Below, in pieces: positions 1 to 64,000 of a stretch of 64,000 bases of DNA. The first letter of the stretch is position 1, and every line of letters starts with the position of its first letter. The notes under the pieces are model-generated. The model was not told the origin of the DNA, searched no databases, and worked only from the letters and a program-made list of their open reading frames with translations. Made by a program: the position numbers and the translations under genes. The DNA comes from a virus. Location of the stretch: positions 32,001 through 96,000 of IMG/VR virus record IMGVR_UViG_3300046542_000271. The stretch is one strand, 5' to 3'.

Positions 1-882
1 CGGCTCCAATGGGGCGTTGAAATGGAAGTACAGATCACCAATGTAGCCCAGGCACTTGACTGGGTCGACGGTTACACGTACGAAGCGCTCGTACTGGATG
101 TTGTACTCGTCAGGGAGGTCGACAGTCGAACCCACAGCCTTCACAGTCGCGCCTGCCAGCGAGTAACGCTGGTTGGCTGTCATGGTCCAAGCGTGACCAG
201 TAATCGCCACCAGGGCCAGTCTGACGGCTTCCAGCTGCGCTGTACCCACCTGTACGGTGTCCAGGTTGGCGAATTGGGCAGAGAAGTCACGCCAGTACGA
301 GTAAACAGCGGCAAATGGCTTGGAGCTGTAGGTCGCTGGGTAATCGAAGGCACTGACGGTGACGTCGGTGAGGTAGTCCTTGAGCTGATAACCACCACGA
401 CGCATACCGACGGAGACGGTACCGATCCAGCCAAGGCTGGTAGGGTTGGCTTCCAGGGTGACGCTGATTGGGTTGTCGAGGTCTTTCTCCTCGGTAGTCA
501 GCGCACGCGAGACGATGTCGTCCGCGGTCAGGATCAGACCGTACTTCTTGTTAAGAGAAGCCACCACATCCATCGTGGTGTTGACCTCCATGACGTCTGC
601 CAGCAACGGGGTCTGACGGATCAACTCCTTCAAGTCCATCCGGTGGTAGTAGACGGTGACGGAGCCCTGGTACAGCGAGTACTGATCTTTCGCCGTGATC
701 AGCATCGAGGTATTGACTTTCTCGTCAATGGCCTTCTGCGCAGGCGTCAGCTCCTCAGGGAGGTCAAGGGGGTCGATAGCAGCAGGGGTACCGAAGAGGT
801 ATTGCTCCTCGACCAGGGCCAGACCGTTGAGTCGGTTGATGGACTCGAGGATCTGAGGAAACGTGGATTTATAAATAGCCAT
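1..882 (-). CDS. Virion structural protein, paralogous 'YxRLDL' family (3' end just outside window)
   Basis: Not in the ORF track. Hand translation from ATG at 882 gives MAIYKSTFPQILESINRLNG...YQGSVTVYYHRMDL...YQLKDYLTDVTVSAFDYP..., open to position 1, with the same motifs as its neighbours. Confidence 0.8.
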   Translation of the reverse strand, partial: MAIYKSTFPQILESINRLNGLALVEEQYLFGTPAAIDPLDLPEELTPAQKAIDEKVNTSMLITAKDQYSLYQGSVTVYYHRMDLKELIRQTPLLADVMEVNTTMDVVASLNKKYGLILTADDIVSRALTTEEKDLDNPISVTLEANPTSLGWIGTVSVGMRRGGYQLKDYLTDVTVSAFDYPATYSSKPFAAVYSYWRDFSAQFANLDTVQVGTAQLEAVRLALVAITGHAWTMTANQRYSLAGATVKAVGSTVDLPDEYNIQYERFVRVTVDPVKCLGYIGDLYFHFNAPLEP

Positions 883-890
883 GATTTACC

Positions 891-1784
891 TTAATCCTCT
901 TCAGGGACGATGATTTCGGTTTCGTTGTAGTGGAAGTAAGCGGTCCCTTCCTGTCTCCGTACGTACGGGTAATAAGGGTCGGCCACTTGTTGAATGATCA
1001 CGAACTCAAAGTCCTGACGGGCCTCAGGGCGATCCTTCGTCAAATACTGCGTGATCGTGTATCCCCATCCGGATGGCCAGGAGGTATACCCGAACAGGTT
1101 GCGCATCATGGTGGCAACCGCCGCCGAGTCAGAGAAGAACATCGGCAAGCGCGGGTTGAACCGGATGATCTCGCGGTATGGCGTGAAGTCTGTGCCATAG
1201 GTTGCCATGTTTACGGAATCTTTTACAGTAAACGGTGGAACGCCTGGACCGGGTTTCGGTGGTGCACGATACGTACGCCCCGCGTCCAGCATGGCATAGA
1301 GGTTTGGCTTCTTGACCACGTTAGCCAGGAAGATACGCCGGCGCGTGAAGCGGACAATGAAGTAACCCTGGTACGCCACACTCGAAGCTTTGGCTTCAAG
1401 CTTCAGGTTGGTGGTCTCGTCGAAGTCGAGCCAGCTGTAGTCAGCATCGAGGAAGTCGTCTTCTGACAACATGATGCCGAGGTGCTGAGACAGCCCTGGG
1501 AAGATCGAATAAAGGGTACCGCGACTCACCCCCTCGTATCGGGGAATGATGTCTCCAAACGCCTTGTTGAGGTCCATACGGGCATAGTTGACCGTCACGG
1601 TGCCTTGATAAGGGGAGAGGGGGCTGGAGATGGCTTTTGCGCGAGTATGAGTCGGGCCAGCCATGCCCACAAAAACAGGAGAGGTAAGCTTCAGATGGTC
1701 TGGCTCAATCGGAACCGGCAGCAGGGGAGACGCCGAAATCGCTTGAGCGAGGATATCTCTGCCAGGACCTGGGACCAGGATCAT
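891..1784 (-). CDS. Virion structural protein, same paralog family
   Basis: YQGTVTVNYARMDL motif; AAGGAG SD upstream. Confidence 0.75.
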   Translation of the reverse strand: MILVPGPGRDILAQAISASPLLPVPIEPDHLKLTSPVFVGMAGPTHTRAKAISSPLSPYQGTVTVNYARMDLNKAFGDIIPRYEGVSRGTLYSIFPGLSQHLGIMLSEDDFLDADYSWLDFDETTNLKLEAKASSVAYQGYFIVRFTRRRIFLANVVKKPNLYAMLDAGRTYRAPPKPGPGVPPFTVKDSVNMATYGTDFTPYREIIRFNPRLPMFFSDSAAVATMMRNLFGYTSWPSGWGYTITQYLTKDRPEARQDFEFVIIQQVADPYYPYVRRQEGTAYFHYNETEIIVPEED

Positions 1785-1822
1785 GAGATCGCTCCTTACA
1801 TGAACAAAAAAATAAACCAGGA

Positions 1823-1866
1823 TGACGCATAGCGAGAAGAGAACAAGTCTCCATCGCTATGCGTCA
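1823..1866 (-). terminator. GCATAG...CTATGC hairpin with downstream T-tract on minus strand
   Basis: tgacgcatagcga/tcgctatgcgtca inverted repeat; A-tract at about 1806-1817. Confidence 0.65.
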
Positions 1867-1877
1867 CGTCGAGCTAC

Positions 1878-2441
1878 TTACGGAGCTGGCTCTTCTGGAG
1901 GCGGCTCAGGGTAGTTCAGACCTTCCATCACTGGTTTGGTGATTACGGACGACAGAGGGATGTCATCAGCGGTCAGGGAGAGAGTCAACGACCCGATGAA
2001 TACCGGGCTGTCCGGGTTCATCTGGATGGTGATCTGCTTGGTTTCGTTCGGGGTACCTTCCCACGGACCGGCCTGCGTAACGATACTACCGTCGATGTAG
2101 TCATCTTCGGTGATGTTGGTACGCAGCTTGAGGTTGATCTCGGCCATCAGGTCCGAGAAGTTCTCAGCATCGCCGATACCCAGGGTCAGGGTTTCACCGA
2201 ACAGGAAGCCTTGGACGTCCAGACGGTTGTAGCCCAGGATCACTTGGCCGGTGTAACCCGAACCTGGCAGCGAGGTGACCGTCATGTCGGTGTTGTACAA
2301 CGCACCGGCAGTAGTAGTTACCGTTGGCAGGCCCAGCTCCACCAGGGTGTTATCGAGCGTGGTGCCGTTTTGCTCGTTGATGAGATCGAAGATGATCTCC
2401 TGAGGCAACTTGCTAAAATCACTGATGTGCTTAGCCATCAT
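1878..2441 (-). CDS. Virion structural protein, paralog family (single domain + C-terminal motif)
   Basis: DLINEQNG...YTGQVILGYNRLDV...IPLSSVITKPVMEGLNYP. Confidence 0.8.
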   Translation of the reverse strand: MMAKHISDFSKLPQEIIFDLINEQNGTTLDNTLVELGLPTVTTTAGALYNTDMTVTSLPGSGYTGQVILGYNRLDVQGFLFGETLTLGIGDAENFSDLMAEINLKLRTNITEDDYIDGSIVTQAGPWEGTPNETKQITIQMNPDSPVFIGSLTLSLTADDIPLSSVITKPVMEGLNYPEPPPEEPAP

Positions 2442-2482
2442 TGGTTCCTTCAGTAGTGAGGGTGTTCTACATAGGATCGAGC

Positions 2483-2977
2483 TTAAACGAGGCTAGTGTC
2501 CCGTTTAAGGTAGAGTCGTACAGACTCCGAATAGACCCTGGAGGTAGCTGATGCAAAGATCCGAACCAGGGTCCAGTCTTCGGCGTTCACCAACTTCGCA
2601 TTGAGGTCGATGTTGTCAACCGAGACCTCCTCAAGCTTGAGGTGCAAGGCAGCGTTAATGTACGTCAAATTCTCATAGAGGCTAGGACGCTTCCCGATCA
2701 CGACTCGAGGAATCTTTTCACACGCCGGGAGTAGTCGGCGCAATGGAACGCGGTTATAAAGGTAGGTCGCATTCCCTCGATAACGATCGCTCGTGGTGAT
2801 GGTCGCCACGATAGAGGTATCACGACCTTTATTAGCGTCGGCGCTCACAGCGGTTGGTGTACCCCACGACAGCTCCGAGGAGTTGATCGGGGCGTTCCCA
2901 TTCGAAAGCCGGATAATGTCCAGCATCAGACTGAGTTCTGGTTTGGTGTAATCGAATACGATAGCCACGGCGCTCAC
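2483..2977 (-). CDS. Virion structural protein, paralog family
   Basis: YRGNATYLYNRVPL; lacks the C-terminal motif. Confidence 0.7.
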   Translation of the reverse strand: MSAVAIVFDYTKPELSLMLDIIRLSNGNAPINSSELSWGTPTAVSADANKGRDTSIVATITTSDRYRGNATYLYNRVPLRRLLPACEKIPRVVIGKRPSLYENLTYINAALHLKLEEVSVDNIDLNAKLVNAEDWTLVRIFASATSRVYSESVRLYLKRDTSLV

Positions 2978-3504
2978 CTATTTGGCGGGTCTGGGTAATA
3001 GAGGCCGTCCAGCATGGTTTTAGTGATGATGTCCCTGAGCGGTATCTCTACTGGGTCAGTCGGGTCTTCCTCAGCAGCGAAGACATGAGTACCCACCCAG
3101 ATATACGACGACGCAAAGAACTTCACCGACCAGCCGGCATGTGTACGAGTCGCCAGCTGCACATGCGACAAGTCGAGCTCGACATTATAAGTGCTGGCGA
3201 AGTACACCGCAAGTTGCTGCGGTGTCTTCACTTCCTTTGGAATCAGGATCGTTGGATTACCCAACCCTTGAAGAAGGAGCTCTTGCGTCAACCGATTGTA
3301 ATAGAAGACTTGGTCTTTCTCGACCTTGTCGTGCACAGCGGTAGCCAGCACCACTGTGTTCATGCCATCGATGTCATCGGCCCTAGGTAGGGACAGCACC
3401 AGCGAACTCGCATCAAGCACGACATCGTAGCCTTCGATTACCTCCCTGTTCGTCGACACAATCATGTCGATTAGTTGCTGTTTCCCGTCCATATGTGTGT
3501 CCAT
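2974..3504 (-). CDS. Virion structural protein, paralog family
   Basis: GMNT...FYYNRL...IPLRDIITKTMLDGLYYP. Confidence 0.75.
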   Translation of the reverse strand: MDTHMDGKQQLIDMIVSTNREVIEGYDVVLDASSLVLSLPRADDIDGMNTVVLATAVHDKVEKDQVFYYNRLTQELLLQGLGNPTILIPKEVKTPQQLAVYFASTYNVELDLSHVQLATRTHAGWSVKFFASSYIWVGTHVFAAEEDPTDPVEIPLRDIITKTMLDGLYYPDPPNR

Positions 3505-3543
3505 GTGGAGTTAACCTGAGTCATAGGATGTTTTCGATTCAAC

Positions 3544-3572
3544 TTTTCTTGAGTCGTACATTCTACACTTGA
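3544..3572 (+). promoter_or_regulatory. Putative phage early promoter (TACAT-N8-TG)
   Basis: tttcttGAGTCGTACATtctacactTGA; one of five similar copies upstream of plus-strand units. Confidence 0.65.
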
Positions 3573-3645
3573 CAATGGCAATAAAAATATACACAGGCTA
3601 CTGATGTAATGTGTGTATCGCCTTTCACTATCTGAGGAATCAAAT

Positions 3646-3987
3646 ATGACTTCCGTATCAAGGGAATTACACGGGGTAAAAGTTCAGCTGGAACCAGCTG
3701 GCGAAACCACGAAACTCAATCGCCGCATCGGGAGCTGCACCATCCGGTTCGAGGACGAGACGCGGGATTACATCCGGGTGTATGGCAAGCTCGATGACAT
3801 CTGGACCCGTCCGGAACGTGTTACCTTCGAGAAAGACCTCCGTGCCATGTGCGCTGATCAAGAGATCATCGACGAACTCTTCCCTGGCAAGAAGCTGCAA
3901 TCCGTACGACGCTTCAACCCTTCTGAGTTTCTGATCAGTAAAGGCTGGCGTTGCCACGGTACCCAGGTCACCGCTTCACAACTGTAA
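3646..3987 (+). CDS. Hypothetical protein
   Basis: ORF with GAGGA SD, first gene after the promoter motif. Confidence 0.7.
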   Translation: MTSVSRELHGVKVQLEPAGETTKLNRRIGSCTIRFEDETRDYIRVYGKLDDIWTRPERVTFEKDLRAMCADQEIIDELFPGKKLQSVRRFNPSEFLISKGWRCHGTQVTASQL

Positions 3988-4038
3988 TAACTCTCGCAAT
4001 ATCCCAACTGATAAAGTTCGTCCGTGGAGGACACCAGC

Positions 4039-4584
4039 ATGACCGTATTCAAACTCGACAACCGTAAAGTAGTTGTATCGGAGAAAGGCGTTTCCAAAGT
4101 ACTCACTTCCCCTTTCGGTGTGAGCTACTCGGAAAAGACTGAACGCTTCTATGCGTGGGTCATCAACGATCAGGACCAGTGGTCTTCTCGTTCGTTTGGT
4201 GTCAACGCACATGGCGCAATCAACGCCTTCGAGTTGGCGGTTGAGGCTCGGGAAGATTCGCTGAACTTCTTGCTCAACCGCCGCATGCTGCCGCGCATCC
4301 GTCACTTGATGCGTAAGGTACCAGATCACGCTACCACGATCCGCCAGGTTGGGGATTTCTACATCGTACGTGATCCGTTGCGTAAGAACTATCACAAGTT
4401 CGCTACAAAGGAAGATGCACAAACCTTCAACATCGCTGTAACTGAGGAGTGGAAGCTGGAGTACAAGTTCGACAAGCTCTCCATGATCAAGATTGACTAC
4501 CAGCCTTACAAACGAACCGACGTCGTGGATAGCTTCACCCGTCAGTTCCGTAATGCGGCCCAGGAGATTGGAATCCGTCACTGA
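4039..4584 (+). CDS. AP2-domain DNA-binding protein
   Basis: GVSYSEKTERFYAWV...SRSFGVNAHGAINAFELAVEAR fits the AP2 pattern; GGAGG SD. Confidence 0.6.
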   Translation: MTVFKLDNRKVVVSEKGVSKVLTSPFGVSYSEKTERFYAWVINDQDQWSSRSFGVNAHGAINAFELAVEAREDSLNFLLNRRMLPRIRHLMRKVPDHATTIRQVGDFYIVRDPLRKNYHKFATKEDAQTFNIAVTEEWKLEYKFDKLSMIKIDYQPYKRTDVVDSFTRQFRNAAQEIGIRH

Positions 4585-4627
4585 TCCCCGTCTAACCCAA
4601 TCCCGTACTTACTAAGGAAGAACAAAC

Positions 4628-4798
4628 ATGCAGCGTTACCCTCATCTCGATATCGATACCTCTTACATCTACGGCAAACTGAACCGTCGTCGTAAGGCTT
4701 ACCGTCGTGAGCAACTCGCCAAGCGAGTCTGCCCTGTCGTGATCTTCGTCGCCACCATGGGCACCCTCGGCTATCTACTCGCCACGAGGTTGTTCTAA
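4628..4798 (+). CDS. Small membrane protein (56 aa)
   Basis: Hand-translated MQRYPHLD...VCPVVIFVATMGTLGYLLATRLF; AAGGA SD; TAATG overlap with next gene. Confidence 0.6.
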   Translation: MQRYPHLDIDTSYIYGKLNRRRKAYRREQLAKRVCPVVIFVATMGTLGYLLATRLF

Positions 4799-5010
4799 TG
4801 TCGAAGCGCAATCAAGACAAGGACATCATGGTCGCAGAGAGTAATACGATTCTCTGGCTCATTGGCGCAGTCTTCAGTGTCATGCTGCTCGTCAGTGTGA
4901 TCTACGAAGACCACCGTCCTGAGCCTGGCTGTGTTACGTTTGAACAGGCGTTGAAAGCCGGTGTGATGAGTTACCCAGACCCAGAAGCTACTGGCCAGAG
5001 TTGCGGCTAA
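4798..5010 (+). CDS. Small membrane protein (70 aa)
   Basis: Hydrophobic segment ILWLIGAVFSVMLLVSVIY. Confidence 0.6.
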   Translation: MSKRNQDKDIMVAESNTILWLIGAVFSVMLLVSVIYEDHRPEPGCVTFEQALKAGVMSYPDPEATGQSCG

Positions 5011-5047
5011 GGAATTACCAGAGAGGTGGGTATCCCACCTCTCGCCT

Positions 5048-5440
5048 ATGACTGAGGAGTCGAACATGTTGTACATTATAGCTGTCAGTAAGAAACACCG
5101 GATCAAGATCAGCGATGCTCAGGCGTTGTTCGATGGCGTGAAGGCGTTTGAAGGCATGCAACTCTCTGGCACTATCAGTGCTCGTGAGCTGGAAGTCGGC
5201 AAGTACTTTGGCAAGCTCTTCCAGATGGATGACGCTGTCAACGAATGCAACGATGTGCACCTGGTGATGTTGGGTGACTTCAAAGAGCACGAGCGTCTGG
5301 AGATGGGTCGATTCTTTACACCGATCGTCGAAGCGATGCCGGCTGAGGAATACGTCAACCTGTCCGGCGATGTGCTCCGCTATCAAGGTGGTCGTGCAGC
5401 ACTCGACCTGTTGATGCAATACATGAAACGTAAATCCTAA
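5048..5440 (+). CDS. Hypothetical protein (true start may be a few codons downstream)
   Basis: ORF within plus-strand operon. Confidence 0.65.
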   Translation: MTEESNMLYIIAVSKKHRIKISDAQALFDGVKAFEGMQLSGTISARELEVGKYFGKLFQMDDAVNECNDVHLVMLGDFKEHERLEMGRFFTPIVEAMPAEEYVNLSGDVLRYQGGRAALDLLMQYMKRKS

Positions 5441-5456
5441 GACCGTGGAGGTCAGT

Positions 5457-6116
5457 ATGACTGGTAGCAAACAAGATACTCCAATCCCGGAGAATCTGCT
5501 GTACACGCGTGAGCAACTCGAGAAAGGCATGAAGCCTGGTAACCGTCCAACGATCCCAGCGTGGCATCTGGTGGATGGCGTTATCAAGCTGACGTACTGG
5601 CATGCGATCAAGTACTACACCAAGGTACTGATTGCCGCTGAGAAGGCTCGCCTAGAGTGCACTCACGCACAAGCGGCGGACTGGGTGGAAGGTTATCACG
5701 ACTTCCGCAATCGTCGCCTGGAGGACGTCCTGAAGTACCTGCTGGATGTCTACCCTCCCCACATCGAAGGCGCAGACAGACTGCATCGTCAATGGGAGAT
5801 GGTTCGCAACCGGACGTCGGAGTGTCCTCAACCTCCAGCTGATGAGCCGTCTGGGATTGAGAACATAAAGCCTTACGTGATACCTTCCTCAGACGAGAGA
5901 TTGAAGCGGATGTGGCTCGAGGGTGTGATGGAAGGTAATCCGGAAGAGTTCTGGACCTACCTGCGTGACGTTAAAGCTGAATTCGCTGAAGGCTTCGAAC
6001 ACCTTCGGGAGTTACTGTCGAAAGGCGGTAGAGACGCTGGTCGGCTTGAGCGGATGAGTAATACCGTCAAGATGATGCATAACGACATCTCTGACTTCAT
6101 CGCCAAGTACAACTAA
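5457..6116 (+). CDS. Hypothetical protein
   Basis: GGAGG SD; ends at a terminator. Confidence 0.7.
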   Translation: MTGSKQDTPIPENLLYTREQLEKGMKPGNRPTIPAWHLVDGVIKLTYWHAIKYYTKVLIAAEKARLECTHAQAADWVEGYHDFRNRRLEDVLKYLLDVYPPHIEGADRLHRQWEMVRNRTSECPQPPADEPSGIENIKPYVIPSSDERLKRMWLEGVMEGNPEEFWTYLRDVKAEFAEGFEHLRELLSKGGRDAGRLERMSNTVKMMHNDISDFIAKYN

Positions 6117-6118
6117 CA

Positions 6119-6167
6119 GCATAGAGCCGGGGCGTAGTGCCCCGGCTCTATGCCCTTTCTTTTTTTT
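6119..6167 (+). terminator. Intrinsic terminator between convergent genes
   Basis: gcatagagccggggc-gtagt-gccccggctctatgc followed by a T-tract. Confidence 0.85.
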
Positions 6168-6169
6168 GC

Positions 6170-7336
6170 TTACGCAGCGCCGCGAGCGCCCAGGCAAGTG
6201 TCCACTTCGTGGATACCTGGATCCAGGATACGCTCTACTGGGCAAGCCAGCAGACGGGAAGCGATACCGATACCCACTTGCAGGGCATTGGCCATCTTCG
6301 ACGAGGCAGCCAGCTCAGCAGTCTGCTCAGGCGTGTACTTGTCGATCTTCTTGTCTTCGGCATCAGCGATCTGCTCGAGCATTTTCAGCTCGTTCTGACG
6401 CTTCTCCATGGTCTTGCAGTTGACATCCAACGCATTGACCATGGCAGCACGAGCGTGCAGCAGTTCACGCACTGGGACTTGGCTCGGGTCCTTAACATCG
6501 TAGGACTCGTGACCGCCGCCTTGTACAACCACCTGAGCACCGCTACGACCGATGAAGAACGTGGCATGTCCGCCGGACGGCAGAGTGACGTTCTCTTTGT
6601 GGTCGCCAACGGACTTGGCAATGCTGGAGATGCTGTCGCCTTCGAACTTGGTGAAGTCCAGGTGCAGCAGTTTCTCGAACGCTTGCTCAGCAGCGTGGGT
6701 CAGCTTCAGGGAAGCGCCAGCAACTGCGTCAGCGCCTTTGGCCACGTCAGCTGGGTTCTTGCCCAGTACGCCGATGCGCAGGACTTTACCAGCTTCATAG
6801 CCGATGCCAGCAGGAGCCTTGTCAGCGCCGACTTCAGTACCGCCGAACTTGTAACCAACTGCTTGAGCAGCGGCTTCCATTTTGGACTGGCCGAGTTTCA
6901 GGTGCTCGACGTGCTGTTTCTTCTTGCCGAACCAGCTGGCGAACTTGGCTTTCAGTTTAGCCCACAGGCCTTTGATGAAAGCCCAGATGCGCTTGAGGAC
7001 GCCCTTCTTCTTCGATACCTTGGCTTCGGCTTCGGAGCCGGTAGCCACAACCAGAGCCTGGCTGGATTCAAACGAAGGTACAACAGCAGCCAGAGGGATC
7101 TCGACTTCTGCGGTGGTAAAGATCGATTCGATCGCTACCTGGTACGCTTCGTTGGACAGGGTCTCTGGATCCAGCTGCTCGATCGCAGTAGCCATGGCTA
7201 CGGAACGGCCCAGCTGGGCGAGGTCTTCACGCATGGCGGATTCGAAAGAAGCCATCTCCAGCGGGTCGTAGGCTTCAACAGACACTTCAGGTTCTGCGAA
7301 GTGTTGGCTGATGTGTTGCTGCAACAGATCGTTCAT
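6170..7336 (-). CDS. Probable internal head (ejection/inner-body) protein with cleavable propeptide
   Basis: Acidic N-terminus with repeated S/A-x-E sites (SVE, SFE, AIE, SFE) followed by the amphipathic KRIWAFIKGLWAKLK segment typical of phiKZ internal head paralogs. Confidence 0.65.
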   Translation of the reverse strand: MNDLLQQHISQHFAEPEVSVEAYDPLEMASFESAMREDLAQLGRSVAMATAIEQLDPETLSNEAYQVAIESIFTTAEVEIPLAAVVPSFESSQALVVATGSEAEAKVSKKKGVLKRIWAFIKGLWAKLKAKFASWFGKKKQHVEHLKLGQSKMEAAAQAVGYKFGGTEVGADKAPAGIGYEAGKVLRIGVLGKNPADVAKGADAVAGASLKLTHAAEQAFEKLLHLDFTKFEGDSISSIAKSVGDHKENVTLPSGGHATFFIGRSGAQVVVQGGGHESYDVKDPSQVPVRELLHARAAMVNALDVNCKTMEKRQNELKMLEQIADAEDKKIDKYTPEQTAELAASSKMANALQVGIGIASRLLACPVERILDPGIHEVDTCLGARGAA

Positions 7337-7384
7337 GACGCAATCCTTTATACGGGGTGAGTTAACTCATATTAAAACGTATCT

Positions 7385-7416
7385 AAAAATCTTTCAGTCA
7401 TACATAGTCAGCATGA
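7385..7416 (+). promoter_or_regulatory. Putative phage early promoter
   Basis: aaaaatctttCAGTCATACATagtcagcaTGA. Confidence 0.7.
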
Positions 7417-7450
7417 ACAATCCCACTAAAGCATTGCAGGAGTATGACAT

Positions 7451-7651
7451 ATGAGTATCGGCAACGTAGTTAAAGTCGGCATCGCCGCATTCGCCGCTGT
7501 TAAGCTGGCTACCTGGTCCTACACGGCCTGCCGTGACATTAGCCGGGTTCGTGAGAAGTTGGCGTTCCTCGATGCCAATGGCGTCACTCTGGAACAAACT
7601 ATCTTCGCAACCGAAGCTGACCTTGACAAACTGATGGGAGAAGTAAAATGA
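7451..7651 (+). CDS. Small protein with hydrophobic N-terminal helix
   Basis: AGGAG SD; VVKVGIAAFAAVKLATWSY. Confidence 0.65.
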   Translation: MSIGNVVKVGIAAFAAVKLATWSYTACRDISRVREKLAFLDANGVTLEQTIFATEADLDKLMGEVK

Positions 7652-7776
7652 GCGCACTGAAATTGGTAGGTCTGGTTCTGGTAGCTGGTTGGGCAGCTGG
7701 CACTATCGGCGGTATGGTCGGTAAGCGCCAGGGCGAGAAAGAAGTCAACGCAGTCAAGAAAGGGGAAGCAAAATGA
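7648..7776 (+). CDS. Membrane microprotein (42 aa)
   Basis: Hand-translated MSALKLVGLVLVAGWAAGTIGGMVGKRQGEKEVNAVKKGEAK; ATGA overlap; GGGAG SD. Confidence 0.6.
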   Translation: MSALKLVGLVLVAGWAAGTIGGMVGKRQGEKEVNAVKKGEAK

Positions 7777-7922
7777 AAGAAGTTACTCTGCTGTTCGTAG
7801 GCATCGGTATCGGTTACCTGTACTGCAAAGCACGGGCTGAAGCAGCCGCTAACAAGAAGTTGGAAGCAGCCGCCACCTGCACGCGATGCGGTGGTAATGG
7901 AAAGGAACCTGCGGCCAGTTAA
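7773..7922 (+). CDS. Membrane microprotein (49 aa) with CxxCxGxG
   Basis: Hand-translated MKEVTLLFVGIGIGYLYCKARAEAAANKKLEAAATCTRCGGNGKEPAAS; ATGA overlap; AGGGG SD. Confidence 0.6.
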   Translation: MKEVTLLFVGIGIGYLYCKARAEAAANKKLEAAATCTRCGGNGKEPAAS

Positions 7923-7930
7923 GGTTCGCA

Positions 7931-7978
7931 GCATAAATGGAGGAGCGCAGGCTCCTCCAAATGTGCCTTTCTTTTTTT
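7931..7978 (+). terminator. Intrinsic terminator
   Basis: gcata...tggaggagc-gcag-gctcctcca followed by a T-tract. Confidence 0.8.
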
Positions 7979-7982
7979 GTGT

Positions 7983-9524
7983 TTATTCGAAGTCAGACCA
8001 TTCGGCCCCAGCATCAGGACCGGACTTACTCGCACCCACTTTGCGGTAGGAGGTGTCGATGTCCAGATCAACGTCATACTTGAAGCCGATCATCGGCAGT
8101 TCAAGGAACTTCAAGCAGAAGTATTTAGCCGTTTCATCGGTTGCGCCCATCTTCCGATGCTTCGACCATTGGAACTCCTGCCATGTAGCGCCACCAGACA
8201 CCGTCTTAGCAACGATGTACTCGAAGTCGAACTCTGTATCCAACTTCTTACAACCTTCGTAGTAGCCTTTCCCTGGGAGCTTACGGACGTAGTCATCAGG
8301 GAACTGACGCGCAAGAGTCTTGGCATCTGTCGAAAGTTGGTGAGCAGTATAGTGGAAGATGTTGTGCGGTGACGTGAAACCACGCAGCTTACGATGCAAG
8401 CCCTGTACTTCATCACCCGCCGTCATCTGCGGAATACCCATCTTGCCGATCAGGTTCACGTAGTCGCAACCCGCCGACACAATTTCGAAACCTTCTTCTT
8501 CAAACCCTTTCAGGATATCGAGGTAAGCTTCGGAATCGCCACCGTTCGGGAATTCCACGAAACGTACGTTCCAACCATTAGCCTGGAGACGCGCCTTCAC
8601 GTACTCCGCCATCTCTTGCGGTTTCAGACCACGGATCTTCACAGGGAGACCGTGTTCTTGCTGCATCAGGATGACGTACAGCTTCTGGAACACCAGTTCG
8701 AGTTTGTCTTCGATGGTGGTATAGACGTGCAGTGGACGTTTGGTCTCATCAAACAGCACGGGACTGTTGAACAAGCACATGGCAATGAAGATGTCGAGCA
8801 GGTTACCCGACTTGTTCTGACCTGGCAATGCTGAGACGTTCAACCACTCACCACGACGCGCACCGCCCTGATCGCCCGTCATACGGTTCATCGCCTTGAA
8901 CCCGTACCTCAGGATAGCTCGAGGGTCGATCGCCGTCTGTGCCATGTGGTAGACGTCTTCAACAGACTGCATGTCGCCAATGTCGATGATACGTGCAACG
9001 TGAGCAGCCCGACGCTTACCGCCCAATGGCAGCTCTTGCAGCTTGGTCATCAACTCGTCGCGGTACGTTTTGATGTCCTTGATCTTCTCACGATCAAAGC
9101 CCAAGGTGCGGGATACAGAACGCATCATGGCAACGAATTGTTCGATGGCAACGAACTCATATAGCTCAGCTGATAGCTCGTCGTACTTCAATCCCGCCGC
9201 TACTGGATCTGTCACCGGTAGTAATGATTTGGGGAATAGATCGTACATGCGGTCATTATCACCGCAAGCGACGCGTACCCTTGAGAGCAAGTCCTCGAGG
9301 TCAAGCTTGGCGTTATGTCCCTTGAAGTTCATCCACATCAAGACATTACGCAGCTTTACAAGGCCTGACTTCTCCCGACTCGTCTCGAGAGGGTCTTCAG
9401 GAAGCTTCAAGTGCTCCATGACTTTCTCATGAAGTGCAAGTACTGGCTCGCCGTCAGGTCGCTCGGCATGGCTCGAGTAGTACGAGGCTCCGATAGCCTT
9501 CAGTAGTAATAATTTGATTTCCAT
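7983..9524 (-). CDS. dnaB: DnaB-like replicative helicase (phiKZ gp118-like)
   Basis: Walker A-like ALPGQNKSG, Walker B CDYVNL, TAHQLS motif; divergent from the capsid operon as in phiKZ. Confidence 0.8.
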   Translation of the reverse strand: MEIKLLLLKAIGASYYSSHAERPDGEPVLALHEKVMEHLKLPEDPLETSREKSGLVKLRNVLMWMNFKGHNAKLDLEDLLSRVRVACGDNDRMYDLFPKSLLPVTDPVAAGLKYDELSAELYEFVAIEQFVAMMRSVSRTLGFDREKIKDIKTYRDELMTKLQELPLGGKRRAAHVARIIDIGDMQSVEDVYHMAQTAIDPRAILRYGFKAMNRMTGDQGGARRGEWLNVSALPGQNKSGNLLDIFIAMCLFNSPVLFDETKRPLHVYTTIEDKLELVFQKLYVILMQQEHGLPVKIRGLKPQEMAEYVKARLQANGWNVRFVEFPNGGDSEAYLDILKGFEEEGFEIVSAGCDYVNLIGKMGIPQMTAGDEVQGLHRKLRGFTSPHNIFHYTAHQLSTDAKTLARQFPDDYVRKLPGKGYYEGCKKLDTEFDFEYIVAKTVSGGATWQEFQWSKHRKMGATDETAKYFCLKFLELPMIGFKYDVDLDIDTSYRKVGASKSGPDAGAEWSDFE

Positions 9525-9592
9525 TGGCTATTAGCTCGCTTGCCCTACACTCACTGGCCGAGTGTGGCAACTGTCAAATGCGGAGTGTATAA

Positions 9593-10057
9593 ATGTACGA
9601 TAAATTGAAAGTCCGGTACGTCCCAGCTTGGCTAACGGCCGTGGCTGATTACTACAAGACTGATATCGACAAATTGGAATGCATAGTATCTAAGCATGAT
9701 CTTGTGTTGTACGGTCTTGCTAATACGATGCTAAGGACCAAGTTGCAGCAATTGGGGATTCATAAAGATTTCGTGTTCCCTGATGTGATGGAAGGTGAAG
9801 TCTACAGCCAGGACGATGCGCTGTTCGCATTGTATGGCCAGAATCACGCAGGCAAGACCATCCCGGATTTCAACCTCTCTCGCTTCGCCATTCGTGCGGG
9901 CAAAGCTGAGGGTGAGATCTACTTGGTTGAGCTGGCAGATGGCGACGAATGTAATCTTGTGAAAGAACTGTTGTGCGCTGTCTCCCAATACTGTGGAAGA
10001 AAGGTAGCGCATGGATCAGATTCGTTCAGACGATATCTGTCCGCTGTCAAAATTTAA
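9593..10057 (+). CDS. Hypothetical protein (between helicase and MCP)
   Basis: GGAG SD; gene order recalls phiKZ. Confidence 0.65.
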   Translation: MYDKLKVRYVPAWLTAVADYYKTDIDKLECIVSKHDLVLYGLANTMLRTKLQQLGIHKDFVFPDVMEGEVYSQDDALFALYGQNHAGKTIPDFNLSRFAIRAGKAEGEIYLVELADGDECNLVKELLCAVSQYCGRKVAHGSDSFRRYLSAVKI

Positions 10058-10239
10058 TACATGGGCGTACTCCGTATTCTTATGTAGGAAATATATCGCC
10101 CACATTGGGCGTGTTTCCAAAACCGAGTTCCAAGAACTTACGCCATGCGGGACAAGGATCGCTTTTACCAGTCGACTGGCATTAGACGGCGTCGATCCAC
10201 AAAAGCCTAGGCTATAAATCAAACGTTTGGAGTTTTTCC

Positions 10240-12393
10240 ATGAGTGTTCTCTCGCTGAAACGTAAGAACCGCTTCGCTGGCGCGACCGGTGTAAACATTG
10301 CCGACCTGAAAGCGGCCCAACAAAACAGCGCTATGTATAGCGTTGAATCGATGGACGTTGCCAAAGCTCTTAAAGATGGCAGCTTCGAATCCTTCGATCT
10401 GTCGTCCGTTGCCGATACCCTGCACAGCGTCCTGGAACCAGGTCAAACTGCCGGCGACTTCCGCAACCCTAACGGCATGGCCGTAGCTTCCATGATCGCA
10501 TCCCTGGGCCGTGCTGCTCCGGACTACCTGCGCATGGTTTCCACCGAAAGCGCCGCTCACAGCGATGGCCTGCCGTCCGCCCAAGCCTACGGCCTGGAAT
10601 ACGACAGCGTCTACTCCACCGAGTCGTTCGACAACCAGAACCTGACCGACCACCTGTCGATCTCGATCGGTCTGAACTACAAAATTTCCCGCCAAGGCCC
10701 GGCGATGGAAATGATCTACCGTACCATCCCTCTGACCCCAGAGCAAGGTACCGTGGAAGTGGAAGTGCCGAACCTGTACGTGCAGAACACTCTGCGCCAC
10801 GCCAACGACGGTAGCGAATCCGACTTCGGCCTGCGCCGTGTGATCGACTCGCACATCGACTACCAGGTTCTGAACGACAACTGCACTCAGCTGGTTCCTG
10901 GCCACAACGGTCAAACCGCTGCGATGTTCGTTCCGACCTCCGTCGTTACCCCGTTCGAATACAAGTCCGGTCGTCGTACCGTTCTGACTTCGGCTCTGCA
11001 AGTGGGCAAGACCATCAACCTGTTCGGCGTCGGTCAAACTGACGCAGTGAGCCGTGTTGGTCAAGCTGACTACACCGAAGCACTGGATCGCAACATCGGT
11101 ATCGAATCCGTGTTCGTGACCCTGGGCGGCGACACCATTCGCTGGGATACCCGCGGCCTGCCGTTCTCCCGCTTCTACAAAGGCCCAGAGCAAGGCAACC
11201 GCGCTCTGAAGCTCGACTTCCCGCTGACCACCCTGGTGATCAACAAGGATACCGTCGACTACGCTGGCGACGCACTGACCGATCCAGTGTTCGACATCAT
11301 CGCCACCGGCGAATACAGCGTTCGTCTGCGCACTACCCTGAACGGTACTGCCGACGTTGAGCGTGGTACTGTCAACATCAACCCAGCTAGCCTGGAAGTG
11401 ATGTCGATCACCAACAAAGCTGGCGAGCAGATCTCCCTGACTGGCACCGTTGGCGCGTCCATCGTTACCGGCCTGGCTGGCCTGAAGACCGAAGGCTGGT
11501 GGCCAGACGCTCGTCTGACCAACTCCAACCATCGTCACCTGGGTCTGCTGCTGAACGTCCGTTCGGTGAAAGAACGTCTGATGACTCGCGTTCGTTCCCC
11601 GTTCTTCGTTCCGTACCCAGTGTCGGAAGATCGCGACCAGACCGTAATGGACTGGCTGACCTTCGCTGTAGGCGCGTACATCAACAACGAAGCTGTTGGT
11701 TCGATGATCGGCTACCACGAGCGTCTGATGCGTCTGACCGGCGGCCTGCGCGGCGAGCTCACCATCGGTGACTTCGAAGAAAACGCCATGCCGATCGAAG
11801 GTATCGGTCGCTACCTGATCAACCCTTACGTCCAGACCTTGAAGGTCAACGTGAAGGGCAATGCTCAGAGCACCAACACCGTCGACAACATCAAGAACGG
11901 CCAAGAAGTTCTGCTGAACGTAATCCGTTCGGTATCGTTCGATATCCAACAGCGCACCAACTACGAAAACGCCTGCCGTTACGTAGATGGCGGTGAAATC
12001 TCCAAGGCATGGAAAGTTGCCCTGGTCACCAGCAAGAAGATCGAGCGCTTCATGACCGTGTCCGGCGACAGCCGTACTCTGGGTGCTGGCCTGCCGTTCC
12101 AGCTGGAAAGCGACGTCGACGCACGTCTGGACAAGCGTATCTACATGACGCTGGTTCGTGAAGGCGACGGCATCGACCCACTGAGCTCCGGCGTAATGCT
12201 GCTGACTCCTACTCTGGTATCGACTCTGTCGGTTACCCGTGACAACGCGCCTCGTCAAGAAGCCGTTGTTCAGCCGCGCTTCCAACACTACAACCTGCTG
12301 CCGATCGTTGTCATGATCGAAGTAGACGGTGTGGACGAGCTGCTCGAAGAGTCGCTGCCTTTTCGTGTGGAAAACACTGAAGTTACTCCTTAA
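10240..12393 (+). CDS. Major capsid protein (phiKZ gp120-like)
   Basis: 717 aa with very strong codon bias; N-terminal S-x-E processing sites (SVE, SFE, STE); position next to the helicase. Confidence 0.85.
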   Translation: MSVLSLKRKNRFAGATGVNIADLKAAQQNSAMYSVESMDVAKALKDGSFESFDLSSVADTLHSVLEPGQTAGDFRNPNGMAVASMIASLGRAAPDYLRMVSTESAAHSDGLPSAQAYGLEYDSVYSTESFDNQNLTDHLSISIGLNYKISRQGPAMEMIYRTIPLTPEQGTVEVEVPNLYVQNTLRHANDGSESDFGLRRVIDSHIDYQVLNDNCTQLVPGHNGQTAAMFVPTSVVTPFEYKSGRRTVLTSALQVGKTINLFGVGQTDAVSRVGQADYTEALDRNIGIESVFVTLGGDTIRWDTRGLPFSRFYKGPEQGNRALKLDFPLTTLVINKDTVDYAGDALTDPVFDIIATGEYSVRLRTTLNGTADVERGTVNINPASLEVMSITNKAGEQISLTGTVGASIVTGLAGLKTEGWWPDARLTNSNHRHLGLLLNVRSVKERLMTRVRSPFFVPYPVSEDRDQTVMDWLTFAVGAYINNEAVGSMIGYHERLMRLTGGLRGELTIGDFEENAMPIEGIGRYLINPYVQTLKVNVKGNAQSTNTVDNIKNGQEVLLNVIRSVSFDIQQRTNYENACRYVDGGEISKAWKVALVTSKKIERFMTVSGDSRTLGAGLPFQLESDVDARLDKRIYMTLVREGDGIDPLSSGVMLLTPTLVSTLSVTRDNAPRQEAVVQPRFQHYNLLPIVVMIEVDGVDELLEESLPFRVENTEVTP

Positions 12394-12457
12394 AAACGTG
12401 GCGCCGATCCAGAACCTTGGAACGGTACCGCTGCCTAGGGTAGCGTAAGTGTCAAAT

Positions 12458-12497
12458 GCATAAAAGCCCCTGGGTTCACTCCCAGGGGCTTTTATGC
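12458..12497 (+). terminator. GCATA...TATGC hairpin terminator
   Basis: gcataaaagcccctggg-ttcact-cccaggggcttttatgc, perfect stem. Confidence 0.85.
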
Positions 12498-12505
12498 TGT
12501 CTATG

Positions 12506-12533
12506 CTTTTATAGCAATACATTATCGTGATGC
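12506..12533 (+). promoter_or_regulatory. Putative phage early promoter for the nvRNAP operon
   Basis: ttttatAGCAATACATtatcgtgaTGC. Confidence 0.55.
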
Positions 12534-12583
12534 AGGGTAGATTCAATGAACTCGATGTAATTCTTTAAGGCAGGCAACTAACT

Positions 12584-13804
12584 ATGGATATGGGAATCTC
12601 CAAGCGACAGGCCAAAGGCAACGGTTCATCTGGCGTGGTATTTCGTAACAACGAAAACGCTGGACCAATCGTGATCACCAACCAGTACCTCAATTACGGA
12701 TTGACATACACCATCACCAACCTCACGGGCCGGTCAGTATATGTCAAAGACCGACTGGGTACTCTGGTTGAAATCAAGCAGGGCCGTGGCAAGGTAGAAG
12801 GCGTCATTTGTATTGAGGTGGTCTGGAAAGCGGGAGTGGAACAGATCCGGGCCTTAATGGAACAGTATTCGCGCTATAGCGCCATCAATGAGTTCTGCCG
12901 TAACGCAGAAGAAGCCCTTTACCTCTTTCTGAAGAATAGTAGTAATTCTTCACCATCTATGCGTATCTTTATAGATGAGGAGTTGCTGCGTTCGCGTAAC
13001 GACGCAATCTATCAACCTGATCTCGATTTACTCCTTATGTTCGCCACTCGTATCGAGACCGAGCATCCATCTAGCCCATTGTCGCGATTCCGTGACGGTG
13101 GAGACCAATCCGTCAAACTCATCAACAGCTGTGGCGCTGATGCGCTGATTTATGCCATCGAGGCAATCGACAACTCCATCCACCAACGTTACAAAGACAA
13201 ATATCTGTACATCGGCGACGAAGTCTACCATGTCCCGGTCCAACATAAACCTGGCTCGCCTCACTGCGGATTCATTGTGACACGCAATCGTTCAGCAGAT
13301 GAGATCAACAAGAACCTAGAACCTGGTAAACGGTATATCCGTGAACTTATGTCCTTTACTGATGCTGCCAGGAAGTTTGGGGTAGCTGATACGGTGGAGG
13401 AAGCCAGGGCCATGGGTGATCTAAAGCTTCAGTCTGAGGCCAGGATCGCCGAGCTACAGATGCGCATCAAAGAAACAGATACACAAAACACGCTGCTAAA
13501 GCGTGAAATAGAAAATACCAACACGGAGCGTGATCGCGAGAGCGGTAACGTCAAATACAACCGGGAGCGAGAGAAGAATGATGAAGAGTTCGCATTCCAA
13601 CGAGAGAAGTGGCAGCGAGAGCGCGAGAAGTTAGACCAGGATTCTGCCCTCGCTAGGGAGAAATACGAGCGGGAGCGGGACAAAGCTTTGCAAGACGCAG
13701 CAAGGGATGAGATCAAGAACACGTATGAATGGATCAAGGTCCTCACTGGGGGCTTGGCAATCCTCGGTACGTTTTTAGGGTTGAGTCGACTTAAATTGGC
13801 TTAG
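12584..13804 (+). CDS. Hypothetical protein with charged coiled coil and C-terminal membrane anchor
   Basis: E/R/K-rich heptads, then WIKVLTGGLAILGTFLGL. Confidence 0.75.
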   Translation: MDMGISKRQAKGNGSSGVVFRNNENAGPIVITNQYLNYGLTYTITNLTGRSVYVKDRLGTLVEIKQGRGKVEGVICIEVVWKAGVEQIRALMEQYSRYSAINEFCRNAEEALYLFLKNSSNSSPSMRIFIDEELLRSRNDAIYQPDLDLLLMFATRIETEHPSSPLSRFRDGGDQSVKLINSCGADALIYAIEAIDNSIHQRYKDKYLYIGDEVYHVPVQHKPGSPHCGFIVTRNRSADEINKNLEPGKRYIRELMSFTDAARKFGVADTVEEARAMGDLKLQSEARIAELQMRIKETDTQNTLLKREIENTNTERDRESGNVKYNREREKNDEEFAFQREKWQREREKLDQDSALAREKYERERDKALQDAARDEIKNTYEWIKVLTGGLAILGTFLGLSRLKLA

Positions 13805-13825
13805 TAATAATGCGGGATCTCGCGG

Positions 13826-15478
13826 ATGGACATTGAACTTTTCGACGAAATGCAAGAGGGGAAACCAGTCTTTGATCAACGGATCTTGGACGGCATGGCA
13901 TATAGCGGGTTACAGGACGCTAAGGGCGAAGTCGATCGCCTGATTGGGTGTGCCAGACGTAGCTTCCCTCAAGATTTCGAATACCTGGGGTCGTCTATTT
14001 GTCCGCCACAGGAAGCCTATTTGGTAATGGCTTCTATTAAACGACGTGGGGAGTCGTCGGTGGACCTTGCGCCAAGCGATGTAGTGCTGTGCAAGTATGA
14101 GTTTGCGTTTGAAGGGCTTCCGCTGAAGGACCGTTACTTCTTCCTCCCTTATGTTCGCAAGGGCGGATTCATCAAGATCGCGGGTAAGCAGTTTGCTATC
14201 AGTCCTGTGCTCGCAGATCCAGGCTTCTCGGTGGGTGAAGATTATGTCTTCATCCGGATGAACCGCGCGCCAGTCAACTTCAAGCGGATCATTTACACGA
14301 TCGACATCAACGGGGAGAAAGTCTCCAAGTATGTCGTTCACTCCAAGCTGCACCATAGAGCCGGTAATCGCGACCGTAAACACGGCAGCGATGTGATTCA
14401 CGTAGGGCGGGTGATTACGACCATCCCTCATTACCTGTTCTGTAAGTACGGCCCAGAGGAAGCCTTCAAACGCTTTGGTCACTGTGATGTCCACATCACG
14501 ACTGAGGCGGAATTGGCAGAGTCCCCGATGGACCCGGAGAAATACACGTTCATCCGCAGTCGGAAGGTTGCTCCTTCTACATTGAAGAAGATCCATAACT
14601 ACGCGATGAATGCATCGCCTGTGGTGTTGGTATTCGACAAAGCTCAAATGGCTGGCAAGCAGCACCTGGTCGAGGGTCTTGCGGCTGGGTTCTTCTACAT
14701 GGTTGACCACTTCCCTGAAGTGACTGAACGCAAGGAACTGGCTGACCCATTCACCTGGAAGCTGTGGCTGGCGTATGTTCTCTTCGGGGATCAGCTGGGC
14801 TACGGTAAGTTGGTGGAGAACGTTGATTCTCACCTCAACAGCCTGGATGACTACGTGGACGTTGAAGTCCGCCGTACGCTCCTGGATGAAGAGGAACTGG
14901 AGTTCGATGACATCTACCAACTGTGCTCTCACATCCAAGAGCACATGGATGACATCATCCAGCGCAAAGGGACTGACATCGCGAGCATGTACGGTAAACG
15001 GCTGATGACAGCCAACTACGTGCTGCGGGATATCTTTGAACAGATCTTCCGTTGTGTGTTCGAGATTACCAAGAACCGCAAGCGCAAACTGACCAAGGAG
15101 GATTACAACAAACTCCTCGGGAAGTATTTCATTCCTGAAAAGATCCATGAATTACGTAACACCGCTACGAAGGCATACGTCTCCTCGGTCTCCTCACCGA
15201 GCGACAACATGTTCTTCAAGGTCACCAGCCGTCTGGTAATGCAGGCACACACTGGCACCAGTGGCAAGAGTCAGAATGTGAACGTTCACGATCCGATGTC
15301 GCACCTGCACGAATCTACGGCAGAATGTGGCAACAGCTTGGTACTGCCCCGCAACAGTCCACTGGCTCGGAATACCATCAACCCTACCGCATGGCTGGAC
15401 TCGAAGATGACTCTTCTGAAGAAGCCTCACATGCGTGGGGTGATTGAGTACATCGGCGAACATATTCACCGCAATTAA
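13826..15478 (+). CDS. Non-virion RNA polymerase beta-like subunit, N-terminal part (phiKZ gp123-like)
   Basis: FLPYVRKGGFIKIAGKQFAISPVL (beta region A/B-like), SMYGKRL, LHES...G motifs; gene order. Confidence 0.75.
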   Translation: MDIELFDEMQEGKPVFDQRILDGMAYSGLQDAKGEVDRLIGCARRSFPQDFEYLGSSICPPQEAYLVMASIKRRGESSVDLAPSDVVLCKYEFAFEGLPLKDRYFFLPYVRKGGFIKIAGKQFAISPVLADPGFSVGEDYVFIRMNRAPVNFKRIIYTIDINGEKVSKYVVHSKLHHRAGNRDRKHGSDVIHVGRVITTIPHYLFCKYGPEEAFKRFGHCDVHITTEAELAESPMDPEKYTFIRSRKVAPSTLKKIHNYAMNASPVVLVFDKAQMAGKQHLVEGLAAGFFYMVDHFPEVTERKELADPFTWKLWLAYVLFGDQLGYGKLVENVDSHLNSLDDYVDVEVRRTLLDEEELEFDDIYQLCSHIQEHMDDIIQRKGTDIASMYGKRLMTANYVLRDIFEQIFRCVFEITKNRKRKLTKEDYNKLLGKYFIPEKIHELRNTATKAYVSSVSSPSDNMFFKVTSRLVMQAHTGTSGKSQNVNVHDPMSHLHESTAECGNSLVLPRNSPLARNTINPTAWLDSKMTLLKKPHMRGVIEYIGEHIHRN

Positions 15479-15505
15479 TCGAATTGAAACTGGAGCGCAA
15501 CTAAC

Positions 15506-17431
15506 ATGGCTATGACCCGCGACGAACAAGCCCTTTGGGATGGCATTGCTGACGAAGCAGTACGCTACATTGACGAACGCGCTGATGAGCGCGGTGCAAG
15601 TGAACTGCGTGTGCGTTATGCCGAGATCCTCGGCAAGAACAACTACGCTAACCGCGACTTCGAAGCGTTGATCGATTCGATGTTCGACGGCTTCCGCAAC
15701 ATCGAAGAAGAATACGCGCGTTCCAACGATCGCCTGGAAGACTTCCTTCCGAAAGCGGTACAGGACGTGGTCGATGGTCACTTCGCCAACAGTGTGCTGA
15801 GCAATCGCCGCACTGCTGACGAGCTGGACAATCGCACCTATGCCGAAATGGAAGACATGGTCAAGCTGTACAAGGACCTGTTGGGCGGTCGTAGCCGCGG
15901 CGGTGGACGTGGTGACCGTGGCGGTCGAGGTGACCGCGGTGGTCGTGACGAGCGTGGTGGTTCTGGCTATAGCCGTGGTGGCCGTCAGGAACGCAGTCGC
16001 AGCACCGAGAACCTGGGTCGTACCAGTGGCGGTGGCGGTGGTGGCTGGCGTAATCAGAAGGCCGCTCGTACCAAAGTCGCTGCTGGCGATCATTGGGCAG
16101 AAGCTGCGCGTGATGCGCGGGATACCGATGATCGTGAAGAAGCATCCCGTCAGGTGGAAGAAGTTCGTCGTCCAGCCGCCGCCAAGCCGCTGATCGCTGA
16201 CTCTCCTCTGGCACCGGTGGAATCCCGTCCAGTGTTGGAAGGTCCGGATTACACCAAGGCTCGTCCGCATGACGAGTTCCTGCAAGATGGCGAGCACTGG
16301 AAAGTTGCTTCCAAGTCGGGTTGGGCTATTCCGTTCGACTATCAAAACCCACTGGCCAGCGTACCGAAGCTGTACGATGTCCGTACCCAAATCAAATACC
16401 ACGTAAAGAATGTAGACGGCAAAGTCCGTGAGGAGCTCGTTAAAGTGAATGATGACAACCGTTACCTGGCTCATGAAGGCATGCAGCAACCTGAGCGCTA
16501 CCACTCGACTAACCGTCGGGCTACTCCGGCCGTTTCCCTGTCGGGCGCCAAACCTGCCGCTGGTGATGACGACCTGAATCAGGTTGATGTAAAACCGGTT
16601 GTCACCAATCTCCAGGAATCCCTGGGCAATCTCGATCGCAACCAGTTCGAGATCGGCGAGAACGGTGCTCCTCTGGGCGAAACCCTCAACGGTCTGGTGT
16701 TCAACACCCGCGTGAAGATGGTTGCTGGTAAGGACGCTCAGCGTCTGAACATCTGCTACCGTCACACGGCGCTGATCGCCACCTCCTGGGAGCAGGAAGC
16801 GCTGATCCAGCGTATCTACGGCTCCAACAACCTGTCGGCTGCTGCGCAATCCCTGCGTGATCTGAAGGGTGACTTCGACGTCACCATCTGGAATGAACTG
16901 AACAAGCGCTTCTCGGACCTGGTCCTGCGTGCCGTTCGCTTCCAGTTCCAGCACAACTCGGTGAAAGCCATGTCGTTCGCCAACGACTGGGAGAAACTGA
17001 TCAAGCACCTGGAAGGCACCAAAGGCGAAGGCTTTGCTTCCGACTTTGCTCAGCGCACTTCGTACATCATCCCAATGGCCTGCGCTATCGCTGGCCGTGA
17101 CGATCTGTCGGCGTTCACTGAACTGCCAGAAGGCCAAGAAGCTCCGTGCGTAGTGTTCCTGGATTCGACTGCAATCGTCGCCCTGGACTCGACTCTGGAC
17201 GCTCTGGGTCTGGGCAAGCAGCTGCTGGAAATGGAAACCGGTGCCAGCATCACGGCTCAGGCCGATGCAGCTCTGAACACCGTCGTACGCGGTCTGTACA
17301 GCAAGCTGGACGACAAAGCGCCAAGCGCTGGTGCCACTCGTGTGTACCTGAACACCAACGACGGCGCCATCCTGGAACTGATTCCGTTTGCCGCTCGTAA
17401 GGAAAACTTCATCTTGGCAGTCGTCAAGTAA
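15506..17431 (+). CDS. Hypothetical protein with internal RGG/Gly-rich region
   Basis: 641 aa with strong codon bias; RGGRGDRGGRGDRGGRDERGG. Confidence 0.8.
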   Translation: MAMTRDEQALWDGIADEAVRYIDERADERGASELRVRYAEILGKNNYANRDFEALIDSMFDGFRNIEEEYARSNDRLEDFLPKAVQDVVDGHFANSVLSNRRTADELDNRTYAEMEDMVKLYKDLLGGRSRGGGRGDRGGRGDRGGRDERGGSGYSRGGRQERSRSTENLGRTSGGGGGGWRNQKAARTKVAAGDHWAEAARDARDTDDREEASRQVEEVRRPAAAKPLIADSPLAPVESRPVLEGPDYTKARPHDEFLQDGEHWKVASKSGWAIPFDYQNPLASVPKLYDVRTQIKYHVKNVDGKVREELVKVNDDNRYLAHEGMQQPERYHSTNRRATPAVSLSGAKPAAGDDDLNQVDVKPVVTNLQESLGNLDRNQFEIGENGAPLGETLNGLVFNTRVKMVAGKDAQRLNICYRHTALIATSWEQEALIQRIYGSNNLSAAAQSLRDLKGDFDVTIWNELNKRFSDLVLRAVRFQFQHNSVKAMSFANDWEKLIKHLEGTKGEGFASDFAQRTSYIIPMACAIAGRDDLSAFTELPEGQEAPCVVFLDSTAIVALDSTLDALGLGKQLLEMETGASITAQADAALNTVVRGLYSKLDDKAPSAGATRVYLNTNDGAILELIPFAARKENFILAVVK

Positions 17432-17522
17432 ACCAGTGACTCGATCTTCTACCCTGCGAAGTGTCGATCGAGTCATTACTCCCATTAACCCCTAACAGCT
17501 TACACAAACGTTTGTCTAATCC

Positions 17523-17563
17523 ACAGAGGTCCCTACGGGGGCCTCGCTGGTACTTTCTTTTTT
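17523..17563 (+). terminator. Intrinsic terminator
   Basis: gaggtccc-tacg-ggggcctc followed by a T-tract. Confidence 0.75.
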
Positions 17564-17579
17564 TGTTCAAGGAGTGGCT

Positions 17580-18224
17580 ATGAAGGAATGTCTGATCGAA
17601 CAGTTGGCTTTTCATCGCTTCGAGCAATCTGAAGTGTCCAATGAAGCCTCTGGTCACGAGTACGAGATCGAAATCTACGTTCGGCTCAAGAACCCTGATG
17701 AGGTAGCGGCAAAGGCTTCCTCTCACGAACTACAAGAGCAGTGGGGCTGCTTCATCCCCAAGACTGATAAGAATGCTGCCAGCATGTCGACTCGCGTCCG
17801 TATGACGCAGCGGATGGACGAGGAGCCTGGCTACGTGTTCTGCTCCAAGACAGACGGTGGCGAACTGGGTCGTAAGGAAGTTGAACACGACTCCTGTCGC
17901 GATCAGTTCGAACAGTTCCGCATGGCCGCTGACCAGGGCTTGAAGAAGATCCGCTACAACGTTCCTCATCACCTGGAATCCATTGCGACTGACATCGTCT
18001 ATGAAGTGGACGTGTTCCGCAATAAGAAAGGTGAGTTGGTGGAATGGACCAAGATCGATGCTGAGGTTCAACCCGGCACCGCGATCCGTCCAGAAGACAT
18101 TCCTTTCGAGTGCGAGGAGATCATCATCGTGACTCCGGAAGCGAAGAAGGAAGATGCAGAGCTGCGCGACAAGATTGGCAAGCTGTACGCCAAATACTTC
18201 CGCTCGGACAACGAGTTGATCTAA
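17580..18224 (+). CDS. CYTH/triphosphate-tunnel metalloenzyme-like protein
   Basis: ExExY, RVR, RKEVE, KKIRY, YEVDVF and DAEV motifs in CYTH order. Confidence 0.65.
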   Translation: MKECLIEQLAFHRFEQSEVSNEASGHEYEIEIYVRLKNPDEVAAKASSHELQEQWGCFIPKTDKNAASMSTRVRMTQRMDEEPGYVFCSKTDGGELGRKEVEHDSCRDQFEQFRMAADQGLKKIRYNVPHHLESIATDIVYEVDVFRNKKGELVEWTKIDAEVQPGTAIRPEDIPFECEEIIIVTPEAKKEDAELRDKIGKLYAKYFRSDNELI

Positions 18225-18227
18225 ACG

Positions 18228-18271
18228 GCATAAAGACACCTACTGGGTTTGCGCCCAGTAGGTGTCTGTGC
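18228..18271. terminator. Hairpin between convergent genes
   Basis: gcataa-agacacctactggg-tttgcg-cccagtaggtgtct-gtgc. Confidence 0.75.
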
Positions 18272-18273
18272 TG

Positions 18274-18708
18274 CTATGTCGTAGGAACTGGTGACAACAT
18301 CTTCATGATCTCAACGATCAATTTAGTGATCTCCAGTACTGCTTCCGTGTTGACTCCACTTCCCACGCCACTGGCCAGGATGAGAGCAACCACGCAGACT
18401 GTAGCACCAAAGCCCATGAATGCTGCGAAGTGTTTGCGCGTCTTGTCCGTCTTAACAGCGGCATCGGATACCGGCTGATCAGACATCAAGGATACTTGTC
18501 CTCCCACAGATGTAACCAAAACCATCTGTTGCGTCACGGCGTCTAAAGTCGACAAGGCCGACTTAATTTCCATCGCCGTTGCGGTGCGGGGGTCCAACTG
18601 AGCATCCACATTCAGGAAGCTGTTGACCAATCCAATCAACGCTTCTTCCCAAGGGAAGTCCACCGCCGGGTTCCTGCCCATCAAAATTAAAGCATCTTCG
18701 ATTTTCAT
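18274..18708 (-). CDS. Membrane protein
   Basis: C-terminal hydrophobic helix FAAFMGFGATVCVVALILASG plus an amphipathic tail. Confidence 0.6.
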   Translation of the reverse strand: MKIEDALILMGRNPAVDFPWEEALIGLVNSFLNVDAQLDPRTATAMEIKSALSTLDAVTQQMVLVTSVGGQVSLMSDQPVSDAAVKTDKTRKHFAAFMGFGATVCVVALILASGVGSGVNTEAVLEITKLIVEIMKMLSPVPTT

Positions 18709-18737
18709 CCAGGAGACCCCTTCTTGCGTGTGAGGCG

Positions 18738-19388
18738 TTAGTCCGCCCTCATCAGATCTATGCCGTCGGGGTATTGCGAACTGAACCACATGTGACGTGG
18801 ACCCAGATTCTCCCGCAAAGCCACGGCCCTAGCCACAGCAATGGCGTCAATCGAGTGCTCATCCAGAGTCCTCAAGTTGATACCGTCCACTGCGACAATC
18901 GTGGGATCTGCAAGGATACAGTCACGGATGTAATCTTTCTCCGTTTTAAAGTTACTCCCTTTCGGGATTACAGCGGCCTTGGCTGTATAAGGAGAAATCC
19001 CGACGAACTCTAAGCCAGGTCGATAATCATACACAGCTGTCTGGATATAATCAAGCGACATGGATAACGCTTTGTAGCTACTCACGAATGCGCGACGGGC
19101 AAATGGTGTCTCAATTGCCACAGAGTCAGGATCTTCGTCCTCGAGCACCGTCCTCATATACCGCTGAATCGTCTTGAGGCGCGCTACAAGCGTATCCTCG
19201 TAAAAATTCATGTCAGGGTACAAGTAACCTGACGTACGGTCCGCCTTGAACGTCTCAGCGCGTGTGACCAAACTGATACCCGTACGGATATCATGCTCCA
19301 AGATAACGATGCCGACAGTGTTAGTGCCGTTGTCGATACCTAGAACTCGGAACTTCCATGAATCATCAGCATCGAAATTTATGAACAT
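18738..19388 (-). CDS. ruvC: RuvC-like Holliday junction resolvase
   Basis: VLGIDNG, AIETPF, P..AK.AV and DEHSIDAIAVA catalytic motifs. Confidence 0.85.
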   Translation of the reverse strand: MFINFDADDSWKFRVLGIDNGTNTVGIVILEHDIRTGISLVTRAETFKADRTSGYLYPDMNFYEDTLVARLKTIQRYMRTVLEDEDPDSVAIETPFARRAFVSSYKALSMSLDYIQTAVYDYRPGLEFVGISPYTAKAAVIPKGSNFKTEKDYIRDCILADPTIVAVDGINLRTLDEHSIDAIAVARAVALRENLGPRHMWFSSQYPDGIDLMRAD

Positions 19389-19435
19389 ACACAATGCCAC
19401 TGGGGTTTAAGCCCCAGTGGCCTCCTATGCGCGAA

Positions 19436-20311
19436 CTACGGAATAACGTTCAGGGTAGGAATCGAAGCAGTACCCAGCAGCGGCAGTTGGTTACCCAGGT
19501 CAAAGTCCAACGTCAGCTCTTGGCTGTTGTAGTACAGTGCCTTGTGGTCCATCGAGTAGCTGTAGGCCTGACATCCGATTGCTTCCAGGAAGTTAATCGA
19601 GCCGGAAGTACTTGGGACAGAGACGGTGCGGTCAGCGGCTGTGCAGAGTGCGAACTCCGACATGATGGCGTAACGCTCATCACCGTTGTGCATGATCTTG
19701 GCGGCGTTGATGAATTCTTCGATAGCCACTTCATCGAGACGCACGCGGATCACGCAGCTAACCGACAGGCTGACGTCAGTGGTGGACACTGCGCCTTTTA
19801 CTGGCAATTCAACCGGCTCTGGGTAGAGGTCAGCAGTAGAAGGAATGAAGACCGCTTCAGTGGTCTGGCCATTCTCCACGGTGATCTTCTTCATCACCAC
19901 GGTCACGTCAGCTGGATCGATGTCCATGCGCATGCCGTAGTAGGCGTAGTAGTTCACGCCACTGACCATCATTTCCTTACGCAACGCGTACTTGTCGCGC
20001 AGCACCTTAGGCAAGTCATCGTCGATACGACGCAGTGCGAAAGGTACCGGGTTGTAGGTCGACGCGTGGTTGGCCAGGTGGTCGATCACGGAAGTCAGTG
20101 CGATACCGCCATCGCCTGCTACAGCGCGGTGGCCTTTGTTACCCACGGTCATGATGCCGAGGTAGACCTTCTCACCGTTCGTTGGACGAGCAGCGTCCTG
20201 GATACCCAGGCGTTCGTTGAAGGTGGTACGCGATGGAATGACAGGCGTGTGACCCAGGAGGAGGTGGACCAGAGTTTTGGCACCATACAGGGTGGATTGG
20301 ATAGTGTTCAC
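19436..20311 (-). CDS. Probable virion structural protein (tail/baseplate region)
   Basis: Codon-biased ORF in the late structural cluster. Confidence 0.65.
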   Translation of the reverse strand: MNTIQSTLYGAKTLVHLLLGHTPVIPSRTTFNERLGIQDAARPTNGEKVYLGIMTVGNKGHRAVAGDGGIALTSVIDHLANHASTYNPVPFALRRIDDDLPKVLRDKYALRKEMMVSGVNYYAYYGMRMDIDPADVTVVMKKITVENGQTTEAVFIPSTADLYPEPVELPVKGAVSTTDVSLSVSCVIRVRLDEVAIEEFINAAKIMHNGDERYAIMSEFALCTAADRTVSVPSTSGSINFLEAIGCQAYSYSMDHKALYYNSQELTLDFDLGNQLPLLGTASIPTLNVIP

Positions 20312-20320
20312 GGATCAACC

Positions 20321-21364
20321 TCAATGTTGGAAGAGTGGCGTGACAGACGACGGGTTGAACTGCTGGTTAGTCGGTGTAGCCGGAGATGAGTACCGGTAAC
20401 CGATCCGCAGTATGCCACTCAGATTCCGACACAGGTCACCGAGTTCGATAACCAAGACGTAACTGTAACGGCTGTCGTCAGCACTGTATTCAGGAGTGAC
20501 CAGCCCGTTATAGAGGATGGTACTGTTGTAAAAATTGAAATCCGATGCAGTGTCTGGCGTGTAGTGCCAGAGGTCACCCGTCAGCGCAAACAAGACGCCT
20601 GTAAGGCGGTTGGCTACGTCGACGATCGGACCGGACTTCTGTTCATAGAGATAGGCTGCGGTCTTCTTGGCATCACCCAACGGGGTCTTGATGAACTCAG
20701 CAATGAACAGACGACCCTGAGGAAGGTACAGATCGATAGGAGGACGACCTACCGCACCATCCTTATAGAAGTCACGGAAATCCATGCGGCGAGCGATGGT
20801 GGTATTCAGCAACGCAAGCGCAGGGCGGACCAACACATGCAGATAACCGAAGAAGACCAAGTGGTCGTCAAAGGTGATCTTGAAGTTACGGTCCAGATCA
20901 GGATCGGGTGCAAACGCAGGCTCAGTGACCTTATTAAAGCCAGTGAGGTACGGTTGAGTCATGCGGGTGGTGATGTCAGACTGATCTGCATCCAACCCAC
21001 CGTAGATCTCCTGGATCTGGATGTGTCCAGGTTCTAGCATCACGCCACATTGATCGAAGATCGCCTGGAGCAACGCTGCATCATCAGCCAGGTCAGTGGC
21101 ATTGATCACCAGACGACTCAAATCCGCGTGGCGATTAGCCTCGATGCGGTAGTAAGTCATCGGGCGTTGTTCGTCAGACCAACCCAGGTCAGTGCGGAAC
21201 ATCAACTTGACTTCAGTCTTGCCTTCACTGTCGAGAGCTTCAGGATCACTGAAGACCAACTGATCGGCAGCCAACTGGGTTCCGTTGAACGTGTTGATCA
21301 TCTCAACCAGCAATTGCTTGCTGGACTTATTGAAACGATTCAGAGGGGAAGCGCAGTTACTCAT
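20321..21364 (-). CDS. Virion structural protein, paralog family
   Basis: EMINTFNG...FSDP...TYYRI; internal DITTRMTQPYLTGF motif; C-domain resembles that of ORF 1-882. Confidence 0.7.
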   Translation of the reverse strand: MSNCASPLNRFNKSSKQLLVEMINTFNGTQLAADQLVFSDPEALDSEGKTEVKLMFRTDLGWSDEQRPMTYYRIEANRHADLSRLVINATDLADDAALLQAIFDQCGVMLEPGHIQIQEIYGGLDADQSDITTRMTQPYLTGFNKVTEPAFAPDPDLDRNFKITFDDHLVFFGYLHVLVRPALALLNTTIARRMDFRDFYKDGAVGRPPIDLYLPQGRLFIAEFIKTPLGDAKKTAAYLYEQKSGPIVDVANRLTGVLFALTGDLWHYTPDTASDFNFYNSTILYNGLVTPEYSADDSRYSYVLVIELGDLCRNLSGILRIGYRYSSPATPTNQQFNPSSVTPLFQH

Positions 21365-21380
21365 CAATCTGATCTCTGAA

Positions 21381-21845
21381 TTACGACAGTTCAACCTGGA
21401 ACGAGCCTGTCCAGAACAACGAGAGCGGAGCTGCCTGGATCGTCGACACTCGCTCAAGCAAGTTATCTTCGACCACGTCGTCGGCAGTCAAATAGAAGCT
21501 ATCGTTGGATCGCAGGGTGCTCAGGATAACTGACGAGTTAGTTGGGGCCACTACCTTGAGTTTGGTGGCTGTGAACCACTCACTCATCTGAAGGCGCTTG
21601 TATCGCACCGTGAGGGAGCCCGTATGGACACGGGCTACTGATTCACTGGTGGAGTCAAACGTTTCAATCAGGGCAACGGCATTCACACCATCGCTTTCGA
21701 TGACCGTAGCTTTTGCAAACTCCGGTCGTAGACGCAAGTTAAAGGCGTCATTCACCATGATCAAGAAACCCTCCACCGGAGGGTACTTGACATAGCGTTC
21801 GATGCGATGGAAGGGCACTTCACTGATAGTGTCCATCTTGTTCAT
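21381..21845 (-). CDS. Virion structural protein, paralog family (single domain)
   Basis: HTGSLTVRYKRLQM...SLFWTGS. Confidence 0.7.
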   Translation of the reverse strand: MNKMDTISEVPFHRIERYVKYPPVEGFLIMVNDAFNLRLRPEFAKATVIESDGVNAVALIETFDSTSESVARVHTGSLTVRYKRLQMSEWFTATKLKVVAPTNSSVILSTLRSNDSFYLTADDVVEDNLLERVSTIQAAPLSLFWTGSFQVELS

Positions 21846-21859
21846 CGGTCATCGTCCTG

Positions 21860-23941
21860 TTACGGTTCAGGAGTGGGTGGAGGAGGATAGCTCAGACCGT
21901 TAGGCGTCTTAACGAAGATGACGTCCTTCAAGTCTACGCCGCCTGGTGGTTTGCCTTCAAAGCCGTCGAGTCTAGGCAGGACAACTTCAGAAAGCTTCTT
22001 CTTCAGGTGAACGGTTTCAAAACCATCCAGCTTAGGTTTCCAGAGCGCCTCAGTCAGACGGTGCTTGGTTTTACCTTCGAAGCCATCAAGCGTTTCAACC
22101 TCTTCAGACAGCAACTTCAACTTATCGCTGTCGTAGCCATCCAACGCCGGTGTCTCGATCAATTCAGGCAGCAGGTAGCGCTTGTCTGATTCGAACCCAT
22201 CCAGGGCTGGAGTATCAACTACTTCAGGTAGGAGTTTCAGTTTGTCACTGTCGTAGCCATTGAGTGCGCGATCAACGATCTCCTCAGAGAGCAGGTGACG
22301 CTTATCGGACTCGTAGCCGTCCAAGGTCCGTACATCAATGACCTCAGGTAACAGTTTCAACTTGTCGCTGTCAAACCCGTCTTGCTGAGTGACCGGGAGG
22401 TCATTCTCGAGCAGCTTCTTCTTGTCAGACTCGAAGCCTTCCTGAGCGGTGGTGTGTAAAGTCTGCGACAGTCTGCGGGTGAGGTTAGACGTCCACCCGT
22501 CAAGCTGGGTGATCTCCAGTACCTGCGAGAGTGGCCTGCGCTTGTCAGATTCAAATCCGTGTTGCGATCCCTGAAATGCTTCAGAGATAAGCTTGCGCTT
22601 ATCGCTATCGAAACCATCCTGTTTCGGCAGATGGAACTCATCCGACAGCGGTCGGTGCTTTTCGGAGGTGAATCCGTCCAGATAAGGTTCAGGTGTCCAT
22701 TCGCCGATTGGCAGTTTCTTAATGGACTCAAAGCCCATAATGAACGGCGTGCGAGTGAACTCACCGATAGGCATCTTCTTAACGGATGTGAATCCATCAA
22801 GGTAAGGCTTACTGGTGCAGGTCCTGATATCCGGCGCTGGGAATGGAGGAACAAATCCATCCAGCTTAGGCGCGAGCAACTCCAGCGGCATCTTGCAACC
22901 GAACTTCAGGACGAAACCGTCCAAGACGTTGTCGAAGACTTCAGTCGCCAAGTCAATCTGGTTCGACTCATCCCAGATAACCAGTTCGACGTAGATGTCG
23001 CCGACGGTGGTCAAGGAGTTCGGCGTGGTAGTCAGGCGGTAAATGCCTTTCTCCACCAGAGTACTTGGGAGTGTTGCCCAGTTGGAGATGTCGCTTTCGA
23101 CCAAGCCCGTATCGAACTTGAAGTTGATGGCATCCAGTACCTTAGCCCTGGTCACCACACCACCTGTTGCTACCCTGACCGCATGGCGGTAGGTTGGGGT
23201 GTAGGATTTGCGCTGATACGTGAAGTCCATCGACCCGGTGAAATCACCGCCGACGCCTGTCAGTGTAATCTTGGTGTTCAGGCCGTTGTCATCCGGAGAG
23301 ATAACGGTAGGCCCAGAGGTAATGCGGAAATCCTCCGGCCGAAGCTGGTAGGGTTCTTCGTACGACGAGTTGTGGTTCTCTATCGCTTTCAACAAGACCT
23401 TTAAGAAGTCGTCTGAGCGGAAACCCGTCGAGAATGGAATAAAGATCGCTGTGTTCGAGAAGAACTCTTTGAGGAGGTAAGCTTCACGAATCAGTTGTAA
23501 CGCAACCGACCCCACCCAACGAGGTGAGGTTTCCGGGGCAGAGATGACGTAGCTACCGGCGGTTTCAGTCGTGAACAATGTCACGTCGTCCGCACTGACC
23601 GGTATATCGTGCTTCGCTAACAATCGACTGAGGATGTCGACCGAGCTCACGGACCCCTTGAACTTCACCGTCTTGTCCACCCCCGTTAGAAACTCGGTCA
23701 GGTTAAGACGTTTGAACTGGAAGGTTAGAGGGTCCTTGAACTTGGCACTGATTGCAGGTGGCGCGTAGAAGCTGCTGAACGTCATTTCCGCCAGAGCATC
23801 TTTGGAAGTCGGTACACCCTTTGGGCGAATGTTCTCAATGACGAGCCATTCTTTATTTACCCAGGATGGCAGATTATCCAGAAGGATCTGCTTAACCGCT
23901 TCCAAAGAGTCCATCTTGAGAAGGGATTCTGGCGTACTCAT
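21860..23941 (-). CDS. Virion structural protein: two family domains plus about 18 tandem ~20-aa repeats
   Basis: FQFKRLNL and FTYQRKSY domains followed by an (L/Q)DG(F/Y)xS array. Confidence 0.8.
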   Translation of the reverse strand: MSTPESLLKMDSLEAVKQILLDNLPSWVNKEWLVIENIRPKGVPTSKDALAEMTFSSFYAPPAISAKFKDPLTFQFKRLNLTEFLTGVDKTVKFKGSVSSVDILSRLLAKHDIPVSADDVTLFTTETAGSYVISAPETSPRWVGSVALQLIREAYLLKEFFSNTAIFIPFSTGFRSDDFLKVLLKAIENHNSSYEEPYQLRPEDFRITSGPTVISPDDNGLNTKITLTGVGGDFTGSMDFTYQRKSYTPTYRHAVRVATGGVVTRAKVLDAINFKFDTGLVESDISNWATLPSTLVEKGIYRLTTTPNSLTTVGDIYVELVIWDESNQIDLATEVFDNVLDGFVLKFGCKMPLELLAPKLDGFVPPFPAPDIRTCTSKPYLDGFTSVKKMPIGEFTRTPFIMGFESIKKLPIGEWTPEPYLDGFTSEKHRPLSDEFHLPKQDGFDSDKRKLISEAFQGSQHGFESDKRRPLSQVLEITQLDGWTSNLTRRLSQTLHTTAQEGFESDKKKLLENDLPVTQQDGFDSDKLKLLPEVIDVRTLDGYESDKRHLLSEEIVDRALNGYDSDKLKLLPEVVDTPALDGFESDKRYLLPELIETPALDGYDSDKLKLLSEEVETLDGFEGKTKHRLTEALWKPKLDGFETVHLKKKLSEVVLPRLDGFEGKPPGGVDLKDVIFVKTPNGLSYPPPPTPEP
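21885..22957 (-). repeat. Coding tandem repeat, ~60-nt unit, about 18 degenerate copies
   Basis: e.g. DKLKLLPEVIDVRTLDGYES / DKLKLLPEVVDTPALDGFES / DKRYLLPELIETPALDGYDS. Confidence 0.9.
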
Positions 23942-23964
23942 TATTCGCCTCAAGTAAAAGACTG

Positions 23965-26196
23965 TTAAAGTCCGAGGAACATCTTCCGTCGAGTGTCAGT
24001 CAGGACATCATACCCACCCGTCATGATGGGGAACGAAGACCCAATGAAGAGGTCCGCGTAACTCATCCGCTCAGGCTCAAGGTAATCGAGCGTGAGTGTC
24101 CGATCGCCAGAGATGTCGGTGACAGCCTCGGGGATCAGCTTGAGAGTCGGTAGGGCGAAGTCCATGCGGGTAACGAGTGTTCCCCGACCTAACAGTTTGA
24201 TGTTTGCGACGACCGGGATTTTACCGGTGACCATGTCCAGGGTAGAGCGGAAGTCCACTCCAACGTTGGCCTTGATCTTGTCATGCCGGCGCTCATACGA
24301 ATCGACGTCCAGGATAGTGGGTGGGTCGATGTCGATCAACTTGTGTTCGGTTTCATCCAGTTTCGGAATCGACTGCTTAGGGAACTTCCCGTCCACGATC
24401 TTGACAGGGTTGTCGTTGATCGTCTTGATGAACTGCACCGAGTAGGACGAAAGCGCCTGCATGATGCGGATCATCGAAGCATGGATCTGACGAACGCTGT
24501 TCACGTTACTGAGGTCAGCACCGGTAATCGAGTTGAAGATCGTGCTATACATCAGCTGATATTCAACACGTCCCATGGTGGCAGTGTCGATCCCCATCTC
24601 GTTGAGCCAGGAGTCGTAGGACTGCTCCTTCGCCAGGTCGATCCGGATGTCCTGGTAGAACCGATCCACCACAGTGTGCAGTTGACCTTCCGCTCGCCAG
24701 TCCTGGTAGTAGCAACGGAACTTACGGTGGTCCAACATCTTGCGGTGGATGTCGACACAGAGTTCCCGGAAAGCTTCCACCGAGACGTAACGCGTGATAG
24801 GTGCCTGGTCCGTCAACAGGTGATGGATGGCATAGTCTGGCACACGTTTAGGTTCAGCGAACTTCCTGAGCTCTGTAAACGTCGGCAACGGCATACGACG
24901 AACACGGTTGGCCGACAGAACCGGCACCTTATCGAGTGTGATCCCGATAGCCTTGTTGTACGCATAGATGTAGAAGATGAAGGCGTTCTTGGCCGTCAGC
25001 TTAAACGTATCCCCGTTACTCGGGTTGGTGATCGACATTACGGTGTTGTAGCGACCGAAGTGCGACAAGTACAGCCAGTGGTTCAACAAGACGTCAGTCA
25101 GGGTGAACGGGTCCGCGTCAGCACGGTCAAGAACGTTGGAGTCCAGGACCTTGGTGATGTGGGTACTGGTCTTGGCATGAACCGATCGCTTGGTAACGTC
25201 GATCTCATGGTCGTCCCGGTATGGCGTGTTACCCCTGGCGATCCCGTCTTCCATGTCGAGGATCTCGCCCACGGATTTATCGGTAGCGCCGTTAGCAGGT
25301 TCGATCCCGTTGAGGGTTTCCTGCTGGAGCTCAACCACAGGCTTGAGCGTCGTGGTGGTTTTGTCATACACATGACTCAGCTTAAAGCCGGACAGGTTGA
25401 AACCACGATCCGTCAGCACCTTCTCGGTGGTGAGCTTGAGGATCTCTTCACGCCCCAGGTTACGGTTGAGGTAACGGATGTTGCGGTACAGCCACAGACG
25501 CAGCTTACGCGTCATGTAGTCGAACTCTTTACCGACTGCACTGAACGAGGTCAGGTATTGGCGCACGTAGAACGTATGCACGTAATCGGTTTTACACATC
25601 TCTTTACGAAGCGTGACAATCCACAGCGGAAGCTTCGTGTAGAGGACACCCAACAAGCCCGTATAGTAGAAGGGTTCGAACAGACCGTAGTCCCGGTTAT
25701 CGCGTTGCAGGAAGTACATGTCGATGTAACGCTGAACCCGTGGGATCAGGTACTCTTCACCTTCCTCGACTTCCTTTTTGTCATGCCACAAGATCTTATG
25801 GTCTTCTGACGTAACTGCGGTCTCGATATCGATGGGGTTCAGGATACCGTTGATCAGCGCTTGCTGGTCAGGATACCTGGCTACCAGGTCTTTATAATAG
25901 ACCGAACCGTAGGCGTATTCGCGCTTCGTACCACGGTGCTCTGCTAAGGTCACAATGTCGAATGGGATCTCTTCCTGGGTGTCCAGGGAAACCACCGTCA
26001 TGTCGGTATCCGACTCGTGGTACGTACCCGCCATGTTGAGGTAGTACTTCCAAGTGTACGGATTGTCTCGATCCACCTTGTACCCTAACTGGGTCACTTT
26101 GGTGTTGAGGAGATCAGCTGTACTCGCACTCTTTATTAAGAGCGTAGCCGCCAATTTCAATGTGCTCTTGATATAGAGCCGGTAATGGGCATTCAT
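23965..26196 (-). CDS. Virion structural protein (phiKZ gp128-like)
   Basis: 743 aa; WKYYLNMAGTYH motif; head-to-head with the probable portal. Confidence 0.65.
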   Translation of the reverse strand: MNAHYRLYIKSTLKLAATLLIKSASTADLLNTKVTQLGYKVDRDNPYTWKYYLNMAGTYHESDTDMTVVSLDTQEEIPFDIVTLAEHRGTKREYAYGSVYYKDLVARYPDQQALINGILNPIDIETAVTSEDHKILWHDKKEVEEGEEYLIPRVQRYIDMYFLQRDNRDYGLFEPFYYTGLLGVLYTKLPLWIVTLRKEMCKTDYVHTFYVRQYLTSFSAVGKEFDYMTRKLRLWLYRNIRYLNRNLGREEILKLTTEKVLTDRGFNLSGFKLSHVYDKTTTTLKPVVELQQETLNGIEPANGATDKSVGEILDMEDGIARGNTPYRDDHEIDVTKRSVHAKTSTHITKVLDSNVLDRADADPFTLTDVLLNHWLYLSHFGRYNTVMSITNPSNGDTFKLTAKNAFIFYIYAYNKAIGITLDKVPVLSANRVRRMPLPTFTELRKFAEPKRVPDYAIHHLLTDQAPITRYVSVEAFRELCVDIHRKMLDHRKFRCYYQDWRAEGQLHTVVDRFYQDIRIDLAKEQSYDSWLNEMGIDTATMGRVEYQLMYSTIFNSITGADLSNVNSVRQIHASMIRIMQALSSYSVQFIKTINDNPVKIVDGKFPKQSIPKLDETEHKLIDIDPPTILDVDSYERRHDKIKANVGVDFRSTLDMVTGKIPVVANIKLLGRGTLVTRMDFALPTLKLIPEAVTDISGDRTLTLDYLEPERMSYADLFIGSSFPIMTGGYDVLTDTRRKMFLGL

Positions 26197-26231
26197 TTCT
26201 TTATAACCCCGATCTGACTAGGAGAGGAGTA

Positions 26232-29200
26232 ATGGACACTAACGAGGTTAGCGGACAGTCTCGAGTTGAGCAGTTCCGTGACTTGTCTGAAACGGACAAG
26301 AACGTTATTAAACGCCTTACCGTCGACAGAGCCAATAAGAAAGGTGGCGGCACCGATCGTCTGGATCTGTCTCCGTTGTCTGGCGTGTTTCGCCGTACGC
26401 TGCGTGATGCAACGGACATCCGTAACATCTTCCAGACGATGCCGGACCTTCACCTTCCGCGTGAAATCCTCATCAGTGCCATCATGTCACCAGGGGATCT
26501 CTCGCAACAAACCCTGATCTTCGGCAACGACATGAAAGGCTGTGATACAGCCCTCACGGCGCCTCTGGTTAAGAACCTTGAAGACTTCTTTATCACTATA
26601 AAGAAGACGGACACCAAGGTTGCCGAATGGGTAGACGACGCCCTTATCTGGTCTGGTGCTCACCCGATCCTCATCATCCCCGAAGCCACACTCGACCGGT
26701 TGGTCCTGGGTGACGACGATGCGTCGATGGAATCCATCAGCTCGTACGGTGGTGAGTTTGTCGATGGGTGGTACAAACCCAAAGGTATTTTCGGCCTTAG
26801 CGTACCGACGGTAGACGGTCACGCATACGTTTCGATGGAGTCCGCAAGCGGTCGCATCCGCCAAGGCTCCATGGCTGAATATCATACAATCAAGACGACG
26901 AGGGGTGAGAAGAAGCTCAGTCTGCCTATTCGCGTGACTGACAACATGGCCGTGTTGCGCACTCCGGCTGTCCAGAAGATGAAACGCAGTCGCGTGATGG
27001 AAAATGCTTATGGCACTCCATCGCTTGAAGCGCGTAAACGTCAGCGTAAAGCGGACAATCAGAAAGACGCGCCAGATGCCTCGTCGATCTACAACAAGTT
27101 CTATCGTCAGCCACAACAAGTGCGCCGTAGCCGCCTCCAGGTGGTGCCTAGCGGTAAACAAGCTGGCGGGGGTAACGCAGGTCACCCACTCGAGTATCAC
27201 CTCTCCACTGAAGCGGTGATGCCGGTCTGCGTACCTGGTGATGAATCCAACCACGTTGGGTACATTATCCTTCTGGATGCCAACGGCTATCCGATCAGCT
27301 ACAGTCGCCGTCTGAACTACTACGATGACATCCGTCGCAGCAGTGGCGGTACTGACAACGCCGGTAGCTCTGGCGGTGTGGCCGGTGAACTGATCCAGAT
27401 GTCGAAGGAAGCGATCGTTGGTGGTATTGCCAACGCCTCTGACACTCAGATCGATCGTCTGGCTGACTTGCACGCTGACCTGGTGGATGCTGACATCGTA
27501 GCCCGTTTCCGGACTGGCATGATGGGTGGTGACTTCGAGCTCACTCACACCGAGCACATTGACCGTCTGATGTTTGCACGGACAATGAAGAACCAACTGA
27601 CCACCATGCTCTACGTACCTGCTGAGCTCATGATCTACATGGCTTATGAGTACAACGAGTTTGGTATCGGTAAGTCGATCCTGGAAGATGCCAAGTCGCT
27701 CGCTGCTATGCGCGCCGCTGTTACCGTGGCTAACGTGATTGGTTCGACCAAGAACGCGATCCCTGGTAAGGACATCAACATCGAGCTGCCTGAGGATGAC
27801 GGTGACCCACTGGGTACTGCTACCTTCATGGCAAACGAAGCGTTGGGTCTGGCGTATCACCAGTTCCCGATGGCGATCAGTTCGACTGTGGGTCTGGCTG
27901 AGCAACTCCAGATGTCGTCCTTCTCGGTCAACGTAACGGGTAACCCTCGGTTCCCTGAAGTGAAGACCTCCATCTCTCCGCGTGAGTCCAGTTTCGCTCA
28001 GATCGATAACGACCTGCAACAGCAGCTGCGTGATGACCTGACGCGGGTATTCGGCCTGACGCCTGAAATGGTGGACAACGTCAACCAGCCTGAGTTTGCA
28101 ACGACAGCTGTGCAGAACAGCCTGATGCTGCAAAAACGTGTGATGGTGATCCAGGGTAAGACCAACCCGATGCTGACCGACTACGTGCGTATCTTTACGT
28201 ACAACTCGGGTATCCTCATCGGTGAGCTGATGGAGATCGTCGAGCAGAACGCTAAGTTGCTGCCTGATGACTACAAACAGGATCCTGAAGGCTTCCTGGA
28301 AGAGTTCCTGAATAACCTGACTGTTAAGTTGCCGGCTCCTGAGAACGACAACCTGACCAAGCAGATGGAACTGTTCAACAACTTCAGCGAAACACTGGAC
28401 AAGGCTCTGCCAGCTTACATCCGTGAAGAATACTTCGATGGCTACGCGCCTGACAAGATCAAGGAAGCCATGACAACTGTTGTGGAATCCTGGAAAGGCG
28501 TGATTCTGCGTCAATGGATGCGTAAGCGCGGTATCCTGCGTGAGTTGGACGTCTTCAGTTCTGCTGAGGATGGTAGCCCAATCATGGACCTGACCGAAGA
28601 GATGTCTAACCACGTCGAATCCGTCATGAAGTCCGTGGGTAGCTTCGCCAAGCGCGTGGCTAAGGACTCTGTCAAGCGTAAGAAGTCTACGGCTCAAACC
28701 GTGGATGAGCAGGACAAGGCGCAGAAGATGCTGGAAGAGCTGACCGCTGAGCCAGTTGATCCTAACGCTGAAGAAGACATGTACGGCGGTGGTCAGGATC
28801 TGGCCAACGGTAATGTCCCTGAAGAGCCTGACGATGAGTTTGGTGCTACTGACGGATTGGGTGATGGTACCGAAGGTGGCGATGTCAACGGTGATGGTAG
28901 CGATGATCTCAACATGGATCTGGGTGATGCTGAAGCGGGTGTTGATGCTAACACCAACGACAATGCGCTCACCGATACCAACGCTGACGCTACGGCAGAT
29001 GCAACTGCTGAGACCACCGATGCTACAGCTGATGCTAGCGCTGAACCTGCTTCGGCAGATGCGGATCTGGCTATCGACCTGGACGCTCCAGAAGGCGCTG
29101 AGACGCCAGACGCTGCTGAGCCTGCCGCTGATGCGGTTGAACCGGCTGCGCCTGCTGACGACGCTGCTGCGGCCCCTGAGGGTGAGCAGCCAGCTGACGT

Positions 29201-29498
29201 CGATACTGACTTGAACATTAACCTGGATGAGCCTCCAGTTGATGGGAAAGAAGGTGTGGAAGAAGAGGGTGGTGAGAAACCTACTGCTGAAGATGGTGAT
29301 CTCAACATCAACTTGGAAGAACCTGAAGTACCTGAGGAGGAGCCTGAGCCTGAGGTAACGGAAGAGGATCTCAAGCTTGATCTGGGTGAAGCGCCTGAAG
29401 TGAAGGACGATAAAGACAAGGATGACAAGAAAGGTAAGAAGGACGGTAAGGATGATCTGACGATCGACCTTGGCGAGCCTACTAAACCGAAGTCATAA
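26232..29498 (+). CDS. Probable portal protein (phiKZ gp129-like) with long acidic C-terminal tail
   Basis: Size, gene order, GIGKSILE motif, SME/SLE processing-like sites; last ~250 aa rich in D/E/A/P. Confidence 0.7.
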   Translation: MDTNEVSGQSRVEQFRDLSETDKNVIKRLTVDRANKKGGGTDRLDLSPLSGVFRRTLRDATDIRNIFQTMPDLHLPREILISAIMSPGDLSQQTLIFGNDMKGCDTALTAPLVKNLEDFFITIKKTDTKVAEWVDDALIWSGAHPILIIPEATLDRLVLGDDDASMESISSYGGEFVDGWYKPKGIFGLSVPTVDGHAYVSMESASGRIRQGSMAEYHTIKTTRGEKKLSLPIRVTDNMAVLRTPAVQKMKRSRVMENAYGTPSLEARKRQRKADNQKDAPDASSIYNKFYRQPQQVRRSRLQVVPSGKQAGGGNAGHPLEYHLSTEAVMPVCVPGDESNHVGYIILLDANGYPISYSRRLNYYDDIRRSSGGTDNAGSSGGVAGELIQMSKEAIVGGIANASDTQIDRLADLHADLVDADIVARFRTGMMGGDFELTHTEHIDRLMFARTMKNQLTTMLYVPAELMIYMAYEYNEFGIGKSILEDAKSLAAMRAAVTVANVIGSTKNAIPGKDINIELPEDDGDPLGTATFMANEALGLAYHQFPMAISSTVGLAEQLQMSSFSVNVTGNPRFPEVKTSISPRESSFAQIDNDLQQQLRDDLTRVFGLTPEMVDNVNQPEFATTAVQNSLMLQKRVMVIQGKTNPMLTDYVRIFTYNSGILIGELMEIVEQNAKLLPDDYKQDPEGFLEEFLNNLTVKLPAPENDNLTKQMELFNNFSETLDKALPAYIREEYFDGYAPDKIKEAMTTVVESWKGVILRQWMRKRGILRELDVFSSAEDGSPIMDLTEEMSNHVESVMKSVGSFAKRVAKDSVKRKKSTAQTVDEQDKAQKMLEELTAEPVDPNAEEDMYGGGQDLANGNVPEEPDDEFGATDGLGDGTEGGDVNGDGSDDLNMDLGDAEAGVDANTNDNALTDTNADATADATAETTDATADASAEPASADADLAIDLDAPEGAETPDAAEPAADAVEPAAPADDAAAAPEGEQPADVDTDLNINLDEPPVDGKEGVEEEGGEKPTAEDGDLNINLEEPEVPEEEPEPEVTEEDLKLDLGEAPEVKDDKDKDDKKGKKDGKDDLTIDLGEPTKPKS

Positions 29499-29506
29499 GT
29501 CCCTTT

Positions 29507-29547
29507 GGAGAGGAGTGGGTTTCGGCCCACTCCTGCTCTATTTTGTT
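29507..29547 (+). terminator. Intrinsic terminator
   Basis: aggagtggg-tttcgg-cccactcct followed by a T-rich tail. Confidence 0.75.
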
Positions 29548-29604
29548 GACGTAAATTTTTACAACGCGTAGTCATCAGATGAACTAATTTAATGCTTTAT
29601 CTAA

Positions 29605-29668
29605 GTGAGTGTAGTGAGGCGTAGCCGAACGAAACGAACGTGGTAGACAACGAACGAAGTGAGTGTCT
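29605..29668 (+). other. Two hairpins with GNA triloops and tandem G.A mismatches (ssDNA-type structure)
   Basis: gt-ga-gt-gta-gt-ga-ggc-GTA-gcc-ga-ac-gaa-ac-ga-ac and agac-a-ac-ga-ac-GAA-gt-ga-gt-gtct. Confidence 0.6.
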
Positions 29669-29713
29669 CTAGTGCTCTTAACTGTGTTCAGGAGGGGGAG
29701 GCTTTTATTACGC

Positions 29714-29745
29714 AAACTTCTCCGAGTGATACATTATTCAAGTGA
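29714..29745 (+). promoter_or_regulatory. Putative phage early promoter
   Basis: aaacttctccGAGTGATACATtattcaagTGA. Confidence 0.65.
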
Positions 29746-29770
29746 ATACACTAAGCTTAGGAGATATGGC

Positions 29771-30247
29771 ATGACTTTGCAACGAGTGACCATGGTACAG
29801 TCGTTAAAGCGAGACATTCTGGAACGCTCAGGTGTAGAAGTACCTACCCGTTTCGTTAACTGCATGATTTATGAAGATCTGCAAACCTTCGAAGATCTGT
29901 TGAAGGTCGATCCCAAACTCGCAATCAGGTTCCCTAACTTTGGCGCTCGTTGCGTTGATTTACTCAAGCGGATCCAACAGTCGCAAGATCCGGCTCTTCA
30001 TCAAAGTAATCAGCACATGTTGACCGCTGTACGGAATCAGACGGTAGATTTGATTACTCGTCTGCGTCAAGAGATTCCGGCCTTCAACTCACTCCATGAC
30101 GAAGAGCAAGTCTGGATCGTGACCAACGTGCGTCTGCATGACTTCGAGTCATTCAAGTCAGCTGCTCTGCAAAGCTACGCCAATGGTGGCACGCCTGAGC
30201 GTGTGCTGCGCATGGCCATGAATGAATTTGGCTTCAATAAGGGTTAG
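29771..30247 (+). CDS. Protein with RNA polymerase alpha-CTD-like N-terminal domain
   Basis: EVPTRFVNCMIYEDLQTFEDLL...RFPNFGARCVDLLK vs alpha-CTD pattern ELxVRxxNCLxxxxIxxIGDLV...PNLGKKSLxEIK. Confidence 0.6.
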   Translation: MTLQRVTMVQSLKRDILERSGVEVPTRFVNCMIYEDLQTFEDLLKVDPKLAIRFPNFGARCVDLLKRIQQSQDPALHQSNQHMLTAVRNQTVDLITRLRQEIPAFNSLHDEEQVWIVTNVRLHDFESFKSAALQSYANGGTPERVLRMAMNEFGFNKG

Positions 30248-30257
30248 GGGATCCGAC

Positions 30258-30935
30258 ATGTCTTTGAAAAGAACACTCACTACGCAAGAACGTGTGGACC
30301 TTGCAGTCAAGGCTGGTTACTGGGCAGATATCACAGAGTTCGTCAGGATGCATGATGGTCAGGGCGCTACTGGCGCTGAAACCGGTAACGGCGTCATCTC
30401 TATCGCTGAACCCTCTGGTACACCTAAGGTGTACAGTGCGTTACCTGGCTATGCATTCCCAGCTATCGATTGTTATCTGAACACTTTCGGGATTCCGTTA
30501 GATGTTGAAGTCGAGACGCCTGCGGTATCCGCACCCAAAGCGTCTATGCTGTCAATGGCTCATTTGCAGTATGCCAACCATTGCCACGAGCAGGCGGCGT
30601 ACTTTGAATCTCAATCGGGTAAGACCTGCTCTGGTCGATTGAAGGAGGATGCGGAATACGCCGCAGCACACACTGCCTTCTCGATGATTGAAGAGATCGT
30701 CCAGAAACATCCGATCGAGATCCATGGTGCCACGATACTCGTCGATGACGTCAATGCGATCCGCACACTCAAGTTGGCCAGTGGTCGGATGGTCTGCCAG
30801 GCTAAGGGCTTCGCCGGTTACGGTTACTACAAACCCGATGGCTACACAAGCCACATGTCGGTTGATGACATCCTCAACCACGAAATCAACGAACTCGCCA
30901 ACGTTCTGCACGATAAAGGCCTGGGTCTCAATTAA
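30258..30935 (+). CDS. Hypothetical protein
   Basis: AGGGG SD; operon context. Confidence 0.65.
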   Translation: MSLKRTLTTQERVDLAVKAGYWADITEFVRMHDGQGATGAETGNGVISIAEPSGTPKVYSALPGYAFPAIDCYLNTFGIPLDVEVETPAVSAPKASMLSMAHLQYANHCHEQAAYFESQSGKTCSGRLKEDAEYAAAHTAFSMIEEIVQKHPIEIHGATILVDDVNAIRTLKLASGRMVCQAKGFAGYGYYKPDGYTSHMSVDDILNHEINELANVLHDKGLGLN

Positions 30936-30945
30936 GGAGTTTCAC

Positions 30946-31770
30946 ATGCGTCAAGAAGTATTCAACGATTTCATCCGCAGCTTCCGTATAAACCCTGCTG
31001 AACTCACTGCCCTCACGAAGCTGTACCTCTCGTACAACGTGCGTCAGGAACTACATCGTAGCAACGCTAATCCGGTGATCGTCCTCGATGGGAATGAGAT
31101 CAGCCTCGACTCTTGGGATGTCGGCATCAACGGCGAGGTGGCTATCGAACACTTCGCAGAGAGTCAAAGTGCACCGCATGGCGTCATGTTGAACTTCGGG
31201 CACGGTTTAAAGGTTCCGTTGTTCAATACCTGGGGCGTACCAACGAAACCTCCACTCGGTACCGGCGACAACGAACCGGCGGTCGAAGATCGTAAAGACC
31301 GTCGCCGTGAAGAGGTACGCATGGAACGCGTCGACTGCGAGCGCCATATGGACGCGGTGGATATCCAGATCCTGCGTAACGTTTACAGTAAGTGGTCCAA
31401 GACCTTGCTTGACCTGATGCAAGGCTGGTGGCAGGTAGCAGTACCCGCGAAGGTATACAAGAAGTTCTCTGTGGGTCAGATCGTCTACCTCATCGGTGAA
31501 AAAGATCTACTGAATGCCGCCTGGGAAGTACGCAGTACGGGCATTGCCGGTGATCGAGACATCGAAGGGTGTCATCTGATGTCCGGCGCTATTGAGCCGA
31601 TGTGTAGCGGTCACTGCGGTACCGAACAAGAATGGCTGAAGTGTCATGCGGTTAATACCCGGATGCGTGAACAGATGGTTCCTACCGACGAAGAAAAGGA
31701 GTTCATCGATGTGGCAAGAGACTTCATCGAGCGGAATTTCCGCCCGAAAGACCCACGCGATGCGCGCTAA
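30946..31770 (+). CDS. Hypothetical protein, Cys/His cluster near C-terminus
   Basis: AAGGAG SD. Confidence 0.7.
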   Translation: MRQEVFNDFIRSFRINPAELTALTKLYLSYNVRQELHRSNANPVIVLDGNEISLDSWDVGINGEVAIEHFAESQSAPHGVMLNFGHGLKVPLFNTWGVPTKPPLGTGDNEPAVEDRKDRRREEVRMERVDCERHMDAVDIQILRNVYSKWSKTLLDLMQGWWQVAVPAKVYKKFSVGQIVYLIGEKDLLNAAWEVRSTGIAGDRDIEGCHLMSGAIEPMCSGHCGTEQEWLKCHAVNTRMREQMVPTDEEKEFIDVARDFIERNFRPKDPRDAR

Positions 31771-31993
31771 CAACATCGCAGAGCTTCGTCCTCTCATCGG
31801 TCTGGCTCTGAAGATGGAGTTAGGTCGGTGGAAGGTCATCTGTAGTGACGGCATCGCTAAAGAAATCCACGTCAAAGCGGGTAACGTGATTTTCATCTTC
31901 AAAGTAGACGAGGTGAATATCGGTTACCTGGCACCCGGTGATGAAGTCCATGTGAACATCGCCACCGGTAAACTGACGCACGTACACCGTTAA
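31760..31993 (+). CDS. Small beta-rich hypothetical protein
   Basis: Overlapping start with previous gene. Confidence 0.55.
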   Translation: MRANNIAELRPLIGLALKMELGRWKVICSDGIAKEIHVKAGNVIFIFKVDEVNIGYLAPGDEVHVNIATGKLTHVHR

Positions 31994-32020
31994 CAACCAA
32001 AGCAATTGAGGGAAGGGAAG

Positions 32021-32605
32021 ATGGACCCAAAGCTGATGAAAGCTATTAATGAACAAATGCCCAGCCTTACAGTGGATGAGGTTTCTTGTAAGATCAATCA
32101 GGCTGGCCTGTACGGAACCTTCAGGAAACCGATGGAGTTAAAACTGAGTGATGATCGGGTCAGTATCCTGGACGTTGTCTTCAGCCAGGTAGACATGGAG
32201 GTCGCTCCAGCGGCAACCGCACTGCGTAAGACGATCTTCATCATTGAAGATATCGCCACTGGCGAAGTGCACGTCAGTGAAAACTCTCGCCGTAGCTTTG
32301 GCATCAAGTTGATCCAGGCCGGCAACCTCGGCACGCTCTTCAAGGAACGTTTCGGTAAGGACTTCAAAGGCAAGATCCGCGTATGGTGGGGACACGAAAA
32401 CGCCACCACTGAAAAGTACAACGTTGAAACCTACCTGATGCCCAGGCTGGTTGACAAGAAGCGCGCTGACGATCGTGCAAATGTACTGCGTCGGGCCTAC
32501 GACTCGATGGATATCGAGATGCGTCAACGATGGCGGGAGCGGTACCCTTACACTGCGGAGGTAGTACTGAAAGGCCATGAAGATTATCATCTCCGGAGGG
32601 CTTGA
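32021..32605 (+). CDS. Hypothetical protein (weak GIY-YIG-like hairpin)
   Basis: KTIFIIEDIATGEVHVSEN. Confidence 0.6.
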   Translation: MDPKLMKAINEQMPSLTVDEVSCKINQAGLYGTFRKPMELKLSDDRVSILDVVFSQVDMEVAPAATALRKTIFIIEDIATGEVHVSENSRRSFGIKLIQAGNLGTLFKERFGKDFKGKIRVWWGHENATTEKYNVETYLMPRLVDKKRADDRANVLRRAYDSMDIEMRQRWRERYPYTAEVVLKGHEDYHLRRA

Positions 32606-32606
32606 C

Positions 32607-32864
32607 ATGTCGGACAGTAATCGCGATAAGCAGATCGTTAAGCGTCTGACTGAGTTCGTTACCGATCATCGGGGGCGAATCAAGCCAGAAGAGTTGGCTG
32701 CGGTTGACGCGTTCATCGCAGAGGAGTTGTTGCATTGTGACGTGCTGTTCAGCTACGCGGTCCACGGCGATGAAATTACCGGATGTACCTACAGTTACCG
32801 GGTAGGCGATGCCGTCACCGATCGAACCGTGGTCGACATCAATGTCATCAACCCAGCTTCGTGA
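32607..32864 (+). CDS. Hypothetical protein (alternative start 32577)
   Basis: GGAGG SD before 32607. Confidence 0.6.
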   Translation: MSDSNRDKQIVKRLTEFVTDHRGRIKPEELAAVDAFIAEELLHCDVLFSYAVHGDEITGCTYSYRVGDAVTDRTVVDINVINPAS

Positions 32865-33220
32865 AGATTATAATCTCCGGCGGGCGTGATTACACGGACC
32901 GTGATTTCATCTACATGGTACTCGATCACGTTCATCGTGAACGGGTGATCACCCTCTTGATTGAAGGGGGTGCTAGGGGCGTGGATCGGATTGGGCGTGA
33001 GTGGGCCATTGACCGTGGTGTGCCTTATCACACAGAGCCTGCCGATTGGGACACGTACCCTAAATCCGCTGGACCTATTCGCAACAGAGTCATGTTGGCG
33101 ATTGAAGGTGTGGATGGCGTAGTTGCCTTCCCAGGCGGTAAAGGAACGACCGATATGGTCAAAGCGACTCGGCGGGTGAAGATACCTGTTTACCTACCGA
33201 GTTTTGATTTCAAGATATAA
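32861..33220 (+). CDS. SLOG superfamily YspA/DUF2493-like protein
   Basis: IIISGGRDY, EGGARGVD, ADW...AGPIRN and AFPGGKGT.DM motifs. Confidence 0.85.
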   Translation: MKIIISGGRDYTDRDFIYMVLDHVHRERVITLLIEGGARGVDRIGREWAIDRGVPYHTEPADWDTYPKSAGPIRNRVMLAIEGVDGVVAFPGGKGTTDMVKATRRVKIPVYLPSFDFKI

Positions 33221-33233
33221 AGGGGAATGCCCA

Positions 33234-33593
33234 ATGCAATATGCACAACACTTCATTGACTCCAGCGCTGGAGTGGGTGAGGTCGATTACGCCCGTGGCG
33301 AGGTTGACCATCTGGACGAGTTGCTCGACCTGGAGTTCGTCAAGCAATACGGCAACATCTTGATGGTCCGCTTCCATCCGACTGACCGGACGAAAGCCAA
33401 CCTGGTGTCCTTCAAGGATCAGCGGCCAACCATCCTGGCTGTACTCTCTGGGAACATCCAACCCACTGCCAACATCCCGGAATTCATTCCATCCCCAGTG
33501 GTGGACGTGACTCCCTTCGTGGTGCCTGAGAACTGGGGTCCTCCTCCTTCTCTTGATGACCTGTTTGCATCGGGTCTCGTAACAAAAGGCTAA
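33234..33593 (+). CDS. Hypothetical protein
   Basis: AAGGGG SD. Confidence 0.6.
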   Translation: MQYAQHFIDSSAGVGEVDYARGEVDHLDELLDLEFVKQYGNILMVRFHPTDRTKANLVSFKDQRPTILAVLSGNIQPTANIPEFIPSPVVDVTPFVVPENWGPPPSLDDLFASGLVTKG

Positions 33594-33638
33594 CCTGCGG
33601 TATCTGAACTCAACTAATAAGAATTCGAGGGTTCGATC

Positions 33639-34100
33639 ATGTCTGCACAGACAAGCAATGACTTCAAAGCGTTCGAGGAGTTTTACAAAGCTAACCGGGA
33701 TCACATCGACTTCAAAGAGAAGGGGTTGTGGGATCGGTTGCTGGAAGCTGATACACCTCAAGGATTTGAGTTCAAGATTACCGAAGGGGACAACTGTATC
33801 CATCTGTGCGTCAAGCATGGGTACGGCATCAACATGTACGTCAACAGCACCGCGATTGATCCGACTATGAATTACCTGATCTTTCGCGGTCAAGACGCTG
33901 TGGATAAGCTCGAGCAGATGTTGGACGATGGCACCATGGCCAAGACCCAGGCTCGCTTACCGATCTGCGTCAATGCATTACTAGGCGTTGTGGACGATGG
34001 CGTGCTCGCCGAGTTGTACATGTCCATGACAGAGAAGTGTGACAAGGTCACTGGGATTTATGCGACAGCCTGGAATGGGTTGATCACAATCGAATACTGA
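33639..34100 (+). CDS. Hypothetical protein, paralog of next gene
   Basis: FEEFYKANRD...WD. Confidence 0.65.
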   Translation: MSAQTSNDFKAFEEFYKANRDHIDFKEKGLWDRLLEADTPQGFEFKITEGDNCIHLCVKHGYGINMYVNSTAIDPTMNYLIFRGQDAVDKLEQMLDDGTMAKTQARLPICVNALLGVVDDGVLAELYMSMTEKCDKVTGIYATAWNGLITIEY

Positions 34101-34112
34101 AGGGGAAGCTTT

Positions 34113-34583
34113 ATGGAATCTGTAACAACACTGGCGTTCGAAAACTTCGTCGGTTTCTATCACGAAAACCGCGACCGCTTCGAGTTGTCTAGCCGTAAGA
34201 AGTGGGATGAGGTGACAGCCTCTTTGACCGTGCCGAATAACTTCTACTGGGCGTCTGAACGTAAAGATGGCTACGATGCCATGATCATCGGCTGGTCCAC
34301 CCGCGGTGGCCGTTATCAGTACGAGTTCCCGTTGTACGAAATCCACTACCATAAGTGGACCGGTAAGGCCGCATTAGGTCACATGGCTGACCTGGGCGAT
34401 AAGCTCGAAGAGTTGAACCCAACCCTGGGCGATGCGATGGCTTTGTTGATTGAATTCAATGACGACGTCGAAGACCTGGCCGTGTGGTACAACGTGGATA
34501 TCAACACAGGTAAGTTGTTGTTGTTCAAAGCCATCCGCGCTAAAGGCCTTCTCCAAGTCAAGGCTGAAATCGAAGAGGAATAA
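34113..34583 (+). CDS. Hypothetical protein, paralog of previous gene
   Basis: FVGFYHENRD...WD. Confidence 0.65.
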   Translation: MESVTTLAFENFVGFYHENRDRFELSSRKKWDEVTASLTVPNNFYWASERKDGYDAMIIGWSTRGGRYQYEFPLYEIHYHKWTGKAALGHMADLGDKLEELNPTLGDAMALLIEFNDDVEDLAVWYNVDINTGKLLLFKAIRAKGLLQVKAEIEEE

Positions 34584-34586
34584 CCC

Positions 34587-34937
34587 ATGTATTGCGGCTT
34601 CGATACACAAGCCGCTTTCATAGGGCACTGTCCTAGACTCATCGCTGAGTTAGATCGCATCACTGAGCTGGAGTATCCGAGCGGTACTAGTGATCTCTGG
34701 CTGGGTGACCTTGCGCTAGATCCACCTGCCGCATTGGCGTATATGTTCAAGCGCCGGATGTTAGACGCGCTGATCGGCAAGATGGACGTACGTGGACGGA
34801 ATGTCCGATACCTTGAACTGGTCTACGAAGCTGTAGACGATGAGGTACTCAAGTACGCAATCGCCTCTGGACATGTCAAACAACTGAAAATCAACAGCCG
34901 TGGTTATTACCTGGCTAACGGGGGAGTAGATAGATGA
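34587..34937 (+). CDS. Hypothetical protein
   Basis: GAGGA SD; operon packing. Confidence 0.6.
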   Translation: MYCGFDTQAAFIGHCPRLIAELDRITELEYPSGTSDLWLGDLALDPPAALAYMFKRRMLDALIGKMDVRGRNVRYLELVYEAVDDEVLKYAIASGHVKQLKINSRGYYLANGGVDR

Positions 34938-35347
34938 ACAATTATAACGCACGCATCCAAGATCTCATCCTCGAGATCAACGATACGTTGGCGCCTAAGC
35001 ACTTTGTAGAAGGTCATCCTGAACCGGCGGTGTTCCAGCATTATCGTCGGGAGATCATCGATTGTCCGAAACGTCCAATGGGCTGCATGCAGTTGGACTT
35101 GTCTGTCAAGACGCACATCGGACATGACCATCACCGTAGTGACATCATCGTCACGATCGATACCAATGCTCACACGACGTGCGAGCACAACTGGATGAAC
35201 TTCCACGCTCATCTGGTGAACTTCGAAATGAAGAGTCGTGGCAAGGTCTACGCACCTCTCACCTGTCGGATCATGACAGAGGATGGGGAAGATGGACAGC
35301 GCATGATCAAGTACTTGGTCGGCTTGTTGCAGAACCTAAAGGAATAG
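34934..35347 (+). CDS. Hypothetical protein
   Basis: ATGA overlap; GGGAG SD. Confidence 0.6.
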   Translation: MNNYNARIQDLILEINDTLAPKHFVEGHPEPAVFQHYRREIIDCPKRPMGCMQLDLSVKTHIGHDHHRSDIIVTIDTNAHTTCEHNWMNFHAHLVNFEMKSRGKVYAPLTCRIMTEDGEDGQRMIKYLVGLLQNLKE

Positions 35348-35352
35348 CGGTA

Positions 35353-35398
35353 GGATACCAGCAGGCACTACGCCTGCTGGTATCTGTTCTTTTTTTTT
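35353..35398 (+). terminator. Intrinsic terminator
   Basis: gataccagcaggc-actac-gcctgctggtatc followed by a T-tract. Confidence 0.85.
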
Positions 35399-35404
35399 GC
35401 AGTT

Positions 35405-35436
35405 AACTTTATTTCAGTCATACATAGTAGTCATGA
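35405..35436 (+). promoter_or_regulatory. Putative phage early promoter
   Basis: aactttatttCAGTCATACATagtagtcaTGA, near-identical to the 7385 copy. Confidence 0.7.
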
Positions 35437-35489
35437 ATCAACCATCTGATTCATCAATCGCAATTACTTAGTCCGTGGAGGACATTAAC

Positions 35490-35882
35490 ATGACTACTCA
35501 AATCGCTATCGCTGCAATCGAAGCTTCCCTGCGCAACAAGATCGTTAACGATGGCACAGTGATGGTCCGCCTGTCGGAAGAATGCCTGGCTCAGATGAAC
35601 TTCATCGTTGACCGCATCCGGGTCATGGCCAAGTACGACGAATCCAAACTGGACGCTGAACAAATGGAGTTCGCCGTCATGACTGCCGAGCGTTTCCATA
35701 ACTCGTCCATCGGCACCAAGATCACCGACGGCTACCTCGACCTGGAAGAAGAAACTCACGTCGAGCGTATCATGGCTGAGTTGGAAGAGCGGTTTGCCGA
35801 AGAGGACATGCCAATCGGCTTCATGGTTCCAGTGTTCCTGGTGAACAAGATCCTGAACGAAACCAAATCGTTCGCTCTGTAA
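35490..35882 (+). CDS. Hypothetical protein
   Basis: GGAGG SD; strong codon bias. Confidence 0.7.
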   Translation: MTTQIAIAAIEASLRNKIVNDGTVMVRLSEECLAQMNFIVDRIRVMAKYDESKLDAEQMEFAVMTAERFHNSSIGTKITDGYLDLEEETHVERIMAELEERFAEEDMPIGFMVPVFLVNKILNETKSFAL

Positions 35883-35942
35883 TACAAACCAATCCGGGGA
35901 GGCATGAGTCTCCCCAACCTAAAGTCCGTGGAGGACAAGCTT

Positions 35943-36314
35943 ATGTCGCGCAATGAATCCGCTGTAGCTGTAATCGCCGCCCTGCAAGCCAATGGTGGCA
36001 TGTTCATCGACGATCACCGCAAGGGTCGTGATGGCGAATCGAAAGCCCAGATGTTCGGCATCTACAAAGAACAGGGTAAGGAACATGCCTTCATCGGCTA
36101 CACCAACAGCCTGTTCTGCATCAACAAATGCTACATCGACGAAGCGGGCAAAGTGCATCTGTCCGAGTGGTCCGTCGGCGGTAACGTTCGCATCGATCGT
36201 TTCAAGGGTGACGTCGAAGGCGCCATCTTGCAGTTCAACGAAGACTGCGCCAAGTACAACAGCTTCGACAAGGAAGCTCGCATCAGCGAGTGGCACCTGA
36301 ACAAAGCTGCGTAA
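35943..36314 (+). CDS. Hypothetical protein
   Basis: GGAGG SD; strong codon bias. Confidence 0.7.
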   Translation: MSRNESAVAVIAALQANGGMFIDDHRKGRDGESKAQMFGIYKEQGKEHAFIGYTNSLFCINKCYIDEAGKVHLSEWSVGGNVRIDRFKGDVEGAILQFNEDCAKYNSFDKEARISEWHLNKAA

Positions 36315-36320
36315 GTACTA

Positions 36321-36360
36321 GAGGGCGGGGAGCAATCCCCGCCACTCACTCTTTTCTTTT
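36321..36360 (+). terminator. Intrinsic terminator
   Basis: ggcgggga-gcaa-tccccgcc followed by a T-tract. Confidence 0.75.
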
Positions 36361-36375
36361 ATCTGGAGAATCGTC

Positions 36376-36891
36376 ATGTGGCATCAGCATAAAGAAGCAC
36401 TCGCAATGTTCAATATCTGCACCCTGGTGCGCGATCAGTTGAATAAAGAACAAGTCGCTGGCGAGCCTATCGAGGATATCCTCAAGCGCCTCATCGGGTT
36501 CTACCAGGTCACCACCCAGAAGTTGGCCATGCTCGTTATGCAGGCGGATCGAGAGACCCAGACCAAGCATTTGTCCCACGTACTACAAACCAGCATCCAG
36601 GCCTATGTGGCGCATGACGAGTACATCGACTTCCCCACACTGCGCGAATACCTCACAGCCACCTGGCCTGACATGGACGTTGAAGGGGCGATCAATCCAA
36701 ACACGGTAACTTACCGAGACAAAGACGGTAATGTCCACGAACCGAAGGTGTTTGATCTCACACCCGACATGAAGATCATGTTGGAGAACGATGGGTTTAC
36801 TGGCCGCGCTAACCAACCTCTCGACATCGACGCGAGTAAGCCCGTTCAATACAGTTACGTCGACCAACTCAATAAGGAAAGTGACAAATGA
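36376..36891 (+). CDS. Hypothetical protein
   Basis: GGAG SD. Confidence 0.65.
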   Translation: MWHQHKEALAMFNICTLVRDQLNKEQVAGEPIEDILKRLIGFYQVTTQKLAMLVMQADRETQTKHLSHVLQTSIQAYVAHDEYIDFPTLREYLTATWPDMDVEGAINPNTVTYRDKDGNVHEPKVFDLTPDMKIMLENDGFTGRANQPLDIDASKPVQYSYVDQLNKESDK

Positions 36892-37082
36892 GCCGCACAT
36901 TCAACGCAGACTTCTGTGGTGATACCTTCAACTACGCCATCACGCCAAGTCGCGTGAAATCCTCACACATGAAGAAGAGTATGCATAAGCTGGCGCAGCA
37001 GATCTTCAACAACAAGTCTCTGCGTGCGAAGAACCGCATCCGTAAAGTTGCTCGGCAGTTCGCGGTAGTGACACTACGTTAA
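36888..37082 (+). CDS. Small basic protein
   Basis: K/R-rich, 64 aa; ATGA overlap. Confidence 0.6.
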   Translation: MSRTFNADFCGDTFNYAITPSRVKSSHMKKSMHKLAQQIFNNKSLRAKNRIRKVARQFAVVTLR

Positions 37083-37084
37083 CA

Positions 37085-37131
37085 GCATAGAGACAGGAGC
37101 TTACGCTCCTGTCTCTAGCTTTCTTTTTTTT
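37085..37131 (+). terminator. Intrinsic terminator between convergent genes
   Basis: gcatagagacaggagc-ttac-gctcctgtctcta followed by a T-tract. Confidence 0.85.
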
Positions 37132-37133
37132 GT

Positions 37134-37808
37134 TTACGCAGCCTTGCGAACGTTGCCAGGCAGGAAACCTTTCACCAACTTGTTGCGCACTTTCTGGATG
37201 CACTCCAAGCGGGTGATCTTGCCATCAGCGTTGAAGTCGATGCCTTTGTTCGGAAGGAACTGACTGTCGCCTTCTTGCCACAGCACGGTGTCGTCTGACT
37301 TGCCGATACCGGCTGGCCATAGGATGGCCAAATAGATGTCGCCCAGGTTCTGGATCTTCTTGCGGTAAGGCAGGAAGTGTTTCTCCACGTAGCCCAGTTG
37401 CTCGACCACAGACATCTTGGCCAGAGCTTCGACGGTCGTACCCAGGCCGATAGCCGTGTTCTTCATGAACTGGATCAAGCCGGTTGCAGTGGATACAGGA
37501 GACTTGATCGATGGACTGAAAGTCTCACCAGTCTCCCACGCCATGCAGCCCATGAAGTCCTGGACGTTATGCGGTGGTAAACCGAGGTTACGAACCACCT
37601 GACGCAGCTTGGTGATCTCCTGCTCGGTGAATTTCTTACCCCAAGGGATATCGACAGCGTCATTGCTAACGATGTTACTCGCCAGCAGGGCCTGATACGC
37701 CTTCTCGGAGTTGTTACCCCAGATGCCATCCGGAGTCCCAGGATTGAAGCCCAATTGCTTGAGCCAGGTCTGGGTTTCGAGGATGGTCTTGTTTGGCGTG
37801 GTAGCCAT
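37134..37808 (-). CDS. Modular endolysin: PG-binding domain + lysozyme/transglycosylase-like domain
   Basis: QTWLKQLGFNPGTPDGIWGNNS (PG_binding_1); MAWET...ATGLIQFM catalytic motif. Confidence 0.85.
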   Translation of the reverse strand: MATTPNKTILETQTWLKQLGFNPGTPDGIWGNNSEKAYQALLASNIVSNDAVDIPWGKKFTEQEITKLRQVVRNLGLPPHNVQDFMGCMAWETGETFSPSIKSPVSTATGLIQFMKNTAIGLGTTVEALAKMSVVEQLGYVEKHFLPYRKKIQNLGDIYLAILWPAGIGKSDDTVLWQEGDSQFLPNKGIDFNADGKITRLECIQKVRNKLVKGFLPGNVRKAA

Positions 37809-37818
37809 GGAACTCTCC

Positions 37819-38442
37819 TTACTGAGGCTGGGACTTGATGTAGCGAATGACTTCCCGTACTGGGTCGTCTTCTACCAGCGTGGTGAGGACAACGTCCTTT
37901 GGAGCAGTGTCTGGACCGTAGGAGAACTCCAGGGTCCGAGACGTGAGCGTGAGCGGAGTAGTGCTGCTGGCATTGAATGCTGCCACCAACTCCATGTCAC
38001 GGATGTTGTACTTGCGACCAATGGTCTTGGTGAACTCCAACGCCTGCAACGCGATCGACGTCTTCTGCTCATCACTGAGCATCTCGATGTCGTCTTCCAG
38101 CATGTAGTACGTCTGGAAGGTGTTCTTGGCGTAATACTCGACCATGATCGGCTTGGTGCAATCCCCTTTGGAGATGCAGTCAAACCAATCGCTATTGTCA
38201 GGTGCCTTCAGGATCGTCCCTGCGGCGTACTGAGCTGGAGTGGTCGGCATGGTAGCGTAGCGCATCACCTGGAACTCAAGACGGCTGACACCGCCTGGTG
38301 GACCACTACAGATCCATCGAGCGGCATGAATGCGAGCGAAGCCAGTGTAACGACCTCGCAACATCATCAAACCACGGTCCACCCCGACGTAGGGGTTGGT
38401 GTGCTGCACGTTGGTGGGGCTTTCCGGGATTGGGTGCGGCAT
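37819..38442 (-). CDS. Hypothetical protein at end of fibre operon
   Basis: Codon-biased ORF. Confidence 0.65.
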   Translation of the reverse strand: MPHPIPESPTNVQHTNPYVGVDRGLMMLRGRYTGFARIHAARWICSGPPGGVSRLEFQVMRYATMPTTPAQYAAGTILKAPDNSDWFDCISKGDCTKPIMVEYYAKNTFQTYYMLEDDIEMLSDEQKTSIALQALEFTKTIGRKYNIRDMELVAAFNASSTTPLTLTSRTLEFSYGPDTAPKDVVLTTLVEDDPVREVIRYIKSQPQ

Positions 38443-38451
38443 TGTTCTTCC

Positions 38452-39192
38452 TTACAGAGGATTCCAGGTAGCTGGGAGTTTGGTCGGTGCATCGATAGTA
38501 CCAGCCGATACAGGGATGACCGAACCACGCGGGATGAGGCTTGGACGGAAGGTGCTGATCCGGACAACAGGAGCCACCGTGATCGACGCAACGCCCGTAC
38601 CGTTAGTGACCACGGTGCCGATGTACATGATCGTGGCGGACTCAGGAGGAGAATCCGTACGCACCTGGTACAGTACCTGACCAAACCGCAGCTTCACGAA
38701 CAGGTAGAACGTCTTGTTGGCTGGCGATGGATCTGCCGAAGCCAAGTCGAGCGTAGCAATCGGAACGTTGTACGGAACGCCAGACATCACGATCGGTACG
38801 ACCTTGTTACAGGTAATACGAAACGCACTGCTTGTCCAGATAGTCGCGACGTTAACAGCCCGACTATCAAGCCATCCGTAGTGAGACAGCGGTACGATGG
38901 ATCGTGGGATCTTCGTGGTGAGTAGCCCATCCACCATAGGGGCGGAGTACGAACCGATACTGACCATGGACTCCCCGTGTGGGTTGTCCTTCCTGGCAGC
39001 GTGAGTCGCGAGTGCGTCCCGCGCTGCTTGTAGGAGTTTGGCGACAGTCCAGTCGACCTTGAGGATACCGGCATCGCCAGAGCGAACAGCCAGGGGACGA
39101 ATCCGCACTTTAAGGATGCGGATCATCTCGTTACGGTATTTCAAGAACGACTTGGTCCGGAAGAGCTTGAGAGCTGAAATAGGACCAGCCAT
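38452..39192 (-). CDS. Short tail-fibre/baseplate chain (cassette 2)
   Basis: HAARKDNPH; MYIG.VVTN...RGSVIPVSAG C-domain. Confidence 0.7.
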   Translation of the reverse strand: MAGPISALKLFRTKSFLKYRNEMIRILKVRIRPLAVRSGDAGILKVDWTVAKLLQAARDALATHAARKDNPHGESMVSIGSYSAPMVDGLLTTKIPRSIVPLSHYGWLDSRAVNVATIWTSSAFRITCNKVVPIVMSGVPYNVPIATLDLASADPSPANKTFYLFVKLRFGQVLYQVRTDSPPESATIMYIGTVVTNGTGVASITVAPVVRISTFRPSLIPRGSVIPVSAGTIDAPTKLPATWNPL

Positions 39193-39201
39193 GATGCCTC
39201 C

Positions 39202-39888
39202 TTATTGGAACCAAGTGGACGGAAGAGTACCCTGAGCAGCCTGAGTACCAGTCGAGTGCGGGATACCTTGACCACGCGGTGCATCAGTGATCGGGAAGTA
39301 GCCAATACGTGCACCCTTCTCCATCACGACACTCCACGTACTACCTGACTTGGTAGCGACGCCAATCGCGAACTCGTACTGACCTTCGCTAGCATCCGCG
39401 TCCAGGGAGAACGTCCCAACAACCGCCGGAGGCTCTCCCGTGAACGTGACCTTGACGTAGTACTTAGACCCAGCGCCCAACGCCAATGCCGCTCCAGGTA
39501 CCACGACAGTACGACCGTTGAAGATCAGGGTACTGGCAGGTACGTTGAGGTTACTGCCTGCGATGGTTGCAGCGATCAATGGGACCTTGCTGATCGGGAA
39601 GGCATCCTTGGGGAAGTACACCGCCGACTTCGCGTCGTACGTCGATTTGGCCATGCCACCCAGTTGAGCCAAGGTTTCGCCGTGAGAGCTAGGCTTGGCG
39701 GTCTCGTGGGTGGTAACCTCGCCCTTGATGATGGCGATGATATCTGCCAGCGAGAGTCCGGTGAGTTTGTCTGTGTCTCCAGACTCTCTGACGCGACCCG
39801 CCTTCGACTTGATCAGCCGAAAGATCTGAGTCTTGTACTTGCCGAACTTCAAGCTGAGAGCTGCTAACATCTCTGCGCTTGTGGCCAT
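39202..39888 (-). CDS. Short tail-fibre/baseplate chain (cassette 2)
   Basis: HETAKPSSH; RGQGIPHSTG. Confidence 0.7.
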   Translation of the reverse strand: MATSAEMLAALSLKFGKYKTQIFRLIKSKAGRVRESGDTDKLTGLSLADIIAIIKGEVTTHETAKPSSHGETLAQLGGMAKSTYDAKSAVYFPKDAFPISKVPLIAATIAGSNLNVPASTLIFNGRTVVVPGAALALGAGSKYYVKVTFTGEPPAVVGTFSLDADASEGQYEFAIGVATKSGSTWSVVMEKGARIGYFPITDAPRGQGIPHSTGTQAAQGTLPSTWFQ

Positions 39889-39891
39889 GAG

Positions 39892-42804
39892 TTATTTCCA
39901 GTTGAGGCGACCGTAGGAGTTTGGAGTACCCGAGGTCAACGAGAGAGACGAACCGCGATCTTCTGGCGACAACATGTAACCATCTACCGCCACATGCTTC
40001 TGAATGTTGATCACACTCAGGCCTGTACTGATCGTGGTGAAGTAGCCCAGGTACAACGCAGGTGCCGCAGGTGCCACGGTGGTGGTGTCGTTGATCTTGT
40101 ATTGCAGTTCATCACCCACTCGCACCAACCACACATGGAACGTCTTATTCCCATCGGTCGCTGGATTGAGATTGTAGTTGAACGGCTTCACTGGTTTGTA
40201 GTAACCGTCGAGCATCGCCGGTGTTTCATCGGAGAAGTAAACAGTCCACGCACTCACCACGCGTTGCGAGATCATGATGATGCCGTAGTTAGGATCCTTG
40301 GCCCGAGTCACGAGTTCAGGGACGCTCAACGTCGTGAGTTGGTCAGTCGCACACACCGCAGCCACCATCTTCGATCCACAGTCAACCTCACCGTAGATGA
40401 ATTCCGACGACAGGACCCAATACAGACCACGACTAGGTAAGTTCACCCAACCGCCCGGTGCCGTACCATTCCAGTAGTCCCAGTGCGTCAGTCCGACGTT
40501 GGCGAAGCCGCCACCTGGGGTGTACTGCATAGTCAGCATGACGTGACCGTTGTTACCCACGACGCCGTAGTAGCTACTGTCAGAGTAACCAATCACGAAT
40601 CCGCCGTTCACGCGACGGATAGCCACCTGACCAGCATCCTGTTCAGGAACCAGGCCCATCAGAGTGTTGCCACTGTTGGCCCTGGTTAGCATCATCCCAG
40701 CGCCCGTGATCGACGCACCCGTTACCGCCTGACGACTACCCGAGATGTTCACCGGATAGCAGAACACGTAAAGCGCCCGGTCGGTGTGGATGTACGTACC
40801 GATCACGAATGGCGGCAAGTCGGTATAGACCTGCGGGATGATGAGCTCAAACGCCATCATCGGGACGCCAGGCGGAATGGTCGACAAGGCGTAACCGCGA
40901 GCTGACATATCACCCAAGATCTGCGCATGTAGGCTTGCCATCACAGCCTGAGGAACAGTGATCGATCCGGACAGTTGTAGGTTACGATCCACGTTCGCTG
41001 CCCGCGACGTCTCGGCAGGCCACCAATTCGAGAACCGCGCCTGAGATACTTTCGACACGCCAGGCGACGCTTCGTTCAGGAAACGTCTGAAGTTGGTTGG
41101 CGTTACGCCGAGTTCGTTATAGGAAGTCCGATCGGATGTCGGAGCGAACCCTTTAAACGCATAGTTACCCGTCACCGACGAATACTGGAACGTTGGGTTG
41201 CCTTGAAGTACCGACCGTACGTAGAAGTTATCCACCACGCCATTATAACGACCGTAGTTCAGACAGGTGACCACATCGTCACCCACGTTACTCACGGCGC
41301 GGTAAGACGTTGTCAGCGCACTACCAAAGCGACCTACCGGATATACTCGAGAACCTGCCTGATAGTCGTGCTCACCCGCCAACACTTCCATCGGGTCGAG
41401 CGTTGTGTCGTAGGCGAACCGCACCATGCTGAGGTTAATCGACTGGTACGAGGTCGATGTCCACAACCACACCTGGTTATAGATGTTGGAATAGATCGAC
41501 GACGTGTCCTGACCGTAATGCCAATCTTGGTGAGAGGTTTTGGCGAACGTACGCAAGCAGGCCGATTCCGACACATCCCAGCCAGCCGCACCGTAATTGA
41601 TGGACGCCTTCCAGTTGTGGTACGGCGACACATCGATCTGCTTGTTCTCGTTGAACTCGTACTTGAAGTACCATTGATAGCCGGTGATCTGGGTCGCATT
41701 ATCGCCGGGATAGTACTGCACGTAGTGTGCGAAGAAAATGCCGGTGTTGCCGTTGTCACGAGTGAGGGCGGACGGCGTGTTGGAGCCGTTGGTTGCCCAG
41801 ACCGTGGTGTTTGGCTTGCCGGTGTTGTTCGAAGAGCTGATGACGTCGTCAAACAGGATGATGTCATCTCGGATCACAGTACCTGCAACACCGCGATTGA
41901 TGGTCCAACCCGTGATGCGAGTAGCGCCGTTGAAGACGCCGGTGATCAGGTCGTTCTTGTTGAGCCGCCATACACGGTGACCCATCTTACCTTCCTGATG
42001 GATGTCGTGCAGGATGTAGACGTAGTTACCCTTCACGAACCCAAACGGGATGTGGTACAGGGCCGGCATCGGACCCTTGACCTCGAGGAAGTTGCCATTC
42101 GGGACGAAGACACCGGTGTGCTTGGTTTGGTCCATCGTGTTGTTGGTCAACGAGATGAAGTAACCTGTGTGCGCACCAGTGACTGAGTCCTTCATGATAC
42201 CCGTGATGACATCTTGGGTACCGTTGAGGATCGCCTTGGCTCGCATCCCGGCTGGGAAGTAAGCGGGACGATACTCAACGTTGGTCATGACCAAGTTGTT
42301 CATGTCCGTTTCCGTCATGGCGTTACGCAGGTACGAGTAGTACACACCTGCGCTGTCACCATCGGTACCCGAACGGAGGATCATCAGCGTACCGTTATCC
42401 TCCATCATCATCGCCACGTTGTTGTACGGCGTGGTGTTACTGCCCGATTCGTAACTACCGGTCACCGCAGGTGGTAGAAACTCGTTGTCACCGTAGAAAC
42501 TCAGCGGAACGCCACCATTGTTGTCAGCCAGCATGTCGAACTTGGCTTCGTACTCGATAGCCGAGTAACTACCCACATCACCTGGTTTGAGGTTGTGGAC
42601 GTTGATCCCAACCTTCTGGGTGTGCTTAGTGACCTCAGCTACTGCCAATGCCGAGATCTCAGCGGGAGTCTTACCGCCGAGCTTAACTGCGGTGTCCGCG
42701 TAGTCCGCAAAATCCGCAGGTTTATCGAGAGCCTTGATCAACTCCACTTTGAAGTCTTTCAGCTGGACTTTCAGAGCAGCCAGGGCTGCATCATTGTTTG
42801 CCAT
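39892..42804 (-). CDS. Long tail-fibre/receptor-binding chain (cassette 2, 970 aa)
   Basis: Shares N- and C-domains with the short chains and carries a ~730-aa beta-rich insert. Confidence 0.7.
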   Translation of the reverse strand: MANNDAALAALKVQLKDFKVELIKALDKPADFADYADTAVKLGGKTPAEISALAVAEVTKHTQKVGINVHNLKPGDVGSYSAIEYEAKFDMLADNNGGVPLSFYGDNEFLPPAVTGSYESGSNTTPYNNVAMMMEDNGTLMILRSGTDGDSAGVYYSYLRNAMTETDMNNLVMTNVEYRPAYFPAGMRAKAILNGTQDVITGIMKDSVTGAHTGYFISLTNNTMDQTKHTGVFVPNGNFLEVKGPMPALYHIPFGFVKGNYVYILHDIHQEGKMGHRVWRLNKNDLITGVFNGATRITGWTINRGVAGTVIRDDIILFDDVISSSNNTGKPNTTVWATNGSNTPSALTRDNGNTGIFFAHYVQYYPGDNATQITGYQWYFKYEFNENKQIDVSPYHNWKASINYGAAGWDVSESACLRTFAKTSHQDWHYGQDTSSIYSNIYNQVWLWTSTSYQSINLSMVRFAYDTTLDPMEVLAGEHDYQAGSRVYPVGRFGSALTTSYRAVSNVGDDVVTCLNYGRYNGVVDNFYVRSVLQGNPTFQYSSVTGNYAFKGFAPTSDRTSYNELGVTPTNFRRFLNEASPGVSKVSQARFSNWWPAETSRAANVDRNLQLSGSITVPQAVMASLHAQILGDMSARGYALSTIPPGVPMMAFELIIPQVYTDLPPFVIGTYIHTDRALYVFCYPVNISGSRQAVTGASITGAGMMLTRANSGNTLMGLVPEQDAGQVAIRRVNGGFVIGYSDSSYYGVVGNNGHVMLTMQYTPGGGFANVGLTHWDYWNGTAPGGWVNLPSRGLYWVLSSEFIYGEVDCGSKMVAAVCATDQLTTLSVPELVTRAKDPNYGIIMISQRVVSAWTVYFSDETPAMLDGYYKPVKPFNYNLNPATDGNKTFHVWLVRVGDELQYKINDTTTVAPAAPALYLGYFTTISTGLSVINIQKHVAVDGYMLSPEDRGSSLSLTSGTPNSYGRLNWK

Positions 42805-42827
42805 GACCGGTAGTTCCTATCGAAAGA

Positions 42828-43469
42828 TTACAGAAGCGCGAGTTCGGACGCTGCGATGTCAAACTCATTCGCGATGCCCAGGCAGAACGCATCGTAGTCC
42901 GCAAACTTCGCACGAATCTGGTCGAGCAACAGTTGACGACTGGCAGTGTCACCCTCACGGATGGCTGCTGCGATGTCATAGTTGGACTCGATCAGATATT
43001 TGAGACCATATAAGTCGTAGGCACTGTGCAAGTGTGGTGTCGGCACAAATTGCGACGGGATACCGATGATGTCACCCCAGGCAATAACCCGGTTATCATC
43101 CGTCAGATCCTCGATTGCCTGCAAGATAGCGTACAGGGAATACGAGAACTCACCACCGACCATTTGCGCACTGATGGAGACCTGAGTGCCCACAGTCGGG
43201 TTGATGATCCGTACCGCGGTGTAGACCGACTGACCAGTGGCGAGGGAAGCCTCACGGTAGTGGTGGACCAACACGTAGTCGGTAACCGGAACCAGGACCT
43301 TGCCAGAGACGACGTCCTTGATGATGGCGGTAGAACCGAAGAACGGACCGTAGTCCGCTGCGAACAAACGACCACGCAAAGCGCCGATCGTGTGCACTTC
43401 GTTCGTCACCTTGTTGGTTGGGCTTGTCCCCAGGAGGTCCAACGGGTATTTGAAGATGGTACCAGCCAT
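42828..43469 (-). CDS. Fibre adaptor/attachment protein (cassette 2)
   Basis: YPLDLLG..PTNKV..E, GPFF, HLH motif. Confidence 0.65.
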   Translation of the reverse strand: MAGTIFKYPLDLLGTSPTNKVTNEVHTIGALRGRLFAADYGPFFGSTAIIKDVVSGKVLVPVTDYVLVHHYREASLATGQSVYTAVRIINPTVGTQVSISAQMVGGEFSYSLYAILQAIEDLTDDNRVIAWGDIIGIPSQFVPTPHLHSAYDLYGLKYLIESNYDIAAAIREGDTASRQLLLDQIRAKFADYDAFCLGIANEFDIAASELALL

Positions 43470-43484
43470 TGTAATGACCTCTAA

Positions 43485-44183
43485 TTAGTTGAACCAGCCA
43501 GCAGCCAGCTTCGAAGGATCGCTCGCATTACCAGTTGCTACCGGGATAGCAGAACCGATTGGCGAGGTGCTGACCCGATACGTGTCAATCCGCGTCACCC
43601 GAGAGATCGACAATGTCGTCACTGCCGTGGCACTGGTCACCACCCGACCGATGTACATCCGGGTAGCGGTCTCAGCCAAGTCCTGGGTGCTGAAGTAGTA
43701 GCTGATCGCACTACCGTTCCAACGCAGGTACACGTAGTAGGTCGTGCTCGGCGACAGATCGATACTGAACGGAGCCACCTTACGGCTGTACCCGTTCATC
43801 ATGGCCGCTACATCAGCCGTGAATGTCACGGTCAACCCAGTGGACGACACCGGGATAGCGGCGTTAGTCAACTCACCGTAGCGAGAGATCGGCAGAATAC
43901 CCTCAGGGATGCGTCCGGCGATGGAGTTGTCCACCGTCGGCTTGATCGTACCCAGCAGCTGGATGGCCGTTGTGCCGTGAGGGTTTTCTTTATTGTTGAT
44001 GTGGAGGTTAGCTTCAGCCTTGGCTTCGTTGCCAAGCGAAGTCGCCGTGTATTCGCCAAGTCGTAAGGTGTTGTCGGCCACATCAGCCCCCTCCGCCTTA
44101 CGTGCAAGTAGGGTCAACAAGTGACCCTTCATGCGATTGAACTCGGCCGCCATGTTGTCTACCAAAATGGTGATGGCACTCAT
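43485..44183 (-). CDS. Short tail-fibre/baseplate chain (cassette 1)
   Basis: HINNKENPH; PISRYG; MYIGRVVT. Confidence 0.7.
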   Translation of the reverse strand: MSAITILVDNMAAEFNRMKGHLLTLLARKAEGADVADNTLRLGEYTATSLGNEAKAEANLHINNKENPHGTTAIQLLGTIKPTVDNSIAGRIPEGILPISRYGELTNAAIPVSSTGLTVTFTADVAAMMNGYSRKVAPFSIDLSPSTTYYVYLRWNGSAISYYFSTQDLAETATRMYIGRVVTSATAVTTLSISRVTRIDTYRVSTSPIGSAIPVATGNASDPSKLAAGWFN

Positions 44184-44195
44184 TACTTGACCTCG

Positions 44196-44903
44196 TTATG
44201 GTTTCCAGTCGGCTGGGATAGTACCAGTCGCGGTTGGTAGACCTGTGGACGATGGGATACCAGCACCCATACCCGACGGCGTCAGACGGAAGTTATCGAT
44301 CTTACAGAACTTACCGATAGTACCGCTGACGATCTGCGTGGCGTTGGTCGTGACCGAACCGATGTACATCCGAGTCGTACTCTCCGACAACCAGACGTCC
44401 GACAAGGTAATAGAAGCCAACTCGTTAGCGATGGTGACGTAGACGAAAATCGTCTTGTTGGCTGGAGTACCCGTCAATGGAATCGTCTGGCCGGACAGCG
44501 AGTAGGACTTACCGCTGATCATGAGTGGGATAGTGCCCGTGAACACGATACTCATACCGGTGTACGACACAGCCAACGCCGTGGCACTCAACGCGCCAAA
44601 CTGACTGAGTGGCAGGAGACCCACCCGCAACAGCGGGTCAGTGAGATCTGCCAGTTCATTCGGCGTGTACGCATTGAGTTGCTCAGGCGTCAGCGTGTGG
44701 GCGTTGTTGGTACGCGCTGCGTGAGTGTTGATGAGGGTATCCACCGGCGTTTGAATCTGCGCCGGTGTTTGCCCGTTCAACGTGGTAGCGTTTTCAGACG
44801 TGGCTGAGGTTGGGGCTTTCCGAGACAAGAGGCGAACCATCTCGTCCGAGAACTCCTTGATCTCCACCAGCAACGTCGCGATTTTCTCCTGGACCGTTGG
44901 CAT
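44196..44903 (-). CDS. Short tail-fibre/baseplate chain (cassette 1)
   Basis: HAARTNNAH; MYIGSVTTN. Confidence 0.7.
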   Translation of the reverse strand: MPTVQEKIATLLVEIKEFSDEMVRLLSRKAPTSATSENATTLNGQTPAQIQTPVDTLINTHAARTNNAHTLTPEQLNAYTPNELADLTDPLLRVGLLPLSQFGALSATALAVSYTGMSIVFTGTIPLMISGKSYSLSGQTIPLTGTPANKTIFVYVTIANELASITLSDVWLSESTTRMYIGSVTTNATQIVSGTIGKFCKIDNFRLTPSGMGAGIPSSTGLPTATGTIPADWKP

Positions 44904-44906
44904 GTA

Positions 44907-47822
44907 TTAACTCCACTGCAACTTGTCGGCGAGACGTGGGAGGCCAGAACTGACCGGGATAGCAGAACCACGGGCCGTCAAGCTGATACGGACGTTACCC
45001 AGACGGGTCACCTTCTCAATCTCGATGGTCGCGATCTGCGTGGCGTTGGTGATGACCTTACCCACGAACATGTTGGTGTTGGACTCAGCCGTCTGGTTAG
45101 TAGCCACCACATAGGTCGCCACGTTACTGACGATCCGAACGTACACGTAGAACGTCCGGTTAGACGCATCAGCCAAGATCGTCCGCAGGTCCACACTCGA
45201 TACCGGCAGTGTGTAGTAGTTCCCGTTGAGCACCACAGGGGTGTCTTCGGAGAAGTACAGGACCCAACCTTCGGCTGCCTTCTGAGAAGCCAAGCACGTC
45301 CATTGATCGGTAGGGGCTACAGTACCGCCAGACCACGCATCGTAGTCCGCCTGTGTCCGACCGATTGGCAGGAAGTTAAGCTTGGTGGTTTCGTCCGAAT
45401 AGCCCGTCTCGCCGATCGTCCCCCAATGCAACCCGAACCCCAGAGATGGGTGGGCAATGAAATGCCGTCCCGAGGAGTTCGAATAGTGGTTGAAGGTCCG
45501 CATCTTGAAGTCGGAGCTGTGATGGAACTCACCTTCCGCCTTGTTGTACGTGAACGCGATGGTTGGGATCGGGTTACCGCCTGGGACCAGGAAGTTTGCC
45601 GAGCAAGACGAACCGATCAACACCACATCGCCGTTATCCCACATCGAGCATGCGCCGGAGTACAGGATGTTGGTGGCGTTGTAGGCGATACCACGTCCGA
45701 TAGCAGCATAGACGACGCGTTGAGGATAAACCTTACTCACGGTGACGTTGCTGATGTTGTCAGCCGCATCACGCACCACAGCACATTTGGCGATGGTGAA
45801 GATCAGGTTCTTCGACGTGTCCTGCGCTACCATCAGGGCGAACGGAGGAACACCGTTCTGTGTCGGTACCACCAACTCGATCACGTAGAACTCGAGCGGA
45901 GCTGCACCCACTTCCACCATCTTGTCGGAGATCGATTTACCGGTCTTCTGCAAGAGGGCTTCTGTGATGCTGACGTTGGCACCTACTGACAGATCGCCTG
46001 CGATGGACTTCTTGCCCGTCAGACGACTGAGAGTACCCAGACCAGGACTGCCGCAGATAAAGCGCAGACTGGAGCAGAATACACCGCTAGCGTTGACTTC
46101 GTTGACTGGAGCCTCGTAGTCAGCTTGCGCCAACCCCATGTCAGTCAGGAAGCGCCGATCGGCCGAGGGGGCGAAACCTTTGATCTGGCCCCGATAGATC
46201 GAATCGTAGATATAGTTGTTGCCCGTACCTTCCAGCGTGGTCGTCACCAGACCCCGTTGATAAGCACCGGCAGCATTCACGCCATCAGCCATCATGACCA
46301 GCTTGGTAGCCGAGACCAGCGAGGGACTGTGGAAGTTACTCCCCAGCGCTGTACCGAACGACGGACGAACCGCCACGCTACCCTTACTGCTGATAGTGGT
46401 GGCGGTGACCTCCAGGTTATCGAACCGGCTAACGAAGTTGTTCATCTTGCCGATCTGGATGGTCATGTTGTCCACACCGGTCGACACCATCATCCTGAAC
46501 GCATTACCGTACTCGTCGAAGCAGTACGTCGACTTCTGCTGGCCAGTGGTCGCGAGCTTGTCATACGTGAGCATGTCGTAGACAGGACCTTCGTACGAGG
46601 GTAGATCGCCCGCTTCTCGAACGATGCTTTGACCAGCCAACATCGCCGTGTCCAACTTGGCGACCTTGGTCACTGGGTTGTAGGTGAAGCTGAAACCGAT
46701 CCCCTGGTAGAGCGAGTTACCGGTGGTCACGCAACGAGACTGACCGTAGACCTTGGTGCGGATCAGGCCAGAGACCTCATCGTACGCCGAGACCATCGTC
46801 GGGACGTCCCAATAGAACACCACTGCACTCGAGAACGTACCAACCAGCAACACCATTGGGTTATCGGCAGGAAGGTAACTGCCCAGCTTGTTAGCCAGAC
46901 GAATGCCGTTCATGCCGTTGTAGTCGATGTTGCCAAAACCCTTGGCATTGATGCCAGTGACTTGGGTCAACGTAACGACCGCGCCGTTTGCAGCGTTCAG
47001 CGTAGCCTTCGACATGGTGAAGACCGACACTTCCCACGGGTTGGCCTGGTTCACTGCCGGTAGACCGTAGAACAGCACGTTGTTACCAGCGAGGATGGCT
47101 TCACCGTCTTTACCCATGGCTTCCGCCGCGGCTTTAGGGATGATACCACCTGTATGCTTCGAATCGTCGAAGGTACCGTTGGACAGAGCTAGGAAGTAAT
47201 CGCCAGGTACACCAGCTGCATCCTGGAGCTGACCGAAGATAACCGACGAGCTCGATGCAAACACCGAATGAGCCGATTGTCCAGCAGGGAACCAGGAAGG
47301 ACGATAGCGACGTGTGGTCTTGACCGGCTGGCTGGCACGGATAGCAGCGTTAGGCATGAACGCGTAGAACACGCCGCTCTTCGCCCCGTCCGTACCGTTA
47401 CGCAGATAAACAGCCGTACCGTCTTCTTCGATGATGGCCGCACAGGCGTTGCGCAGTTTAGCCGTCGTACCGCCTTCGAAGCTACCTGTCACGCCGGGCG
47501 GCAGATAGTTGAGGCTACCATAGCGGCAGATCGGTACGATGGCCTTAGGCATCAGCTCAGCTTCGATGGCTTTCCAGTCAGCATCCAAGTGGATACCAAC
47601 ACTCGCAGCCGTATCGTTGTGAGCGTTACCCGTTTTGATAACGTGTGCTTTGGTCGCTGCTTTCACAGCGGTTGCGAGTTGGGATGCCGTCTTCCCACCA
47701 ACCATCCCCGAAACATCGGACGTGGCGGCAGTCTTACGTTGACCAACTATCAATTCACCGACTTTGGTGAACGTGTTGTTCATTGCCGTTTTCAGGGCGG
47801 CGAGGGATGTGGTCACACTCAT
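44907..47822 (-). CDS. Long tail-fibre/receptor-binding chain (cassette 1, 971 aa)
   Basis: Paralog of 39892-42804 (LRNGTDG/LRSGTDG, YFSEDTP/YFSDETP). Confidence 0.7.
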   Translation of the reverse strand: MSVTTSLAALKTAMNNTFTKVGELIVGQRKTAATSDVSGMVGGKTASQLATAVKAATKAHVIKTGNAHNDTAASVGIHLDADWKAIEAELMPKAIVPICRYGSLNYLPPGVTGSFEGGTTAKLRNACAAIIEEDGTAVYLRNGTDGAKSGVFYAFMPNAAIRASQPVKTTRRYRPSWFPAGQSAHSVFASSSSVIFGQLQDAAGVPGDYFLALSNGTFDDSKHTGGIIPKAAAEAMGKDGEAILAGNNVLFYGLPAVNQANPWEVSVFTMSKATLNAANGAVVTLTQVTGINAKGFGNIDYNGMNGIRLANKLGSYLPADNPMVLLVGTFSSAVVFYWDVPTMVSAYDEVSGLIRTKVYGQSRCVTTGNSLYQGIGFSFTYNPVTKVAKLDTAMLAGQSIVREAGDLPSYEGPVYDMLTYDKLATTGQQKSTYCFDEYGNAFRMMVSTGVDNMTIQIGKMNNFVSRFDNLEVTATTISSKGSVAVRPSFGTALGSNFHSPSLVSATKLVMMADGVNAAGAYQRGLVTTTLEGTGNNYIYDSIYRGQIKGFAPSADRRFLTDMGLAQADYEAPVNEVNASGVFCSSLRFICGSPGLGTLSRLTGKKSIAGDLSVGANVSITEALLQKTGKSISDKMVEVGAAPLEFYVIELVVPTQNGVPPFALMVAQDTSKNLIFTIAKCAVVRDAADNISNVTVSKVYPQRVVYAAIGRGIAYNATNILYSGACSMWDNGDVVLIGSSCSANFLVPGGNPIPTIAFTYNKAEGEFHHSSDFKMRTFNHYSNSSGRHFIAHPSLGFGLHWGTIGETGYSDETTKLNFLPIGRTQADYDAWSGGTVAPTDQWTCLASQKAAEGWVLYFSEDTPVVLNGNYYTLPVSSVDLRTILADASNRTFYVYVRIVSNVATYVVATNQTAESNTNMFVGKVITNATQIATIEIEKVTRLGNVRISLTARGSAIPVSSGLPRLADKLQWS

Positions 47823-47834
47823 GAAGAGAGTCCT

Positions 47835-48656
47835 TTACAGGTTGGAAAGGTCCGTGGCTGCCTGGTTGTACGTGGCAGTCATCGAGTCGATCGTCGTCAC
47901 GAGGTTAGCGTTAGTGGTATCAGCACCAACCTGGATAGCCGCCAACTGGTTAGCCGCTGTCGTGTAGGACGTGGTCATCGAATCGATCATGGCGATCAAG
48001 TCTTCTTCAGCCGCACCACCGCCGGTGTCGAGACCTTGCAGGATCGCGTCCATCTCGTCGCGACTGTAATACTCGCTGAACAAGACGGGTGGGTTTTCCA
48101 ACCAATGATCGGTGCGCTCACGGATAGCCGCGGCGATGTCATAGTTGGAGGCGATGACTTCGGCCAGGCCGGTCATGTCGGTAACGTCGTGGGCGTGTTC
48201 GATAGGAGGGAATGCGGTCGGAACCCCACTCACTTCTTCGTACGTCACAGTCCGTGGATCGAGTGCCCGGTTAGAGGCAATTTCCAGCAACTTGGTTTCG
48301 TTGAGAGACCAGCTACCGCCGAGGACTTGGTATTCGGTAATTTCCACGATACCAGACAGTGTCCGGTCCATGAACAGAATACTTTGATAGATACCGCCAC
48401 GGATACCTTCAGTTTCATAACTCGCGCTATGGAACTTATGACCCGGCATCCAGTCCACGCCACGGATCAAAGTCTTGCCCGTGGTGATGTGTTTCAGCTT
48501 CAGCGTGTCACGGTAGTACGGACCTGCCTTCGTGAGGATGAAATGATAGTCCAGCGGTTCGCCCGGAGGATTCAACGTTTGGCGCTCTTTGAGCACCTTG
48601 TTTGTAGCGGCTTGTCCTGTGAGATCCACAGGGTACAAGTAATCAGTGAGTGCCAT
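47835..48656 (-). CDS. Fibre adaptor/attachment protein (cassette 1)
   Basis: YPVDLTG..ATNKV..E, GPYY, HAH; SNYDIAAAIRE shared with 42828-43469. Confidence 0.65.
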   Translation of the reverse strand: MALTDYLYPVDLTGQAATNKVLKERQTLNPPGEPLDYHFILTKAGPYYRDTLKLKHITTGKTLIRGVDWMPGHKFHSASYETEGIRGGIYQSILFMDRTLSGIVEITEYQVLGGSWSLNETKLLEIASNRALDPRTVTYEEVSGVPTAFPPIEHAHDVTDMTGLAEVIASNYDIAAAIRERTDHWLENPPVLFSEYYSRDEMDAILQGLDTGGGAAEEDLIAMIDSMTTSYTTAANQLAAIQVGADTTNANLVTTIDSMTATYNQAATDLSNL

Positions 48657-48741
48657 TAATCGTCTCCGGTTCTAATGCGGACATCGCCCGCAACTGGGAT
48701 GTAACGCATATAATTTTTGATCGTCCGTACAGGAGTCGAAC

Positions 48742-49998
48742 ATGTTTACGCTTGTAACTGCAATGGCGAGTCTTCGTGGTGCAAACCAACGACTGGTAAC
48801 GACTGATGTCCGTACCACTTTGGTCCGGGATCTCATGACGAAGTACAGTCAGTGCATCCTCATTTTGTCCCACCCTTCTATCGATCACCAGGTGAGTCTC
48901 GACGTCTCTAAAGTCGCCACCATGTTCTACCAATACAGTCCTAACCTGACTACGGTGCAATGGTTGACCGCTATTGGTGATAGTGATGTCCCGTTTGACC
49001 TCACCGTGCCCACTGTGGTGAAGTCGAGTGCCCTTGCTTCGGAAGCTTACGCTGCCGGATACAACGTACAACGCATCCACCCATTGGCCGGTGAAGGCAA
49101 CCAGTACCCTGATCCAGAACTGACCCACCTGCGATTGACCCGTCCCGATACCGACTACATGGACGTGTTCAACAACTGCCTGGCCAGTGTCAACGGTCTG
49201 CTTCATTTAACTGACGCAGGCACTGACGGCTTCCGCATCATTGACGGCGGCAAGAGTGTTAACCTCTCTGGCCGTAATGAAGTCGGCTTGATCAGTTTCA
49301 AGAATGTTGGCAAGATCCAGTGCTACCCAGTGACCGCATCGATGATCACCGGTCGCAAAGGGTTGCCATTGGCTCAAGGCGCTGTACTCACCGCACCTGG
49401 TGCTGACTTCAGCAACAAGTACGTGATGTTGGTGGTGGGCGGCTTCCTTCACACGGCTGGCAACCAGTACAAGGTCGTGGGTAAGAACTCCGTCATGCTC
49501 GAATGGTGGAAGCTGCCTCTGCATCGTCGGTACAACGATACCCGTAAGCTGATCGACTGGACTCCAGTGACCAAGCTGATGGATCGTAACCTCGAACACA
49601 CCGGCGCCATTGACCTTAACCTGATGAACACGGACCCGTGCATCAAAGCATACCTGACGATGAGCAATACCTTCCTCATCGCCGTGGATTCGCCGAACCT
49701 GTTCTTCGAGAACGTTCCGGTAGAACGCACTGGTCTTGCAGGCCGCTACTACAGTTACGTCCCACCCATCTGGCCACTGATCCTGGCGAACGGCTTCTTG
49801 CCTCCGTACACCATCCACGGTAACAACGGGATGTACTGCATGGCGGTGGATGTCAACAACCTGCCGAACTACCTCCACGACACACGCAACGTCATGGACG
49901 GTGATGCCTACGAGAACGACGCCAAGGTGCATGCCCCTAATAAGGAATACGCCAGCGCCTACTTCATGGACATCTTCAACGAACGTTTGAAGTATTGA
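48742..49998 (+). CDS. Probable virion structural protein
   Basis: AGGAG SD; lies between the fibre and spike genes. Confidence 0.6.
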   Translation: MFTLVTAMASLRGANQRLVTTDVRTTLVRDLMTKYSQCILILSHPSIDHQVSLDVSKVATMFYQYSPNLTTVQWLTAIGDSDVPFDLTVPTVVKSSALASEAYAAGYNVQRIHPLAGEGNQYPDPELTHLRLTRPDTDYMDVFNNCLASVNGLLHLTDAGTDGFRIIDGGKSVNLSGRNEVGLISFKNVGKIQCYPVTASMITGRKGLPLAQGAVLTAPGADFSNKYVMLVVGGFLHTAGNQYKVVGKNSVMLEWWKLPLHRRYNDTRKLIDWTPVTKLMDRNLEHTGAIDLNLMNTDPCIKAYLTMSNTFLIAVDSPNLFFENVPVERTGLAGRYYSYVPPIWPLILANGFLPPYTIHGNNGMYCMAVDVNNLPNYLHDTRNVMDGDAYENDAKVHAPNKEYASAYFMDIFNERLKY

Positions 49999-50034
49999 GC
50001 ATAAAGAGGCTGGGGACATCCCCAGCCTCTATGC
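49999..50034. terminator. GCATA...TATGC hairpin between convergent genes
   Basis: gcataa-agaggctgggga-ca-tccccagcctct-atgc. Confidence 0.8.
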
Positions 50035-50035
50035 C

Positions 50036-50302
50036 CTACATGGGAAGGTCGAACCACGGATTGCCGTCTGCCGTATGCCCACAACTGGCAGCACAGCCTT
50101 GAATGACAACTGGGATGCCTTCAATAGACATCCAGCTGGTAGCCATCACCATTGCAGGTCCTTGGTGGATACCTGGAGCGTGACTCATCACCCCATCGCC
50201 CAGCAAGGACATTGGGAGGCCCTCTGCGGTCCAATGAGGAGCTCCTGGCCCGGTGATAAGGCCTCCGGCTTGTGACTGCCCTACAAGAGAGATCAGAGGC
50301 AT
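50036..50302 (-). CDS. PAAR-like spike tip protein
   Basis: 88 aa; GLP...GD...H...H...IEGIP...G..ASCGH. Confidence 0.8.
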   Translation of the reverse strand: MPLISLVGQSQAGGLITGPGAPHWTAEGLPMSLLGDGVMSHAPGIHQGPAMVMATSWMSIEGIPVVIQGCAASCGHTADGNPWFDLPM

Positions 50303-51171
50303 TAGCGACTACCTGTGAATTTCGGAGTTTTGAGCGTAGTACCAGCCGCGGTGAGCGTCATCTTACTGCCCCCACCATCGATACTGGCCAAGACGCCGCC
50401 TTTGGTGCGAAGGTTCTGTTTGGCTTCGACGTCGATATTGTTACCAGCTGTGACCTTGATGTCCTTCCCCGCCTTGACTTCAATGTTACGCTTGATGTCA
50501 GCGAACATGTCCTGGGGTGCGTACATCTTGATGTCTTGCTGGTCGATCTTGACGAACGTACCTTTGGCGTTCTGAAGGTGAATCAGGTTGACCTTGGACT
50601 GTACGTTGATCAAGTTACCGATGTCGTCGGTGTACATGAACTCACCGGCGTCCGTATCGATGTAGAGTTCGTGCTGATACGACTCGCCCTGAGACTTGCT
50701 CGAACAGAATGCCAAGCGCTTACTGTGCGTCGAGAACTCGATCCAGTACATGTTCTCCGGTTTGAGCTCGGTGACCGATTCATCGGTGGTGTTACTGATG
50801 CCGATGACGATGGTTTCGAGCTTATGGAGATGATCGTCCAACCCCATGGTCTTCCAGTAGTACTTGTCGGCGTCTGCGGTGGCCCACAGCTCGACATGGA
50901 CACCACGGCGTACATCAGGAGGGGATAGGCGGTTAGAGCCGCTAGGCATCCACGTAGCCTTGACCACCTGGTCCGTCAACATCATGCCTTGCGATTCGTT
51001 ACCGTCGATGTCTTTGGCTTTGTGGGTCATCTTTGCAGCGTTGGACGCCATCTCGCCATCGTGCATGGGCAGCCATTCGGTTGGGGTGACCTCGATCTCC
51101 CGTTCCATGATTGCCTTGTTGTTGGCCACGACACCCACACCGACCATCTTAAATACTGAAGCCTTGGCCAT
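50302..51171 (-). CDS. Baseplate central spike (gp5/VgrG-like)
   Basis: OB-fold-like N-part (PPDVRRG..V) and 8-residue beta-helix repeats (IEVKAGKD IKVTAGNN IDVEAKQN); next to PAAR; true start ATG 51171. Confidence 0.75.
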   Translation of the reverse strand: MAKASVFKMVGVGVVANNKAIMEREIEVTPTEWLPMHDGEMASNAAKMTHKAKDIDGNESQGMMLTDQVVKATWMPSGSNRLSPPDVRRGVHVELWATADADKYYWKTMGLDDHLHKLETIVIGISNTTDESVTELKPENMYWIEFSTHSKRLAFCSSKSQGESYQHELYIDTDAGEFMYTDDIGNLINVQSKVNLIHLQNAKGTFVKIDQQDIKMYAPQDMFADIKRNIEVKAGKDIKVTAGNNIDVEAKQNLRTKGGVLASIDGGGSKMTLTAAGTTLKTPKFTGSR

Positions 51172-51237
51172 GAGTACCTCGTAAAGTTTCACACACTGAA
51201 AGTATGGTAAAGAAGAAAGGCTCGGAGCTGATAAATC

Positions 51238-53667
51238 ATGTTCTACGATTACATTCGCATTCACAAATGCAACCGGCTCACTAAGCCTACTATAGTTATT
51301 CGTCCAACCAAACGCATTCAAATGGTGTTGGGGACAAACGGTTCCGGAAAGAGTAGTCTGTTGTCGATTGGCTTCTCCCCACTCCCGACTAACGAGAAAG
51401 ACTTCTTCCCAGGCGGTGGACGTGAAGTCCATATCCACGATCGGGGTCGGAAGTTCATCATCATTGAGAAGTACGAATCGAAGAAGTATTACTCCTTCAT
51501 CGTAGACGGGGAAGAAAAGAACGACGGTCATACGATCACAGTTCAGCTGGAACTCGTGAAGGAGTATTTCAACTATACTCCAGAGATCCACAACTTCGTG
51601 ATTGGCAAGACCAAGTTCACCGAACTCAACCCTACGCAACGTCGTGATTGGATTGCTCGGATGTCCGAATCGGACTTCAACTTTGCTTTCCGTCAGTTCG
51701 AACGTTTCCGTAAAGGCTACTCAGCTGCCTCGTCCGTCGTAACGTTCTTGCGTGGTCGTCTTAATGATGAACGCAAACGTTTGCTGGAACCGAATGACGC
51801 TATCGAGATGCGTGCTCGTGCCGTCACTCTGAAAGCTGAGATCCGTTCGTTGATGTCGATCCCTCGTATGGAAGGTGACTACATCAGCATGGCTGACCTC
51901 CAGGACGAGTACAACGCTCTGTTCAATGGGTTCGATGTATTCAGCCGGATGGAATACCCACGTCTATTGCAAGGCGGTAAGACCTACGATGATCTGGTTG
52001 AAGACCTGACCTCTCGTTCGACTGCCTTGAAAGCCGTACAAGAAGAGCGGGGATCTAACCTCGCCGATTTGAACCAGAGGCTGGTGCGTATCAAGAGTCT
52101 GATGTCGGTTGACCCCGATGCCTTGACCGATGAGCACAAAGCCTTGACTGAGCAACTGGATAGCTTGCCGATGTTCACCATCGACATCAATCCATCGCTG
52201 ATCGTGCGTTGCGACAACGTGATTCAAGCGTTGCGCTTTGCGTGTGCTGAACTCCCCGCTACTCGAGTGACGCACAATGCACTGATGGCTATCTCTGAGC
52301 GGCTACAGTCGCGTCAGATCGCTTTCAGCAAAGCCGACAACCTGTTGAACACCATTGGTGAACGACTGCACCAGATCGAACGGTGCGACACCGTGACCTG
52401 TCCTTCGTGCCAGCATGGTTTCAAGCCTGGGATCAACCCTACCGAAGTTGGTGAACTGCGTGAACGCCAACAGAAGGGTGATGACTTCATCAAGACCGTC
52501 TCGGTAGAAGTGGCAACGTTGGCTGACGAGCTGGCGGATGCAGACAATAACTTCAAAGCGTTTGAAGGTCTCGAAGAGGTTCGTCGTCGTTACATCCAAC
52601 AACATCCTGGTTTGTTCGCTTACCTGGATAGCGTGGGTGGTTTCGATCTGGGACGTGGTCTCTACGAGAAGTTGGCAATGTACGAGCGTGCAGTAACCCT
52701 GCATGAGAAGTCGACTGCATTGAACAAGCGGATCACTGAGATCAGGAACGCGTTGGAAAGCTACGAGCGTGAAGGGGCTGGCTTCAATGACCTGACTGCT
52801 CAACGCGATGCGCTGTTCAAGAGTTACCGCAAGACGTTTGAAGATCGTACCGCAGTAGACCTGGAGCTGAAGGACGTCAAAGACGACCGTTCCTACGACA
52901 CACTCTTCGCCCAGTGGTACGGGGATGTTGAAGAGAAGGTGGAGGATTGGAAGCTCAAGCTGATCGCGTACCTGGATCGTGAAGCTGAGGTCATGGCGGA
53001 TGAGGAGATTGCCAAACTCCAGACGACTCTAGCCATCAACGAAACAGCGTTGGCTGAAGACGATCTGGTGATGACGATCGTGAAAGACCTCGAGCAGCAA
53101 CTGGAGAAGAAGCTCATTGAGCAGCAGGCGTACAAACACCTGACTGATGCAATGTCGCCGAAGACTGGTTTGATTGCTGAACAGATCACAGCGCAGATCG
53201 GTGCGATTGTTGGCGGTGTGAACCAGATGCTCAAACGCGTATGGAACCACCCGATGTATATCCAGATGCCTGAACGTGAAGATGTGGACTTGGATTACAA
53301 GTTCCCTATCGTGGACGAGAACCGCACACGTAAAGACATCGCCGATGGTTCTGACTCGATGCTTGAGATCGTGAACCGTGCGTTTGTGTTGACGCTCTAC
53401 TATAGCCTGAACATGACCGGGTACCCACTCTTCCTGGATGAGCCTGGTCGTACGTTTGACGAGACCCACGCCCACAACCTGATCCCGCTGATTAAGGATC
53501 TTGTGGACAGTGACCGCTTCAGTCAGATCCTGATCATCAGTCACGACCCTGACAACCAGCGAGCGTTCCCCAACTCCGAAACCATCATCATTGATGACCG
53601 GAACATCAACTATCCCCACCCTTATAACGAGCATGTGGAATTCGAATATGCGGAAGCTGACCATTGA
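51238..53667 (+). CDS. sbcC: SbcC/Rad50-like ATPase
   Basis: Walker A GTNGSGKSS, coiled coils with CPSC hook, Walker B LFLDEP, IISH. Confidence 0.9.
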   Translation: MFYDYIRIHKCNRLTKPTIVIRPTKRIQMVLGTNGSGKSSLLSIGFSPLPTNEKDFFPGGGREVHIHDRGRKFIIIEKYESKKYYSFIVDGEEKNDGHTITVQLELVKEYFNYTPEIHNFVIGKTKFTELNPTQRRDWIARMSESDFNFAFRQFERFRKGYSAASSVVTFLRGRLNDERKRLLEPNDAIEMRARAVTLKAEIRSLMSIPRMEGDYISMADLQDEYNALFNGFDVFSRMEYPRLLQGGKTYDDLVEDLTSRSTALKAVQEERGSNLADLNQRLVRIKSLMSVDPDALTDEHKALTEQLDSLPMFTIDINPSLIVRCDNVIQALRFACAELPATRVTHNALMAISERLQSRQIAFSKADNLLNTIGERLHQIERCDTVTCPSCQHGFKPGINPTEVGELRERQQKGDDFIKTVSVEVATLADELADADNNFKAFEGLEEVRRRYIQQHPGLFAYLDSVGGFDLGRGLYEKLAMYERAVTLHEKSTALNKRITEIRNALESYEREGAGFNDLTAQRDALFKSYRKTFEDRTAVDLELKDVKDDRSYDTLFAQWYGDVEEKVEDWKLKLIAYLDREAEVMADEEIAKLQTTLAINETALAEDDLVMTIVKDLEQQLEKKLIEQQAYKHLTDAMSPKTGLIAEQITAQIGAIVGGVNQMLKRVWNHPMYIQMPEREDVDLDYKFPIVDENRTRKDIADGSDSMLEIVNRAFVLTLYYSLNMTGYPLFLDEPGRTFDETHAHNLIPLIKDLVDSDRFSQILIISHDPDNQRAFPNSETIIIDDRNINYPHPYNEHVEFEYAEADH

Positions 53668-54067
53668 AGGTAAGCCAGTTCCTATCTGGATGGAAACACA
53701 AGAAGACGTAACGAAGATGATCTCGATGTGTCGTGAGGTCGAATCCTACGGCTACGTGGAAGCGAAGTGTGCAATGGCAGTGCAGGCGGCGTTGATGGAA
53801 GGACTTGTCCCGGTCATCACTTGCCCGCTCGACGACATGGAATCCTTCCTCCAGCGTAAGCAGCCGGTCCTGTTCTGCATCGAGAAAGTTCGTTGTAAGA
53901 TCGGCACACGAGTGAACCCTCTCAAAGAGAAGGTCGTTCGGTTGCGATTACAGTACCCTGGTCTGGTGGCGTATGGGGAGTCACCTCCCCTGCACAGTGG
54001 TGAGCGTAGCGTGTGGGGTATTCCTCATCAACACGCCATGTGTTTCGAAGAGTTCGGCTACTCCTAA
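53648..54067 (+). CDS. Hypothetical protein
   Basis: Overlaps the sbcC end; ends at a hairpin. Confidence 0.6.
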   Translation: MRKLTIEGKPVPIWMETQEDVTKMISMCREVESYGYVEAKCAMAVQAALMEGLVPVITCPLDDMESFLQRKQPVLFCIEKVRCKIGTRVNPLKEKVVRLRLQYPGLVAYGESPPLHSGERSVWGIPHQHAMCFEEFGYS

Positions 54068-54073
54068 GTTGCA

Positions 54074-54108
54074 GCATAGAGGCAGGGCTACGCGCCCTGC
54101 CTCTATGC
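54074..54108. terminator. GCATAG...CTATGC hairpin between convergent genes
   Basis: gcatagaggcagggc-tacgc-gccctgcctctatgc. Confidence 0.85.
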
Positions 54109-54116
54109 CCTTTACG

Positions 54117-54809
54117 TTACGGCGTCAGATCTTCGATCTGTTGCTTCAACGCCAGGATCTCCGCATCGCGGTCGGCGATGGTTTGAGCCTGTTGTCCGAT
54201 AACGATTTCCTGCTGATCAATCAACTTGGTCAGGTCATCGATGTAGCCGTTGGCCTTATCGAGTTGTTCCTGCAACGCCAGCTTCTCAACGAAGTCGGTG
54301 GACTTGTTAACGAGTGCGGCATCCCGTACAGCTTTCGCTTCCAGGTAAGCTGCCTCTGTCACCGAGTCAGTTGTAGGCGCAGTCGAGATGGTCACAGTCG
54401 ATTGCACGCCCGTGTATTCTGACACAGCCGCCGCTACCGTTTGTTGCATCCGAGTCAGGTCGTAGGTATCCGGAAGAATCCCACAGCTGACAGTGCACAC
54501 GATCCACGAGTGTGGAACGATGGACATGTTCGGGTATTCCAGAATGTACGTATCTGGAATGTGGAGCGGAGGACGGACGGAAGACAGCAGGGTGATAACC
54601 TGCGCACCCTCGATCATGTCCTGGTTGTAATCAGCCTGACCCATCCCGACTGGGACGTACACTTGCGTCAGTGGATCGATCTTGGCAGCGATCAGTTCCT
54701 CATAGGTCCGGACAGCACCTACCCAGTAAACGGCGGCTGCCGACACTACGTAAGGACTGCGGACCTTGAAGAGGCCTTTCGCTCCAATAGGTGGAGTGAT
54801 TCTGGCCAT
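54117..54809 (-). CDS. Probable virion structural protein with C-terminal coiled coil
   Basis: GAGGT SD; heptad-rich tail. Confidence 0.65.
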   Translation of the reverse strand: MARITPPIGAKGLFKVRSPYVVSAAAVYWVGAVRTYEELIAAKIDPLTQVYVPVGMGQADYNQDMIEGAQVITLLSSVRPPLHIPDTYILEYPNMSIVPHSWIVCTVSCGILPDTYDLTRMQQTVAAAVSEYTGVQSTVTISTAPTTDSVTEAAYLEAKAVRDAALVNKSTDFVEKLALQEQLDKANGYIDDLTKLIDQQEIVIGQQAQTIADRDAEILALKQQIEDLTP

Positions 54810-54819
54810 GTCTTACCTC

Positions 54820-56127
54820 TTACACGAGTGCGTCGAAGCTGGACTTGGTCACTACCAGGTACAGGAACTTCTGGTAGGTCTTGGAGAGGTACATGACACC
54901 GTCACGGACAGTCCGGTTGTAGCCGGTAGGTGGCGCTGTGGTAGGCGTCATCTCTTCAGCGAACTGAAGCATCTCCATGATCAACATCACTGCACCGCGC
55001 GTCAGCTCGGACATGCGCATGAAGTCGACATGAGTCGTCGGCACGTTCAACCAATCCGGGTGTTGCAGGATCAGCTGGTTCTTGCCATCACGGTTCTCAG
55101 GACCACCCACCACAATGCAACGGACGGACTTGAATTGCGTAGGGCAATCGTTCGCCACGTTCTGGATGTGCGTGGGCGTGTACTTAACGCCCTTGCAGAC
55201 CAACTTTGCTTTTGCGATACCTGCCATCATGTTGCCCGCACCACGATAGATGCCGGATTCACGAGGACGTTCTGGTACAGCGAACTCATCCCAGATAGGA
55301 ACGAAGATCAGTTCGGTGGAGGTGAAGATGTCTGGGAAGATAACTGCCCACTCTTCACGAGTGTGGGTGGAGTTAGCCAGGATCCAAGCCGCCAACGATT
55401 CCTTGGTGGCATCGAGGTTGTTACCGCCTTCACCCCAGAGCAGCGACATCCAGTCCACGGAGATCTTGAGGGTACGGTCAATCGGGTCAATCCAGTCGAA
55501 TGGATCAACACGCAGACGAGTCTCAGGATCAGACTTGCGCAGGACGTCTACCTGAGAGATCGAGTCGCTCAAGGTACGGGCCGCAAGCTTGGGCTTGAGG
55601 TTCACGTAATCCAGGAAGAAGTCGTCGAGGTTGGTCAACGGCTTGACGTGGTTGAACTCGAACTCGTCGAACTGGTTGAAGAAGGCTGCTTCCGCAAACC
55701 AGATCTTCCAGCGGGTGGTCGTACCCTTCGGTGCGAACACGATGTAGGACGGACAATACTTGTTCGTGTCGAACAAGATCATCTCGCCGGTTTCGAGGAG
55801 GTCGTAGGTGGCAGCGTTGTCTGTGATCCACGCGTTCTTGACCGACAGGACGTCAGTGGTCAGCGTGCCGAGACGAGCCTTACCGTAGACCCAGTCGATG
55901 ATCGCCAGGATCTTCAGCGCATCCACATCCGGGAATTGCGTCTTGACGTCGTCGACGAAGTAGGAGAAACCACGCAACATGAAGCCTGGGTTAGCGCCGC
56001 TGGTGTGCTTGGTCTGATCGCGCGTGAAGGTCTGAGAGAGCGCTGAAAGCTCACCGACCGGTGCGTCCTTATGATCTCTGTTGTCGGCCAAAGTGCCGAT
56101 GTGGGCGAACCCTTTAAAACTCTTCAC
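54820..56127 (-). CDS. Probable virion structural protein
   Basis: 435 aa; GAGGTG SD; downstream of a TATG late-promoter candidate. Confidence 0.65.
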   Translation of the reverse strand: MKSFKGFAHIGTLADNRDHKDAPVGELSALSQTFTRDQTKHTSGANPGFMLRGFSYFVDDVKTQFPDVDALKILAIIDWVYGKARLGTLTTDVLSVKNAWITDNAATYDLLETGEMILFDTNKYCPSYIVFAPKGTTTRWKIWFAEAAFFNQFDEFEFNHVKPLTNLDDFFLDYVNLKPKLAARTLSDSISQVDVLRKSDPETRLRVDPFDWIDPIDRTLKISVDWMSLLWGEGGNNLDATKESLAAWILANSTHTREEWAVIFPDIFTSTELIFVPIWDEFAVPERPRESGIYRGAGNMMAGIAKAKLVCKGVKYTPTHIQNVANDCPTQFKSVRCIVVGGPENRDGKNQLILQHPDWLNVPTTHVDFMRMSELTRGAVMLIMEMLQFAEEMTPTTAPPTGYNRTVRDGVMYLSKTYQKFLYLVVTKSSFDALV

Positions 56128-56237
56128 GAATCACCTCTGAGCGCTACGGCAAAAGGTATGAACCAGGAACGTGTTCGAAACACGTACATTTGCTAAGAAG
56201 ACATAGTATTTTTTAGACGCCCTAAAGGAGTCCAGAT

Positions 56238-56660
56238 GTGTCCGTTCTCTACACGATACTACTGATACTGAAATCACTCTTTCCGTTTCTGAAAGAGATC
56301 GTGTTGAAGGACAAAGGTGTTAGAGAGTTGTTGCTTTCTAATAAGGCTGCTACGGGACTGGCAGCCTGTTTGTTGGTAATGTTCGTTCTGTTCTACTATG
56401 TCAAAGTCGTGGCTGACCTCACCCATGCCAAGAACACCAAGCTGACGACCGAGATCGTGGAACTCAAGAAAACAAACTCTGACCAGACTCTCTTGATCAG
56501 TGTATTAGAAGGTCGCCTCAAAGCGCGGCCCGCAACTCCTGCCCCCACAACACCGCATCCTTCACCACCCGAACGTCCAACCGCCGCCCAGCCTCCGAAA
56601 CAAAAGGGAAAACCATCCCTGCGAGATTACGCAATCGGAAAGCTCAAGGCGATAGATTAA
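56238..56660 (+). CDS. Probable inner-membrane spanin (Rz-like)
   Basis: TM helix, periplasmic coiled coil and Pro-rich linker; immediately upstream of a lipoprotein. Confidence 0.6.
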   Translation: MSVLYTILLILKSLFPFLKEIVLKDKGVRELLLSNKAATGLAACLLVMFVLFYYVKVVADLTHAKNTKLTTEIVELKKTNSDQTLLISVLEGRLKARPATPAPTTPHPSPPERPTAAQPPKQKGKPSLRDYAIGKLKAID

Positions 56661-56670
56661 GGCCCACCAA

Positions 56671-56973
56671 ATGATACACCCAAAACAACTCTTACTCTGC
56701 ACGACCTTCATGTTGGGGTCGTGTGTACCACTCACACCTCCCCAGCCTTCTATCGTGATCTACAATACGATCGAGGCGAAGGCGGATCATGAGAAACCTC
56801 GTCTTGTGGTGACCTGTCAGTCAGGTGGGACCTACATCATCCCAGACAAGCCCATACTCGACGATCTTCAGGACGATGATGACCAGGGTGTGGTCGACCG
56901 ACTCAATGAACACATTGACTTTCTTCGCGATGAATTGAAAGCTCTTGCCGCCAAAGGGAAGTGCGGTGAGTAA
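56671..56973 (+). CDS. Probable outer-membrane lipoprotein spanin (Rz1-like)
   Basis: Lipobox-like MLGSC followed by Pro-rich VPLTPPQP. Confidence 0.6.
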   Translation: MIHPKQLLLCTTFMLGSCVPLTPPQPSIVIYNTIEAKADHEKPRLVVTCQSGGTYIIPDKPILDDLQDDDDQGVVDRLNEHIDFLRDELKALAAKGKCGE

Positions 56974-57034
56974 GTTTTTACAGGGGCTTCTCATTGTGTA
57001 GGAATTATACTGATAACCTACTGGATAAAAGTGC

Positions 57035-58513
57035 ATGACTACTGAAACAATGGCGAGTAGTGCCATCGTCTATTGCGATGCTGGGTACCTGATGCACACC
57101 CGGCATGCGGGTTGGGGCGTTCACGCTTACATCTTCACCAATGAGGAGCCCAAGCGTGGTACAGGTAATCCGAAGGTTGTTCCGACGGCGCTTGGTTATC
57201 AGTTCGACGGTTCGACTGCTCCTAAAGTGACAGTCACGAACTACCACGACCTCACTGGCGGCAACATGGTCATGGGGAGTAACAACGAAGCCGAACTGTG
57301 GGCGTTGTACGAAGCCCTCAAGTGGCTCGAGACACGTCCTGAACTCAAGACGGTCAAGATCTTCTCCGATTCCCGTTTCGTTGTGCAAGGCACAACTCAA
57401 TGGGTGGACAAGTGGGCTAAGCGTGGCTGGGTTGGTTCCACTGGCGAACCGATCAAGTACCGTCCTACTTGGGAGAAGGTGAAAGACCTCTTCGAGAAGA
57501 TGACGGCTCGCTGCGAGACTCTGACCCTGGAATGGATCAAAGGCCACAATGGCCATCCAGGTAATGATCGTGCGGACACGCTGGCTACTCGTGGTCTGGC
57601 CTTGTCTCAGAAGAAACTCGACGATATCCGTGAAGAGCGTGATGCTGCTGGCTACTGGAATCAGAAGTCGGAAGTCCCACGTATTCTTCAGGCACCTCGT
57701 TGGTACTTCTCCACCACGGAAAAAGACTTCGTGGAAGAAGACACTGGCCATCACGTTTACTACGTGGGGACGCACGGCACCAAGGATAAGGAAGATGACC
57801 TGCCGGGCAAGCGGTATGCGGACAACTTCCTGGGTGTATGCTTGGTGACTGAGCCTGACCCGATCATGGAAGCATTGCGCAAAAGCGCGATCAAGCGCGA
57901 TTCTGTCGAGCGTGGTCGTCTGATGATTGGCCACCTCGATACGATCTTCTCTGCACGGATCTACAACGAAGTTCGGACCTACGGGACCACCTTCTTGTTT
58001 GAAGGACAGGAACGGCTCGACACCGTCAATAGCGACAAGACACCGGTAATGGTTGAGCAGACTCCAGTGGGCCTGGGTTTCCGGAAAGCCAGTGTTTGGC
58101 AGTCACTCCGTAAGACGTTGAAAAACATACGGAATGGCGACAAGTACTTTGTCCTCACTGAGATTACCGACCTAATCTATGAGGATAAGGACACTAAGGG
58201 CAACCGTAAACTGAAACCCCTCGTGACTCAAATCACGAAGTATATCGATGTGAAGCCCGTTTTCAACCTCGAGAAAGAGAATGCTGAACCAAAGCCGTAC
58301 GAAGCCAAGGTTCGATTAATCCTAGGTAGCGACATTATCTCCCGTAACCAGCTGGCGGCACTCGGTCCTGACGTGAAGAGCGTTAAGGTCGTGACTTGGC
58401 GCGAGTCGGACAAGGTTGGGCGGTATGCTACCATGGTGGAGCTGGAGAATGGAGACGTGGGTCTGTGGGCGCGCTTCGAATCCAACATCCACTACGCGAT
58501 TGATCGGGCGTAA
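57035..58513 (+). CDS. rnhA: Ribonuclease H with C-terminal extension
   Basis: YCDAG, SNNEAEL, FSDS, WIKGHNGHPGNDRADTLA. Confidence 0.9.
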   Translation: MTTETMASSAIVYCDAGYLMHTRHAGWGVHAYIFTNEEPKRGTGNPKVVPTALGYQFDGSTAPKVTVTNYHDLTGGNMVMGSNNEAELWALYEALKWLETRPELKTVKIFSDSRFVVQGTTQWVDKWAKRGWVGSTGEPIKYRPTWEKVKDLFEKMTARCETLTLEWIKGHNGHPGNDRADTLATRGLALSQKKLDDIREERDAAGYWNQKSEVPRILQAPRWYFSTTEKDFVEEDTGHHVYYVGTHGTKDKEDDLPGKRYADNFLGVCLVTEPDPIMEALRKSAIKRDSVERGRLMIGHLDTIFSARIYNEVRTYGTTFLFEGQERLDTVNSDKTPVMVEQTPVGLGFRKASVWQSLRKTLKNIRNGDKYFVLTEITDLIYEDKDTKGNRKLKPLVTQITKYIDVKPVFNLEKENAEPKPYEAKVRLILGSDIISRNQLAALGPDVKSVKVVTWRESDKVGRYATMVELENGDVGLWARFESNIHYAIDRA

Positions 58514-58544
58514 CTGAAACCCGATAACCCGTAGGTATTCCCAT

Positions 58545-58967
58545 ATGTCCGGCAATGTTATTGCGTCATCGCAAGAATCCCTGCCATCTTGCCCCCACGC
58601 GAGAAATACTGTCTGTGACAAGAACACAGTGCACTGTCGTGTTCGTAGGCTTATTGTCGTAGCGTCGTTGTATTTCAAGCTGAAAGGCGTCAAGAATCCA
58701 TCCCCGACCGAAATGGATACCGTGAATACTCAGCTGCACTTGGCATGTTCTGCAAGTGCTCTGATGCTTCCCGCTGCCATCGCTGGTTGGATATGGAGAA
58801 AGAACTCCTCCCAACAACTGGTCGAGCAATTCCAGAAAGGGGAGGTAGATCTCAGCACGCTGTCTAATGGACTGACCTCGATGTTACCACGCTGGTTTCA
58901 GTACGGTGACGGTTCCACCTTCGCGATGGATGTGAGAGCGGTACTTGACTGTTTGCGGACAGCATAA
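58545..58967 (+). CDS. Hypothetical protein
   Basis: ORF ends at a hairpin. Confidence 0.55.
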   Translation: MSGNVIASSQESLPSCPHARNTVCDKNTVHCRVRRLIVVASLYFKLKGVKNPSPTEMDTVNTQLHLACSASALMLPAAIAGWIWRKNSSQQLVEQFQKGEVDLSTLSNGLTSMLPRWFQYGDGSTFAMDVRAVLDCLRTA

Positions 58968-59011
58968 AGGAATGAGACCACCTGGGGCGTCAAACCCCAG
59001 GTGGTTTGTGC
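58962..59011. terminator. Hairpin between convergent genes
   Basis: gcata...accacctgggg-cgtcaaa-ccccaggtggt. Confidence 0.7.
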
Positions 59012-59014
59012 TGC

Positions 59015-59866
59015 TTACGCTTCGATTGCTTCGCCAACCATCTTAGCGAGGCATTGGGTCAGCTCTTGCACACCGGTGACCACAACAGCCGCTGCCGATA
59101 CAGTAGTAGCGAAACCGTAGATCATGGTGGACAGGCCGGAAGCTGTAGCACCGGAGACATCACCGTCACCACTGCCTTCGATTTCCTTCTGGACGTGAAC
59201 GATCAGCTCAGCCAGGCGAGTGGTCTTCTTGTCAATGCCTGCCCAGTCCACACGAGCGCAGCGCTGGTTCAGCAGGTTGACTTCACGGTAGATCGATTCG
59301 ATCTCACCACCGTTGTCGATGACGTCAGCCAGACGCGCCACGGTCTTGCCGTGGTTGCCGCAGTAGGCACGCAGGGCGTTGAAATCAGCCGCAGGCATAG
59401 GTTTGATCAGCGCTTCGAGCTGGCGAAGGCTGCTCTGGGCTTTCATGCGATCTGGATCACCGGCCAGTTGGGCCAGTTGTACACTTGCTGCACCGATGGT
59501 CTTCTCCAACGCTTCCACGTAGGTCAAGGCAGAAGCAAGAGACCGGATATAGTCTATGTACTTACCTTGAAATCCGAGAGGAATCGAGACGACTTTTTGC
59601 CCGATGCTGCGATAGCCTTCGGCATTAGCGTACTCGGTGAGTTTACCTGGGATGACAGTGACCGGCTTGAAGTTGCCGACTTTGGAGCTGGTGAGGAATG
59701 TCGCCGCACGACCAACGAACGCACTGAACTGCGAACGGGCGTCGTCGATGAAGGCCATCACTTTACTTTCTTGTGAAAAGTTACTGGCGGTAGACATGAG
59801 ATAGTCAACATTACTGTGCATCTCACTGCTAACGAGTTCTTTAAGGAAGGCGTTTTCTTTGGACAC
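59015..59866 (-). CDS. Probable virion (head) protein
   Basis: GTG start with GAGGGG SD; helical; N-terminal S-x-E sites; divergent from uvsX. Confidence 0.6.
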   Translation of the reverse strand: MSKENAFLKELVSSEMHSNVDYLMSTASNFSQESKVMAFIDDARSQFSAFVGRAATFLTSSKVGNFKPVTVIPGKLTEYANAEGYRSIGQKVVSIPLGFQGKYIDYIRSLASALTYVEALEKTIGAASVQLAQLAGDPDRMKAQSSLRQLEALIKPMPAADFNALRAYCGNHGKTVARLADVIDNGGEIESIYREVNLLNQRCARVDWAGIDKKTTRLAELIVHVQKEIEGSGDGDVSGATASGLSTMIYGFATTVSAAAVVVTGVQELTQCLAKMVGEAIEA

Positions 59867-59951
59867 GTTTTCGTCCCCTCGGTTGATTGGGTAGGGTGTA
59901 TAAGTTCTGCACGGTCCGCTTATCGTGCTACATATCAAACCGGAGCAATAT

Positions 59952-61391
59952 ATGTTTAAAGCCGCATGGAAGAAACCTGCTGCACCGTTCTATCCCATGC
60001 CGAACACGGGAACCATTCTCGACGTCTCGGCCGGTAACTGGGTCAAGGGTCATAAAGGCCAGATGATCCTGAACGGTGGCTTGGCACCTTTCTCCTGCAT
60101 CGCTGCTTTGCCGAACATGTTCAAGTCCACTATCGCCGCCGGTTATGGCGGTGCTATGCTACGGGCTTTCTCGGCGAGTGTGATGCACGTACATGATACT
60201 GAGACGACCATCGTCCAGGAACGTGTAGAACGTATCGTGCGACTGTCCATGGGCTTGCCTCTGCCTGGCTTCCCAGTACCTGAATCGCTGATCGCTAAAG
60301 ACCGTATCTTCTTCACCTCGTCGGTCGACTACAACGGTACCGAGCTGTTCAACGTTCTGAAAGAATTCGCTAAGAAGCGTCTGAAAGAAGAACCGCGTGT
60401 ACAGCTGGAACTGATCGACACCGGCACCGGCAAGCCGTACGAGTACTTCGTACCGTTGCTCGAGTTCTGGGATTCCCTGTCCGGTCTCAAGGCTGAATCG
60501 GCCGTTGAAATGCTGGCAGAAGGTAGTGTCGGTACCTCCGAACTGAACATGTTGGCCATGCGTGTCAACAGCGGTAAATCGCAGATCGTCGAGCAAGCGC
60601 CAGACCTCACGGCGAAGCACGGTATCTATCTATTGAGCACGGCGCATGTTGGTCAACAGTACCAGCTCGATCCGCGCAAGCCGAACATCAAGACGCTCAA
60701 CCACCTCAAAGGCGACGTGAAGCTAAAACGCGTGCCTGAGAACCTGAGCTTCCAGACCGGTAACTGTTATGCAATCACGCACTACACCCAAATGCAGGAA
60801 AAGGGTGTGGCCGAATTCCCGTACGAGCCTGGTGATGAAACCAAGCAAGCGGATCTGATCGAACTGAAGCTCACCAACATGCGTGGGAAGTACGGTCCGT
60901 CGGGTATTCCGCTGCCGATCATCGTCAGTCAGAAGGAAGGTTGGCTGCCGTACATGTCCAACTTCATTTACCTCCTGCGCGAAGCTGGTCGTTATGGTTT
61001 GACAGGGAACGTTCAAAACTACGCGTTGGCACTTTATCCCGACATGGCAATCCGTCGGACCAACGTACGCAAGAAGCTGCGCGAATCGTTTGCTGCTCAG
61101 CGCGCGGCGCAGATCCTTATGGAGATGCACTGGACATTCACGTACCGTACGGATATCGATGATTCCTATCACTGCGAACCAGAAGCACTGTACAACGAAA
61201 TCAAGGCCATGGGCTACGATTGGGAACTGCTCTTGAACACTCGCTTCTGGCATACGACTGTCGAAGAAGGTGAGAAGGTGCCTTTCCTGTCTACCCTGGA
61301 TATCCTCCGTATGCGGGTTGGTAAATACCACCCGTACTGGTACCCAAAATCACGTAAAGAAATGGGCTTGCCTGAAATCATCGCTGACTAA
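59952..61391 (+). CDS. uvsX: UvsX/RecA-like recombinase (phiKZ gp152-like)
   Basis: ALPNMFKST, HDTE, WDSLS, TAH and RGKYGPSG RecA-fold motifs. Confidence 0.8.
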   Translation: MFKAAWKKPAAPFYPMPNTGTILDVSAGNWVKGHKGQMILNGGLAPFSCIAALPNMFKSTIAAGYGGAMLRAFSASVMHVHDTETTIVQERVERIVRLSMGLPLPGFPVPESLIAKDRIFFTSSVDYNGTELFNVLKEFAKKRLKEEPRVQLELIDTGTGKPYEYFVPLLEFWDSLSGLKAESAVEMLAEGSVGTSELNMLAMRVNSGKSQIVEQAPDLTAKHGIYLLSTAHVGQQYQLDPRKPNIKTLNHLKGDVKLKRVPENLSFQTGNCYAITHYTQMQEKGVAEFPYEPGDETKQADLIELKLTNMRGKYGPSGIPLPIIVSQKEGWLPYMSNFIYLLREAGRYGLTGNVQNYALALYPDMAIRRTNVRKKLRESFAAQRAAQILMEMHWTFTYRTDIDDSYHCEPEALYNEIKAMGYDWELLLNTRFWHTTVEEGEKVPFLSTLDILRMRVGKYHPYWYPKSRKEMGLPEIIAD

Positions 61392-61428
61392 GCGGTGCAG
61401 GTGAGTCATTCCACAAGGAATTGCTGTC

Positions 61429-61698
61429 ATGACCCACCTGTCCCAAGAAGTTGAAGACCTGCTCAGTGAAAACAAGCAGGCACTCGGCGATGTGTTCCGT
61501 GCTACTTTCAGGAACACCCACGGCGATGAAATGGTTTCGCTCAACAAGTACTTTCGTATCGAGCTGAGCAAAGCCCCGGTACCGACCCTCGACGAGCGTG
61601 AATGCTTGATCGATGATCTGACACCGGCGCAGTGGCTGAAGTACTTCCAGGGTCATGTTCTTCCGACGCTGGTCCGCTTCAATCTCCCTTCGGCGTAA
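61429..61698 (+). CDS. Hypothetical protein
   Basis: AAGGA SD. Confidence 0.6.
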   Translation: MTHLSQEVEDLLSENKQALGDVFRATFRNTHGDEMVSLNKYFRIELSKAPVPTLDERECLIDDLTPAQWLKYFQGHVLPTLVRFNLPSA

Positions 61699-61775
61699 GT
61701 CGTTGCATCGTGACGTATCGTGGCTGGCCAATGTCAGCCACGTATATGCTGTAAGTGCAACCAAAGGGTGATCCC

Positions 61776-62522
61776 GTGAACGCTAAACGTGAGAAAGTAA
61801 CCAAGTTCATCTTGGACAACATCGCCAAGATTATTCCTGGCGACAAGACAAACCCTGACCTGCTTGCGGCTAAGTTCGCAGCCATGTCGGATAAGGACTT
61901 CGAAGCGTACATCCGTCGCCTGGGTCCAGCCGAAACTCCGGAAGAGATCAAGAACCGGGAGATGCTCCCGTTTTATGTTCCTAACCTCGGTAAGGCACGT
62001 ATCTCCATCGCTCGTAACTTCCAACTGGTGCGCAGCCTCGGCAAGAGCCTGACTCACCGCTTGGTCATGACGGACGGTGCGACCGGTTTGCAATACGTAA
62101 CACCTCACCCTTACCCGGTGCTTGACCTGCCCGTGCGTCGTCAGGCGCAGACAGTCGTCAAGAAGCGTTCGATCCCTGAACACAACCAGCGTATCGACGA
62201 CCTCACCAACCAACCGACCAGCCAATCCAAGGGTAGCCGTGTCTCGGCGCCTGAACTCAGCTCGTTGTCTTCTCGTGGCCTTGACCGGACCATCATGGAG
62301 AAGATCAAAGTGCGGGGTGGTGACGAAGCCGCTTATCGTGAGATGCGTCGTCAGTTGGTGGAGAACGGCGAATGTACGCTGGAACAAGTGTCGGGTCTGG
62401 GTAATGCCAAATCCATCGACACTATGTCCGTGTTCTTCAACTGCATGCACCTGGGTAACAACCTGAAACCTGGCACGCCTGTCCCTGAGGATGCATTTGC
62501 TCCGGGCACGGCTAAACCGTAA
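61776..62522 (+). CDS. Virion RNA polymerase beta-like subunit, C-terminal fragment (phiKZ gp149-like)
   Basis: VVKKRS...LTNQP...KGSRVSAPE...L.SRG...E.IKVRGGD parallels the beta C-terminal TQQP..GGQR.GEME..L.E..KSDD. Confidence 0.75.
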   Translation: MNAKREKVTKFILDNIAKIIPGDKTNPDLLAAKFAAMSDKDFEAYIRRLGPAETPEEIKNREMLPFYVPNLGKARISIARNFQLVRSLGKSLTHRLVMTDGATGLQYVTPHPYPVLDLPVRRQAQTVVKKRSIPEHNQRIDDLTNQPTSQSKGSRVSAPELSSLSSRGLDRTIMEKIKVRGGDEAAYREMRRQLVENGECTLEQVSGLGNAKSIDTMSVFFNCMHLGNNLKPGTPVPEDAFAPGTAKP

Positions 62523-62530
62523 GGACGTTT

Positions 62531-63016
62531 ATGCAAAAGCCCAATGACATCACTGTGGCCGATTCGATTCTCGCTCGTTTCACAGAACCATCCGGCAACG
62601 AAGGGTACATCCGTGCCGCTAAGCTGCTGTTGCTGATTCGCAGTATCGTCTGGCGTAACTCGATCACCACTGAAGCCGGTGGGATTCGTGTATGGAAGAA
62701 GCTCTCTGCCGAACAGTTCGACATGGAGTGGATCATCGAGATGGTGAACGAATACGTTTACCTGATCGGCATGACTACCCTCCAGACGGATGTCGCTCAG
62801 CGTCAAGCAGAATCCATGGCGTGGCTGAAGAACGCCCAAGGCATTCCGAGTGAGAACAAGCAGTTGAGTCAAACTGCTGGAGAGATCCAAGACGGACTGG
62901 GCAAGAACCCTCTCCTGATGTTCCTCTACTCGCTGTCGATGGGACAGTACAACAAGCGTCTGTCTGACCTGGGCATTGAACGCATTCTGGCCGGACAGAA
63001 ACCGAAGAAGACATAA
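62531..63016 (+). CDS. Hypothetical protein
   Basis: AAGGA SD. Confidence 0.65.
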   Translation: MQKPNDITVADSILARFTEPSGNEGYIRAAKLLLLIRSIVWRNSITTEAGGIRVWKKLSAEQFDMEWIIEMVNEYVYLIGMTTLQTDVAQRQAESMAWLKNAQGIPSENKQLSQTAGEIQDGLGKNPLLMFLYSLSMGQYNKRLSDLGIERILAGQKPKKT

Positions 63017-63832
63017 ATGGCCAATCAAAGAGCACTGATCGATATCGAGATGTTGCTTGATGTTCGCCACGCTACGGTCGTTCGCATGATGGGCGAAGAG
63101 GAAAAGGATGGGCTGGCAGAAGTGCTGGCCTCGACTGAGTACTACCGTTTCCGGCAACACGACAACTTCGAAAAAGCTACAGACGGCATGGTTACGTGGG
63201 ATGCGTATCAGAAAGCGTTCGCTGAACGGAACGGTGATACTATTGCCTATGCGAAGATGACAGACTTTGTCTACCAGATTCGAATGGACATTAAGAAGGA
63301 GCTGCCAGCATTGGAGCGCGGTGTGGAGTTCGATGCATTGGACCTCTACATCAACTTCTATCCCTACGACGATCTAACGCAGGCTGAGCGGGACATCATC
63401 GTCAAGTGCATGCAGCATTACATGCCGCTGCCGACGCGTGTCTTTGGGGCGTACGTGCCCTGGAAGGATCTCACGGTGAAACGCTTCGAGCATCAGTTCG
63501 AGATGATCGCACTGTATGACGTCGAAGATTGGTTGAAGCACCACCAGCAAGAGTTGTTGCAGAATAAGATTCCCGAGAACGTGATCATGACCTCGCGCAT
63601 TTCGCCGCTGGGTAAAGATCCTGTTCCCGAGAAAGGTGTCACTGACGTATTCGCGTGCCGCTCCGGCGTGTTACAAGAATGGGTATCCCTGATCCACGTT
63701 CCTACGTCTTGGGTGTGTTACAACCAGGCTATGTTTCAGGCGATACATAATCGTCAATATTCAGAGCAAACTCGCCCTGATGGTCTTCACCCGGAACCAG
63801 CTCCACCTGGGGAAGAACTACCCCTTCCGTAG
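63017..63832 (+). CDS. Hypothetical protein (possible HAD-like start, LIDIEMLLD)
   Basis: Abuts previous gene. Confidence 0.65.
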   Translation: MANQRALIDIEMLLDVRHATVVRMMGEEEKDGLAEVLASTEYYRFRQHDNFEKATDGMVTWDAYQKAFAERNGDTIAYAKMTDFVYQIRMDIKKELPALERGVEFDALDLYINFYPYDDLTQAERDIIVKCMQHYMPLPTRVFGAYVPWKDLTVKRFEHQFEMIALYDVEDWLKHHQQELLQNKIPENVIMTSRISPLGKDPVPEKGVTDVFACRSGVLQEWVSLIHVPTSWVCYNQAMFQAIHNRQYSEQTRPDGLHPEPAPPGEELPLP

Positions 63833-64000
63833 GGTCGCGTCGACGTTGGACTGTTCCACCTTGGGTGAATGGATCCTTGCCGACCAAGCCGCGGAACTTG
63901 GCGTAGGCTTCAATGGCCACTCGTCCATCCTGTCTGCTGTCTTCCTGGATGTTCAGCTCACGCTGTGTAAGAGCCGAACGGTCCATGTCGCGCAGCAGGC
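63729..64000 (-). CDS. Hypothetical protein, 3' part (start outside window)
   Basis: Reading frame open to the window edge; convergent overlap with 63017-63832. Confidence 0.5.
   Translation of the reverse strand, partial: LLRDMDRSALTQRELNIQEDSRQDGRVAIEAYAKFRGLVGKDPFTQGGTVQRRRDPTEGVVLPQVELVPGEDHQGEFALNIDDYVSPET

Follow-up and report, generated by a model that had tools for sequence, protein, structure and literature searches.

A tandem array of DUF7941 linker motifs in a jumbo-phage protein, a candidate multivalent anchor for N-domains of the family

The DUF7941 proteins of phage Goslar have been described in a preprint as an N-domain followed by a 'disordered linker' and an optional C-domain, and a baseplate-anchored cloud of fibres was proposed for them (10.64898/2026.04.21.720040). 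In AlphaFold3 models of gp22 and gp23 the linker, plus the C-domain if there is one, is docked on the N-domain of the subunit that follows; gp22 filaments were seen by negative-stain EM and the gp126-gp127 dimer was fitted to unexplained phiKZ density (10.64898/2026.04.21.720040). The basis of the family docking model is AlphaFold3 prediction and low-resolution EM, reported in a preprint (10.64898/2026.04.21.720040). Each modelled Goslar subunit has a single linker, which gives linear head-to-tail chains, and a many-linker member is absent from the description (10.64898/2026.04.21.720040). In phage phiKZ, gp127, which has one linker and a C-domain, is paired with gp126 (PDB 9xqd; PMC13250141); dimers of phiKZ gp139 form a band that connects the wedge with gp127, which lies in the outer baseplate (PMC13250141). 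In SPN3US the family is expanded as paralog family B, with 20 members reported (PMC5694885, PMC5105663), and proteomics detected members of family B in particles without tails, on which basis they were assigned to the head (PMC5694885).

The protein analysed here is encoded in a 64,000-nucleotide stretch of viral DNA (the window; positions 32,001 to 96,000 of IMG/VR record IMGVR_UViG_3300046542_000271). It shares with Goslar gp22 and gp23 the Pfam family, a closely similar linker motif straight after the N-domain and the proposed docking mechanism, but each chain has two N-modules and 18 linkers, from which branching or a templated assembly would be expected. Unlike phiKZ gp127 it has no C-domain but an 18-copy array, and it is found in genomes with 25-29 family matches, compared with only three members in phiKZ. 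SPN3US resembles these genomes in its expanded DUF7941 family but lacks an array, its two-module gp155 ending in a Gly-rich domain. The family, its location and the docking model were already known; a tandem array of linkers had not been described, nor had its conservation or the recurrence of such arrays in an independent lineage. The features of the locus are collected in Table 1.

Table 1. Features of the array protein and its gene neighbourhood. Positions are those of the window, position 1 being its first letter.
Feature	Positions	Strand	Remarks
Array protein, CDS	21860..23941	(-)	N-domain of DUF7941, linker (predicted ordered), a second module like DUF7941, array of 18 linker motifs, Pro-rich end
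N-domain 1 (aa 1-152)	23486..23941	(-)	phiKZ gp127 N-domain fold, outer peripheral baseplate; AF2, Foldseek and VIA-align
Inter-module linker 1 (aa 153-181, AYLLKEFF..IFIPF)	23399..23485	(-)	Ortholog columns near-invariant; predicted ordered
Second DUF7941-like module (aa 182-327), more divergent	22961..23398	(-)	Pfam alignment, family HMM domain 2, AF2
17 internal linker-motif units of ~20 aa (aa 328-665)	21947..22960	(-)	Consensus L-x-E-x-[LIV]-x4-L-D-G-[FYW]-[DE]-S-D-K
Terminal canonical copy (aa 668-687, VDLKDVIFVKTPNGLSYP)	21881..21940	(-)	Present in 14/14 orthologs
Pro-rich C-terminal tail (PPTPEP) and stop codon	21860..21880	(-)	Resembles short single-motif paralogs
Five further DUF7941 paralogs	1-882, 891-1784, 1878-2441, 2483-2977, 2974-3504	(-)	Near end of a paralog block extending upstream of the window
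Homolog of phiKZ gp128, baseplate wedge protein	23965..26196	(-)	Gene upstream of the array gene; PMC13250141
154-aa N-domain-only DUF7941 protein without linker	21381..21845	(-)	Candidate client or cap
347-aa full-length DUF7941 paralog (N-domain, linker, C-domain)	20321..21364	(-)	Sequence match
DUF7208 protein, homolog of phiKZ gp139 / Goslar gp32	19436..20311	(-)	Sequence match

From the ATG at 23941 the ORF encodes 693 residues, and this start is supported by the MSTPESLL sequence with which both the protein and its orthologs begin. Pfam matched the protein to DUF7941 (PF25613) in two stretches at 76.5 bits (gathering cut-off 27), and phrog_1037 was matched with an E-value of 5e-28. Residues 182-344 were aligned by Pfam to model positions 11-171, with unit 1 of the array on the linker part of the model, so unit 1 is the native post-domain linker of module 2. 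The C-terminal half of DUF7941 (model positions 176-276) gave no Pfam match in the protein, the C terminus of which is occupied by the array. That half is optional in the family, being absent from Goslar gp23 and phiKZ gp126. Searches of the PDB by sequence gave no match for the array protein and none for a 294-aa paralog.

AlphaFold2 modelling of aa 1-372 gave a mean pLDDT of 74, with the block of N-domain 1 at 50-89 (the minimum lying at the extreme N terminus) and that of module 2 at 60-90. Linker 1 was predicted at pLDDT ~78-85 with a short helix (157-160) and a strand (165-168), and the second module lies in cis downstream of it. By use of Foldseek the model matched 9xqd_0 (phiKZ gp127) with an E-value of 2.7e-8 and a target TM of 0.72, and VIA-align superposed model residues 1-151 on the phiKZ gp127 N-domain with Z 11.7 and an rmsd of 3.2 Å over 143/150 residues. 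This domain was the sole clear PDB match for the aa 1-372 model. Likenesses to Ig/cadherin-like folds at aa 154-246 and to the C-domain of ribosomal L9 at aa 246-327 had VIA-align Z values of 3.4-6.8, below the level of trust, and were discarded. The best explanation of these data is that the protein is a peripheral-baseplate DUF7941 member of phiKZ-like jumbo phages, with N-domain 1 corresponding to the gp127 N-domain at the outer edge of the baseplate.

The neighbouring genes agree with this assignment. The gene follows that of the gp128 homolog, as gp127 does in phiKZ, and the N-domain-only gene after it encodes a protein (154 aa) like phiKZ gp126 (147 aa). The order gp128-like protein, array protein, N-domain-only protein, full-length paralog and gp139-like protein was kept in two complete relatives and agrees with both phiKZ (gp128, gp127, gp126) and the Goslar neighbourhood gp35-gp34-gp33-gp32-gp31. 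In the orthologous loci the 154-aa protein has 70-89% identity, with a near-invariant N-terminal half. As it is placed like gp126 beside gp127 and is unusually conserved, our guess is that it is the natural first candidate for a client of the array. Evidence for a baseplate location is good for the array protein itself, but the location of the family on the virion is disputed. The earlier note, made from the letters of the window alone, had taken the protein for part of the virion; phiKZ and Goslar place its relatives on the baseplate, whereas those of SPN3US are placed in the head. SPN3US paralog family B is indeed DUF7941, with 17 matches that include the gp138-144 block. A proposed identity of the family with the phiKZ tail-fibre paralogs gp131-gp135 was ruled out, as these gave no DUF7941 match and gp126 and gp127 did.

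The eight ORFs that the note had grouped by a shared domain are one family: all eight exceed the Pfam gathering threshold for DUF7941 / PF25613 and all match phrog_1037. The family is in fact larger, with 26 DUF7941 ORFs on the 112-kb contig that contains the window, 29 and 25 matches in complete relatives of 264 kb and 267 kb, respectively, and 3, 10 and 17 in phiKZ, Goslar and SPN3US. Most of the paralogs were correctly said to carry a single motif after the domain, and the two said to lack it (2483-2977 and 21381-21845) stop just past the last strand of the domain. N-domain-only members therefore exist, and from their sequences they could act as the motif-less caps that had been envisaged. 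The supposed tip subunits with extra C-domains were a misreading, for what the ~290-aa paralogs carry there is simply the usual DUF7941 C-terminal half, which in the preprint docks together with the linker.

The array itself is as first described, with 17 units plus a terminal copy. The 17 [DEHMN]G[FYW] anchors lie at aa 341, 361, 382, 402, 422, 442, 461, 481, 501, 521, 541, 561, 581, 601, 619, 639 and 659, with spacings of 18-22 aa of which 20 is the commonest, and an NGL-SYP copy at aa 681 closes the array. An HMM derived from the units found 17 separate units of 13-28 bits each in the protein. Tandem Repeats Finder detected no repeat in the DNA, and nucleotide identity between units has a mean of only 40% and a maximum of 68%, values that argue for an old array. 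Alignment of 219 units from 14 orthologs gave conserved L(-11), E(-9), [LIV](-7), L(-2), D(-1), G, [FWY], [DE], S, D and K; of these L-11, [LIV]-7, L-2, D-1, S+3 and K+5 are each found in 58-80% of the units and E-9 in 42%. Motif positions kept despite ~40% nucleotide identity indicate that each copy is under selection.

Given these units, their relation to the linker of the family can be stated from sequence comparison: the repeated unit is the post-domain linker motif of DUF7941. This had been proposed in the earlier note, and it is borne out by the Pfam alignment, by a scoring matrix made from the paralog linkers and by the motifs of Goslar and FLC9. The matrix was a BLOSUM average of nine paralog linkers, none of them from the array protein, and has the weakness that the motifs were picked by eye from the family alignment. 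On the array protein it gave 11 peaks of at least 8, every one in the 20-aa register, compared with a mean of 0.07 and a maximum of 2 peaks in 2000 shuffles and just 5 positions at threshold across the 55,029 residues encoded by ORFs outside the family. Upon reversal of the search the result was not significant. The repeat HMM run against all ORFs of the contig scored the paralog linkers at 1-3.5 bits, equal to the reversed-sequence control, and the best matches of four paralogs lay on or beside the linker motif. Hence the profile test that the note had suggested failed from the repeats to the paralog C-termini but was significant when the paralog-linker matrix was run on the array. A closely similar motif stands straight after the last N-domain strand in Goslar gp22, gp23, gp31, gp33 and gp34 and in FLC9 gp326; in gp23 it is the sole content C-terminal of the N-domain, and gp326 has one linker. 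The GL-x-YP and Pro-rich end of the last unit is present in all orthologs. Internal copies end in [DE]-S-D-K where the canonical motif has x-[YF]-P, a substitution that may affect docking.

In the orthologs (62-80% identity, 594-777 aa) the terminal canonical copy is preceded by 12-19 internal anchors, which makes 13-20 copies in all, and the protein lengths differ by approximately multiples of 20 aa. When 1.84 billion cluster representatives were searched by HMMER with the array alone, no more than four genuine clusters emerged: that of the protein itself, P0035, which has the same architecture at 34% identity, and P0036 and P0039, in which a single N-domain is followed by ~17 units of 19 aa with a near-canonical L-x-x-V-I-T-x-x-x-L-D-G-F-D sequence. 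The further matches P0037, P0038, P0040 and P0041 were treated as chance, DUF7941 being found in none of the four and at least P0037 being a low-complexity EAERRRL repeat. Among 50,697 phage records, tblastn gave no match to the whole protein at 1e-5 and none to the array at E 1; no GenBank phage of that collection had a detectable array. Megablast of 8 kb gave no match, and the match of P0036 to cultured phages was confined to the N-domain. A search of the ESM Atlas with the array gave a best score of 0.76, under the useful level.

The arrays of P0036 and P0039, which belong to a second lineage, are independent of the one described here. A 267-kb IMG/VR genome of that lineage has a six-gene DUF7941 cluster, two members of which are arrays of 19-aa units, one an N-domain plus 17 units and the other an N-domain plus 9 units. 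The other four genes lack the linker: two encode only an N-domain, and in two the N-domain is followed by another domain, one of these resembling SPRY weakly (E 0.0026, under the Pfam threshold) and the other having no Pfam match. Under the docking model, members without a linker could join an assembly only via the linker of another protein, and the two array proteins would provide 26 potential sites beside such genes. No other circumstantial evidence speaks as strongly for a system of scaffold and clients.

We slightly favor the view that the protein is a multivalent anchor that recruits DUF7941 N-domains, either strung with N-domain-only clients or seeding many filaments. Its last 365 residues would be an unfolded thread with 18 copies of the linker motif, the peptide by which, in single copy, one DUF7941 subunit is believed to attach to the N-domain of the following one; each copy in the array would recruit one N-domain. 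Linker-less N-domain proteins such as the 154-aa neighbor could then be strung along the tail, or many DUF7941 filaments could be started at one attachment point. Linker-to-N-domain docking is taken from the literature, where it is predicted by AlphaFold3 models and suggested by gp22 filaments; binding by the internal copies, the number of them in use and the choice of partner paralogs are our inference. Occupancy may be partial, because copies spaced at 20 aa leave little room for a 150-aa domain on each. A complex prediction of the 154-aa protein with residues 528-587 of the array protein scored 0.00 but was run without controls, and counts neither way.

The plug-and-socket family of the earlier note has become the working model of the published literature, as the motif lies in the segment predicted to dock and gp22 forms filaments. 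The picture of an 18-socket hub must be turned around, since the protein bears 18 plugs, not sockets. By analogy only, it recalls a cellulosome scaffoldin with its cohesin-dockerin pairs, in that one chain would offer many docking sites to varied client subunits, but the polarity is reversed: the scaffold bears the short peptides and the clients the globular domain. Pfam found no cohesin or dockerin in the protein, DUF7941 being the sole match at E-values up to 0.1. A tentative extension, to which we would give somewhat less than even confidence, is an 'inverse scaffoldin', a baseplate-anchored thread of 9-20 peptide plugs that takes up a chosen mix of DUF7941 proteins (caps, chain extenders and lectin-tipped binders), with copy number setting the valency or length of the host-catching fibre, and that appears to have arisen twice, in two jumbo-phage lineages. 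Chaperone-usher donor-strand exchange is alike in that a short segment of one subunit would bind the domain of the following subunit or make it complete, and the polymers are head-to-tail. The domain here is probably not the incomplete Ig of a pilin, its only clear structural match being phiKZ gp127, and the segment is C-terminal. No pilin was among the structural matches listed for the aa 1-372 model, a listing that does not exclude one. In Klebsiella jumbo phage phiKp24, hyperbranched tail fibres raise the number of receptor-binding elements that a small set of baseplate sites can bear, but the proteins described there are unrelated and branch by mutual docking of folded fibre proteins, with no peptide array (PMC9700779).

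The most serious alternative, although we consider it unlikely, is that the array is a flexible spacer, a disordered tether in which the terminal canonical copy is the sole working plug and the internal units are decayed duplicates that set the reach, ~100 nm when extended. A spacer would readily accommodate the predicted lack of structure and a copy number running from 13 to 20 across orthologs, and the GL-x-YP and Pro-rich tail of the single-motif paralogs is retained by the terminal copy only. However, a pure spacer would have no need of the fixed L, D, G, F, S and K that every unit keeps at 40% nucleotide identity, the linker matrix recognizes eleven of the units, internal or terminal, and 17 near-canonical units have been retained in an unrelated lineage.

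A second possibility, to which we attach little weight, is a self-assembling fibre shaft, in which the 20-aa units would fold jointly into a beta-rich rod, possibly as an oligomer or with calcium bound at D-G-x-D-S-D, instead of serving for docking. In its favor, the repeat period is regular and Gly, aromatic and acidic residues are conserved, and folds that depend on oligomerization or metal would be invisible to predictions made on monomers. Yet AlphaFold2 gave pLDDT values below 40 and no secondary structure over the 17 units (24-37 in a full-length model that, at a mean of 34.9, is too poor as a whole for fold analysis). In the aa 1-372 model, units 1 and 2 scored below 50 against 74-90 for the folded modules, and the N-terminal modules fold well without the array. 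Residues 345-693 matched no Pfam repeat family, and the unit is demonstrably the inter-subunit linker of the family. The earlier note had named a self-folding solenoid as an outcome that would tell against docking, and the AlphaFold2 models give no sign of one. With linker 1 ordered ahead of a module in cis, the array as modelled fits a peptide that becomes ordered only on a partner domain; the models bear on order and not on contacts. Equally improbable in our view is a multivalent binder of some partner other than DUF7941 N-domains, be it a polymer on the host surface or a further baseplate protein like that of the gp139-like band, for although conserved short motifs in a disordered thread would suit any multivalent ligand, the unit is homologous to a motif with the N-domain as its proposed partner, and genomes of both lineages have, besides the array, N-domain genes that are expanded in number or lack the linker.

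Recruitment of N-domains by a multivalent anchor would matter beyond this locus. DUF7941 accounts for thousands of protein copies per Goslar virion, yet the architecture of the family is known from predictions and low-resolution images only. Eighteen concentrated copies of the proposed docking peptide are a direct handle on the docking model, predicting that one thread binds many N-domains; were that prediction to fail, linker docking as a model would become doubtful too. If true, the proposal would explain how very many fibres are borne on few baseplate sites and how fibre valency evolves by gain and loss of repeats.

The complete relatives G001 and G002 bear on a place among phiKZ-like (chimallivirus) genomes. 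With phiKZ chimallin as query neither genome gave a match, but a bridging query led to a chimallin-like ORF in both.

The DUF7941 family is large on the 112-kb contig, on which 26 ORFs carry the domain; two of these 26, of 369 and 371 aa, are two-module proteins. The complete relatives each have 25-29 DUF7941 matches, more than SPN3US (17), Goslar (10) or phiKZ (3). PHROGs places the family (phrog_1037 and phrog_2935) in the category 'head and packaging', a label that probably originated from SPN3US tailless-mutant proteomics and that may misdirect annotators. In the phiKZ cryo-EM structure gp127 is located in the outer baseplate (PMC13250141).

Array proteins are also found in another jumbo-phage lineage. 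The six-gene DUF7941 cluster of L007, a 266.6-kb genome having a clear chimallin homolog (E 1.4e-28), encodes one array protein with 17 units and another with 9, each unit being 19 aa long. The other four genes code for a pair of N-domain-only proteins and for a pair in which the N-domain is accompanied by an extra C-terminal domain; one member of the latter pair gave a weak SPRY match. SPN3US gp155 resembles the array protein of the window in having two N-terminal DUF7941 modules, but where the latter has its linker array, gp155 has a terminal Gly-rich domain.

The second module of the array protein is divided into two parts in the predicted model. Residues 154-246 are modeled as beta-sandwich-like, their weak matches being to Ig, cadherin and S-layer domains (Z 3.4-5, below the trustworthy level), and residues 246-327 resemble the ribosomal L9 C-domain (Z about 6-6.8, also below that level). 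The array units most alike in nucleotide sequence are 11 and 13 (68% identity); this suggests an older duplication step in which two units (40 aa) were copied together. Units 11-14 alternate between two types, L-K-L-L-P-E-V and R-x-L-L-[SP]-E.

The adjoining 154-aa N-domain-only protein is 70-89% identical among relatives and its residues 11-63 are near-invariant, whereas the array protein is much less conserved (62-80%). Such strong conservation would be in keeping with a surface that has to accommodate many partners.

Upon PHROG search the 775- and 763-aa ORFs of the window gave no match at 1e-5. Their surroundings are replication and transcription genes.

Coordinates of the features discussed
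Feature	Location	Strand	Remarks
Helicase	window 7983-9524		neighbor of 775- and 763-aa ORFs
Large ORF	window 10219-12546	-	775 aa
Polymerase-type gene	window 13826-15478		neighbor of 775- and 763-aa ORFs
Large ORF	window 15194-17485	-	763 aa
N-domain-only protein	window 21381-21845	-	154 aa
Array units 11-14	window 21947-22360		
Second DUF7941-like module	window 22961-23398		aa 182-327
DUF7941 ORFs	112-kb contig 8.4-35.5 kb (upstream of window plus window 1-3504) and window 20321-23941		26 ORFs
Six-gene DUF7941 cluster	L007 8001-13896		IMGVR_UViG_3300037721_000031
SPN3US gp155	SPN3US (L013) 1670-3847
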